Origin: Cyanophora paradoxa CCMP329
Taxonomy: Eukaryota > Plantae > Glaucophyta
Assembly (NCBI GenBank): GCA_004431415.1
Contig: QPMI01000409.1
Span: 372,001 to 436,000, forward strand
DNA: 64,000 bases
Direction: 5' to 3'
Part shown: one piece after another, positions 1 to 64,000 of the stretch
Numbering within the stretch: the stretch's first letter is position 1
Layout of the letters: every line of letters starts with the position of its first letter
Notes under the pieces: generated by a model
What the model was told of the DNA's origin: nothing
Database searches by the model: none
What the model saw: only the letters and a program-made list of their open reading frames with translations
Made by a program: the position numbers and the translations under genes

Positions 1-2455
1 CGTATGCTTTCACGGGAGGCCATGATCGACATTGCGCACCTTTTGCGGTCCGTAGACGTCGCGCGCCAGCCCTTCCCGGTCTCACCCCTTTTCCGCAGTC
101 CGGGGCACCTCGGCCAGCTGCGGGCGATCCTTGATGATCCGGAAGCGACGAGCAACGACAAGTTCGTCGCGCTTGAGTTGCTTAAGAATGCAGTCGTCGC
201 ATCGTCCGGGATTCTTCCCTCTTGCCAAGTCAGCTCGGCCGGTCCCTCAGCATTTGCTGGTGCTGATCAACAAACAGGACACTGGGACCGGAATCGCGAT
301 GGGCAAGAAAGGGCAGTTCGTTTGGACGAATGGTGACGACGAGCGCGCAATTTCAGCAGGGATTTTCGATGCGTACACCCAAAGGAATCTGCGCTACTCG
401 CAGGTGTGTCGTCTTCATTGATGGCGCTGTGTCATCGCTAGAATGCTCAAATCAGGTTGCTCCTCTGGACATGTTCAACGAGACAAACACAAAGAGCAAT
501 CTCCCTGCTCAGGTCTGCATGACTTGCTTTGTCATGCTGCACTGCCCTCGCGACCAACTGCTGTCTTAGGTCGACATCTATTCCACGTCTGGGAGCGAGT
601 ACGAGCTGCAGTTCATTGCAAAGGTTCAAGCACAGATTTTAGCAGCTCGTTAGGGCCAGCTGAATGCGCTGCTTTCAGGGAGGTGGCTCTGCAAACAAGA
701 CATACCTCTTCCAGCAGACAAAAGCACTGCTTAATGAGGCTTCGCTGCAGAAGTTCCTCGAAGAAAAGGTCGGCCATCATTATATTTGGCTATTGTACTT
801 CTGACAGTCGTTCAGGTCAAGAGCCTGGGGACAGCAGCATGCCCGCCTTACCACCTTGCTGTGGTCATTGGCGGCCTTTCGGCTGAGATGACCTTGAAGA
901 CTGTAAGTTGCATTAATCAGCAACCTGCTATGCTTAGGACTCAGTTTTCTGCAGGTGAAGCTTGCATCCACTCGGTACCTCGATGATTTGCCACGAGAGG
1001 TGTGTTTCAGTTTCCTCTTTCAGCTGTCAGTTCGTCTTACTGTTTGTGCTGCAGGGGAATGCACGTGGGAGGGCGTTCCGGGATGTGGACTGGGAGGAGC
1101 GTGTGCACCGCATGACCCAACGAATGGGTATTGGCGCCCAATTTGGTGGTGCGAACAAAAAGTTCTTCCTCTTTTCTGTCCGCACAAAGCCAGCCTTCCC
1201 CCACCTGTTGCAGGGAAGTACTTTTGCCATGATGTGCGGGTTATACGCCTCCCAAGGCATGGAGCATCGTGCCCTGTTGGACTTGGCGTCTCGTGCTCTG
1301 CAGACAGGCAAGCGCTCGCCAAGATTACGCACGAGGTAGGCCCTGAGTCGTCTCACAGAAGATTGTTCTGACTGCAGTTGTTAGGGCATCTTCTTGGAGG
1401 AGCTATGCAAGGATCCCGCCCATTACCTACCCGAAATCAAGGTTTGTTATGCACCATTGTTGGCTGTATGAAGGAAGCGACCAACTGCTTGGGTGCAGGC
1501 GGATTCGTTGTCGAACAATGTTGTCCACATCGATCTGAATGAGGCAAGTTGCATCTTTCCGTGGCTCGAGCTCCGTGATTCCATGGATCTCTGATCACGA
1601 GTAAACAGCCCATGGAAGCTATCCGCAAGAAGCTCTCGCAGTATCCAGTCAAAACAAGACTGTCCCTCTCGGGACCTATGATTGTCGCCCGCGACATTGC
1701 CCACGCAAAGATTGCGGTTTGTCCATGCTTTTCTATTTCCTATTTAGATTGTCTTCATCCTGTTTCATCCCCTGCTTCTCAGGAGAGGCTCGAGAAAGGT
1801 GAGGGCATGCCGGAGTATATGCGCCGCTATTGCGTTTACTATGCTGGACCAGCAAAGACTCCTGAGGTAAGCACTGAGCTTTCTTTAGCCACTTCCGCAC
1901 AGCAGCTTTGCTGAAGCTTGTTAGGGGTACGCTTCGGGCTCGTTCGGCCCGACCACAGCTGGACGCATGGATTCCTACGTTCGGAAGTTCCAACAGGTGG
2001 GACCAATTGCAGAGCATCGTTTTGCTTGCGTTCTGATCATTGAGCAATTGCAACAGGCGGGTGGCTCGTTCGTTATGCTCGCTAAGGGGAACCGATCGAA
2101 GGAGGTGACAAATGCATGCAAAGGTGCTCCTTTTTGTGTCACCGAGGGGTGGTGTATTATTTGTCTCACTTATGTTTGTAGAGAACGGCGGCTTCTACCT
2201 GGGCTCGATTGGAGGCCCGGCGGCCATCCTGGCGAAGAACAACATCACCAAGGTCGAGGTGCTCGAGTACCCCGAGCTCGGCATGGAGGCTGTCTGGAAG
2301 ATCGAGGTGCGGCGCCTCGGGAATGGCCTTCAGAGGTTAACTAGGAGCACTGATTGAGATGTGCCTCTCCTCTTCAGGTGAAAGACTTCCCGGCGTTCAT
2401 CGTCGTGGATGACAAGGGCAACGACTTCTTCAGCGAGTTCAACATTGCGTCTTGA
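1..2455 (+). CDS. fumA: Class I (Fe-S) fumarate hydratase, multi-exon, 5' end outside window
   Basis: Spliced exons give [124 protein letters not shown]; TGA at 2453-2455. More than 15 short introns. Confidence 0.95.
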
Positions 2456-3226
2456 TCCCCAGCTATACATGTAGGCAGAATTCCTCGCGATCGTAGTGCA
2501 ATTCTCTCCCATAATTAATTTCATTCCGCATACAAAAGTGAGCGCTGCGCTCGGCCATGCAGAGAGCTCGCAATCATTTTATCATAGTATGATCATGCAC
2601 AGTGCAAAACAAAACTTGAAACCTTCAATTTTAATTTCTGGGCCCGGGACCGCCATATGCATTTCGATCAACTTGGCAAGTTTGCATGCCTCAAGTTACT
2701 AAGTTAATTTACCGTGGGGACCGTGCACGTACTAAGTTAATTAATTTAATATTACTTCATGCTTGGCACGCGGGACCGTGGCACTGCTGCACTGCGGCGC
2801 GTGCACTGCGGCAGACTCTGAGACTCGAGAGATCCAGCTGCAGGACCGCCGGGGCGCGCGCGGGCCGGGCTACTAAGCTATGACTCAGTGATCCGATGAT
2901 CCGATTATCCGATGATATATATATGCCATGATGGCCCCGGGCCCAGTGGCTAGAGCTTGATTAAATCCTTACAATTCGAAATTCATTCTTGTACCTCCGG
3001 GCCGCAGTACATCATGGCATGTCACTCGAGCCACTCGCCAGCGCCGCGGCGCCTCGGCCTCCGATGCTCATGATCAGGGCCCGGGGCCCGGGGCCTCGCG
3101 ATTCAATGATTGGGGGCCTAGAAGGAACTCGATCATGACCATATGCATGAGAACTCGAGAAAGGAATAAACGCTTTGAATTAATTCCGTAATAAATACTG
3201 ATGCAATACTAGCACTACTATATGTA

Positions 3227-3307
3227 CAGTGCCACGGTGCAATACGACTGATCATGAATACCACCGGGGCACTGAGTCTTGCGATCCGATCCGATAATCC
3301 ACTGTCG
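3227..3307 (+). mobile_element. Diverged copy of the left end of the Fanzor-associated element
   Basis: Starts CAGTGCCACGGTG and retains ccggg...tccgat...cactgtcg, colinear with 13117-13178 and 44538-44599. Confidence 0.55.
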
Positions 3308-3325
3308 AGGTCTTGGGGCTGGCTC

Positions 3326-6300
3326 CTAACTGGCACGCTGCCAAGCCGATCCGATGTTCAAGGCGCAGCAAGGAGCTTTCGCAGGAAGGACGAGAGGCCC
3401 TGCGGCGCTGGCGTCAGGGGCCAGGGGGATCAAGGGGCGGTGGGGACAGGGGCGGCGCCTGCTCCGTGAGTCCCTCATCGCGGCACGCCGCCTCCGCGCA
3501 GCGACAGACGCCCTCCACGAACGCATCGTAGTCCATCTGCGGGGCACGGCCGTCGGCGAGCCGTACGCGGACGGGGACGCCGGGCGAGACGGGGCGGGGC
3601 GGGGCGCGCCTGCATGCGGGCGCAGAGGCCCTGCGTCGCCACGCCCGGCTCCTCCGTCTCGAGGAAACGCTGCGCCCCCGCCGAGACGCCGGGTTAGGAC
3701 CGAACGAGCGAGGGCAGAACAAGAGCCGAGGCGGGCTCCAGGCTGGAGGGGGCGCGCCTCCAGCTCGTCGCGGTTGGCGTGGACGAAGGCCTTGATTGCG
3801 GCCGAGAAGCTGACGGCTGCCCCGATGAGGCCCCGCCCCTGCACCATGTACAGGAACTCGGCGAGGCCCAGGCGGCACCCGCCCCGGTGCTCCTCCCGCG
3901 CCCCCTTCCGGAAGAGCCGCCGCATGCCCGGGTCGTGCACCGCGAGGGCAGGCCGCGCGACCCCGTCCGCGACGCGCTGCCGCCAGGGGGCGTCCAGCCA
4001 GCAGCGGTCCGCGAGGGGCTTCACGTGCTGCACCAGGAAGCGCCGCAGCCTCTGCGCGCGCGGAGCGCGGCGCGCATATCAGACCCGAAGACGCCACGCG
4101 AGGCGAAGAGGAGCGCTAGCGGACCTCGGCGCCCTCGCCGAGGAAGGCGGCGGGGCTGGCGACGCAGGGGTACACGGCGAAGGCGGCGCGCAGGAGGCCC
4201 TCGACTAAGGCCTCGAGGCTCATCGCCTCGCCCTTGCCGTCCGCGAAGCTCTTGCCGCTGGCCACGGAGGAGCGCCGCACCTCCCCCGCCGCCCGCTCCT
4301 CCAGGCCCCCCGCGAACGCGACCGCCCGCCGCCTCGAGACCGACTCGGAGCCTTCCGCCGTCGGGGGCGGCGAGGGCGACACGGCCCGCTGCGGGGCGCG
4401 TTGCGGCTGCGGCGCTTCCCGGTCGGCGGCGACCGGCAAGCGAGGGCGAGCGAGCGCGGCGAAGCGCGGGGCGGGGGCGGGGGCGGGGGCGGGGGCGGGC
4501 CTGGAAGGGCAGGTCGCGGTTGCAGGCGACGAAGATGGAGAGGACGGTGCCGCGGTCCACCGGCTGGGGGCCCTCCGGCCCCGTGCCCCCCAAGTTGGGG
4601 CCCCTCCCCACGAGCTCCATCGCCTCCAGCATCTGCGCGCGCGCGGGAGCCTCGATCCGAGAGCGGAGGCGGCGGGGCGGGCTCGAGGGGCGGGCGGACG
4701 GCGAGGAAGCGGGGGAAGAGGAGCTGGACCGCCCGCTCGGCCGTCTGCGTCCCGAAGAGGCTGTAGTGCAGGAACAGCAGGCGGATCTCCCCTGCGCGGC
4801 CGCCGGCCCCCGCCACCGTCGCATCGGGGGAGGGCGGACGGGGGGGGGGCGGGGCAGCGGGGGCGGGGCGCACGCTTGTAGGTGTGGAGGAGGGCGACGG
4901 CGTGCGCCCGGTCCGCGTTCGCCATGGGCCACGCGGCGAAGAAGCCCCGCTGCGAGCCGCCCCACCCCGCCCCGCGCCGCGTCGAAAGGGGGAGCAGGCG
5001 GGAGACGGGGCGCGGCGCGGCGGGGGGCGGGCCGGGCCCCACCTTGCCGATGGCGCGGCGGATCTCGTGCTGCGCGTCCAGCATCCGCACGATCTGCCGC
5101 CCGCCCCGCCCCCGGGATTAGACGAGCGGCCCCGCGCACCGGGCGGCAAAGCCGAGCGCACGTGGAGGCGGGTCTCGCGGCGGCGGGAGAGGATGTCCCG
5201 CAAGGCCCGCTGGATGCGCGCCGCCGCTCCCTCCATCTTCGCCCGCAGCTCCGCGTTGTCCCTGCCCGCCCCCGACCCGCCCTCGGTCTCGGACGAAGAG
5301 GAGGTTGGGCTGGGCCGGGTTGGGCGGGGCGGCGCACGCGGCGCGCTTCGCGTATGCGTAGCTGATGAGGTGCTTTAGGCGCCGCAGCCGGAAGCGGCGC
5401 TGCAGCGTGCCGGAGCGTGAGCGCGGTGCGAGGGAGGGAGGTGGGGGCGGGGGCGGGCCCGGGGCGCACGATCCAGGACTTGGCGACCCTGCGCGCGACC
5501 GCCTCCGACCGCAGGCGGCTCGCCTCCCGCCACCGCCGCAGCCAGCGGCGCCCGTACCGGATGATGAGCTGCCGGCCGCCCCGGGGCCTTCAGATCGAGG
5601 AGAAGGCGGGAGGGGGGGCGGGCATCGGGGCCGGCGAGGCTCGCACCCAGAAGCGGGTGACGCGCCCGTCGAGCATGCGCTGCAGGTGCGAGAGCCGCCG
5701 CTGCGCCCGCGCCGTCTTCCACCACTTCTGAATGCTGCCGCGCGGTCTCCGCCGGGCGGCGCGCCCCGGGCCGGGGCGGGGCGGGGGAGCGCCCCAGCTC
5801 GAGCGCACCGGTAAGCGGCCATGAGCCAGGCCCAGCTGTCCAGGGCCCGCCGGCGGCGGAGACGGCAGAGGTGAGAGCGCCAGACCGCCTGCGGAGCCGT
5901 CACGGGCGGGCCGAGAGGGGCAGGGCCGCCGGCGTTCGCGGGAGGGGCACCTGCACCACGACGGCCGCCCAGGAGGCGCGGGCGCGCCACACGGCCGCGC
6001 GCGCGAGGCGGCAGCTGCGGCGGGTCGGACAGAGGAGAGGAGGCAGAAGCCAAGAGAGGAAACGCACCGGTACACAGCGGCGACCTTGATCTGGGCAGCG
6101 ATCGTCCGCCGCCGCAGCTCCAGCGACACGTCCCGGAACTGATGTACCATTAATTTACAGAATATAGTCATATAGAACCAGGGGCGACGAAGGGAGGGGG
6201 CCCCGCGCCTTGCGGAGGAGGAGCGCGGCGCGCCAGCGGACGTAGAAGCGCCGGACGAACGCGTACTTGGCCCGGAGGGCCGGCAGGCTGGCGAACCAGC

Positions 6301-7981
6301 GCCGCGTGAAGAGGCGGATGCGGAGGCACGCCCGCACCCGCAGCTGCGCCGCCCGCAGCGCGTTTAGAGGAGAGGATGTCGCCATCGTGTGCCGGAGAAC
6401 TGCGGGGAATAGAGGGGGACGTGGAGGGGGAGGGTTCCCCCCGACTCGCCCCCCCGCGCGCGCGGCGCACTGGCGGCGGCGCGGCAGACGCGCCGGAAGC
6501 GCCAGAGCCGTAGCTTGCAAACGAAGGAGCGGCCGCAGGCCTGCAGGAGGGTCGCCGCACAGTACCTCCTCGCCTGTAGACCCACCGCGCAGTCATGAGC
6601 GCAGCCCCGGCCTCGGAGGCCCCGCGGCCCGGGGCACCTCGCGGGCGCGGCGGCGGCGCCACTCGAGGGCGCGCTGCCTCTCCAGCAGCTTCTCGGGGTC
6701 CTCGGGGCGTGCCGCCAGCAGGCGGCACGCATCGCACCCGCAGCACGCGCGGTCGTGCCTCAGCTGCGGGGCGCGGCGTTAGCCGCCGGCCGGCAGCGCG
6801 TCGCGTCGGCCTCGCGTCGGCGGGGCGCGCCCACTGCGCTCCGTGCTCGTGCGCCTCCTGGTGGAGCCACGCGGCGCCTGTCCGCGCGTGCGCCTCCCGC
6901 GTGCACTCCTGCGAGCGCCTCAGCGAGCGGTGCGAAGCCGACGCGGGGGGGGGGGGGGGGGGGCGCACCCTCGAGCAGGTTGGGGTGAGCACGAGGCCCG
7001 TGCGACGTGCGAGGACCTGCCCGCGACGCTCGACGTCCATCCCAGTTGAGCTCAGGGAACATTTCGAACCTTCGGCTGCCACTCGCGCGTCGGAACGGGA
7101 GGTGCGCTCGACTGGGCTGGCCCGCCAGCGGCCGCAGGGACCCACCCCTGGGCGGTCTTGACGGAGGAGCCACGACGCCAGGCACCGGCATGCGCAGGCG
7201 TCGGAGCACGCGGATCGCTCGAAGTGAGACCGGGCGCATCGTCGACAGCAGAGGGGGGGCCCGCGGGGTACGAGGAGCGGGGCGCTGCGCCCACTGCCGA
7301 CCCCGGAGCCGCCGAGTGCCGCCGAGCCCCGGATGCGACAGAGGGGGCGGCAGTGGGGCCGGGCGCGGGGGAGGCGGGGGGGGCGCCGGCGGGGCCGTCG
7401 GGGCGCGAGCGCCTCTGCGAGGGGATGCTGCAGGAGGCGTTGACAGCGTCCGTGAGGAGGCGGGAGAGGCGGCGGCGCGGCTCCAGCGCCTCGGAGGGCC
7501 ACTCCCGCGAGGTCGGCGCCGGGCCCCGCGCCTGCGGCAGGGGCGGCGTGAGGAGCCCGTCGCCGCTCTCGTCATCGCCGGAGCTGCTGCAGTCGACGTC
7601 GAGCAGGTCGGGCGGCGGGGCCGGCTCTGGCAGCGGCTCAAGGACGGGGCTCGTCAGGGGCGACGGGGCCGCCCGCGCCCACGACGAGACCCGCTTCGCC
7701 CCGGATGCTTCGAACGCGACCGAGCCCGCGCTCCGGCAGAGGGACCGCAAGGAGAGCGTCGACGTGGCCGTCCAGCCCTCCCCGTCGCCTCCCCCCACCG
7801 AACCCTCCACTGAGCCGTCCCGCGGCCGGACCGTCGGCTCCGGCCGCGCCTCTGAGCCCCGATGGCTGCGCCGCGCGAGTGGCGTCCACGTGAGCACAAC
7901 GCGGCCTCGTGACTTCGCTTCCGGCGGCGCGTCGCTTGGAGGAGCCCGCCGCGTCGCATCTGATGACGGCAAAGTCCCCAT
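3326..7981 (-). CDS. Large multi-exon hypothetical protein with several IQ-like calmodulin-binding motifs and a low-complexity N-terminus; start and extent uncertain, could be two genes
   Basis: Minus-strand exons with GT/GC donors encode ATLLQACGRSFVCK, IQKWWKTARAQRR, LQRRFRLRR and AARIQRALRDIL, plus a C-terminal MDYDAFVEGVCRCA segment. Confidence 0.55.
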
Positions 7982-8958
7982 GCTAGCTGCGGTCCTCAGC
8001 CGCCACGCGCGCTTCTCGGTGATTGAAGGCGGAGAGGCAGCGCTTGCACGTAAGGCGCCGGACTGAGAGCGGCGGACGGTCGGCCTCGTGTCGCTAAGAG
8101 GGACACCCTCCGAGGACGGTGGAGCCTTGTCGAAAAGAGCGGCTGCAGGGAGTCAGCACACGCAGGATGTTAGCGCGGGCTGACACCTTCCGCGCACTTA
8201 GATCACGGCTCCAGTCGTCGAGCTGCGTTAGCTGCTTCTTTCACCTTGCTGTCTGTCATGCATTTCAGACACGACCAACGACATCTGGACTAGCCCTAGT
8301 GGCTGTTTGGCTAGCAGTGGGCCGCCGGTCGAATCGTAAGGGCTCAGTCAGATAGGCAAGCGACGTCGAAAATCGAAATCGAATACCGAAGCTCGAGATC
8401 GAAACCTAGGCCTACTTACCCTACGGGCTTAAGATCATAGGATCAAAGGTGCGGGCCGTGCCCGGAGGCTCGCCCGTTCCCGCCACGGACTGGCCGCTAA
8501 GGAGGAGGAATGCTGCCCGAGGGGGCCGGGACCCCAACGAGCCCCGGACCGGGAGACCGGTACCGGGCCTCCCCCGCTCCCGGAGGTGCGTAAGGTGGAG
8601 CCGCATCGCGTCGCGTCGGATCGAAGCTGGGGTGCTGGGGCCATCGCAATCCGTGCGGATCGCCTGCGTGACGCCGCGCGCGAAATCAAATTATTGAGTA
8701 TAGAAAACATACGAAATCGAAGACGAAGGGGGCGCACTGGTGCCCAATGTGAGTGCTGCTCGCCGAAGAGCGCACAGAGGGATTGGGTGGCCTGCCAGAG
8801 CGGGGCGCGTGTAGATCCATACGAAACCCCGGCGAAGGGGCGCGCAGGACCCTGCGCGCGCGACGTCGGCGCTCGACCGCGAGCGCCGCTCAAGCTTAGA
8901 TTTCTATACAAGCTTGATCGCGTGCGCGCGCGCTGCGCATGCGCGTACCTGAGCGCGG

Positions 8959-9248
8959 CCTGCGCAACGCATCGCGGGTGCACTCGTCGCCGCCGCCGAA
9001 GCGGGCCTCTAGATCTGCGGAATTATAAGTGCCCAGAAAATCAGACGACGCGAACGACGCGACGTCGACGTCGCGCGCGCGCGCGCGCTAGCGCTGCGCG
9101 GGGTGTGCTCACGAGGACCGCGTGGCAGCTTCGACGAGTTCCTGCGCGGAGAAGCGCAAATCCCTGCGCAACGCATCGCGGGTGCACTCGTCGCCGCCGC
9201 CGAAGCGGGCCTCTAGATCTGCGGAATTATAAGTGCCCAGAAAATCAG
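8959..9248. repeat. Exact 86-bp direct repeat (8959-9044 and 9163-9248) with a 118-bp spacer
   Basis: cctgcgcaacgcatcgc...gtgcccagaaaatcag occurs twice. Confidence 0.9.
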
Positions 9249-9293
9249 CTTAAGGCGGCCCCGGGGCGAGCCGGGGGGCCGGGGTGGGGAGGG

Positions 9294-10126
9294 TCAGCGG
9301 ACGGTGAAGAAGACCCTGCGCTCGCGGGCCTCGACGGTGGCGGCGACGTCCTTGAAGAGGCGCTCGCGCATGAGGGCCCAGTGGCGGTGGCGCAGCTCCA
9401 GCGCCTCCTCCCGCCGCCCGCACTTCTCGTACGCCTTCGCCAGCCGGATCGCCGCGTTGTACGTGTCCAGGCTCCCCTTCGGCCCCACCGCCGCCTCCCG
9501 CATGCGCAGCGCGCGCTCGAGGTACGCCGTCCCCTCCGCGTGCCGGCCCCGCTCCAGCATGAAGATGCCGAGCACGTGCAGCACGTGCGCCACGTCCGCG
9601 TGCTCCGCCCCCAGCGCCTCCTCCCGGATCGCCAGCGAGCGCTGCGCCCAGCATCAGACCCCGCAGGCGGGCCGGCGGGCCCGGGCGGCCGGGCGGGGGG
9701 CGGGCGGGCGGGCCTTGTAGAACGCCTCGGCGGAGCTGTACTTGCCCTGCCAGTTGTAGAGGGCCGCCTGGGGGCGGGGGGTCAGGCGGGCCCTGGGCCT
9801 CGCTGGGAGGCGGTGGGAGGGGATCTCGCGGGCGGGCCAGGTTGCCGAGGGAGTTGGCGACCTCGATGGAGGCCTTGCCGAGCGCCGCCTCCCGCATCGC
9901 CAGCGAGCGCTTGAAGAACGTCTCCGCCTTCGCGTACTTCGCCTGCGCCTGCGCCCCCGGGGTCAGCGGAGAGGGGGGGAGGGGGGGGGGGGGCGCGGGC
10001 CTTGTAGAGGGTGCCGAGGGAGTTGAGGACGAGGGCGACCTTCGCGAGCAAAGGAGAGAGGGGGGAAAGAGTGAGGCGCCCGAGAGAAAGGAGGGAGGGA
10101 AGGAAGAGATCTTCTGGCGCTGTCAT
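9294..10126 (-). CDS. Tetratricopeptide repeat protein (kinesin-light-chain-like TPR_12 repeats), possibly 5' incomplete
   Basis: Spliced: VALVLNSLGTLYK|AQAKYAKAETFFKRSLAMREAALGKASIEVANSLGNL|AALYNWQGKYSSAEAFYK|RSLAIREEALGAEHADVAHVLHVLG...; stop at 9294; three GC-AG introns. Confidence 0.85.
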
Positions 10127-10242
10127 GCGCGAGCGGGGCGGCCGCGGTGGCTTCGATGCCCGCTGCATTTAGCTACAGCCGTTTTCTACTGGCCTGCCGC
10201 TGTCTCCGGCGCTGTCCTGAGCTGCGGAGCGCTTCCCGAGCT

Positions 10243-10325
10243 GCTGCAGCTGTCCAGACGCGCGCTCCTGGCTGCAGCTGTCCAGACCTGTCCCCGCTCC
10301 TGGCTGCAGCTGTCCAGACGCGCGC
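10243..10325. repeat. Short tandem repeat, core gctgcagctgtccagac x3
   Basis: Three copies spaced about 28-32 bp apart. Confidence 0.75.
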
Positions 10326-10578
10326 GCACGCAGACTCTCTCCGCACGGGCTTCATGTGCAAGCTGCAGCGGCGGATTTCGAGCGAGCTCTCGGACAGATC
10401 GAACAGGATCGGCTTCATCATCCTCGAGACCTCGCGATCGCACCCCTTGACTAGAGATCCGGACGCCCCGCCAGCGCTAAAACGGCTGTTTAATCTTTAG
10501 TTCGACGCTCCCTTCACCTCGAAGGACGTGTACCCCCCAGAGCCGGGTAGTGGAAGCAGCGCCGTGCCCTCAGCCGCG

Positions 10579-13013
10579 ATGCAGGAGCCATACGATGTGT
10601 GTCCTTCGCAGGCCGCTCTCGCGAGCGATCTGACGCGGGCGGGCGCAGAGTCCCTTTTCGGGGGGCTATGGCTTTGGCGCAAACCCTTCGGGCCAGGTTC
10701 TTTCGTCGGGACATCATTCCGGTGAGGCCGCTGAGATCTGTTGGCGCATGATCGTGCCGTGAACCGCACGACCCCGCAGCGGCTGTCGGGCGCAGTACCG
10801 CCATGTCTCAGGGAGTCGGTAGGCTCGGTGCAGCAATACAGGCAGGGCAACCGAATATTGGGATGAACATCGGCAACCGCGGCATGGCTGCGGCGCTCAA
10901 CAATGTCACAGGACAGGTCCGCCGCGTACGCCGACTCGCACGTCGTCGATAGTCAGGGGTGCCGCGTCCTTTTCTTGCACGTTGGCCGACGGCTGGCGAT
11001 GCAGGTCGTTCCGCGTCCGGGCGTGGCTCCCGTGGGAGTCGGCGCAATCAATGGCGGCAGGAACGTAGCAATGAACGCGCTCAGCGGAAGGTCGATGGCA
11101 GCTGCAGTCGCGATGAATGCGGCCCAGAATCTCGGTGCAGCGAGCACATCAGCCGCGCGAATGAACCTGCAGGGCCCGCTGTCCGGGATGGGCAATGCAG
11201 GCGGCGTGGGCTACAATCCTTCCGGCGACTTGTTCGCCATGCTTAGCAAAGGTAGCACTAAGCTCTTCTGACTTGGCCCCGACGACTCTGACCCCGCCGC
11301 GCTCTAGGCCAGGGGTCGTACTTGCCGGGCGGTGTCGGGATGGGCCACGCACACAAGCTGGGGCTGGACGGGAAAGGTGCTTCTTCTTATCGAACTGCAC
11401 GCCGATGCGCACATTGTGCTGACGAATGTGCGGCGCGATGCAGGCGAGCAGCTCGACTCATCGCCATACGATCTTTCAGAGTTTCCCGCACTGAGTCGGC
11501 TACCGGGGATGAGCTCCTCGAATTCCTCGCAATCTGATGGCCAGCATGCTTTGGGATCCGGAAGGCTTCCGTACAGTGCAGCGGCTGCTGCGGACGCGGT
11601 AAGGCTGTGAAGGGGACATCAGCTTGGAAGCCTTTTCTTTGAGCTGCGGTCGCCCGCAGATGCCGACGTTCGCTGGAGTCGCGGCTATGAACTTCCCTCC
11701 ATTGAAGAATCAGACCGAGTTTTCCATACAAAGCGAAGACTTCCCCGCGTTGCCGGGTTTCAAGGGTGCGTTGTGGCAGCTTTTTTGTTTTTCATACCCG
11801 CATTTATCGTCCATCCTTCTCCAGAGCACTCGGGAGACGGGAGTCTCTCATCTTTGACGTCCCAGTCTCTTCAGGTTCTTTCCCTGCCCCGATTTGTCTG
11901 CAGCCATTGAATCTATTCTCAGGGGGCCTACGCTGCTTCGGTTGCGGGAAGCAAAGGATTGGCGCAGTCGCAGCAGTACATGGTATGCTGTTCTGCAAAT
12001 CGCTCACGCTTGCTCTTATGGCTTGCTGCAGCAACTCCTCTCTCAAAGCCAGCAGGCGGCGAGAGCAGGAGTCCCGGGGTCTAGCTTTGTCGGCTTTGAA
12101 CAACAGCAGGGCCAAGGACAAGGGCAGCCGCAGCCTCCGCAAGGTCAAGGACAACAACACCCGCAACATCCGTCTGCACAGCAATTGCCTGGAAGCCAGC
12201 TGTCGTTGAATCTACATGGACCTAGTCAAGGTCAACAGCTCGGTGGCAGGGTGGTAAGAGAGCCCTGTGCATCTGGGTGTGAGTTCGCCCTTATTTGCTC
12301 GGCAGTCGCCGGATTCGTCTGCTCCGGGCCAGCAGAAGGCTTCATCGATTCCGGATCGATTCGGCCTGCTTGGGCTGTTGAGCGTGATTCGAATGACAGA
12401 CCCTGATCTGAACACTCTCGCTCTGGGGACCGACCTGACGACTCTTGGCCTGAACCTCAACTCACCAGAGTATGTGTACATTCAGCTGGAATCACAAGAT
12501 CCATCCTAATTTTGCCGGGCAGATGTCTTTACGCCACTTTTGGCTCGCCCTGGTCCGATGGGCCCTCCAGACGCGAGCCAGAACTTCCTCCATGCTGTGT
12601 GTTATCTTGCTGTTGTCTATTCGTTCTCCATCTAACTTGCATACATCAGATTATCTCGTCCCGCCACAGCTAAAGACTCAGCACTTTGCTAAGTTCCAAC
12701 TTGAAACCCTGTTCTATATCTTCTACTGCATGCCTCGAGATATGCTCCAACTTTGCGCATTTGATGAACTGTGCGTCTGAACAGTCACACCCTCGCCCAG
12801 CATTTGCTTATTCCCTGGCTCAGGTACAATCGCGAATGGAGGTATCACAAGGCAATGAAGCTGTGGTTCCTACGCTCAGCGTCGGAATGGGTCGTCTTTG
12901 ACGTCAATGCATGGGAGAAAAAGGCATGGGCAGGCCCAGCATCAAAGGACAGCTTGGAAGCGCAGTTTATGACACGGGAGGAGGCCAGGAGCTCAGCAAC
13001 TGTTCAGCGGTAG
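10579..13013 (+). CDS. NOT2: CCR4-NOT complex subunit NOT2 (CNOT2/VIP2)
   Basis: DRFGLLGLLSVIRMTDPDLNTLALGTDLTTLGLNLNS, LYATFGSPW, FAKFQLETLFYIFYCMPRD and YNREWRYHK (NOT2/3/5 domain); FSIQSEDFPALPG motif. Start codon is tentative. Confidence 0.93.
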
Positions 13014-13195
13014 ACCTGCTCTCTTATTAGCTATTTACAAAGCTTGTACCTTTCAGTTGCTTGTTCTCAGGAGGCTGTGTGTGCATGTAGCAGCTTGCCC
13101 TCGTGGGTGTGCTGGCCAGTGCCACGGTGTGATAAATGGGACCCGGGACGTGAAAACGTGGTCCGATGGTCACTGTCGCAGAGAAGGCCAAGCGC

Positions 13196-13283
13196 TTACG
13201 ATCAGAATCAGAGTTGCGATTACGATCGGAATCAGAGTTGCGATTACGATCGGAATCAGAGTTGCGATTACGATCGGAATCAG
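13196..13283 (+). repeat. 24-bp tandem array (cagagttgcgattacgatcggaat), about 3.6 units
   Basis: Visible directly; no spacers. Confidence 0.95.
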
Positions 13284-13290
13284 TCCCTGA

Positions 13291-13389
13291 ACCAGTCCCT
13301 GCGGGTTATGCTCTCACCCAAACAGCACGGGTACAGTTAAAGCGCTGTAGGTAGGAGGTCCGGCGCGCCCGTAGCGTAAAAAGAGCATT
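13291..13389 (+). ncRNA. Putative omega-RNA (Fanzor guide-RNA scaffold), copy 2
   Basis: Homologous to the sequence 3' of the TnpB/Fanzor stop. Nested complementarity: ATGCTCT(13308-14)/AGAGCAT(13383-89), ACGGG(13327-31)/CCCGT(13368-72), GCGCTG(13342-47)/CGGCGC(13361-66). Confidence 0.55.
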
Positions 13390-13421
13390 GAGTCTGTAAT
13401 GGAGTTCGCAGGAACCCTCTC

Positions 13422-13612
13422 CAGAGTTGCGATTACGATCGGAATCAGAGTTGCGATTACGATTGGAATCAGAGTTCAACGGTTGCGATTACGATCGGAA
13501 TCAGAGTTGCGATTACGATCGGAATCAGAGTTGCGATTACGATCGGAATCAGAGTTCAACGGTTGCGATTACGATCGGAATCAGAGTTGCGATTACGATC
13601 GGAATCAGAGTT
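13422..13612 (+). repeat. 24-bp tandem array, about 7 units; two units carry an 8-nt insertion 80 bp apart
   Basis: Same unit; variant gagttCAACGGTTgcg at 13477 and 13557. Confidence 0.95.
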
Positions 13613-13877
13613 ACTATGGGGGCGGAGGGGAGAGGCGATCGGATCGAGGGGGGAGGCGGAGGGGGGAGGCGGAGGGGGGGGAAGGGGGGGGGGGAGGGGG
13701 CTTCCAGGATAGGTTCCAGGTCGCTCACGCCGCCGGGCTCCGATCCCATCACAGCCCCGAGCCTCGCCGAGTCGGAGCTCTAGATGACCCCGCTGCGCAT
13801 GCACTCATGATCAGTGACTGTGCACCGTGGCAACCGTTGAACCGTTGTGCAGGCACCGTGCACCTGTAGCCTAGTAC

Positions 13878-14120
13878 TAGTAGCCAGTGTCCGCAGGCAG
13901 GCACATTACTCCCCGGAGGGAGGAACTTGGCAACGTTAACGTTAACGCAGCCGCGGCCTGCAGGGCCTGGCCATGGCCGGAGGGGCCCAGCTGGCCGGGC
14001 CAGGCGAGCTCAGTGGGCTCAGCGCTGGGCCCCGGCCGGGCCCACAGCCACGGCCGCTGCAGTGTACATCCCACATGTAGCCTGGACTGTCGGACGTTGC
14101 AATTTAGTCCGTGCCCAACT
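13878..14120 (+). repeat. Degenerate copy of the 3' half of the ~480-bp dispersed repeat
   Basis: tagccagtgtccgc...cattactc...gcagtgtacatcccacatgtagcctggac is colinear with 20479-20615. Confidence 0.6.
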
Positions 14121-14295
14121 GCTACAAAGAGCACCACACAATGAACGGGATGCGTGAGAGAGCACTCGACACAAACTAAAAAAACTAGGTGCTGTTGTAG
14201 GCCATGTTCGGAATCAAAGACGCTGTTGCACTCGTTGTATGGGCATTCGAAGGGAAACTCGTGCTTCGTGGGCACTAGTATGGGCATGTGACTCG

Positions 14296-15423
14296 TTAGT
14301 CTGTGAGTTTTCGTTTGAAAAACTCGAAGGAACCCATCGACAGACTGCCCCCAGGAGCAGCCTGCAAACAGCGGGCGCTGATGCCCTTTGCAAACGATTG
14401 AATCCCTTCCTCTCTCAGCATTCCGATCGCAATGCTCCACCAGCCACGATTGTTCTGAACTTGAAGACGTGTCTTGACCTGTACATGGACAATCAGCGAA
14501 ATTCCCTTTGAAAGAGAATCAAACAAAGCACCACATCCAGAGGGTTCGTTAAAGCTGCCGCCGCTGTTGATGCCACTGCAGCACATCCGAAAAACACAGT
14601 TGCAGGTGGCTGATCGCCCCACATTTTGATTGCGCCTCGCTTGAGATATTCATAGGAAGTGAAGTAGATGGCGGTTTGAGGCCCGAAGCTGCTTAGACAA
14701 GCCAAGTATCCACGAAACAGGCCACGGAAGCCGTTTTGCTCCACGATCGCTTGTAAAGTTGTCGAAGCTTTGTAGTACTCCGGGCCAGCCCGCACCTGCA
14801 TCCCTACAATACTTGAGTACTACATGAGCACCGACAACAACACTTACGCTGTTTGGACACATCCATGGGTACCCAAAGCACTCCAGAGACCACCTCTGCG
14901 CACAAGCCGCTGTGATCGCGGGGTAAGTGAACGCGCTGTGATAAGTGAACCAGAGACCACCTCGCAAGGTACGTGAAAGCGTTGTGATCTGCGTCTTCCC
15001 CAAGGTGCTTCTTCGCCAACTCGTACGTGCCGAAGAAAGTCGCCTGCGTCAGTCAGCACTAAACCGTTTCTCGGAAGCATCATGCATACCGATGCAAAAG
15101 GCGTAAAGCCGAGGGCAAGGGAATACCCCCGATAAAGCCCCACAAGGCCTTCAGCTCGAATCAAATTACGGGCAAGCTCCCGGAGAGCAATCTTTTCGCG
15201 CTGCACTTGCATGCAGGCACGCAAGGTGTCGAAAGGGTGTATGAACGAGCGTGATACGACGCCTGCGGCCCCCGCCGACACGAGGACGGCCGGGGAAAAA
15301 CCGGCTCTCGATTTCGACGAGCTCGCCTCCACTGCAGCCGGGCTGCGGAGGCGTCAGGTGTAAAGCATGCATGCCAGCGCTGTATCGGCGGTTCTGGCGC
15401 CGGGATGGCAGCGCGCGACCCAT
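14296..15423 (-). CDS. Mitochondrial carrier family (SLC25) protein
   Basis: Three PxDxx[K/R] signatures: HPFDTLRACMQ, VPMDVSKQRMQ, NPLDVVKTRLQ; also EGLVGLYRG and NGFRGLFRG. Start codon is tentative. Confidence 0.93.
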
Positions 15424-15622
15424 GCGATTGAAGATGGGCGGCGCCTCGCGTGTGGTGTCACGACGAGTATGGTGCGGCGGCGCGTACGGTGCGGCGGCGA
15501 CTAGTAGCTAAGACCGCGAGCGCGAAACGGTGGCGGCGGCCGCAAACGCACCCTGGCGCGCCGGACGTGGATTCCCGCGGGGGCCCGCTCATTGCGAGGG
15601 AATTGTGCGTGGAGCGGCAGCA

Positions 15623-16755
15623 ATGACAGGACAGCGAAGACAGGACTCTCAAACTGTCGGACTCTGTCACTGTGAGCTTTGGGGGGTACGCCAAAGTTAA
15701 CAAGAACTGGCGATGCCGCTTCTCGCATCGCAGCCGCTGGCGGTGCCCAGCCGGTTTCTTGCTGAGCAGGGCCCGCTCGGTGAGCTGCATGGAACGATCC
15801 GCCGGGCCTTGCTTCGGCCTCGCTGACTGGCTCGCAGTCGCCCTGCAGCTAGGCGAGCCACTATGGGCGCTCGGAAAGATGCGCGACGTGTTTACCTTGT
15901 GCGCCGAAATCTCCATCATCGTCGACGCTCAGCAGGTCAGCGCCGCGGCCCTCAGCGGGTGCACGAGCTGTGCGTCTCACTGCGCGGTCATTCAGACTCA
16001 GAACAAGCATTCACTGGAGGCGCAAAAGAGGGAGCTGTACGAGAAGCTTGCTAAGATAGTGCTCCGGCGAACACCGCATGCTCCCCTCATTGTGCGCCTT
16101 CCGCTGCCCACATCACCTCTCGAATAGGGTGACACTCCTCCCATTCATACGTCCGTCGCAGCGCGCGCTGGATGACCTCGGGCTGTCGTCATGGTTCCCG
16201 AGCATCATCGCTGACCTCACAGGGACGCCGCGTGCCGCGTCGGCTGACAGCCCGCTCCCGCTCAAGGACTACCTCCAGCACTTAGGCGTCCTAAACCAAA
16301 CTATCGTCATGGCGTCCCAGTTGCGTGAGGACATGCACCTGTCCAACCACAAATACATCGCACATCAAATCGCTCTTCTTTACGTGCGAATTTGCAGGCG
16401 CTGTTCGTGTAGAGTCCGTTAAGTTCCGAGGGACTGATGCTCTTGAACAGCAATGCCTCAACGGCATAAGGACAGGTGTCGAGACGTTCAAGAAGAGGAT
16501 TGAGTCCCGTTTCGAGGAGATCAAAGCTGTAACCGAGCAGTCCCAGTGCCCTCAGCTCTCCGAATCACAGAAGCAGTGGTATGTTATGCCAAAAATACTT
16601 CGCTGTTTCCGAATTCTGAAATCTCTCTCAGGCTCCTGGATCTCTGTGCAGACGTTATCGTCGCAGCAAACAAACTTCCATCGGGTATGCTCAAGAAGGT
16701 GGAGCCGAACATCGTCCCAATATCTGAGCTCGACAAAGCGAACAAGCTGTTGTAA
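15623..16755 (+). CDS. Conserved hypothetical protein, multi-exon
   Basis: Coherent spliced helical protein including NHKYIAHQIALLY|QCLN and FKKRIESRFEEIK; TAA at 16755. Start uncertain. Confidence 0.6.
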
Positions 16756-17140
16756 ATTCGTGCATGAAACTGCGGGTTACGCTTTTGATTCCTGCGGGCC
16801 ACGGGCAATTTTTACTCTCCGAGTTTCCCCGCTGCCCCAATTGCAACCACTACCGCCTTTTTTGCCGTTAGTAGCGGTCTGCTGCGGTCATAGCAAGCGC
16901 TAGCGCTAGCTCAGCGGTTATGAATTAGCTGCATCTGTGATCTACGCGTACGACTGGGCACACTTAAGAGAGTACATATATACGTGTACGGCCCTCGCCG
17001 GCCGTTGCTGGTCCGGCCGTCCAGCGAAATTAAAGAGCGATCCCAGCCCCCCTCCAGGCCTTGCAAGGTGCACCGTGTAGTGCACCGCGGCCGCTGCGAG
17101 GTTTTACGTGCGCACTGGTACTTTAGAAGAGAGCCAAAAC

Positions 17141-18689
17141 GTGGATCGCCCTCCGGCGCCGTATGCTGTCCTGCGCGGCCACGTCAGCGATGTGACCTCC
17201 GTCTCCTTCGACCCTGCATCCTCGCAGAACCTCGTGTCCGGGTGCGCGCGCCCAAGGCGTGCGCTCCGGGCGTCGGATCTGAGTTGTGATGCAGTTCTTC
17301 GGACGGGACCCTGCGCCTGTGGAACCTCGCAGTGCGCCGCACGGCCGCCACAGCTTCGCTTCCGGCGGGATCGCGTGTTTTGAGCACCGCATACGTGGCG
17401 CCGGGCTCATTTGTCAGGCGCCCTACCGCGGCACGCATTATTTACGCGCGTTTGCTGAGCGCCGGCGGCGCAGCCAGGAGAACGATGGCACGCTTCGCTG
17501 TTGGAGTGCGGATTCGTCGGCCCTCGTTGAGCGAGACCAGCTGCCTCTCCATCCATGCGAGCATACTTTCTGTCGTATCGCAGTGCTCGCAAACGGTACG
17601 CTGAGCGCGCAGCTTGCACTTGCTATTGCTCATCACAACAACGCAGGTCACAACTCCTTCATCGCAGCACCCGCGCAAGAAAAGAATAAGGTAGGGCAAA
17701 AGCAAAATTTGCAGATCCGAAAGTCCGAAAGTAGAAGCAGATCGTCGTGTACGACATGAATCGGGGAACATTGGTCCAGTCATTCACCCTGCAGCCAAGC
17801 TGTGGTGTGCGGATGTAAAATTTTGCTGCAGGTCAGAGCCATCTATTGACCACTGGGTCTTCAGGAATGGCGATGGCGCTCGCTCTTGCTTGCAAGCCAG
17901 GGACCGCCGAACCTCTTTGTTTCATTGGATCAGAGGACGGGACTGTTCGTGCTTGGGACTTCGTTCGAAATGTGTGCGTGTCTTCCTCTCCAATCGCCGA
18001 AGGAAGCACAGAGCCAGGTCTGAAAACGTTCTTTATTGTCAGTCTACATGCTCTCTGTATGTAGAACACAGCTTGTCGTGTTCCAGTTCTGGCTTTATCT
18101 GCGGGCGTGTGTGGAAATGGCATCCAAATCCTTGCAGGAGGGCCAACGGACCAGCTTTCCGTCCTCCTTTCTGACGATAGAGTAAGTTGTGCAGTACCTC
18201 GTTTTTTCGAATTATCTTTCTGATGCCAGAGTAGGAATCTCTTGTTGTGAAGAAGCAGATGAAGCTACCAAGATCTGGGGTTTCAGAGATTGCTACTCGA
18301 TCTGATCTGGCAATCGTGGCTTGTGCAGGCTGGGACTCGAGGTAATCCATTTTTTGATACATCAAAGAACTTTTGGCCCTTCTCTTAGACTCGAATATCT
18401 TCGTCGATGTCTGCCAGAGTGAGGATTTTCAGCTGGAAATCCACCCGACCACTCGCAGTGCTTGCTGGCCATGTGGATGCTATCAACACTGCTGCATTTT
18501 CTTCCGATGGCAGCGTTCTTGCTTCCGGATCAAAGGATCACAAAATTGCACTCTGGTAAGAGGCAACTCACTCTGTTTCTCGATCGTAGTCGATTGATGC
18601 CTCTTTTTATGTTCTCGGTCAGGTCCATATTCCAGGAACCACCCATTTTTGCTTCAACAACTGCTCTTAGCAAAACGGTGGTGCAATAG
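17141..18689 (+). CDS. GNB1L: WD40 protein, ASA1/GNB1L (plant DSE1) family; apparent GTG start
   Basis: RPPAPYAVLRGHVSDVTSVSF, GMAMAL, IGSEDGTVRAWD, GVSEIATRSD..IVACAGWDSRVRIFSWK..PLAVLAGH, LASGSKDHKIALW. Confidence 0.85.
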
Positions 18690-18878
18690 CTCGCCACGAA
18701 TAGCTAGTTTAAGCGCCAAATTGTGTGGAATGGTTTCAATAGCTATCCGATTGCCAGCTCTCCCCTCACCCCACGCTACGAATCCACCAGTGCTTGCAAA
18801 GAGCAAAAGCCAGCGTGATGCCATTGAAGACAAGAGTGTCCGGGACAATGTGGACTGCAGAGACGCATAGCGTGGTCT

Positions 18879-19340
18879 CTACTCGCTCTCCTCGCTGCGG
18901 AGGCGCGCGTTGCCATTGGTGAGGGCAACGCCGAGCTGGGCCGCGCGCTCGACGATCGCCTTGCGCTGACGAGTGGAAACGTTGCTGGCGATCTCGCCAA
19001 CGAACTTCCGGTTGTGCATGAGCAGGAGCTCGACGTCCTTCAGGTTGTTCAGCGCGAACTTGTAGAGGCCGTTCGGGAGCATGTGGCGGGTCTTCTTGTT
19101 CGAGCCATAGCCGATGTTGGGCATCAACAGCTGGCCCTTGAACTTCCGGCGCACGCGGCTGTCAATACCCTTCGGGCGGCGCCAGCTCGGCTGCGATCGA
19201 GAGCGTCAGCGATTCGCGAAGCGCTGTCACACAAGCTGCTCGAAGCTAACCTTGACGGTTGCCCGGCGGTCCGACTGGTGGCGGACGAACTTCTTCGACC
19301 GCTTCTTCACGATCGGGCGCTTAACCACCGGCGAAACCAT
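18879..19340 (-). CDS. RPL32: 60S ribosomal protein L32 (eL32)
   Basis: [25 protein letters not shown]...[37 protein letters not shown]...NARLRSEE; one coding intron and one 5' UTR intron. Confidence 0.98.
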
Positions 19341-20017
19341 CTGCGGGGAGGCCGGGGACCGTCAGGAACGCTTCAACCTGACTAGAGCACGCTGCGGCAC
19401 GCTCGTGCCGGCCGCTGGGAGCGCGTGCCCGCACCTTGTCCCGGTTTGCTGGCTTTACCCCCAACAGGACGGGGGGGGGGGGGGGGGAGCAGAAGAGTTG
19501 CAATTGGACCGCACCTTTCGCCGAGTCGAGTCTGTGACTGTCGAGGTACGCGTCTATAGCTAGCTCGAGTCTAGATCTAGATATCGATATCGATCTGGTG
19601 CATCCGACGGTTCGAATTCGAAAGCTCGTCACAATCGATAATATATTTGAGGCCACTGGCGCCTTGCAATTGCAAGTATTACCACGCCACGGCATAGCGC
19701 GGCGGCTTTGAATGCATATAGACTAGGCTACAGTATATTAGCTGGCCTGGGGTAGACCTAGGCCTAGGGTAGACAGAAAACGATGTTTTTTGTGTACCAG
19801 GGGCTCTGTCCCCTAATAAACTACGGAGAACTCAAAAAAAAGCTTTGAATGCATATCTAGATCTAGAATCGTAATCAGATCCGACCACTAGCGCTAGCGT
19901 CGAAATCGAAATCAAAGCCCAACCCCAAATCTGAGGCCGAGGTAGTTTACAGGATCGGGCATAGCGTTGTTGTGATGAGCAATAGCAAAGTGCAAGCTGC
20001 GCGCTCAGCGATTAGCC

Positions 20018-20240
20018 TTGTAGGACGTCTTCGATCTGCGATTACGATTAGGGCGCCTTTGATCTGCAGCTGCGATTACGGTTAGCTAGGGCGTCCTTGA
20101 TCTGCGATTACGATTACGATTAGGACGTCCTAGCTTTGATCTGCGATTACGATCGTAATTAGGACGTCTTAGCTTATAATTAAAGCTTTGATCTGCGATT
20201 ACGATTATCGATTAGCTAGGGCGTCCTTGATCTGCGATTA
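20018..20240 (+). repeat. Degenerate tandem array, core gatctgcgattacgattagggcgtcctt, related to the 24-bp unit
   Basis: About 6 imperfect units sharing tgcgattacgat. Confidence 0.8.
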
Positions 20241-20641
20241 CGGAACTAGAAAGTTGGACGAAAGTTGCATATGCAATTGGAAGAAAGTTGGAAGAAAGTT
20301 GGACGCAATTGGAACGAAATTTGAAGTTGGACGAAAGTTGGACGAAAGCAGTTGCGTACCCCTGCACGCTAACAACAGACCAGCGCTACAGCTAGCTCCC
20401 GCCCCTAGACGACCCCCCGCCGCCACAAGACGCGATGCAGCACCACGCCGCGCATGCAGGCACATGTAGCTATTTAGCTAGCCAGAGTGTCCGCGGGGAG
20501 GCGCATTACTCTCCTTAGGGGGCCACGCAGGGCCCGGCCGGCCAGTTTGCTGGTGGGCTGGGCCCGCGGCCGCGGCGGCCGCAGTGTACATTCCCACACT
20601 TGTAGCCCGGACCTGCGTTTTGAGTACGTGTCCAAATGCGA
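20158..20641 (+). mobile_element. ~480-bp dispersed repeat (non-autonomous element fragment), copy 1
   Basis: Near-identical to 26604-27101; contains an internal gaaagttggac mini-array (20249-20347). Confidence 0.85.
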
Positions 20642-22733
20642 ACCCCATCCAACGAAATTGACGAAGTCCCAACCCGCCCAACTCCTTCCAACCAGATCGC
20701 GATCGACATCGATATCGCATGCGCAGTTCAGCCCCTTCAACTTCGTCATCAGAGAATGCAGGTAGATGGCTAGCTATGGAGGTGGATGAAAGTCCCCTAG
20801 CTCTGGATAACAAGGATCCCATTACCAGGACATGTCCAGCGACGCTGTCTTCACGTCCATTACGCGACCCTCTACGGAGAGGAAGCTGTTGGTCTGCCAC
20901 CAGCTTGAGACCTGGAAGATGAGCGTGAGATTCAAAGTGTCCGCCGCAAGGGCACACATCAGCCGCACATCCAAGATGGTCGGGAGTGCCCTCCTTGCAT
21001 TCCGCACCCCTGCATCATCAAAGAGGCGGGATATAAATTGTTGAGCTTGCTGTGGTCCCACAACTCCAACAGCAGTGGGGAATCGAAGAATTCTGTGGCC
21101 CCCATTCTGAAACACGCTTCTCTCTCGCATCACACGGCTGTCAGAATGTAAGTGCACACTGACGGTGCAGATAGTTCAAAGAGCACCAGGGAGTCCACTT
21201 CGTGCCAGGTTCGTTTACCTGGTAAAATGAGCTGTCAGACTGAGAATCACAATTTGTGGGTGGGGCGCACAAAGAACAGATCGTGACGAGTCACCGAGAA
21301 CGTGACTTTGTGGAATGACAGGCAATGTTCAAAGAGATTCTACAGAAAGTCAAGAGTAGAGCACGTGGTCCGCACATGGCCTTTTTGCACCCGAATACTT
21401 GCAGCAGTGAAGTCATAGCAAGAGTCCAGGCGCAACGACCGCAACTTCCCAAACTCTGTTCGCAGTGAGCAAGGGCAGCAACATTTACACATTGTGAAAG
21501 CATAATGCACCTGCCAAAATATCCAGCACTGCATCATTCACATACCGGTGAAAGCTAACCTCCTCCAGATTTTTACCCCTCTTAGCAATGCTGGAACAAA
21601 TGGTAAGCATTTGGAGTCTGCGTGCTGCGGCGAAATTAGGGTGAAACCGAAACAACCTTTTCATCGCCTCGTAAGCTGCAAGCAAAGAGGGGTAAGGGAG
21701 CGAGAGGGGGACGGGAGGGGAAGGGGTGGGCGGGGAGGGGAGGGGAGCGTGTGTGGGGAGGGGGGGAAGGAGAAGGGGGGATGGGGGGGTATCAAGTGTG
21801 TTCATAGGCTCACCAATCTGCTCGGCCTCAGGTCCGACCCCCAGAACATCGAGATCAAGCTTCTTCAACCGCTTCGTCAGCTTCGCTAGTCTTTCAGCCT
21901 GCAGCAGATTGATAGGGGCAATGGAGATAGAGCCAAATGAGCGATCACCTTGGCGCTCGAGAAGTATACCTTAATCCGAAGCGTTCCAAGCTGCTTGCAT
22001 GTGCGAGTCAAGCTGTACAGGAGAGCCTCCGTGTTCAGTGCTGGGACTTGCGAAAGATCTGCTGACACTAAATGGCGCAATTTGTTGCCTGGAAATGTGA
22101 GCCCTCTCGGATGGCCCGGCTGCAGGTGGAACAGCTCCATGCTTGCGGACGACACAATTACCCTGCAAAGCTGATTAAGCGTTCAGGCGACCACTTGGAC
22201 GCAGAGATCGAGAAGCTTGCCGTCCCCAGGGCCATCGTAGTCTGATTGTCTCGTGCCAGTCTTTGCATACCAGCGAAGCTGCTGTCGACTGAGCGGCACG
22301 CAAATGAAGACAAAGGAGAGGAAAAAGCGTCGTGCACCGAGCTTGCGCGTGTCCTTGTCGACGTATGCGAAGATCTGAGGGTGCGTGTCATAAGGCACAC
22401 ATTGGCCCGGCGGCAGGCCGCGCCTTCGTTAGAATGGCTCTGTCAATCGACGTCACGATTCGCTCCAGTCGATCCGACGCGTCCTCTGAAGCGCTCGTCG
22501 CAGCTGAGACAGACTTCTGGTCCGCTTCGAGCTTCCAGCAACGTACGGGATCCATGCACCTGTGCGAATGCTCGCCCGCATTCCTGTTCATCGCTCAGCT
22601 TCGGGCGGGCCTTTGCTGGCGGAGCGATTGAGGCAACGCGCCTCTCGGGGCGCTCGCAGCCTCCTGTCAGGCTAAGGATGAAGTCCCTGAGCACCCATCC
22701 CAGCGCAAGGCCAAGCACCACATGCGGATGCAT
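20642..22733 (-). CDS. F-box protein with LRR/RNI-like C-terminal region; the 3' end runs into the repeat
   Basis: F-box-like PYDTHPQIFAYVDKDTRK...ASLVCKDWHE; downstream LRR-like segments LRHLVSADLSQV, TCKQLGTLRI, LKKLDLDV and KNLEEVSF. Both ends uncertain. Confidence 0.65.
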
Positions 22734-22955
22734 GACGGCGGAGGCACGCCGCGGCAGCGGCAGGTCGTCGGCACGGACGAGCGGGATTGGTTGCCAGCGT
22801 AGCGTGCGAAAGGAGCTAACGGCTTCTACGTGTTGTTTACGTAACAAACGCCCTCCCACGCGCGCTGGTCGAGGCGGGCGAAGGGGGCCCAAGAGCTAAG
22901 CCGGGGGGTACATTCGCAAACGGCACAACAGCCTCGCCCGAGCACCGTAGCGCAA

Positions 22956-24128
22956 ATGTCAGCTCCTAAGCGCGCCAAAGTTGAGGAGGATACTGCGGTT
23001 CGTTATCCCTTGGCCCGAGCTTCGTCCTGTTTCCGCGGTCGCCGAGCTTTTCCGTCTGCTTCCCCGCCGCTGACATGGCGCCTGCGCCGCAGGATGTCCC
23101 GTATGAGCAGCTCGAGAGCGTGCAGGAAAAGATCGAGAAGGTCCGCGCTCCAAGGGCTGGCTCGCGTACATCGGCTGAAGTTCCGCGTTGGCCTCGCAGA
23201 TCAACGAGGAAGCGTCAGAAGAGGTGCTCGCGATCGAAAAGAAGTTCAATGTGAAGAGGCGTCCGCTGTACAAGGAAAGGAGTGCGCTTCTCGCGAAGGT
23301 GCTGCCCTCGCTCGCGTGAAGATGCGCATCGCTCAGTCCCCCCAGATCCCGAACTTCTGGCTCACAATTTTCACGAACCACGAAGTGTTAAGCGAGAACA
23401 TCACGGACGCCGACTGCGATGTGCTCAAGTACCTGAAGGTCAACCCCAAGCTCGTTAGTTCTCGCCGCATCTGATTCCCGCGCAGGAGATAGACATTGAG
23501 GACAACGAAGATCTGAAGTCAGGCTACAAGATTTCTCTATACTTGTGCGTCGCGGCCGCCCAGCTGAGTCGTTTTGCTCGCGCTGACCTTGACAAAGCGA
23601 CGAGAACCCATACTTCAGCAACAAGGTTCTCACAAAGGAGTACAAGTACGCTCCCGATGGCGAGCTTGATGTGCGCCCCACCGCGATCAACTGGAAGGCC
23701 GGCCATGTGAGCTTTGAACGACCTTTTCGCTCCTTATGGTCCTTCTCGCCATTCACGCGCCCACCCCTCGGCCACGTAGTCTGTGGATTCTCTTTCGCAG
23801 GAAGTAGATGTGGAAGCGGAAGATGACGAGGAGAACGATGAGGCGGAGGCAGGTGACAAGCGGAAGCGGGAGGTCAAGGAATCCTTTTTCGGCTGGTTCA
23901 GCCCGGGTTCGTTTCAAAAGCGTGTCACGGTTTCGAGCTCGTCCTCACGGAAGCTCTCTGCGTGCAGATTCTCCGGACACGGATCTCGCGGAGATCCTGA
24001 AGGAGGACATTTGGCCCAACCCATTGCGCGTGTACATGATGGACGGTGCCGACGACGACGACGACGAGGGAGGCGATGGCGACGAGGGTGGCGACGAGGA
24101 GGGTGGCGGCAGCGAGGAGGACCAGTGA
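22956..24128 (+). CDS. Nucleosome assembly protein, SET/TAF-I/NRP subfamily
   Basis: INEEASEEVLAIEKKFNVKRRPLYKER, IPNFWLTIFTNH, ENPYFSNKVLTKEY, SFFGWFS, AEILKEDIWPNPL and an acidic tail. Confidence 0.95.
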
Positions 24129-24271
24129 TAGCGATCAATTGCTGCACAGCAGCTCGAGCGCAAATTCGAACCATTGTTTAGATTCTTTTGTAATTGAACG
24201 ACCTACTCCGCTTGAAACTCAACGTTTCCGCCAGGGTTGGCCCAGCGGCCGCGAAGTTGAGGACGGCTTGG

Positions 24272-24440
24272 CTCCGCCGCTGTACCCAGGCAGCGGTCCA
24301 AACTTCTCCAAAGTTAACGTTACTCCAATTGCAAACGCGCCCAACGCGCAGCCGAGCCATCGCAGCGCTAGCGCATAGGCGTGCGGCGCGCTCGAATCCA
24401 CCGCACGTGTATTCGAAATCACGACCACAGCGCATCGGCC
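24272..24440 (+). repeat. Dispersed repeat with a tgtacccaggca motif and a cgtgcgg...ccgcacg hairpin, copy A
   Basis: Colinear with 27121-27265; partial copy at 26443-26527. Confidence 0.7.
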
Positions 24441-24577
24441 GTACGTCCGTAGTGTGACCCCCCGCATACGTGTAGTGTTACCCCCAGCTTTCCGGCCGCG
24501 GTGATCCCCTGCACAACATGCTCTCTCCGAGCTGCTAGCAAAAGAGCTGCCGGCGTCCAGCCGCTGGAGCTGCAGGC

Positions 24578-26248
24578 ATGACGCTCCCGACTCGAGCCGC
24601 GGTCGTTTTGGTGTACGGAATTCTGCTTCTTTCCGCGTATGCTTTGTCCGTGGACGACGCGTGTGGAGGAGATGTGTCGCTAGAGCTTGCTCTCCGGCTT
24701 TTCGACCATGGAGATCAACAAGGCAGCGCAGCATGTTTGCGCGCCGTGCATGAGCGGTCGGGCAATGTCACGGAGCGGTTGTTGGCGGCCCGCGCCCTCA
24801 CTGGGCTTTACACGTACGTCGGTGACCACCGTGCGGCACTCGGGTTCGTTGAGCGCGTTCTCGCGCTCCAGCCCGAGGACCTCGACGCCTACATACGCAA
24901 GTCGGCCGGATTACAGGTTCTTGGTTCTTCGGCTGGAACTCTTCCTCAGCGGCGTGAACGCCGCAGCAGGCGCTGAGCGAGTTTGAGGCCAGTGCTCTGA
25001 CCCTTGACAAGGGGATCCGTGTCGCTCGACGAGTGATGCTCAACAAGTTATGCGGAGCGATCGGTCGAAGCAGCGACGGTGTTGACGTTGCCCTCCTCAG
25101 AACACAGTGCCTGCGCATGCAAAAAGACAGGCAGGCACGCTATTGAACTTCCTCTGTTTCGCGTCCAATGTAACTGTTCTCATAAACAACCCAATAGATC
25201 TTGTACTACTGGAAGAACGCCAGTAGGGAATTCACAGGACAAGATGATGGCGATGTGCATGTCCTTCATCTCTTCCATCACTTCAGTCCCTCGCCTGAAA
25301 AGGTTGGTTAAATCACTTCGTTTTCTTGCTGAAGCCCTGAGCTGAATATCAGATAATTTTCGACATCGGCGCCAACAAAGGCTTCTTCCTCGAGGAGCTT
25401 TACACGCTTTGGGGACTTCTCCCTCTCCAGCGCTTCGTCAACAAACATGGTGTCCGCACACTACGGAAGGCTCTGCAGCCAACGGCTCTGAACCCTCCAT
25501 CCTCAGCGTCCCCCACCGTTCACGCCTTTGAACCTAATCCTGGAACCTTTGAACTCTTGAAAAAAATCGTTCAAGGAGACTATCCTCAACATCGCCTGCA
25601 TTTGCACCAGATCGCCCTTTCAAATGTGACTGGCGTTTCTCCTTTATTTGCTGGAGATTACGCTGATGACGAGGAGGTGCTCATCTCAAACGAGATTCAC
25701 GAGATTTATTTGATGGCATACTGCAGGTTGGGAGCGAATATACAACTTTGTTGAGTGCTGGGCATCGTGTAGCTGATGTAGAGACGATGACATTCGATGC
25801 ATTTGTCGACAGAGCTCAGATCAGTGGGAATTTTGACCTTGTGAAGGTGGACGTTGAAGGCTTCGAGGACCTGGTCCTGCAGGGAATGCAGCGAGCATTA
25901 CAGGAGCATCGCATTCGTCTCCTCCTTTTCGAATTCAATGGTGCTTGGAAGAAGATTGGAGCTCGGTTGCTGGACAGGATCACGTGGTTGGACAGCCTTG
26001 GATACGACAGCTTTATGGTTGGAAACCGCAATCTTATTCAAGTAAACGGGTTTTGGGATGATATCTACAACTATGATGTAAGTCTCCCAAAAGGGCGTTT
26101 TTTTCAGCTGTCCGACAAGCTCTAATGGATATGGGTTCAGGTCTGGCAATCAGTCCTCTCCGTCCCTCGTGACCACGAACTGCGATATTCTTTCATCGAA
26201 AAGTTCAACCTCGATCTCCAAACATGTATCCTCACCTGTCATGAGTGA
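24578..26248 (+). CDS. Signal peptide/anchor + TPR + FkbM-family SAM methyltransferase
   Basis: Hydrophobic N-terminus; TPR-like AALGFVERVLALQPEDLDAY; IFDIGANKG, VHAFEPNP, LVKVDVEGFEDLVLQG and LLFEF. Confidence 0.85.
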
Positions 26249-26603
26249 TCCAGTACTAGTGAAAGCGCCATGGGGTTCAATTTTCGCCGTGCACATGGCC
26301 ACTTGGAAACGCACCAAAATCGCAGGCCCGGGCTACAACTGTGGGAGAATACTTGCGCAACTTGCGCGCAAGTCTACTTGCGCAACTTGCACATGTGCAA
26401 GTCAACTTGCGCATGCAATTGCCCCGGTGCGTGTACATGTACCGGTTGTACCCAGGCAACGACAAGATCACCAGTCTATATATGTATATAGCTAGATCGA
26501 CGCGCGACCGAGCACAGCGCACAGGCTAGGAGCTCGAGATCCCAGCTGGGGCTACGCTAGCGCTGGCCCATATGCATATGCCAGCGGCCACGAATCGAAT
26601 GCC

Positions 26604-27101
26604 ATTAGGACGTCTTAGCTTATAATTAAAGCTTTGATCTGCGATTACGATTATCGATTAGCTAGGGCGTCCTTGATCTGCGATTACGGAACTAGAAAGT
26701 TGGACGAAAGTTGCATATGCAATTGGAAGAAAGTTGGAAGAAAGTTGGACGCAATTGGAACGAAATTTGAAGTTGGACGAAAGTTGGACGAAAGCAGTTG
26801 CGTACCCCTGCACGCTAACAACAGACCAGCGCTACAGCTAGCTCCCGCCCCTAGACGACCCCCCGCCGCCACAAGACGCGATGCAGCACCCCGCCGCGCA
26901 TGCAGGCACATGTAGCTATTTAGCTAGCCAGAGTGTCCGCGGGGAGGCGCATTACTCTCCTTAGGGGCCCGGGGGCCACGCAGGGCCCCGGGCCCGGCCG
27001 GCCAGTTCGCTGGTGGGCTGGGCCCGCGGCCGCGGCGGCCGCAGTGTACATTCCCACACTTGTAGCCCGGACCTGCGTTTTGAGTACGTGTCCAAATGCG
27101 A
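26604..27101 (+). mobile_element. ~480-bp dispersed repeat, copy 2 (inverted diverged fragment at about 26300-26352)
   Basis: Near-identical to 20158-20641. Confidence 0.85.
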
Positions 27102-27120
27102 CTTGGCTAGTGCGTTTTCG

Positions 27121-27265
27121 TGTACCCAGGCAACGGCTGTACCCAGGCAACGGCTGTACCCAGACAACGGCCAGCTGCGCAACCGAGCAATCGAGCGCAC
27201 AGGCGTGCGGCGCGCTCGTATCCGCCGCACGTATATTCCGTATCACGGCTGCAGTGGATCGGCGG
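27121..27265 (+). repeat. Dispersed repeat, copy B: 17-bp unit (ggctgtacccaggcaac) x3 plus a 9-bp-stem hairpin
   Basis: cgtgcggcg...cgccgcacg at 27204-27231; homologous to 24272-24440. Confidence 0.75.
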
Positions 27266-27356
27266 GGTCGGGGATCGGCTAGCTAGAACATCAGCTTTTG
27301 ATCGCGCCGTTCTGCCCGGCTGAGCGCTGCATTCGCCTATCCAGCTAGAACAACTC

Positions 27357-29339
27357 ATGGGAAAGCGGCGTGCTGCGTCGGAGGAGGTTGCGCGCGAGCA
27401 GGAGCTGGAAGCGCTCCTGTTCGGGAAGGACGACGCGCCCCAGCCACCGCGCGATGACGACGATCAGCCTGTGCACATCCAGGAGGGCGTGGATTTCATG
27501 ATCGATGTTGGCCCGCAGACAGCTAGCAGCAGCACGAACACGATTAAAGCAAAGCCGGATGTGTTGCGAGCAGGTGCGGCCGAAGTGCGGCTATTCTCTG
27601 ATCGATTTTTCTATTAAAACGATGCAGGCCGTGCAGCTTGGGAGGATGAGGACGACACAGCTATCACGGTCAACATCGCTTCCGTGAATCGGCTGAAGAA
27701 ATTGCGCAAGGATGAACTCGAGGACGAGATTACGGGAACGGAGTACAGCGGGCGTCTGCGCAAGCAGTGCGTTGGGAAAATAGTTTAAGGAAAAGCTCAT
27801 GCATGTCTCGTTGAACTTCCCCCAGATTCGAACGCTCGAGCAAGAACATTTCTTGGGCGGAGCTGCAAGGGCCACGAACAGATGGCGAAGATGACGATCT
27901 TGACGAGGATATCAGTATGGATTTTATTTTTACTTGATGAAACCACGCGTTCGATTCCCAAACCAGGCGAGATTGTGCGATCAAGCAATGGTGTTCTGAG
28001 CAAGACTCAAGCAGCTCTCCCTCGGGGCACACTGAGCATATCTCGGCTAAAAGATGCAAACGTTCAGGAGCCAGCGCAGGTGCTTTTTATCTAAGCCCCG
28101 GCTGACTTCAAAGTAATGTGTGTGCAGGGTGTGGTTCAAAGCATCGAATTTCACCCTGCAGCGCCTTTACTCCTCACAGCATCGTTCGACAAAACCTTGC
28201 GCTTGTTTCAGGTATGCGTGATGGCCTTATCTCTTGATTGTCTCCAAATCGATTCTCTTGGACGCTGAATTTCTCCAGATCGATGGGGTGAAGAACCCAA
28301 AGCTTCAGGCCATCCACCTTTCGGATCTTCCGATCTCAAAAGCTCGCTTCACGCTCGAGGGGAAGAGGATAATATGTGCTGGCAAGCGGAGATATTTGTA
28401 CGTCGTTGATATCGACTCCGGGCGTGTCTCTCGCATCAACTCCTTCCGTGGTGAAGCATGCACAGTTCTATGGGAGAAGCTTTTTGCTGACCAGAAAAAC
28501 AGGTATGGAATCGGGTAGACTAGATGTTCTGGATGTCTCGCAAGATGGAGCCTCAATCGCCATTGGTGGCGAAGATGGATCCTTGGTTCTTTTGGACCAA
28601 AAAAATATGCGGCAGCGGTGCACCTTGAAAGCACCTCATGGATCAATCAATGCGTTGGCGTTCTCTGCAGATTCCGGAAGTCTATATGCACTCGCGGGTC
28701 CGTCCATTTTCCTCAAGTATCAGACTTACGCCCTGCTTATCGCAGAACAGGGAATAACACCGTTTCTGTGTGGGATGTTCGTTCGGGAAAGTGCTTACAC
28801 ACCAAGATAGATGAGGGTGCCGTGCAGTCAACTGCGTTGTCCATTTGCCCGGAGTATTTGGCAACAGGGTCTGCAAATACCATTGGATTCTTGTTCGTCT
28901 TCTTCAAGCTTCGAGCATCTGATCTAGCCATTTGGCCCGTACACCAGTTCATCAAGTGGAGTCGTAAACGTTTACAGCCCCCTTGGACAAGAAAGCAAAC
29001 CTAAGTCAGCAGGAGTGCTAAAGGATTTCATGAACCTGACAACGCCAATTGACCAGCTCAAGTTCAACTCCTCACGTGAGCTGTTGGCCTTTTCCTCGAG
29101 GCAAGCACAGGACTCTGTTCGGCTGGTACGTGAGCATTTCTGCTTCCGACCTTTCCCTTCTCACTTCATTATAGGTTCATCTCGGCTCCCGCACAGTCTT
29201 CTCAAACTGGCCAACCAAGCAGACCCCTCTTAGCCACGTTTCAACTGTAGCCTTCAGCCCCAATAGCGGCTTTTTCGGAGTCGGAAACGATAAGGGACGA
29301 GTGCTGCTCTTCCGCCTGAATGCATATAATCAGTACTAG
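27357..29339 (+). CDS. UTP18: U3 snoRNA-associated protein 18 (WD40, SSU processome)
   Basis: ELEALLFG, AAWEDEDD, RLKKLRK, ISRLKDAN, IEFHP..LLLTASFDKTLRLFQIDG..NPKLQ, NLTT, TVFSNWP..TPL, FSPNSGFFGVGNDKGRVLLFRL. Confidence 0.95.
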
Positions 29340-29457
29340 AGAATAATGTATGCATGTGCTTGAATCTCGGTGTGTGAATGCTGCTCTTTTCTAGGGTCCG
29401 GCCGAGCCGCTGGAAACAGCGGCGCGTGGGGAGGAGGGCAACCCCCTCCCTGCCTGG

Positions 29458-29612
29458 CCTAAGACGTCCTAGTTATACGTTACGCTCGTAATCGCAGATC
29501 AACAATTGCAAAGCTAAGGCGTCCTAGTTACGATCGTAATCGCAGATCAAGATCAAGGGACACGTACGCCCGGCCCACTAGCTAATCGTAATCGCAGATC
29601 AACTGCAAAGCT
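29458..29612 (-). repeat. Inverted degenerate gatctgcgattacgat array
   Basis: cgtaatcgcagatc occurs three times, with gacgtcct/ggcgtcct linkers. Confidence 0.75.
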
Positions 29613-30194
29613 GAGGCAGGGCCCGGCTAGCGCTGGCCACTGGGCCAACGAGGGCCCAGCAGGCCGGGCCAGCTAGCGCTTGGTTTCATTGAAACAATGA
29701 ATTGCTTGTGCATGTACGAGTATACGTAGTCGCAGTGGCCGAGCCAGCCTGCTGGTTAGCCTCGGATCCCGGCAACCGTGACTCAAGTGAGTGCAGATCT
29801 AGATCATCGGATATTTACCGTAGTACGGTTCAATTTGCAATCGCGACTCGGCGAGATTTTAATTTGCAATACGTAGTACCAGCCGCGGCAAACCTGACAT
29901 CGAATTCGATCGAAGGCCATGAAAAGAAGCCGGTCTAGGCCTAGGCCGAGGGCTTGCAAATGCTCAGCCGGGCTTCGATCGAATTTAAAGCTTCGGTGAT
30001 GTAGGGGATGGTGGGAGGGTCGGCAACACGCCTGGCAAATCGGGCAGTCGACGGGTACCTGACGACTGAGCCGGTGGCCCGGGTACAGCGAGCCCATATC
30101 GCAGATGCGGGTACCGCCGTGCCCTGGCTCGCAGATCTGGGTACGCCGTGCGTCCGATCGCGATCCGATGATCGCGATCGCGAGCAGCAGGCGC

Positions 30195-30638
30195 GCGGCG
30201 TCCTTGAGAATCTGCGATTACGATTAGGTAGGGCGTCCTTGATCTGCGATTACGATCGAGTGCGCCCCCGTTTGTTTTGATTTTGGATTACGATCTGACC
30301 CCTCTTCGCGAGAAGAAGAAGAGTATGTATAAGACACGCCCAAGCCCCTCTTCGCGCCCACCGCAGGCTGACCTCATGTCGGGCCCCCTCCATGGGCCTG
30401 TAGGGGCTCCCGCCACCGCCCCTAGACGACCCCCCGCTGCCACACTGTGACAAGATCTAGACGCGATGCAGCACCACGCCGCGCATGCGGGCACATGTAG
30501 CCTAGTAGCTATTTAGCTAGCCAGAGTGTCCGCGGGGAGGCGCATATGCATTACTCTCCTTAGGGGGCCACGCAGGGCCCCGGGCCCGGCCGGCCAGTTC
30601 GCTGGTGGGCTGGGCCCGCGGCCGCGGCGGCCGCAGTG
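30195..30638 (+). mobile_element. Partial copy 3 of the dispersed repeat (array 30195-30297; shared block about 30406-30638)
   Basis: Colinear with 20395-20586, with several palindromic micro-insertions. Confidence 0.8.
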
Positions 30639-30643
30639 ATCAG

Positions 30644-30684
30644 GTGCTTCAATGCATTTGAAGATTAGGACACACCCAGTGAAT
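30644..30684 (-). mobile_element. Element terminus shared with 44418-44467 (attCACTGggtgtgtcctaatcttc...)
   Basis: Reverse complement matches 44418-44467 apart from a 9-nt insertion. Confidence 0.75.
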
Positions 30685-33600
30685 AAGCATCTAGTGAAGC
30701 TATGGCAGGGAAGCGCATGGAGATGGTTGACGAGGATTCGAGGGCTGGATTGGAGTAAGGTATTACGCCCTGCTTGGTCTGGCCATTTGCAGCCAACCTT
30801 TGCCGGTCACCAGAGGAAGAGACGTGGACACCACGAGGTGGTGGGAGGGGCTTGGAGAATAAAGTGGTGTTCATCATGCCTGCCATGCGCCCAAGGATGG
30901 CCGTGAATGTTTGAGATGATGTCGTCTCTGTGGGTGTTGCAGAAAGGGCAGGTGAGGGGACAACGAGATCCCGCGAGGGGTCCATTGAAGCGTTCGTGCT
31001 GGAGAGGGTTCCTGCTACGAACTCCATTACAGACTCAAAGTCTTTGTGCACCGCATCACCCTGCAGAAACAAAATTAGGAAGGTCTCTAAAATGTATTGC
31101 AAGAGTGCGCTGCACCTTAGCAGCACAGTCAGCTGCCAGCCGCCCAAATGGTTTTGTAGCAGCTTGGTTGATGGACTGATGCCTCCTCAATGCAGATGCA
31201 TCTGAGGCCACAGATATAAAAACAGAGCAGAGTGGGCGAATGCTTAGTCGAGAATCACCTTTCATAGCAGGTGCAGTCCCGCTGGCCGAATTGTTCAGCT
31301 GAGCAAGATTGTGCGTCGACTTGTCCCGTGCTATGGGCCAGCTTGCCCTGTTTCTTGCATCCTGGTAGCACTCAGGCACAACACTGGAGAAAAAGCAGTG
31401 CAGAAACAAACCTTCACCGAGTAAGTCGAGTCACTGCGTGTGATGAAATGAAGGTTTACATCATCTGCACCGATAGGCTCATCGCCACCACCCAGTCTCA
31501 TAGTCGATGCCAAGGTCAGGCCTTCTCCTTGAGAGGCAAAGAGTCGGCACATTTTTCAGGCCAGAGCACATTCATGTGCAAACCTGGTGGTGGGAGGCGG
31601 TGTTCTTCCTCATTGAAAGGCTGCATGAGTAGCTCACGCGCATCCGAGCGCTCCTGTATGACCGCCTGTTCGGGTTTAGATAAAATCGGCATGAAGAGAT
31701 GAGCCAAGCACTCACAGGTATCTTGCAAATGCACGAGACAACAATCCCTCTGTCAATATCAAGGCCTCTGTTGATGTGCCCATGTCCACCTGCACTGCTG
31801 ATGTCTGTGTTGTCGCACTCCAGCAGAGCCCAGTGTGGACCAGTTGGTTTCCGGAGGTCGAAGGTAATGGACGCAGGGAACGTTGGCCTGGGCCCCGACG
31901 CAACAAGGCCCGAGGAGCTGTTGTTCAAGAAAGGCGACAGCAGGCCCGCATCCCGAGCTCTCGAAATGGACTAAAGGAACCTGATCAGCACAAGCTCATC
32001 AGCCAGTACACAGGATCACGGACTGTTTCACTGTACTCGATGAGAGAGCCTGAGTTGAGGAACATCCCAATGCCCGCCAGCTGGCTGCTGATAAGCGAGT
32101 TGACACATTGAGCAACCCCCGATGGTGATTGCAAGGCTCGTTCCTGAGGAAGCTATGAGCGGAGGTGTCAAACGGAGAGAAGACATACAAACCTCGAGTG
32201 CGAAAATTAGAGGGACAAGCAGGTGCAGCTCTTTGATTCGAAGGTAGTGGAGGAGCGCGCTGAAGATTGATGAAATGGCAACGAAGTGCTGTGGTGAGCT
32301 GCCAGCAGTCTGCAAAGCAGCTTGGAATAGGGCACTGTGAACCCAATAGCGTTGCTGTACATGCAACCAGTGAGATGCATAATAACAACAAGCTACTAAA
32401 TAATAACAGACCTGCTTGCTGAGGATCATGAGAGGGCGGAAGCCAGATGAAGGGCAAGAGAAGGAAATGTCGTTGTCACTGCTTAGCACAGGTTAGAGAA
32501 GTTCGATCTGAAACGGTTCAAGAAACAAATCACGTTGTCTTCCTGAAGGGGCCCAGGAGGAGCAGCAGAAGCCGCAGGGCAAGGAGGCGGGTGTCTGCGA
32601 TCGGAGGTCAACCAAACGCAAAAATACGATTCTGCTGCGGCAGACCTCCATCCTGAAGTTGTGCAGCAAACAGGATCGTCTCAAGAATAGGCGTGGGGAA
32701 GTTCTGCTCTCCTCCAATAGCAGAAACCACAGGGTGGGCCATATTCTGATCAGGACTTCCACCTCCTTTCATGTTTGTGGTATCTTGGTAGTGGCTAACA
32801 AGATGAATGGCACAGCGGAAGAGGAGCCGGCGGTCACCCACGGATTCACGTTCCATGGACTGCAAAAAAGGCAAGTGAGGCTCCTGGCAGGAAGCATCGC
32901 TTTAAGAACGCTTTAAGCACCTTCAACCCAGGTGGCATCTTCGCAAGGATAGCTGCAAGCATATCTGTGCATTCCGTCCATGATTGTAATTTGCTGCCGA
33001 ACATCCCAAAGCACTGAATGATGGCGTTGTGTAGCAGCGGGAGACTATTTTGGTCCTGCGTGCGAGGTGTTACGAATGCCAAAAAAAACCCGGAAGCGAG
33101 CATACCTGTGACCGTGCTAGCAAGTGGCGAAGAAGCGAGGATCTGCCCATTGCTGCAGGTCCGAGAGCACCCCGAGTCAGCGCCAGCACCGAAGTTGCAA
33201 CCTGTGCTTGCGTATTACAACAACAGAAAGATCAGTAGGTTTAAAGCAAAACATACATAGACAATTCCAGCCTTCAGATGAATGGCTCTGTCTGGCTCCG
33301 AATCCAAGTATCTCAATAAATGGACGAAAATGACATAGCTGTGCTGTGCCTGCTTGCAGAAAATCAAACGAAAAGGTTTGCTTGTGAAGAAGGCCGAAGC
33401 AGGCCAATGCCTCACGCACTGGAACTGCGGAAGTAACAACCTTCATGCATTCATTGCCGAACGAAATGCCAATTGGCATCCAGCCATCGTACTTATCCAG
33501 GAAACTGCGCGGACGGTCAACGAAAAAGGTATAAATTTCGCAAGGGGGTGACAGACCTGAATAATGGGTCCAGAAGCGCACGGGCAGTTGCTGAGTTTGT

Positions 33601-34590
33601 ACGGGAGAATGCATCTACAAGGCAGCGGTATGCGAGCCGCCGCACGCTCTCCTCCTGTTTGCCATAAAGTGCCGACTCGAAAGTTGGCTCAGCATCATTG
33701 AATGGAACATGCGACGAGTTGACTTCAGGAGCACCAGGGACGCTGAAGGGAGATAACATGTAAATGACAGATGAAGAAGGAAGTAAGAGTTGCACTTGAG
33801 CACGCACTCTCGCTCCTTTGGATACTGCATATTCACAAGGACGATGGGGATGATGCGGGGGTATTGCTCAGTGATGTGGCCCGACATTTTGTGGATCATC
33901 TTAATAATAGCTAACAGGCCCGCCATGCGCAATCTGGACAATTGGGGATGAATAAAAAATAATAATGGAATTCCTGTGCCCGTCACCTTCTCTGGGAGTC
34001 CACAACCTGGGTCTCGTCCAAGCACAACGACATGAGATCATCCATCAACCCATCGAGCTTGCGGTGGTTCGTTGATTCGTCTTGATAATGAACGAACTGA
34101 ATAAACTGGGCTCGTGTGAGCGAGTGCCTTGCCCGCTCTGAGGGAAGAGGAGACGCACTGTTTCGATAGCAGCCAAACGCAAGTCTTCCCGTTGCTGCTT
34201 GATAAGAGCCTCGACACACTTCATCACGTTTGAAGCGTATAGAGTCATCTCCGTGTCCGTGTGGCAGGCTTGAATGAGGAGGTTCAGCACTTTCATCGCA
34301 ATCTTGACGAAACTGCGGCGCGCGATGAGCGCGAGTGGTGCAGAGTGCTGGCTGCGGTGCGCGGCTGCGCCCGGCCGTTCGCACCCATACTTCCGGCTGC
34401 CCAGGTCGCGCTGCACTCGCGCCTGGATATACTTCCCGATCTTCGGGAGCTTGTGCGTGTTGGCTGCGGAGAACTCGGTAAACTTCTTGCCATTGCGTGC
34501 GACGATGCCTCCCTCCGGGTCCTTGGGGAAGAGCAGGTCGATAAATTTCTTGTACTTGGGCTTAACGAACAACTTGCCGCAGGTCGGCAT
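30665..34590 (-). CDS. EFR3: EFR3 family protein (PI4KIII-alpha anchoring, ARM repeats)
   Basis: MPTCG..KPKYKKFIDLLFPKDPEGG..KKFTEFSAANTHKLPKIGKYIQARVQRDL, FVKIAMKVLNLLIQACH and RLRMAGL; C-terminal MRFP. Confidence 0.88.
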
Positions 34591-34864
34591 CTCGCTCTGC
34601 CGGGCTGGAGGCACACCGCGCAGGTGCTTTGTATCGACTAGCTAACTTCAGCGCGCACGAAGCGCATCCGGGCGGGCCGCAGCGGTCCGCCAAGCCTCCG
34701 AACAGCGCGCGCCCAAGCCAACGGATAAGGGCCGCAAGCCGCTGCAAGGCACGCGGCTCTGCAAGGCTCGCCTAAGCAATCCCGTAGCGAGAAGCGGCTC
34801 AGGCCGCCCTGAAGCCGCGAACTTCAAGCCGGCCGGCGGGGTACACTCTGACAGTAGTCGTGGA

Positions 34865-36148
34865 ATGAAGGCCGCGTTCCTGCAGTCGGGCTCTCCTGCC
34901 ACGGCACCTAGTGCAGCGCGTGCGTCGGTGGTGAGCGCTTCGCCCGCGCGCTGCCTGGCACGTGCAGGCTCGACGCTCGGTGGGGCCGGCCACCACCGCC
35001 TCGCGCGCACTTTCGTAGGCTCAGCGTGTTGCGTCGCATCGGTCGGCGAGCAGCGGAGCAGCAGTCGGCACGACGCGGAGCCGTCAGCGGTCGACGTCGG
35101 CACGACGCGGAGTGGTCGGCACACGCCGAGCCCTAGCGAGCAGCGGTCAGCACGATGCGGAATGCGTGCCCAGCAGCAGAGCGAGGAGGGCGCCCCGGCG
35201 GCGCGCAAGTCACGTCGCAGCTTCTGCGCATGCGCTGCAAGTCTGGTCGCGTACGTCATTGTGACGGCGCACCCAAGCGCTGCGCGCGCGGCCGAGGAGT
35301 TGCAGGAGTTTGAACATCCGGACAGTTACCGATTTCTTTATCCCGGTGCGACGGGGAAATCGTTTTAGCCCAAGGACGATCCCCTGATCTCGCTCATGAT
35401 CAGCGAGGTGGGTGCGTGACGAAGATGCGAGTCCCGGCAAGAATCGAAGGAGACCGAAGGGCCCCGAGGTAGGCTTCACAGATCTCTTCGACCCAGCAGC
35501 CAACGTGTCCGTGGTGCGTGTACATGGCGCGGTGGAGGGGGGCGCGCACCAGCAGTCCCCTTCGCGAGCCCGGACAGCCGAGGGGGAATGGGTCGGCTGG
35601 AGAGCAGACATGCTAGGAGCGGCCGCGCGCGGCAGCACGCAGACCTTCGAGAAGCTCTTAAGTGCTCGGCGCACTGCGGATGCGGCAGGTTGTGTCAGGT
35701 CTCCCGCCCGGAGACTTCTCCGTGCGGGACCTCGGAGAGCCGCGGGAGGTGGCCGAGAAACTCGTTCGAACTGTCGTAGCGCCTCAGGTGAGCATGTGGC
35801 CCTCTCCATACTCACCAGCCTACGCTTATACGTAGACGCCCTCTCCGAATCAGGGGAGCGGGCGTACGGCGAAGCTGGTTCGGACGGGCATCGTCGAAAA
35901 AGAGGGCGTTGAGTATCTGGAGATTGAGTTGGTGGTCCGCCTACTTCTGTCCCACCACACCACCGAAAATCTCCCTCATTTCAAGTTTTGCGTCACAGGT
36001 CAGGGGCAAAGATTGGACGCGGCGATCCTTCACGGCACTTGCAATGCGGCCAAATTCTTTATACAGTTTCACGCTGCAGCTTCCAGAGGGCAACAGCTTC
36101 AAGGGAATCGACTCCGCGGCGATTCTCGGCTCTTTTCGCGTTCTGTAG
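34865..36148 (+). CDS. PsbP-domain thylakoid lumen protein with bipartite plastid/Tat targeting
   Basis: MKAAF + Ser/Ala/Arg-rich leader; SRRSF twin-arginine followed by a hydrophobic stretch and ARA; YRFLYP, ANVSV, YLEIELV; ends ILGSFRVL. Confidence 0.8.
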
Positions 36149-36298
36149 CGTGCCCAGTGTGCACGTCTTTCCCGACTCTTCGGCAATTACTTTGTCTCAA
36201 CTCTTCCGCAATTACGTCTCTCAGCCTCCGGGAAGAGGGGGTTAAAGGGGGTGGGTTGGGCGAGAAAGGAGTCCGAAGCGGAGGCGGCCTGAGCCGTC

Positions 36299-39200
36299 TC
36301 AGCGGCCTGAAACTGCGGCACGGGAGCGGGTGACGATGCCGACGACGGCGGGAGAGCCCGAGGGGGCGGGGGAAACGGCAGCCGTGTCGCGGCGGTCACG
36401 CTCGGATCGGGAGCCGGCGAGGCTCATGCCCGCGAGCGTCGCGTCGAGCTGCGCCATCCGCTCCTGCACGGTCGTCAGATCAGGTCGTTTTAGCCATGGG
36501 GGGCTTGCAGGGCGCACGTAGACCTCCTTGGCCTCCCGCAGCCTGCCGACAGGAATTCGAAAGGATCAGGAAATTGTGGAGGAGAGTCAGAGATGCCGGG
36601 CCGCACTTCTGGTCGCGGGAGGCGTCCTCCGAAGAGAGGCGGCCGTCCCGCGCGCAGCTCTCCTTCAGCTCCTGCACCTGCTTGGGCGCGGCCGCGTCAG
36701 TGCCCCGCAGGCCGGCCTCGCACGCCGCGCGGCTCGCCTCCGCAATGAGGGACACGAAGCGTGCGTGCAGCTCATCCCGCTTCTGCCCGGCGGCTGGTGA
36801 GGGCGGCGGCGCGGCTCTCTCCACGACGCCGCTCCTCTCTGCTCGCACCTTGCGGGCGGCGATGTACTCGGCGCTGAAGCGGGCCTCGTCGTAGGAAATG
36901 GACGGGAGCTCAGCAGGAATCGGCGGCAGCTCCAGCTCCTCCAGCGAGTCCCGCCCCTCCGCCTCTGCTGGCGCCGGGGCCGGAGCGGGCGCTGGGGCCG
37001 GGGCGGGGGCGCTCCGCGAAGAGGCGGCGCGCGGGGCATCCTGGGCCGGGGTGCCACTCTGGGTGGCGCCGTTGCCCTGGAGCTCGGCGAGCTGGCGCTG
37101 GAGGCGGGCGATCAGGCGCTCCTTGCGGGCGAGCGAGTCCTGCAGCTCTTTGACGCGCTTCGCGAGCTCCTCGTTCTCCAGCTTCACCCGCATGTGATGC
37201 GCGATCCGCTGCCGCGTGTTCGCCTGCCCAACCATCGCCGCCTGCTCCTTCACCAGCTCCTCCACCCGCTGCGCCCGCCCCTCCCCCGCTCGGCTGTGCT
37301 CGGGGGAGGGCCTCGCGCCGGGACTGACCTTGAGAGCCTCTGCGGCCTTGCTGTCGGACTCGGCGACGCGCTCCTCCAGGGCGTCGATCTGCTCCGCCAG
37401 GTCCGCTTTCTCGTGCGCCAGCTGCGGAGCGCGGCGTAAAGCATTGGGCGCCGGGCGGCGGCGGAGCGCGCACGCTCTCGGCGCGCTGCTGCAGCTCGCG
37501 CAGGGCGCTCGACTTCCTGTGGAGCTCCCCCGAGACGCGCCTGCTCTCGTGAAATCGGTCACTGCTCGACTCGGAGCGGAGAAGAAAAGCAGGGAGCGCA
37601 CCGCCGGGTCTCGAGCTGCCCGCTGACCTCGCGCAGGGCGCCCTGCACCTGATCGAGCTGGTCGGCGAGCTCGTCCCGCTGGGTCCGGAGCCGCCCCGCC
37701 TCCTCCTCGGCCGCCGCCACGTGCGCGCGGTGCTTCTCCTGCAGAGCCTCCAGCTGCGCGGCCAGCTCGTCCGCCCGCGCCGCCGACTCGCGCGCCTCGG
37801 AGCGCGCCAGGCCCTCGCCCCGCTGCGCCTCGTCCGCCTCGTGCGCGAGCGCGTCCGCCCGCCGCTGCGGAGCGCCCGTGAGCGCCGGGCCGGGGGCGAC
37901 CGCGCCCAGGAGCGCGCACCAGGGCCGTCGAGCGGTCGGAGAGGAGCTCGGCGACCTGCTCCTCGAGCTCCCGCACGCGCTCCTCGAGCTCGTGCACCCG
38001 CGCGGCGAGGCCCCGCGCCCGCTCGCCGGCCTCCCCGAGGGCCGCCTCGAGCGCCCCCGCGCGCTCCCGCTCCCGCTCTACCGCCTCCGAGGTCTCCAGC
38101 AGGCAGGACTCCACCTCGGCGACCTGCCCCCGGGCCTCCTCCAGCTCCGCCTGCGAGCGGCCGGCCGACGCCTCCGCAGCCGACTCGAGGGCCCGGCACC
38201 GCTGCTCGGCCACTGACGCGCGCTGCGCCTCCTCCGCGGCGCGCCCCTCCGCGGCCCGCAGCTGCGCGGCGCGTCGGGAAAGTGCCCGCGAGTCCCTCCT
38301 GAAGGGGGCGCACCAGATTGAGGGCGTCGGCGAGGCGGTCCTCCGCGGCCGACTTCTCCTGCAAGCCGCGCCACGTCATGGTACGCTGGGAAGGGCAGGG
38401 AGAGAGTGGCTCGGCTCGCCTGGACGAGTCGGACCATGGCGAGGTTCGCCTCGTCGAGGATGCGCTGCATGCCCGAGGTCTCGGCGCGCAGATCCCGCAG
38501 GCTCGCCTCCGCCGCCCGCGCCCGGTCTTTCATTTCCACGAGCTCCACCGAGGCCCGCGCGCGGTACGCCTCCGCCACGCGCAGCTCCTTCTCCGCGTTC
38601 TCGACGCTCCGCCGCAGCGCCTCGATGATCCCCGCCTGCGCTCGCAGCGCCTCGTCCTTCCCCTCCGCCTTCTCGTCCGCCTCGTCGAGCGCCGCCTCCA
38701 GACGCGCCGCCTCCGCCTTCTGCAGCTGCGGGCGGAGTCAGGGGCCGATCGAGCCGGCCGCCGCCTGAAAGGGGGCGCACCCGGAGGGCGTTCGCCATCT
38801 CCTCGAGGGCCTGCTTGCGGGCGGCCACCTCCGCCACCGCCGCCGCGCCGCGAGCCTCCGAGGCCTCTAGCGAGCCCCGCAGAGCTGCCAGCTCATCCTC
38901 CAGCGCCGCCGCCCGGCCGCGGGACGCCTCCAGCTCCGCCAAGGCGGTCCGCGCGGCCGCATCGGCCTCCCCAACGCGCCGCTCCGCCTCGGCGAGGGCG
39001 CCGGCCCGCTCCTCGGCGGCCCGCTGGGCGGCCTCGGCGCGCTGCTCGGCCTCGTCCTTCTCCCGCTCGCGCTCCAGCAGGTCCCCCTCCAGCGCCCGCG
39101 CCGCCTTGTGCCGGGCGTCGAGCTCGGTGACGAGCTCCGACAGCTTCGCGGCCTGCCCGGGTGTCGGTCAGGAGGAGTCTGAAGAACGAACACATCGCGA

Positions 39201-42200
39201 GGTCCTGCCTGCTCGGCGGCCATCGCCGTGCGGTCCGCCTCGAGCTCCTCCAGCCGCCGCTCCGCGGCGCCGAGGGCGTCCCGAAGCGCCGCCCGCTCCT
39301 CCTCGGCCTCGCGCATGCCGCCCACGGCCGACGCGAGCTCGTGCGCGAGGTTCGAGGCGCGGCCCTGCGCCGCCCGCGCCGCTCCTCGGCCGCCTGCAGG
39401 CACGCCCGCGACTCGTCCAGCACCTCCTCCGAGGCCGCGTACCGCCCCTCGGCGTCCGAGAGCGCCCCCTGCGCTCGCTTCGGTCAGCGCTCCTTCAAGT
39501 TCGAGCGCCCATGGAGGGCGCGATGCGGTCACTCGCCTGGAGGACCCGCGCCTCTTCCCGGAGCCGCGCCGCCTCGGCCTCGGCGGCCGCCAGCGCCCGC
39601 CCCAGGACGCTCTTCTCGCGGGTGAGCTCCTCGGCGCGCGCCGTCGTCGCCGCCTCGCGCTCGTCGCCCTCGGCCCGGAGCGCGTCGGCGAGCTTCGCCG
39701 CGTCGGCCGCCTGCCGCTCCAGGCGCGAGACCTCGCTTCGCAGCCGCTCCGACTCCTCGGTCGCCTCGCCGGCCGCCTGGCGCGCCCCGCGCTCGGCCGC
39801 CTCGAGCCGCTCGCGCAGCTCTTCCGCCTGCGCCTGCTGGTAGGCGGCGGCCTCGGAGAGCGTCCCGTACTCCGCGTTCAGCGCCTCGAGCTCAGAGCGC
39901 AGCTGCTCGGCGCGCTCCTCCGCCTGCGCCCGGCCGCCCTCCACCGCCTCGAGCTCCTCCCGCAGCGCCGCCATCTCCCGCGCCGCCCGCTCCTCCCGCC
40001 CCAGCGCCGCCGCCCGCTCCGCGGCCGCCCCCTCCCGCGCCGCCTCCGTCTCAGCCGACGCAGCGCTGGTCACCGGCTCAGCCGCAGCAGACAACGGAGA
40101 GGACGGGGCGGGCGGGCGGTACCGGTAGAGGCCTTCCATGCGGTCGAGCTCCGCGCGGACGGACGCGAGGCGCTCCTCTGCCGCCGCGGACGCGGCCGCC
40201 TCGGCCTCCGCCGCCTCCGCGGCTCGGCGGACGGCGGCGGCGAGCTCGGCCTCCAGCTGCCCGCAGCGGGCCTCGAGGGCCTGCCGCGCGCTCCGCTCGG
40301 CGTCGGAGAGCTGGGTCCCCGCCCGCAGGCTCTCGAGCTCCGCGTGGGCGACCTGGAGGCGCTGCTGAGCCTCCTGCGCCATCACGGCCGCCTCAGTCTT
40401 CTCTAGCACCAGCGCGCAGTGCAGGCGCCGCTGCCGCTCCATCTCGCCCCGCGCCGCGGCGAGCTCCCTGCGCGCCGCGTCGGACTTCGCAGGGGCTCTC
40501 TCGCAGGGGCGCGCGGCGGCGCACTTCTCGAGACGGGAGCGCTCGGCTTGCCAGTCCTCCGCGGCGGCGCGGGCCTTCTGCCGCTCGGCCTCGACCTGGT
40601 CGGCGAAGCGCTGCGCCTCGCGCCACTTGAGGAGCTCGGCGTTGACGACCTCGGCGCGCTGCGGGGAGAGGAGGAGGCCCGAGCGCGAGGGCGAGGCGAT
40701 GGACTCGAAGGAGGAGGCGAGCTGCGCGTGGCTCCGCTGCAGCGCCTGCTTCTCCCGCAGCGACTCGTGCAGCTCGCCGAAAAGCCGCTCGACCGTCCGC
40801 TCCGAGTCCGCCAGGCGGCGCGCCACGCCCTCGTCAACCTGCTGCTGCAGCACCGTCGCCCGCGCTGCCCGACCGCCCGTAAGAGTCGGGCCCGAGGTTC
40901 ACAAGAGGGGAGAAGGGCAGCGCGGACCACGCGCCGCGGCGAGCTCGTTCTGGACGCGGGCAAGGTCCAGCGCCAGCTGCTGCGCGTCCGGCGACGGTCC
41001 GGGGGCCGCCCCCGCCGCCGCCTCCGCCGCCAGGGCAGCAGGGAGGGAGGGTGTCGAGGCCGTGGGAGCGCCGGCGCCGGCGCGTGGGATGCCCGACGGG
41101 AGGCGGGACCTGGCGCGCAGAGCCTGCGGAGGCGGCGTCAGCGTTCGCTTGGGAGGGCGCCTGTAAATCGGCGGACCTCGTTCGCGGCGCGGAGCTTGCC
41201 GCACTCGGCGTTCAGGTCGGCGTGCAGAGCCTGGGGGCGGGCCGCCGATGAGGGAGCGTGGGCCTACGCCTGGGGAGGCACGGACCTGGAGGGACTCGAG
41301 CTCGCGGCGGCGGGCCTGCTCCCGTGCCAACGCGTCCGCCAGCAGCGCCTCAAGCTGAGGGGTGCGTGAGAACGGGCGGCCGGGGACGCCGGCCAGCGGC
41401 TCGCCTGCTCGAAGCGGGCCGCGGAGGCGCGGCGCTGCGGGGAGACGGCTGCGGCCATCGGCGGGGGACGGGAGCCGGCCTTGACGGGCGTCGCATCGGA
41501 GGCGTCGGGCCCCTCCGCGGCCCCCTCGGCGGAGACGCCGGCCTCGGCGAGGAGGGCCCGGAGGCGCCGGACCTCCGCCTGCAGGGCGGCCGTGCTCCCG
41601 GCCGTGTCCTCGTTGATGACCGCCTTGTTGCGGATCCGCTTCGCGCGCTGGGCGAAGCCCAGCGTCGAGATCGTCTCCGCAACGTTGCGGCTCGCCGGGC
41701 TGACAGCAGCTATGATGCACGTCCGCGCGTTGCCTCCCAGCGAGTCTCGCAGCAGGAACGTCAGCTTTGAGTCGCGGCTGCGGGGCGTCAGGCGGGGCGG
41801 GCCGGGGCAGAGCTGAGGCGCGGGGCGGGGAACGGACTAGTGAACGTGGCGGGTGCGGCCTTCTGAGATGGCCACGAGGTCCTGGATGACCTTACCCAGC
41901 TTGGAGAGGGACTGGTTGATCTTGCACGCCTCCTTCAGCTGCTGCCCTGAGGTCTCCGTGTCCTTCTGCCGCTCCGAGCCCGCCAGGTCGATGAGGTTAA
42001 AGCGCGCCTTCCGCGACTTCGCCAGACCATTGTCCGTGTGCTGCCAAGGCCGTTAGAGGCGACACGCAGATCAAGAAGGGACTGCCCCGCACCCGGGACT
42101 CGACAAGGATCGAGAAGACGGAGTGCGAGCGGGACGATTCGACGTTCATAGACGTGCTGCGCGGAGGGCAGGCGTCGGCACCGACGGGAGGGGCGAGGGG

Positions 42201-43823
42201 AGCAGAGGACGGGGCTCGCCTGCCGGTGTGGCGGTTGCGGGCGCCCCGCGCGATGAGGGACATGGCCGCCTCGTAGGACGCGACGGTCTCCACGATAGCG
42301 TTCTCGCAGATGACCTCCCCCGACCCGTTCTCGCGCAGCGCTGCGGTGCCGCTGAGGGGGCGCGACGGACGGCTGGAGCTAGCTAAAGGGTCCGGCCATA
42401 CCGATCTTCTTGCCCGGCGTGGAGTCCAGGAGATCGATGACCTCCTCGTTGTAAATCTGCGGCCACGATTCAGGCACCAGGAAAACTGAGCATGACAGAG
42501 CGCGCTCGCCTCGAGGTAGGAGCAGGAGCACTCGAAGGTCCGCGCCCCGTCGCTCTGCGGGGGCACACACACACACACACACCGCGTGAGCGGGGCGCGC
42601 GCTGCGTGAGCGGGGCGCGCGCTTCAGCCTTCCTTCGTCACACCTTGGCGGTCTCGCGGGCGATCATCGTGAAAAGGTGCTCGATGGAGCGGGGGATCAG
42701 GCCCCGCTCCTCGTATCTAAGGGGGGAGGGTCGCCTCGCGGGCCAGGAAGAGGCGCCGGCAGCGGGCGCACCGGTCGTCAGAAGGGGACAGGGAACCCGC
42801 GGGGCCCGTCATCGTGTGGGTCTTTCCCGAGCCAGTCTGGCCGTACCTGCCGTGCCCCTTAGCGGGCCTGGCGTCGCGGAGCGGAGCTGGAGAAAAGCGG
42901 ACGCGAATATTGTCGCGTTGTAGCCTTCGAGGAGAGATGATACGAACGGGCGGCCGATTGCCCGGAAGACGGCCTCCTGCCCGACGCTGTCGCCCACGGC
43001 GCGGTCGAAGGCGTGCACGCTCGACTCGCCGCCGCCCCGCGCCGCGTGCACGATGACTTGCTGCGTGCGATCGTCCACCGTCACGCACTTCTGCGAGCCT
43101 GCGCGGCGCCTGAGCGTTGCGCGGGGCGCGGGGCGCGGGCCGGTTTGTGCGGGGATGGCGGCGTGCCCTCCTGCGTCTCTTTTGCAGAGAGCGGTCGCAC
43201 GCGCACAACCACCCTGAAAGTTATCAGCGCTTGCGATTATCGTGCAGAGGAGAGCGCGTACGAAATGTTCTCTGTGGGCTCTAGCTGCTCGATGCCGTTC
43301 TGCGCAGCGGCGTTCGCCAGTCGATCCGCCAGCGACTGCCGCTTGACCGCTGCGGTAGCTAAGGAGATGCAGGAGAAGCAGTTAGCTTCTGGATGCTGAC
43401 CGGGCTCTTTTGGCGGCGCGGGCCCTTTCTCTGCGCTCATCATCGCAGACGAGAGCGCCGGCCCAGGAACTTTGTTCTCCTTCTCCGCATTCCTGCTCGT
43501 AGCAGCGCCGACCGCCGGTATCCTGCTCGCTGGAGGAGCAGCTCGACGGGAGGGTGTTACAGCCGCTGCGGGGCGGTCAAGACAAGCCAACCTGCTGGCT
43601 GCGGGCTCCGCACCTTGCGTCCTGCCCACGCTAGGCGTTGGCACGAGCAATGGAACATCCTCCAGAGACCGGTTCTTGGCCGGCGTGGCGGCCGGGGTCT
43701 TGAAACCGCTGGCCTTCGGGACTGCGCATCCCCAGGTTTCAGGCGCTGTCGAGGCGCAACGCTGTGTTGCGGCTCACCTGGCGAGCCCGGCAGCCGCCTG
43801 GGCGTCGTAGCTGGCGGCTGCAT
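36299..43823 (-). CDS. Kinesin-12 (KIF15-like): N-terminal motor, very long coiled coil, HMMR-type C-terminal motif
   Basis: [100 protein letters not shown]; C-terminal [19 protein letters not shown]. Confidence 0.92.
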
Positions 43824-43981
43824 CGCACGGTTGAATTTTTTGAAGCCGTCGCAGACGTACCCATCCGCCTACCACCCCGGCTCACCCGGACCCGTCAGCC
43901 CACCGACGCCCGCCGTCCGTGACCGTCGACCACCGAAGCCCACGCCCGTCGTCGTCAGCCGACGCACGTCGACGCCCAGCG

Positions 43982-44338
43982 ATGAATGTCGAGCACGAAG
44001 TCAGTCTACTTCAGCAGAAGATCGTGGAGCTCGGCTCACGGGGCGCGGACGGCAAGTACTCGTGCGTATTGCTTATTGCAGGCGGCGCAATAAGCTTTTT
44101 AAAAAAGTTTTTCCAGTATCACATTCGGGAAGTTGTTCGAGGCTACTGAGCAAATTTTTGAGGCCCTCGGCGGGACCCTCAAGGCCGCGAAGAAGGTGCG
44201 TACGGTAGCTATGGCTAGATACAGCAATAACGTCGGTCCGCCGGGCCGCAGCGCGGCGTCATCGCGTACTCTGCTCCGCTTCTCCTGAAAGGAGCCCACG
44301 ACGCGGAGGTCATCACGCTTCTGGTCGCCCCTGCCTAA
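43982..44338 (+). CDS. ABRACL: Costars family protein
   Basis: MNVEHEVSLLQQKIVELG...ITFGKLF..EQIFEALGGTLKAAKK|RGVIAYSAPLLLKGAHDAEVITLL; two introns. Confidence 0.93.
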
Positions 44339-44417
44339 AGCCAGCAGCTCTGCGGGGAGGCGGCGTGCCAATCCATCGCTGCGCAAATTGCGCGACGGGG
44401 TGCGAATGCGGGGGGAC

Positions 44418-44511
44418 ATTCACTGGGTGTGTCCTAATCTTCAAACTTTTGAAATGCATTGAAGCACGACCAGAATCAGAGTTGCGATTACGATTCTAAA
44501 AAGAGCAGCAA
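44418..44511 (+). mobile_element. Mini-element: CACTG-type end + one 24-bp unit + right-end-like taaaaagagca
   Basis: Matches 30644-30684 (inverted), the 24-bp unit, and 13377-13388. Confidence 0.55.
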
Positions 44512-44678
44512 CATGAATGTGCCACCAGCAAGCTGGCCAGTGCCACGGTGTGATAAATGGGACCCGGGACGTGAAAACGTGGTCCGAGGGTCACTGTCGC
44601 AGAGAAGGCCAAGCGCTTACGATCAGAATCAGAGTTGCGATTACGATCGGAATCAGAGTTGGACCTCGGAATCAGAGA

Positions 44679-45021
44679 GTCTGCGAGGCCTGGACCTCGA
44701 AGACGTGCGGGGTGTGCGGCAAGATCAACTACGGGCTCGGCTCGAAGAGGGTCTTCGAGTGCCGCCCCGGGTGCGGCTTCCGGGCGGACCGCGACGGCGG
44801 CGCCGCGCGGTGCGTGTTGTGTCTATACACGCCTATACACAATCGCTGCTCCCCCCGCCTAGTCCCGACACGGCCTAGCCACGGCATAATTTTCCGTCTA
44901 GGCCTAGGGCCGGCTCGCCCCTCCCAGCGCCGCCCGATCGCAATCGTAATCGTACTCTTGCAGGAGCATCTTCATCCGCTACGGCACAGGCGTGGACGCG
45001 AAGCGCCTGCTCGGCTCGTAG
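44679..45021 (+). pseudogene. TnpB/Fanzor nuclease C-terminal fragment (zinc finger + RuvC-III), two exons (44679-44809, 44964-45021)
   Basis: Spliced: VCEAWTSKTCGVCGKINYGLGSKRVFECRPGCGFRADRDGGAAR|SIFIRYGTGVDAKRLLGS*. Matches the E-x-[YW]-TS-x-T-CxxCG...F-x-C-x(2-3)-CG-x3-DRD-x-N-x-A-x-NI pattern. GT-AG intron at 44810-44963. Confidence 0.88.
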
Positions 45022-45159
45022 CCAGCTAGGCTCCCATCCCCTTTTCTCCATCAGGGCACCAGTCCCTGCGGGTTACGCTCTATCCCAAACAGCACGGGTA
45101 AAGTTAAAGCGTTGACGGTCTAGGAGTGGTCCCGCGCGCCCGTAGCTTAGAAAGAGCAT
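45022..45159 (+). ncRNA. Putative omega-RNA scaffold 3' of the Fanzor ORF, copy 1
   Basis: Lies between the stop codon and the element end; 45058-45159 is conserved at 13291-13389; stems gctct/agagc and acggg/cccgt. Confidence 0.6.
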
Positions 45160-45390
45160 GCAATTTGCGCCCTCGTGCCCCAGTTGTGCGGCAGCCCGCC
45201 ACTGATTCCTCCACAGTCCCTCTTCCTTTTAGACGGGCTCTCAACCGCCCCCAGTTACGCGTGACATTGTCGAAAATCAAAGCGCGTTGGAAAACATGGA
45301 ATACATCAAGACATCATCGACATGCACCAAGACATCATGACTAGCTATAATAAAGTAAAGGCTGCAGAGCTGAAATTAAAGGGGGGCCGC

Positions 45391-46688
45391 CTAGCTCGAG
45401 GAAAGCGGCTTGGAGGCGGGCGCGTCTGGGCACGGGGCGGCGGAGAGGTGGTGGCAGCAACCGGTGTCGGGGATGCGTCGGTGCTGCTCGAGGAACGCGA
45501 TATCGGGCCTCTTAAGGTTCCGGACGAGGCCGAGGGCAGCGAGGGCTTTGATCACGTAGTAGCTAATGTCCAGCTCGTACCAGTAGAAGCCGTTCCGCGC
45601 CACGTTTGCCTTGGCGTGGTGCTGCTCGGCGAATAAGAAACCGAAAGAAAAGAAAAGCGTCGGAGAAGCTTACGTTGTTGTGCCAGCCCTCGCCGAGGGT
45701 GACGAGGGCGAGGATGAAGTTGTTCTTGGCGGAGCAGGCGGTGTGGTGCTCGCAGACGAAGCGCTGGGAGCCGTACATGTGGGAGAGGGAGTTGATGGTG
45801 TACGTGCCGTGCCAGAGCAGCACGGTCGAGACGACGAAGCCCCAGAGGAAGGCGTCGAGCCCGCCGAGGGCGTAGAGACCCGCCGCCAGCAGCGCTCCCG
45901 GAACGTAGTGGTACCTATCGATCCACACGAGCTCCGGGTAGCGCGCCAGGTCCGGAATGTACTTCCTGTGAGGCCGCCCGCTCAGACCTCGCTGCATGCG
46001 GCCGCGGGGGCGGGGGCCTCGGGAGCGGCGCACCAGATCACGTCGACGTGCTCGTATGAGACGAGGAACCAGCCGCAGTGCGCCCACCAGAAGCCCTTCA
46101 GCTTAGGCGAGTGGGCGTCCTCTGGCTCGTCCGCGAACTTGTGGTGGTGCCGATGGTTCTGCGCGGTCGAAGCGCCGTCGTCGGCCGAGGGTCCGAGCTA
46201 AGCGCAGGGCGGCCGGGATGCGCACGCTAGCCCACCACAGGACCCCCTTTTGTATCGCCGTGCTGCCCAGGCACGCCAGCAGGAACTGGAAGACTGCGTG
46301 CGGGGTTTGCGTCAGAGCCCCGAATGCACGTGCGCGCTGATCGGGCGCGCGGGGCACCTCGACTGGTGTCGTAAGCGCGATGCGAGAAGTATCGGTGATA
46401 GCCACCCGTGATGCCCCACATGCGGATTACGTAGAGCCCAATACAGAGACCAAGCAGTGGCCAGGAGGGCCGCGTTGCATACGCCGCTGCGGCTGCGGCT
46501 ATGTGCATACCAGCGAAAAACCAGCAGTTGGGCTCCGTCGCGAGCTGACGCCAGTTGGGTCTCACGCTCTCGACATCGACGGCCCTCGGGTCGGCCTCTT
46601 TCGGAAGGGGGTCGTCATCAGCCGCGGCGAACAGATCTGCACGGCTGCACGAAGCTGCTATAGCTACGCTATCTGCGTTAGGCGCCAT
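45391..46688 (-). CDS. Delta-9 fatty acid desaturase (membrane-bound, no cytochrome b5 fusion)
   Basis: His boxes GYHRYFSHRAY, HRHHHKFAD and GEGWHNN|HH; also QKGVLWWA, INSLSH and ELDISYYVIK. Confidence 0.95.
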
Positions 46689-47301
46689 TCAATCGGCAGG
46701 GCGCCGCGCTTACTCCGTCCGGCGGCGCCTGCCGCGCAGGACGGCGCCGGATGTTCGCGGTAGAGCACGGCAGACACACTGCGTCAGCCGCCGGCGCCCG
46801 CGCGCAGCCGCAGCCAGATCTAGACGCGCCTGAGCTTGGGGGGGGAGGGGCCGGACCGCGCTATCTCGTGTACCCGGATCATACTGCCTTCATTGCCTTG
46901 AGCCGCACATGCGCACGCATGCGCAGCGCGCGGTGGCGCCGCGGCGCAACTTGGCTGCCGCAGTGCTTCGAATTCAAAAGGCTGCTTCGAATTATCGATC
47001 ATGATCACGCGCGCTCGTCACACCGTGGCAGGGCGTGCATACGCATGCGCATGTGCATATGCATGCGCATGCGCCCGGCCCAGTCGCGGCCACGCGTACG
47101 CCGCGGCGCGCTGTCGACGTCGACGTCCCACGTGCACTGCCGCAGTGCGGGCCAGTACTACCGTAGTACGGTACTCGTGTGAAGAAAAGCTTGATCATGA
47201 GCTTCCAATTTGAATTCATGATCATCGCATATAGGCCCCTGAGGGCGCGTCTTTAAACACAATTATTATCTAGATCTCTAAATAGGCATAAAAACTAACA
47301 C

Positions 47302-50188
47302 TTAACCAAAACTAGTACTACCGGTACTGGTTCCGTAATAAAAGCGGCCGCTTGCAATTGAACTGCTAGGATCGAGTCCAGGGTTGGGGGCGGAAGGGCT
47401 AACATGTACACTAGCTGTAGCTAAAGGTAACAGAGTCGCTGGTGCGCATGCGAGTGGTGGGATAGGTGTGGGCGCCGTCCCAGGGGGACGCTCGAACGGG
47501 GCAGGCGCGAGCTGGAGACCGTAGGGGTTGGGAGGCGGGACAGCCTCTGCTGCTGCCCAAGGGGCCGGGGAAAGGGGGGGAGGAATCACGTACGAGAGTC
47601 CTGCCCTAGGGATTGAGAGATGCAGGGAAGGGGCGGCCGCTGAAGAAGAGCGCGGCCGCAGCCTGGGGGCGATGGGTGCTGGGGCGCTACGCCACTTAGC
47701 AAGTGCTTCTGCTTGCCGGACCTTCTTCCCTCTGGGCACGTCGGGGACGGGGGCGGCGGGTTCCGAGCCGGGCCGGGGGACGATGGGTCGTAGGGACGCA
47801 TATTGGCGGCCTGGAATGGCACCCGAGCTCGGCTCGAAGCTCGAAGTCACCGCTGGGCTTGGTGGGGCAGCCGGGGTGGCGAGAACACGATGTCCCGCCG
47901 GCGACGCGGGGTACCAGTGAGCGGCCGCGGCCTTCTCCCCCGAGGCCGACGCCGCCCTCCGAGCGGCGCCGGGCGCGGGCCTTCCCCATCTCTGCGGCGG
48001 CAAGTGGCGACGGCGGCGGCGAGGCGTCGCGCGCCGGGACAGCCGGTGACTCCGCGAGCGACATCGCCTCCAGCTGCAATGACAGGTCTAAAGAAGCCCG
48101 CATCGCCTCGCCCGCCTGGCCCGCAGCATTAGGCCGGTGTTTCAGTGCGCGGCGCGGCGCGGTCCAGGTACCCTGGAGAGGAAAGCGAGCTGCTTCACTT
48201 CCTCCAGTTCCGGTCGGATCTCGTGCGAACCGCGTACCCCTTCGGACGATGGGCCCTAAGGGCAGGGCACAGCTGAGCGCCGGCGGCGAGAGCAACGCGG
48301 AAGGCGGCGCGGGCGCTCACCTCGCTTGGAGTTTCTGTTCTCGGGACCTGCAAACGTTGGCGCGCACAAGTTTCAGTACTAAATTTAGATCCAGAAATCG
48401 AGAGCACCCGCGGCGCGACGGACGGAGGATGGGGGAGAGGGGGGGGGGGGGGGGGAGGGGGAGGGAGGGAGGGGGGAGGGAACGGGGGGGAATGGAAGGG
48501 GGGGAGGGGGGCCGCTCTCACCGGGAGGCCCAGTAGATCGTAGAATATTTCGTTCACTTTTGGCCCTGGCACCGGTGCTTCTGAGAAGTCGGAGAGGCCG
48601 CTTGACAATGTGAGGGAGCCGGGGGTGGAGGGCGAGCGCGGGGCCCAGGCGTGGAGGGAGAAGGACGAGGCGGGCTCATCAGCGGTGACGTTCCCGAGAC
48701 TGAGGCCGAGGCCGCGGAGGCGCGGGGCCGAGGCCGACCCGGAGGCGAAGATAGGAGAGGGCCGAACGCGCGGTCGCGAGTCCCCCGCGTATGCGTATCC
48801 GCACTGCCGCGCATGTTCTGCCACTAGAATTCGGCGTATCTGGGTGGCCGCGATCAGAGCGCTCGAAATGTCGAGCAGAGCACGTACCGTGAGCGTGTAC
48901 TTGGCGATGTTGCGGCTCATGATCTGGCAGACGACTGCAGGCACGACGACAGTAAGCTCGTGCACGGGGGATGGCGACGGAGGGGGAGAGGGGCGAGGAG
49001 GAGGAAGGGGAAGGCGGAGGGCGGGCAGGTGGGGGGAAGGGGGGGAGGGTGAAGAAGGGGGAGAGGGGGGGGGGGGGGGGGAATGATCTTCAAAGCAACT
49101 CACTTCTTGAAGACAAAAATCCGAGAAATGACGGGCTCCGGTGGATTACGCTCAAAGTGGTGCACCTGTGGGTCAAGCGGGGAATCAAGGGTCCAGGTAC
49201 ATCGCACGACGTGGGGAAACCAACTCACCGGCACCCCACCCCGCCGTCACCGCGGGCGACGTGCCAGGCTGCGACCGGTTTTGGGTGCTGTACCATGTGA
49301 CGCGCCGTCCTGGTGGGCACGGTTTGCGCCAGGCAGGGCGCGCGGGCGGCCCGGCGGAGGTGGGCGCGCACCAACAGTCCCCTTCGCGCACGACGTACGC
49401 GAGAATCGCCAGCGCCGAGCCGTCGGGGAGCCTAGGAGGACAGGGTCACCGGAGAGCAGGCGCGATAGGAGCGAGGGGGCCGGCGCGCGGGGCGAAGAGG
49501 GGAGGGGCGCCGGCACCTCCTGCTCGCGTGGATGAAGCGAGATTCGATGCGCCATCCTGGTGCGTGCGTGCGACGGCAAGTGGTGAGCTTTTCAGCGCCT
49601 CGTCAGGAGGGCGGGCGCGGGCGGAGGGCCGCACCGAAGTAGGAGAGGACGTGGCGGTGGACGCGGACAGCGCCGAGCGAGCACGGGTCGTCCAGGTCCG
49701 CAGGCTCCAGCTCAGCGAGCTCCTCGTCGACCACCACGAGCTCCGCGTTGAACTCCTGCCCCCGCCGTTTCCGCACGGGATCCCCGGCCCAGCGCGGACA
49801 CAACAAGACGCTGGCGCACCGTCGCCCTGGAGCGTGAGCAGAGCTCACGTGTAGCGAACGAGACGCTGACGTCGGGCAGATGAAGGCTTGCTCGATAAGC
49901 CGTGTATTGATCCGCGGACGGCCACGCGCTGGTTTGCAAGTCAGCTCGCGGCACTAGAGCTACCTCGCGGTACAGTACACACCGCGCTTCAACTGCGATT
50001 GCGTTGCCCGCGGCCTCAAGCGAGACCTTCCATGGCGGCCCTTGGCTTACAATCTCCCGCCCGACAATTTGGAACAACTGCGCATGCGCGGGCACCGAGC
50101 TCGCCAGCTCAGCCGGAGAAGCGATCATAGCTACAGCCACAAACATATGCACCTCATCTAGATCAGTACGGCTGTAAGTTGAGTGCAT
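47302..50188 (-). CDS. Hypothetical protein, tandem paralogue A (possible START/SRPBCC-like domain followed by a Pro/Ser-rich tail)
   Basis: Minus-strand exons with conserved splice sites, e.g. AWHVARGDGGVGCRCTTLSVIHRSPSFLGFLSSRIVCQIMSRNIAKYTLTIRRIL. The domain call is weak. Confidence 0.5.
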
Positions 50189-50444
50189 CGTAAGTGTTGA
50201 CGGCAGCCTTTGAGCTGTGAGCTCGCCCGAACGGATGGGCAGACCGCGGCTTCACATCATGGCATCTCGCTATGCCGGCCGCGCCGGCGCCGGTGCTTGG
50301 CCGGTGCTCGTCGCCGCGGGCTGGCTGCGGCGATATCGATTTGCCTCCTTCCGTACAGATAGGCAGTATAGGCAGTACTAGTACTAGTGATATCGTGGGA
50401 GTACGGAGTAGTTCAATGCCGTGTACCCCGTCAGGTGGGGGAGC

Positions 50445-50445
<1 letters not shown>

Positions 50446-50500
<55 letters not shown>
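50446..50500. repeat. (TA)n microsatellite, about 27 units
   Basis: Visible directly. Confidence 0.98.
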
Positions 50501-50503
<3 letters not shown>

Positions 50504-50509
50504 CCGAGC

Positions 50510-50574
50510 ATGTACATGTTCGCGCGCGATCGATCGATCCGATCCGGGATCCGGATCGATATCGATCCGGCCCG
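50510..50574. repeat. GATC-rich palindromic ~62-bp element (second copy at 54561-54621)
   Basis: atgtacatgttcgcgcgcgatcgatc...gatatcgatccggccc occurs at both sites. Confidence 0.85.
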
Positions 50575-50808
50575 CCGCCGGCGCGGCCGGGCGCCGGCCG
50601 CGGCGCCGGCGCCGGGCGCGGCCGCCGCCCGGCGCCGGCGGACGTCGACCGGCCCCGGCGGGCCGGGGCGCGGCGGTCCATATGCATCGATCGATATCAT
50701 GATCAGGCCGATCGGTTCGCCGAGTCGCTCTAGATCTTGCACTTGATCTAGCTATAAACTGGAGCTAGATCTGTACAGGTACCGTAGTACGTATACATTT
50801 GCCAAAGG

Positions 50809-53426
50809 CTACGCGAACTGACGTCGACTGATGATCTGCTCTAAAGGACTCGCTGTAGAAAAAGAATTCGAGGACTCCGGCGTGAGTGCAGGTGGCCATG
50901 GTGGAAAGAGTGTGACGGGGGGTTCGTCTGTTTCAGGGGGGTTCGTTTCTGCCGCCAGTGCGTGACGTCCCTTCTTCCCTCTGTGCTCGTACGCGTCGGG
51001 GACCGGGGCGGTGGGTTCTGAGCCGCGCCGGGGGACAATGAGCCGGAAGGGTTGAGCAGCCGGCCCAGCGGGCCCCGGGCTCGAGTCGCCGCTCGAGCTG
51101 GAAGCTGGCCGTGGCGGGGCCTGCATAGAGCGATCTCCCGCCAGCGACGTCGACGCGGGGTACCAGTGAGCGGCCGCGGCCTTCTCCCCCGAGGCCGACG
51201 CCGCCTCCGAGCGACGCCGGGCGCGGGCCTTCCCCATCTCTGCGGCGGCAAGTGGCGACGGCGGCGGCGAGGCGTCGCGCGACGGGGCAGCCGGTGACTC
51301 AGCGAGCGACATCGCCTCCAGCTGCAGTGACAGGTCGAAGGAAGCCCGCATCGCCTCGCCCGCCTGGCCCGCAGCATTAGGCCGGTGTTTCAGTGCGCGG
51401 CGTGGCGCGGTCCAGGTACCCTGGAGAGGAAAGCGAGCTGCTTCACCTCCTCCCGCTCCGGTCGGATCTCGTGCGAACCGCGTACCCCTTCGGACGCTGG
51501 GCCCTACGGGTAGGGCACAGTTGGGCGCCGGCGCCGAGAGCAGCGCGGCAGGCGGCGCGGGCGCTCACCTCGCTTGGAGTTTCTGTTCTCGGGAGCTGCA
51601 AACGTTGGCGAGCGCAAGGTTCAGCGCTGGGGGGAGGGGAGGAGGGCGAGGGGGGGGGGGGGGGGGGGGGGGAACGGGGGGGAATGCGAGGGGGGAGGGG
51701 GCCGCTCTCACCGGGAGGCCCAGTAGATCGTAGAATATTTCGTTCACTTTTGGCCCTGGCACCGGTGCTTCTGAGAAGTCGGAGAGGCCGCTTGACAATG
51801 TGAGGGAGCCGGGGGTGGAGGGCGAGCGCGGGGCCCAGGCGTGGAGGGAGAAGGACGAGGCGGGCTCATCAGCGGTGACGTTCCCGAGACTGAGGCCGAG
51901 GCCGCGGAGGCGCGGGGCCGAGGCCGACCCGGAGGCGAAAAACAGTGAGGGCCGAACGCGCGGTCGCGAGTCCCCCGCGTATGCGTATCCGCACTGCCGC
52001 GCGTGTTCTGCCACTAGAAGTCGCCTTATCTGGGTGGCCGCGATCAGAGCGCTCGAAATGAGGAGCCGTGCACGTACCGTGAGCGTGTACTTGGCGGCGT
52101 TGCGGCTCATGATCTGGCAGACGACTGCAGGCACGACGACAGTAAGCTCGTGCACGGGGGATGGCGAGGGAGGGGGAGAGGGTCGAGGGGGAGGAAGGGG
52201 AAGGCGGAGGGCGGGCAGGTGGGGGAAGCTTAAGGGGGGAGGGGGAAGAAGGGGAGGGCGGGAAGGGAGAGGGCGGGAAGGGGGGAGGGTGAAGAAGGGG
52301 AGAGGGGGGGGAAGAAGGGGAGGGGGGGGGGAGCCGGGGGGGAGGGGGGGGAATGGTCTTCAAAGCAACTCACTTCTTGGAGACAGAAATCCGAGAAATG
52401 ACGGGCTCCGGTGGATTACGCTCAAAGTGGTGCACCTGTGGGTCAAGCGGGGAATCAAGGGTCCAGGTACATCGCACGACGTGGGGAACCAACTCACCGG
52501 CACCCCGCCCCACCGTCACCGCGGGCGACGTGCCAGGCTGCGACCGGCCTCGCGTGCTGCATCATGTGACGCGTCGTCCTGGTGGGCACGGTTTGCGTCA
52601 GGGCGGGCGCGCGGGCGGCCCGGCGGAGGTGGGCGCGCACCAGCAGTCCCCTTCGCGCACGACGTACACGAGAATCGCCAGCGCCGAGCCGTCGGGGAGC
52701 CTAGGAGGACAGGGTCGGCCGGAGAGCTGATGCGATAGAAGCGAGCTCGCGAGGGGGCCGGCGCGCGGGGCGAAGAGTGGAGGGGCCGGCACCTCCGGCT
52801 CGCGTGGATGAAGCGAGATTCGATGCGCCATCCTGGTGCGTGCGTGCGACGGCAAGTGGTGAGCTTTTCAGCGCCTCGTCAGGAGGGCGGGCGCGGGCGG
52901 AGGGCCGCACCGAAGTAGGAGAGGACGTGGCGGTGGACGCGGACAGCGCCGAGCGAGCACGGGTCGTCCAGGTCCGCAGGCTCCAGCTCAGCGAGCTCCT
53001 CGTCGACCACCACGAGCTCCGCGTTGAACTCCTGCCCCCGCCGTTTCCGCACGGGATCCCCGGGACAGCGCGGACAGGACAACGCTGGCGCACCGTCGCC
53101 CTGGAGCGCGAGCAGAGCTCGCGTGTAGCGAACGAGACGCTGACGTCGGGCAGATGAAGGCTTGCTCGATAAGCCGTGTATTGATCCGCGGACGGCCACG
53201 CGCTGGTTTGCAAGTCAGTTCGCGGCACTAGAGCTACCTCGCGGTACAGTACACACCGCGCTTCAACTGCGATTGCGTTGCCCGCGGCCTCGAGGGAGAC
53301 CTTCCACGGCGGCCCTTGGCCGATAATCTCCCGCCCGACCGATTGGAACAACTGCGCATGCGCGTGCGGGCTCCGAGCTGAGCGGCCGGAGAAGCGATCG
53401 ATATAGAAGCTCCGGCACATGTACAC
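50809..53426 (-). CDS. Hypothetical protein, tandem paralogue B
   Basis: Near-identical to paralogue A with a divergent 3' end; start uncertain. Confidence 0.5.
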
Positions 53427-54391
53427 GCGTATGCTACCTCATCCAGATGCGCTTGGTCGTAAGCCGTGTTCATCCGCTAGCTATAGTTCACTTCGGAGTA
53501 CTTGTGCGCGGTCGCGCACCCTACGGCCACGCTGTGACAGGTCGAGGCTCCACCGACGTATCGACACTGCCAGGCTGATTCGACAGCTCCGCTGCCCGGC
53601 GTAGTACATATGCAGAGCCTGCCAGCAAGTTGCCAGCCTGCTGGCAGCAAAACGCCGTATGACCGTCGGACGATCCGCACCCTCCAGCGTACGCGTTCGG
53701 CCGGGCTCTCCGCGCGCCGCGCGCGGCCGCGGCTCGAATTTCGAAATTTCGAAGCTCACTGCAGCTGCATGGGTCGACGTCAGGCCCTGATCATGAGGGC
53801 CCTCCGCATTACAACCTCCTGCCTCAGGGCCTGGCTGCCGCATGCGCAGTGCAATCTGTGCAAAGGCTCTGTTCTCTAGAGATCGTACCCCTCCGGGCCT
53901 CAATAGAAATATGTACCCCCGAGCTCGAGGCCGCAGTACGCGTACGTATACGTATATACGTCGTTGCCGCGCCGCGGCGCGCGCGCGCGCGTGCGCATGC
54001 AGCGGGCTGTACTGAGTAACTGTACTGGCCTATTGCTAGGCCGGGCATCAGCTCTGCAGGGCATTCGAATTCCGAGTTCCCGGAGTCCGCGGCCGACGGT
54101 CCGAAGTTCAAGCTTCAATTGCAATTGCCGCACTGCGGCAGTGCAAGCCTAATATTAATTAATACGGCTTCAAATTAAATTTCAAAGGCCGCCGGGCTTC
54201 ATGACTCAGTGATCATGATCAGCTGCAGACCGCGGGCTTCAAGGCTTCCAAGTTGTTCACAAACCGTGAACGTGCTCAAACGTGCACAGGCCTAGCCTAG
54301 TACTAGGGTAGGCTGTGCACCGTGGCACGTGTGTGTTCATGCAATTTATGATCAGTTCATGCAAGGCTTGCGAGCTAATGTTTGCCAAGCC

Positions 54392-54558
54392 ACTCTGATT
54401 CCGATCGTAATCGCAACTCTGATTCCGATCGTAATCGCAACTCTGATTCCGATCGTAATCGCAACTCTGATTGCGATCGTAATCGCAACTCTGATTCCGA
54501 TCGTAATCGCAACTCTGATTCCGATCGTAATCGCAACTCTGATTCCGATCGTAATCGC
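54392..54558 (-). repeat. 24-bp tandem array, 7 units, inverted orientation
   Basis: actctgattccgatcgtaatcgca x7. Confidence 0.95.
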
Positions 54559-54855
54559 GTATGTACATGTTCGCGCGCGATCGATCCGATCCGGGATCCG
54601 GATCGATATCGATCCGGCCCGGCGCCGGCGCCGAGACACTGTCTACTTGCGTCTGTGTGACATGATCATGAAGAGATCTAGATGCAGCTGTGCATGTGCG
54701 ATGGCGGTTCAATGAATTCGAACTAGGGATGTCGCGAGGGGGCGGTTCGACGGTTGGATGCGCGTGGGTAGGGGTGCTGTACTAGCGCGCGCGCCTATAG
54801 CTATAGGCCTGGGATGGAAATGAATATCCTAGTGGAGACTCCAGCCCCATCCGAG

Positions 54856-57800
54856 TTACACGGGCGGCGGCTTGAGGTCGGGGAAGCGGGCAGTCCAGCG
54901 GTACCCCTGATTGAAGGTGAGGGGCCCGAGGGAGAAGGGCGAGAGCGGGCGCCAGCGTACCCAGATGACGGCGTTGATCTTGGTCTGGATTTCTTTGGCG
55001 AGCTGCTGGGCGCGCTCGCCCTTGCAGGGGATGAAGCGGACGCGGGGGGGGCGGCCGTCGAGGACGACGCGGACGCCCTCGACCGAGGCGATCGTGTCCG
55101 CCTCCTCCACGTACTGCGCCTGGTAGACGTCCGCCCACGGCGCCGTCCACGAGTCCGACTTCGTGTCCGCGTTCAGGTACACCAGGAGCTGCCGGCGGTA
55201 CGCGTCAGACCGGCCTCGCGGGCGCGGCGTGGGGCCCGGGGCCGCCCATTCCGGTCCGAGCGCACCTCGTTGGTGATGTACACGGCGTCGTGCTCGCAGA
55301 TGACGCGCTGCGACGGCAGGGCCTGAGGCAAGGACGGGGGAGGCGGGGCAGGGGGGTACGGGCACGCACGTCGTCGAACATGCGGACGTCGCGGTTGGGC
55401 TTGACGAGCTTGTAGGCGACCAGGTTCTCCTGCGCCTCGCTGTTCGCCCTGCGAAGCGAGCGCTCAGGCGGAGCGAACGAGCGGAGTGCGTCGCTCCAGC
55501 GCGGCAGCAGCGCACGGGTCGAATTTGGCGATGGAGAGGCGGACGCCGCAGGCGCGGGCGCGGCGGAGGCGGCCGTCGTGGTGCATGTGCCAGTCGTCCG
55601 ACATCGAGTTGGCCGCCCCCTGGAACGTCTTCCCGTTCACCTCCAGCAGCTGCGCGGGGAGTGGGCGGCGGCTCAGAGAAGAGGCCGCTCGGGGTGCGTG
55701 GGGGCGGGGCGGACCCCCGTGAGGGGCTGGGCGACGAGGTTGACGGCGCCGGCGAAGACGCCCCCGACAAAGCCGAAGAAGCCGCGCTTGCGGGAGCCGT
55801 CGATGGGGATCTGCCCCGCCCCCGTCAGCCGGTGGGCGGGGCGGCGCGGCGCGGCGCGGCGCGGGGCGCGCCTGGACCACCCCGAAGGCGGCGTCGGCGA
55901 GGCGGCAGTAGGCCATCTTGGTCCCCTGCTTGAAGCCCTTGAGCGCACGCATCGGCACCTGCGCGCGCCTCCATCAGCCCTCGCCTCGGCAGGCTCCTCG
56001 GCAGGCGCCGCGGCGGGACGCGCCTTGTTCCTGTAGTACTCGAGGTCGTTGTGGAAGAAGCCATTCTTGCTGCCGAGCTTGTCCACCCCGTTGCCGATCG
56101 CCTGCGCCGGCTCGGCTCAGACGGGCGAGCGGAGCCGGGGGGAGCGAAGCCGACGGGGGCGGGAGGCGGCGCACGTCGGCGACGCCGGAGTACCACTGGG
56201 CGAGGGTGCAGACCCAGGTGACGGCGGCGGCCTTGCCGCCGGCGGCGGCGCCGCCGCCCTCGGGCTCGGCGCCGGAGCCGACGCCCTCGGAGGCCTCGTG
56301 GTAGAAGGCCTTGATGCCGCGCCCGAAGCCGCGGACGAGGATCCAGGGGTTGAGGGCCATGGAGCCGACGATGGAGAGGCCGGCCTTGAGCCCCGCCGCG
56401 ATGTACACCGGCACGATGTCCCCCGCGATCGTCCCGGGGAGGCCGAAGAGGGGCAGGCCCGTGTCGTACGCGGGGAGGTCGATGGTCGCCTTCTCGATGT
56501 TGAGGATGGCCGAGCCGAGCGACTCCACGACGCGGCGCACGACCTCGGAGACCTGGATCAGCTCGTGCGCCGCCGCCGGGCCCGCCTTGATCGTCAGCAG
56601 CAGCCGGATCTTCGAGATGCGCAGCCGCTCGATGTAGATGCGCTTGCCCGTGGCCGTCGCGGCGGTGGGGCGCGTGTCGACGGCGCCGGCGGCGCGCACG
56701 GCGGAGAGGAGCTGGGCCCCCGCGCGGCAGTTCTCCGACGCGTGCCGCGAGATGGCGTTGCGCCGCGCCTTCATGCGCCCCAGCAGCTTGATGGCGTAGC
56801 TCGAGACGATCTCCGTGAGCACGTCCTCGTGGATGCGGATGTCCAGCGGCTGCCACCGCGCTCAGGGCGGGCCGCTCTGGAAGGGAGCGCGGGGTTCGCG
56901 GCGCGCACCTCGAGCTCGACGGTGACCTCCTCGAGGTAGAGGACGTCGCTGTTGGCCTGGTCGGGCCCCGCCGGCGGGAGCACCGTCGCCGCGAAGTAGA
57001 TCATCGGCTTGGGCGGGATTCCGTCCGTGTCCTTCACGACGTCCTTGTACTGCAGCGGGTTCGTGTCCGCCGTGTACGTCACGGGCTTGTGCTGCGGCCC
57101 GATGAAGACCCCGAAGGCCGGCCGCCGCGAGAGCATCTGGTCGATCTGGAAGTGCTTCACGATCGCCTCCACCTGCGCGCGCGGGGGACGCTGAGCCCCG
57201 CAAGGAGCGAGCGGGGCGAGAGGAGGAGCGGGGCGGGCGGGCACCTCCTGCTTGGAGGCGGAGGCCTTGACCTTGGCCTGGATCGCCTCGAGGGAGACGA
57301 GGAGCAGCTCGCGCGCGTTGTCGCTGTTCACCGAGACCTGCCCGCCCCAGCCCGTCAGAGGCCGCCGCCCGCGGTGAAGAGGGAGGGCGCGAGCCTTGAC
57401 GGCGGGGATGAAGGCGCGGAGCTCGACCTCCATCGCCCCACTGGCCCCGCCGGCGACCGCCGAGGCGCTCTCGGGGGGAGCCCCCGCCGAGGGCGGGTGC
57501 TGGGACAAGCCCTCGTTGTCGCGCCGCTCGGCCGCAGCGATCGCCTCGGCGCGCTTCTTCTGCACGAGGGCGCGGGCGGCCGCGAGGGCGTCGCCCTTGC
57601 GCACGCTCTGCAGCCGTGCCGACTCCTCGGTCGTGCCCGAGCCGGCGGTGCCCATGGCCGTCAGCGCCTCGCGCTTGGCCGCCGCGGAGCCGGCCTTCGC
57701 CCGCCGCAGCTTCCGCGGGTCCCGCTCGATGCACTGCGCGACGGGCCCGTCACGCGCCGCGACGCGAGCGCGGAGTGCAGCGGCCACGAGGCGCACGATG

Positions 57801-60800
57801 AGGCAGAGCTTCTGGAAGCCGCGGGGCTTGACGACGGCGACGAGGGCGGCGACGCCGGGGCCCGGGTCGACGTCCCTGTCCAGCAGCTCGAAGCCGAGCT
57901 TCTCGACGACGATGTCCTCCCGCCGCCGCACGCTCCCCGTCGCCGCCTCCACGATCTCCATCATCAGCACCTTCGGGCCCTTCGGGTTCTCCAGGATCTG
58001 CGGGACGGGCGCAAGATAAGTAAGAAAAGTAAGATAAGTAAGTAGGTAATAGTAAGAAGAAAGGGCGCGAAGATCAGGTAGGGGCGCACGAAGGGCCGCT
58101 CGGCGCCCAGCTCGACGGTGACGGCCGTGCTCTCCGGGGCGCCCTTCTGCCAGAAGCGGAGGACGCAGCTCGCGTCCCCGCACTCGTTCCGCACCACCAG
58201 CGGCGGCACCGGCTGCGCGGCCCCTGAGCTCGCGCCCCGCACGCTCCCGAGACCGGGGGGCGGGCGGGCGGGCACCTCGGAGTCGAAGAAGGCGTAGTAG
58301 GAGGGCCCGTTCTTCTCGACGGAGATGCGGATGGGCTTCTCGCGCGGGTCCCCGGCGACGCGCAGCGGGACGTGGAAGACGTCGGCCTCCTCGAGGGCGA
58401 AGGGCACCGACCACTGCGCCGCCGCCAGCGCCGCCCCGTCCACCTCCACCTCCCCGTTCGCGTTCCGCCGCGCCGAGGGCGGCGGCAGCGCGATCTGGAT
58501 CCGCCGCGGCTGGCCCTGCGACGCCGCATCTCAGAGCGCGGCGGCGGCGGCGGCGGAGCGAGAAGGGAGAGAGGAGGAGGCTCGCCTGGGGGACGGGGCG
58601 GGGCCACTGGAAGACCTCGGTCTTCTCCTTGCCGAGGGGCCGCACGGCGAGGCCCTGGTCGCCCTCCTGGCGCACGAGGAGCCCCGCGGGGGCCGACTTG
58701 TTCACCAGCACAAAGCGCGCGTCAATCACCACGACCCGCGTCGGGTCCATCGCCGTGATGCGCACGCCGAACTCCAGCACGCGCTGCCGTCGCGGCGCTC
58801 AGTTTCAGGCCGCAGGCCGCAGCCTCAGTGCCCAGGCCGGCGCGCGCGCACCGTGGCGCCGCCCTTGGCGGAGGAGACGCCGCCGGCGAACTGGGGCACG
58901 GCGACGTAGAGCTGGTCCTCGGCGCCCATCAGGTTGATCGCCTTGGAGAGGGCCGCGTTCTGCTCGTTGAGGCCGAGCGCCAGCTGCCCCGTGTACGGGT
59001 CCCCCTGCTTCGCCTTCACCGACGCGGTGCAGAGCGGGAAGGCCGAGGCGTTCCCGTCCGGCAGGTCCACCACCGTCGCCGCCCCCGCCTCTGCGGTGGC
59101 CGGGGAGCAGAGCGGGTTAGGGCCGGCAAGCTGGTTCCGCCCCGCCCCGTGGAGGGCGCACGGGGGTCGAGGTTCCCCGCGAGGCGGACGGTCGCGTGGT
59201 TGGCGCCGGCGCCCGGGGCGCGCCCGGGGTCCTTGGCCAACAAATTCACCTGCCGCTCGGTGAGCGAGGGGCGCGAGGGGGCCGGGCGGTCGCGCGGCGC
59301 CGCACCCCGCTCCGGTTCACTGGCGAGGGGAGGAGCGCCTCAGCGGGGGCCGCAGAGGCGCGGGCGGCGCGGCGCGGGGCGCGCACCGATCCAGAAGGGG
59401 ACGAAGAGGGTGACCTTGCGCGTGTGCGACTGCCGGGCGGCGTCGGGCGGCGAGGGGCGGGGCGGGGCGGGGCGGGGCGGGGCGGGGCGGACGACAGGGA
59501 GCTTGGGCTTGCCGCGCGTCTTCTCGTCGCGGGTGCGCATGTAGACGGGGAGGGAGAGCTCGCCCAGCACCGGCGCCTTCACGAACGTCGAAGCTGCCGC
59601 CGGCGCGCCCCCTCAGCGGCCGCCCCGCGCGCGGTCGCAGACCAAACGAGGCGCAGCGGCGCACCGCCGTCGCGGTGCGAGGCGACGTGCTTCTCCTTCG
59701 AGAACGCGGCCTGTGGGTAGCGCTTGGGGTCGTCGACCTGCCGGCGGGGGGGCAGAGCCTCAACGGAAGCGATCGGGCAGGGCGGGGCGGCCGGACGCGC
59801 GGGCGGACCTTGACGGAAATCTTGAGGTCTTGGATGTCCTTGATCGTGTGCATGTACGAGAGCTGCCGGCGCCGGCGCTCAGGGAGGCGCGGGGCGGGGC
59901 GGGGCGGAGGGCCGAGGAGCGGGGGGCGGCGCGCGCCTTCTGGCCGGCCTCGAGGCGGCCGCTGAAGCGCTCCTCGCTGCCGACGACGAGGCGGACGAGC
60001 GCCGCGAAGGGCAGGTGCGAGCGGATCGAGAGGGCCGGCACGAGCGCCAGCACCTGCGCCCCACGAGGGAAGTCAACGCAGAGGCGTGTCGTAAGCCCTC
60101 TGTAGGAAACGAACGCACCATCGGGTCGTCGGGGACTTCACCGCCGAGCTGGCGGAGGAAGGACTCCTCGGAGTACTGGCCGGCGGGGTCAGCGGGGCCG
60201 AAGAAAAAGGGGCCGGCGGCGGCGGGGGCGGCCGCCCCTCACCTTCGTGTAGCAGCAGAAGCCGACGCCGTGGGGGTAGTGCTTGCTGCCGGCGTCGTTT
60301 TTGCCCCGCGCGCACTCGTGGGCCACCGCCTGAGGCCGGGATCGGGTTGGCGCGCGCCCGAACGACCCAAGCCGAGGAAAGCGGCGCACGCGGCCGAAGC
60401 GGGTCATGGAGAAGAAGGTGTGCGGCTCGCTCCACTCGAGGGTGGAGCCGTGGGGGCGGACTTGCAGCTCCCCGCTGGTGAGGAGGAGGGGGACGGCGGC
60501 CTCGCTCTCGAAGCCCTCCGTAGCGGCGCCGCGCACGTTGGGGGCGAGCGTCGCCTTCCACTCGATCTCCTTGCCCTGCTCGACCACCGCCGAGAGCGAG
60601 TAGCGCCGCCGCGACGCCAGGTCCGCCTCCGCGTCCCCCACCGCCACCTTCGGCAGGGTCACACGGGCTCGCGCCGGGCGGGCTCGCGGGGTCGGGGGCC
60701 AGCGGCCGGCGCACCTTCGTCGAGTCCAGGGCGGCCGGCGTAGGGGGCGTCACCGGGGCGCCCCCGCGGTAGATGCGCTCCTGCTCCTCCTGCGGGGCGG

Positions 60801-63800
60801 TGAGAGGGGCAGCGGTGCGGGGGCCGGCGCGGGCGCTCGCCTCCTCCTTGCGCTTGGCGATCTCCTTCTGGATCATGACGCGGTGGTCCTTGGTGGGCCG
60901 CACCCGCACCTCCATCGCGATGGGCGTCTTGTTGCGGATGATGATCGGGGCGCGCAGCACGAGCCGCGTCCGCCCCCCGTCCGAGATGCGCTCCACGTCG
61001 ACGCAGATGTCGCGGGCGCCGGTAGCGCCCAGGATGGGGCGCCGCGCCGACTCGAAGATCTCGGAGGGCATGCCGGGGAGGCGGAGGACGTAGAGGCCGG
61101 GGCGCCCGATGGGGACGCGCCCGGGGATGGGGTACCAGCGCCCGTCCTCGGAGCGGGGCGGGCGGATGTAGAAGACGAGGAAGCGGCGGTTCCCCTGCGT
61201 CTCGCTCACCTGCGCCTCGTTCACCTGCGCCTCGTTCTCTTTCGCCGTCGTCTCGTCGTAGAAGGCGTCGCCGCTCTCGGCCTCGCCGGCCGCGATCCGG
61301 TCCTCCTCCTCGTCCCGCTCGATGAGCGACTCGGCGCCCGGCTCCGTCGTCCGAAAGTCGGCGTTCGGCGGGCGCGTCTCCAGGTCCTGCCGCCGCTCCG
61401 GGTTGAACTGCATGCCCCGCACGAAGCGCCACGAGATCGGCAGGCCTGCCGGCGCGTGAGGGGCGGCGGCCGGCCGCGCCGGCGCCCGAGCGAGCGCACC
61501 GGTTTTGTTGGTGAGGATGTGGGCGCGGGCATCCGGGCCGACGAGGGGCCCGTGCACGGAGGGGATGACGCCGCCGCTGGCGGCGGGGAAAAGGCGGGAA
61601 GAGGCGCCGAGGGCGGCGGAGGGGGCGGGGCGGCTGCCCGAGAAAAGGCTCGTGGCGTCGTCGTGGGCGGAGGAGGCGGGGAAGATGGCGTCCGACATGG
61701 CGACGGCCGGCCCCGGGCGGGCCGGCCCGGGCCCCGCCGCGCCGCGCCGCGCCAGCGCGTCCAGCGCCCCCCGGTCCCCGTGCACGGCCGAGAGCGGGAT
61801 GTACCGCTGGCGGGGAGGGCGCGCGTGAGGGCGCGGGTGGAAACGGGCCCCGCGCGGCACTGATCCGGCACCTGCGAGTCGGAGTTGACGAGGAACTTGT
61901 CGTAGCGCGTCCCGGACGTCGTCGAGGTCGCGTCCGTCGGCACGATGCGCTTCGGGACGTCGACGGGGTACGGCGGCGGCGGCACCTGGCGAGAGCAGGT
62001 GAGACCCCTCCGACCTCCGTCGGCGCAGACGTCGCGAAGGCGGCGGCGCACGTCGTCGTCGAGGTCGATGTCGTGGGCGCCGGCGTCCTCGTCCTCGAGC
62101 TGGAGGGGCGGGACGTCGGCCGGCAGCGCCGGGATGTGGTCCACGCGGGGCAGCGGCGCCGCCGCCCCCGCCACCAGCGCCCCCGCCAGCGCGCCGAACG
62201 CAGCCAGGTTCGCGATCATGGCGGGGTTCACCTGCCGACAAGTCAGCGGGCGCGAGGGAAGCAAACGATCCGAGGCGAGCGGCGCGCGCGCGCACGTTGA
62301 TGCAGAAGGCCTTCTCGGTGCTGGCCTCGATGCTGGCGGTGGGGTTGCCGTAGGTCCCGGGCACGAGCTTGATGATCGCCTCGATGTCCCAGGGCTCGAT
62401 GAGGACCTCCCAGACGTGCGTGTCCGGGTGCCAGCACTTGCCGTCCAACTCGACGGCGGCGCGCAGGCCCAGCGCGCCCTCCGCCGTCATCAGGTGCACG
62501 CGCGGCAGCTTCACGCCGATGCGCAGCAGCGGCATGCGGTATCCGTTCGGCGTCGGCGCGTCCTGCAGCACCTGCACCACGATGCCCTCCACCTTCGCTA
62601 GGATGTGCTGCGGCCCGGGTGAGAGGGCGCGAGCGGGCGGGAGGAAGAAAGCGAGGGCGGCGGGCGGACCATAATCGCGGCGGACGGCGGTGGCGGGTCC
62701 GGCGGCGGGCCCGGGGCCGGGGGCGGCAGCTGGAGGAGGGGTACGTACGCGACGAGGCTGTTCACCACCGCCAGCGCTGAGGGAACGGAAGATGAGCAAC
62801 GATGGGAGCGAACAAAAGGGGAGGGGCGCTTCCGGCGGCGCACCGCTGCGGATCTTGGCGGGAGAGACGGCGATGCCCATCGGGTGCACGCTGCGGCGGA
62901 CGGGCGCGTCAGGCGCGACTCGCAGGTCCAGGGCGGCGCGGGCGGAGCGTACACGGCCTTCAGGTAGGCCTTCTCCTGGGCGTTGGCGGCCCAGAAGCCG
63001 ACGGAGACGGCGAAGGGCTGGAGGAGGTGGACGGGGCGGCGGTCGGCCATGACGGAGCGCCAGCGCTTGATGTTGGGGAGGATGTCGACGGCGATGCCCG
63101 TGATCACCACGTCGAAGCACGTGTAGAGCTCGTCCACGCCGGGGTCCAGGTACTGCGCCAGGTCCAGCCGCTCCTGCGGGATCGGCTTCGAGCGGACGCT
63201 CGCGCCGTCCCCGCGCTCCAGCTCCAGCTCGCGCTCCTGCAGCTCCCGCGTCTCGAGGACCTTGCAGAAGGCCTCCTTGTTGATAATCTGGCCCACCACC
63301 TCGATCTTCTCGATCCAGACGAGCACGCCGGCGAGCTTCTGGCGGGCCGGCGGGGGCGGCGGGGGCGGGGCGAGGCCCGAGGCGGCGGCCTTGTCGACGG
63401 GCGGCTGCTCGTAGACGGTGACGATGATGGGCCCGACCTCGACGCGCGAGAGCTTGACGGCGACGAAGGCCTGCGAGTCCTCGTCCAGCTGGCCCGCCTC
63501 CGGCAGCTCGAACTTCTTCACGAAGTCGTCCTTCTCGGCGTCGTTGACCGCCCGCGCCGTCTTCGCCTGCCGCTTCGGGTTCGCCTTCGTGTACACCACC
63601 TGCGCCGCCGCGTGAGAGGACGACGGGGGGGGCGGGGGGCGCGAAGGCGGGGCGGGGCGGGGGGAGGGCGCGCCTTCGGGGGCGGGCGGACGGTCATTAG
63701 GGGCCCGAGCGAGTTGACGAGGTCGACGACGAGCTCCATGGAGAGGTTCACGCGCAGCGTCCGCACCGTTGCTTCCGCGTCCACCAGGCCGCCCGGGGCG

Positions 63801-64000
63801 TTCGGGCCCGGCGGGGGGTACACCTTCACGTGCGCCGACACGAAGTCGGGGCGGGCGAGGGGCTTGCCGTCCCGGTCGTGCGTCGGGCGCTGGTCGACGG
63901 GGTCGGTGCTGATGAAGGGCCGCGCGCGGGCCGCCCGCAGCGGGCTCCGGTCGAGGATGTAGAGCCCGCCGACGGCGACGTCGGCGGAGATGAGGCCGAT
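54856..64000 (-). CDS. VPS13: VPS13-family lipid transfer protein, C-terminal part; 5' end outside window
   Basis: WEVLIEPW, LVLRAPIIIRNKT, VTLFVPFWI, TRVVVIDARFVLVNKS, WSVPFAL and PLVVRNE (VAB/SHR-BD repeats); HFQIDQML, YIERLRISKIRLLLT and LVRGFGRGIKAFYHE (C-terminal/ATG2_C-like); PH-like end. Confidence 0.88.

Follow-up and report, generated by a model that had tools for sequence, protein, structure and literature searches.

Fanzors are eukaryotic RNA-guided DNA nucleases that are sought as compact genome editors. As in TnpB systems, the 3′ part of their guide (omega) RNA is encoded by the right end of the element. To our knowledge, Fanzor2 has so far been found mainly in fungi, in a few animals and protists, and in giant viruses. 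Saito et al. (2023) list Fz2 in fungi, molluscs, choanoflagellates and giant viruses, and the RNA-guided DNA endonucleases NlovFz2 and MmeFz2 have an omegaRNA of a type located at the right end, overlapping the stop codon or following it (PMC10432273). The mimivirus protein L79 (ApmFz2, PDB 9B0L), an intron-less viral protein of 520 aa, has a catalytic triad of D324, E467 and D501, in which E467 is relocated with respect to canonical TnpB (PMC11832414). The canonical RuvC-II position is occupied by Pro or Gly in the Fanzor/pro-Fanzor lineage (bioRxiv 10.64898/2026.06.23.733943), and the pattern given by Yoon et al. (2023) is DPG-x(120,160)-E-x6-CxxC-x(12,18)-CxxC-x(4,8)-D (PMC10711439). In Chlamydomonas reinhardtii, the elements CRe-1, 2 and 3 carry Fanzor1 on Helitron2-like elements with a TTTT target preference and duplications of 7–19 bp (PMC3627910).

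A literature search returned no report linking Fanzor or TnpB to Cyanophora or to any glaucophyte; Cyanophora is absent from the supplements of Saito 2023 and Yoon 2023, and no glaucophyte appears in the text of Saito 2023. Here, we describe a locus (44532–45159) in a 64-kb stretch of the Cyanophora paradoxa nuclear genome (the window, to which all coordinates refer) that is very probably what is left of an intron-bearing element of the Fanzor2 type, now dead and non-autonomous.

The coding tail

The features of the locus are as follows:

44532..44612, plus strand: left arm, 81 bp (99 % identity to 13111 onward; two copies by depth)
44613..44678, plus strand: two 24-bp minisatellite units and a degenerate junction stretch (TRF: period 24, 2.0 copies)
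44679..44809, plus strand: 3′ part of the penultimate Fanzor2 exon (PF07282, ApmFz2 alignment)
44685–44687, plus strand: relocated catalytic Glu codon (alignment to ApmFz2 E467)
44706, 44715, 44760 and 44772, plus strand: zinc-ribbon Cys codons
44793–44795, plus strand: RuvC-III Asp codon, the second Asp of DRD (alignment to ApmFz2 D501)
44799–44801, plus strand: Gly codon where Asn is usual, after DRDx
44810..44963, plus strand: spliceosomal intron of 154 nt, GT..AG, within the RuvC-III motif (RNA contig, EukProt model P0002)
44964..45021, plus strand: last exon, consisting of the third base of the split Arg codon, 18 codons and TAG (tblastn; equal to the C-terminus of P0157 and P0152)
45022..45159, plus strand: 3′ UTR and right end; the high-copy part, a candidate omegaRNA scaffold by position (contigs, word depth)

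Together, 44679–44809 and 44964–45021 encode the C-terminal 62 residues of a nuclease of the TnpB/Fanzor type, with one intron between them. The plus strand from 44679 onward reads VCEAWTSKTCGVCGKINYGLGSKRVFECRPGCGFRADRDGGAAR, and the first exon part translates to VCEAWTSKTCGVCG...ADRDGGAAR. An Arg codon is split by the 154-nt GT..AG intron (44810–44963), after which the frame resumes in the last exon as SIFIRYGTGVDAKRLLGS and ends at a TAG stop codon (45019–45021).

The preliminary description of this DNA, made from the letters alone, had recognized the zinc ribbon and RuvC-III motif of TnpB/Fanzor, and the HMM search bears this out: the first exon part by itself (44679–44809) matches PF07282, the Cas12f1-like TNB domain formerly named OrfB zinc ribbon, above threshold (E value 1.3e-9, 38.5 bits, curated cut-off 26.3). 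Matches of the fragment to NCBIfam models were all weak, in the order IS607_TnpB, guided_TnpB and IS200_TnpB. Its best PDB match is 9B0L chain P (mimivirus L79, i.e. ApmFz2; E value 5e-6), ahead of a Cas12m, TranC and Cas12f/TnpB entries. In the alignment to ApmFz2 residues 466–506, a Glu falls on E467 and the RuvC-III Asp on D501, so that the fragment retains two of the three catalytic residues together with all four zinc ligands. The Glu stands six residues ahead of the first CxxC, as expected for the relocated residue, and the RuvC-III D-R-D motif follows the TNB domain as ADRD. The break is located two codons upstream of this Glu (44685–44687). The complete RuvC triad is consequently absent from the window copy, everything upstream of 44679, including RuvC-I, being gone, and tblastn detected no further Fanzor or element part within the 64-kb window, where no recombinase was seen.

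A HMMER search with 45 residues of the fragment returned 588 proteins at E values up to 0.001, nearly all with the pattern E-x6-CxxC...DRD; ten further relatives are metagenomic. The usual Asn of DRDxN had been described as replaced by Gly. This is correct, and the Gly is common to all family members, indicating a family trait rather than decay. Among ~134–145 database relatives, Asn occupies this position in 81, His in 21, Ser in 13 and Gly in 5, which makes Gly rare here without being singular to the family.

Family members in the Cyanophora paradoxa genome

EukProt lists the window's own product under Cyanophora paradoxa, in agreement with the glaucophyte host suggested earlier: model P0002 (tig00020554_g10927.t1), the top match of the HMMER search, is 100 % identical to the spliced product of 44517–45021 and uses the identical splice (intron 44810–44963). 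Nine more models of C. paradoxa, drawn from at least seven contigs, are found in the adjoining 90 % cluster; the majority are tails of 92–121 residues with differing cut points, while one model has 235 aa and one (P0157) 1087 aa. In the sister tails, conserved residues are substituted (DRD to DRN, Phe to Ser), and ends and reading frames are changed as well; the altered conserved residues and frames suggest that these are decaying copies.

The longest family model, P0157 (tig00000342_g24202.t1, 1087 aa), comes from the same genome. Its last 62 residues are identical to the window peptide, the stretch encoded by the last exon (44964–45021) being shared with P0152 as well. P0157 has DPG (RuvC-I) at residue 613 and, in the upstream stretch ...VIAPEFRTSQM..., a Pro aligned to ApmFz2 G416 (the canonical RuvC-II position), and it carries the complete RuvC triad. 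In profile comparisons, residues 931–1078 matched twelve compact relatives (99.9 % probability, 43 % identity), and residues 506–642 returned a match covering the WED strands and RuvC-I (95 % probability). A full-length gene had been predicted elsewhere in the genome, and in P0157 a C-terminus identical to the window tail is indeed tied to upstream RuvC-I and RuvC-II. P0157 is an unvalidated gene model. The distance from RuvC-I to the relocated Glu is ~415 residues, where 120–160 is usual; an insert of ~345 residues between RuvC-I and RuvC-II (about 660–940) is basic, of low complexity, and includes runs of Arg/Lys as well as a stretch rich in Cys/His; and the basic helix motif RRRY is present twice. 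The long spacing and the duplicated helix motif raise the possibility of a chimera; the insert may be real or the model may be partly chimeric. A search with P0157 residues 330–700 returned no second full-length model, a weak negative as P0157 itself is filed under a 121-aa cluster representative.

Contigs from public sequencing runs were used to examine splicing, the break point and copy number. Runs X15–X17 behave as RNA and run X1 as DNA, since the introns of the neighbouring Costars gene are skipped in the former and retained in the latter. One contig of RNA run X17 contains the Fanzor intron joint (44808>44963), which DNA run X1 lacks; contigs cannot tie a spliced or upstream-extending read to any one copy. 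Contigs of X1 (DNA) and X16 (RNA) extend to the left of 44679 by 27 letters that are unlike the window and encode EDPPCTLQL, the residues preceding VCEAW in P0003 and P0157, while a 1715-nt contig of RNA run X17 ends on 44679–44743. These contigs place a deletion junction at 44678/44679 and indicate that longer, transcribed copies exist. At the other side, several unrelated sequences follow 45158/45159 in different contigs, which locates the right end there.

Summed contig word depths, which are a rough and poor measure of copy number, amount in X1 to about 59–68 for single-copy flanks, about 1,850–2,130 for exon 1, about 7,300–22,900 for 44970–45173 and about 26,400 for the 24-bp unit, which suggests ~30 coding tails and ~300 right ends in the genome. 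The left-arm unitig (44532–44646) has a word depth of 114 in X1 against about 59 for single-copy sequence, corresponding to two genomic copies. Contigs of other copies also contained the joints 44956>45117 and 44658>44869, which represent more deletion derivatives, with 17–20 filler letters each. Given a full-length model, spliced transcripts, ~30 tails and ~300 right ends, the Fanzor2-like family is alive or was so until recently.

Relationship to Fanzor2, Fanzor1 and TnpB

The Fanzor2 type had been proposed for this tail, and the mimivirus Fanzor2 structure 9B0L was the best match not only of the fragment but also of P0157 (top PDB match, E value 1.3e-5) and of a profile of the family and its relatives. 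This profile matched ApmFz2 at 1.2e-55 over almost the whole length and ISDra2 TnpB at ~5e-18; neither the profile nor the fragment nor P0157 matched a Fanzor1 structure (8GKH) at E values up to 0.01. We file the family as Fanzor2-like, a putative assignment made by best solved relative. Both ApmFz2 and the family possess an E-x6-CxxC zinc ribbon, the LG-SK-F-C wording and ADRD; the relocated Glu and RuvC-III Asp align, and the RuvC-II position is non-acidic, being Pro in family members (this position lies outside the window copy). The two differ in that the Cyanophora family has introns, a second knuckle of the form CxxxC and Gly/Ser after DRD, where ApmFz2 is intron-less and has Asn/Asn. They also differ in length, with P0157 reaching 1087 aa on account of its long RuvC-I/RuvC-II insert compared with 520 aa for ApmFz2, and the window copy being a tail only.

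When compared with the pattern of Yoon et al. (2023), the family has the parts E-x6-CxxC and C...x(4-8)D and fits a relaxed version. The strict pattern fails because the second knuckle is CxxxC and, in P0157, because DPG and Glu are ~415 residues apart; both the knuckle spacing and the DPG-to-Glu distance of the Cyanophora family fall outside the published ranges (PMC10711439). IS607-family/pro-Fanzor TnpBs share the active-site arrangement with a relocated glutamate; however, they are prokaryotic and intron-less and are accompanied by a serine recombinase (PMC10711439). No recombinase was seen in this window. We would place the family in the same clade as NlovFz2 and MmeFz2 (PMC10432273).

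Arms, minisatellite and origin of the remnant

Two further features in the window are related to the locus:

13111..13389, plus strand: second copy without an ORF, comprising the left arm, 3.8 units of the minisatellite and the terminal ~107 nt of the right end
44466..44508, plus strand: possible third, minimal remnant (minisatellite unit and 11-nt match, read from the sequence)

Both ends of the element had been described as recurring at 13111–13389, and they do: 44532–44661 (130 nt) equals 13111–13240 at 99 % identity, and 45058–45159 (~102 nt) matches 13291–13388 at 86 %, with identity stopping exactly at ...GAGCAT. The two window copies are therefore 1 % apart in the left arm but 14 % apart in the right end, a discrepancy that a simple shared ancestry fails to account for. 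The 81-bp left arm is common to 44532–44612 and 13111–13191 and is present only at these two places, both within the window, indicating that it is not a family-wide terminus. No terminal inverted repeats were found between the left arm and the right end, and no convincing target duplication was apparent, the left and right flanks sharing GCAA only. When metagenome contigs were scanned for the exact pattern of the right-end core, there were 0 matches. The locus had been interpreted as an internally deleted copy. That it is truncated stands, as other copies continue upstream of 44679 as coding sequence; that it retains both true ends is uncertain, the supposed left end being a two-copy sequence.

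The break is bracketed by a 9-nt micro-duplication (44661–44669 and 44690–44698), and the copy at 13111 likewise has a 9-nt micro-duplication, in the form of a doubled CAGTCCCTG at 13278–13300. The 24-bp minisatellite unit, GCGATTACGATCGGAATCAGAGTT, is dispersed and reaches very high word depths in DNA run X1; in the window it forms arrays at 13192–13283, 13422–13612, 44613–44661 and 54392–54558 (minus strand). The minimal remnant at 44466–44508, located 23 nt upstream of the left arm, joins a single array unit to 11 nt that match the right-end terminus of the 13111 copy. Within the Fanzor intron, close to its 3′ end (about 44936–44955), a degenerate piece of the unit occurs in reverse orientation.

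Other repeats were observed in the window. A family of ~500 bp at 97 % identity, with copies 6.4 kb apart (20158–20641 and 26604–27101) and a partial third (30459–30638), contains a CTGCGATTACGAT motif reminiscent of the 24-bp minisatellite, and its copies are possibly terminal repeats of a larger element. A tandem segmental duplication of ~2.2 kb (92–95 % identity, spaced ~3.25 kb) spans 47896–50129 and 51145–53403. There are also many long G-rich (GGGGA/GGGGC) tracts, among them 13616–13722, 21678–21800, 48409–48524, 49010–49080 and 51618–51723, the first of which directly follows the minisatellite ending at 13612.

Of the element, the 62 C-terminal codons, the intron and the right end survive, and the WED, REC and RuvC-I regions were lost at the junction 44678/44679, where the tail now adjoins the 24-bp minisatellite and the 81-bp left arm. 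The manner in which the junction arose we infer from this arrangement: the 9-nt micro-duplication is the type of scar left by template switching in repair or replication. This could represent either an internal deletion in an element built of arm and array or, a tentative reading that we lean against while giving it appreciable weight, the landing of 5′-truncated tails in arrays. According to the latter, a 5′-truncated tail would have inserted by one end into or beside a pre-existing 24-bp minisatellite, and the left arm would simply be target DNA. The abundance data agree with such one-ended insertion, with word depth placing the left arm twice in the genome and the right end hundreds of times. 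So does the distribution of the array: Fanzor tails adjoin it at three different tail positions, it flanks the right-end piece of the 13111 copy on both sides (resuming 32 nt beyond), and elsewhere in the genome a third array-to-tail junction joins it to the tail at 44658>44869, with 17 filler letters. Most EukProt family models are, moreover, tails cut at different points, and CRe-1, 2 and 3 of Chlamydomonas are likewise 5′-truncated with over-abundant 3′ ends (PMC3627910). However, neither minisatellite nor a convincing target duplication follows the right end at 45160, the inverted array at 54392–54558 stands alone without any Fanzor sequence, and two independent landings of a tail beside the same 81-bp arm would have to be a coincidence.

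The right end as a candidate guide RNA

The right end (45022–45159) is located where Fanzor/TnpB omegaRNA scaffolds are encoded (PMC10432273), and by this position it is a candidate for that role. It is conceivable, although unlikely, that the remnant has been kept as a guide-RNA locus, in which the flank after 45159 would serve as the guide of an omegaRNA used by a Fanzor2 acting in trans. In addition to the position of the right end, RNA contigs cross the border between right end and flank at several copies (the contigs giving neither strand nor RNA ends), and a nested stem pair is kept in both window copies, nearly all of their differences lying outside the stems. Against this, single-sequence folding of the right end was no better than that of shuffles (z +0.5 to -0.1), the two-copy consensus fold contained no compensatory pairs, an Rfam scan of 44300–45400 returned no match at E values up to 1, and the 3′ UTRs of the two convergent neighbouring genes account for the local RNA coverage. 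We consider it improbable, too, that the ~300 right ends were spread by one-ended copying that favours 24-bp arrays and make up a dispersed omegaRNA repertoire, used in trans by a few full-length Fanzor2s, each with a guide derived from its flank.

Neighbouring genes and the annotated gene model

The convergent genes that flank the remnant are:

43982–44338, plus strand: Costars gene, upstream, in three exons (PF14705 positions 1–25, 27–52 and 53–76)
45566–46087, minus strand: fatty-acid-desaturase-like gene, downstream (PF00487, just under threshold)

The Costars introns (44062–44116, 55 nt; 44196–44251, 56 nt) are GT..AG introns that are spliced in RNA contigs. The contig of the Costars transcript extends to 44646 in both X15 and X16; the left-arm unitig has a depth of 6 in X17 compared with 121 for the Costars gene, so that read-through is minor.

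The annotated 116-aa model tig00020554_g10927 (44517–45021) is a chimeric ORF in which Fanzor sequence is confined to the last 62 residues. The 55 residues at its N-terminus merely render flank, left arm and 24-bp repeat as codons, and we therefore regard this gene model as an artefact. It is very unlikely to be a real, domesticated small zinc-ribbon protein: an uninterrupted spliced ORF does exist and is listed in EukProt, but besides its artefactual start it is without RuvC-I, it lies downstream of the Costars stop codon, within Costars read-through, and its sister tails have decayed through conserved-residue substitutions and frame changes. A functional mini-protein was rejected on these grounds. 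Finally, a chance cysteine-rich match unrelated to TnpB, to which weak secondary Pfam matches of the fragment to C1_2 and VWD might point, can be dismissed with near certainty, as the TNB match exceeds its curated cut-off, 100 % identity over the last 62 residues links the fragment to a protein with RuvC-I and WED homology, and nearly all of the 588 database matches at E values up to 0.001 display E-x6-CxxC...DRD.

Discussion

The remnant is thus very probably the debris of a larger element. The host genes on either side both point towards it with their 3′ ends, and any transcription across it would be read-through. Lacking RuvC-I, WED and REC, the window copy is unable to cut DNA and could at most supply RNA. 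By analogy with described systems, a full-length protein of the family would be directed by an RNA derived from the right end, which would guide its D-altE-D RuvC site to cut next to a TAM.

The family resembles CRe-1, 2 and 3 of C. reinhardtii in the fate of its copies, most of which are 5′-truncated and internally deleted in those Fanzor1 elements also, with 3′ ends that are intact and over-abundant (PMC3627910). Unlike them, it is associated with a Fanzor2-like protein and a 24-bp minisatellite at the junctions, and we saw neither Helitron features nor a clear duplication in the Cyanophora family.

The family is a known kind of nuclease in a lineage for which we found no report, and the locus itself is ordinary debris. 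Taken alone, the locus adds little and mainly corrects the C. paradoxa annotation, the 116-aa 'gene' being an artefact. A multi-copy, intron-bearing and transcribed Fanzor2-like family in a glaucophyte would extend the clade to the third lineage of Archaeplastida, and its truncated copies provide a natural series in which the decay and spread of such elements may be studied.
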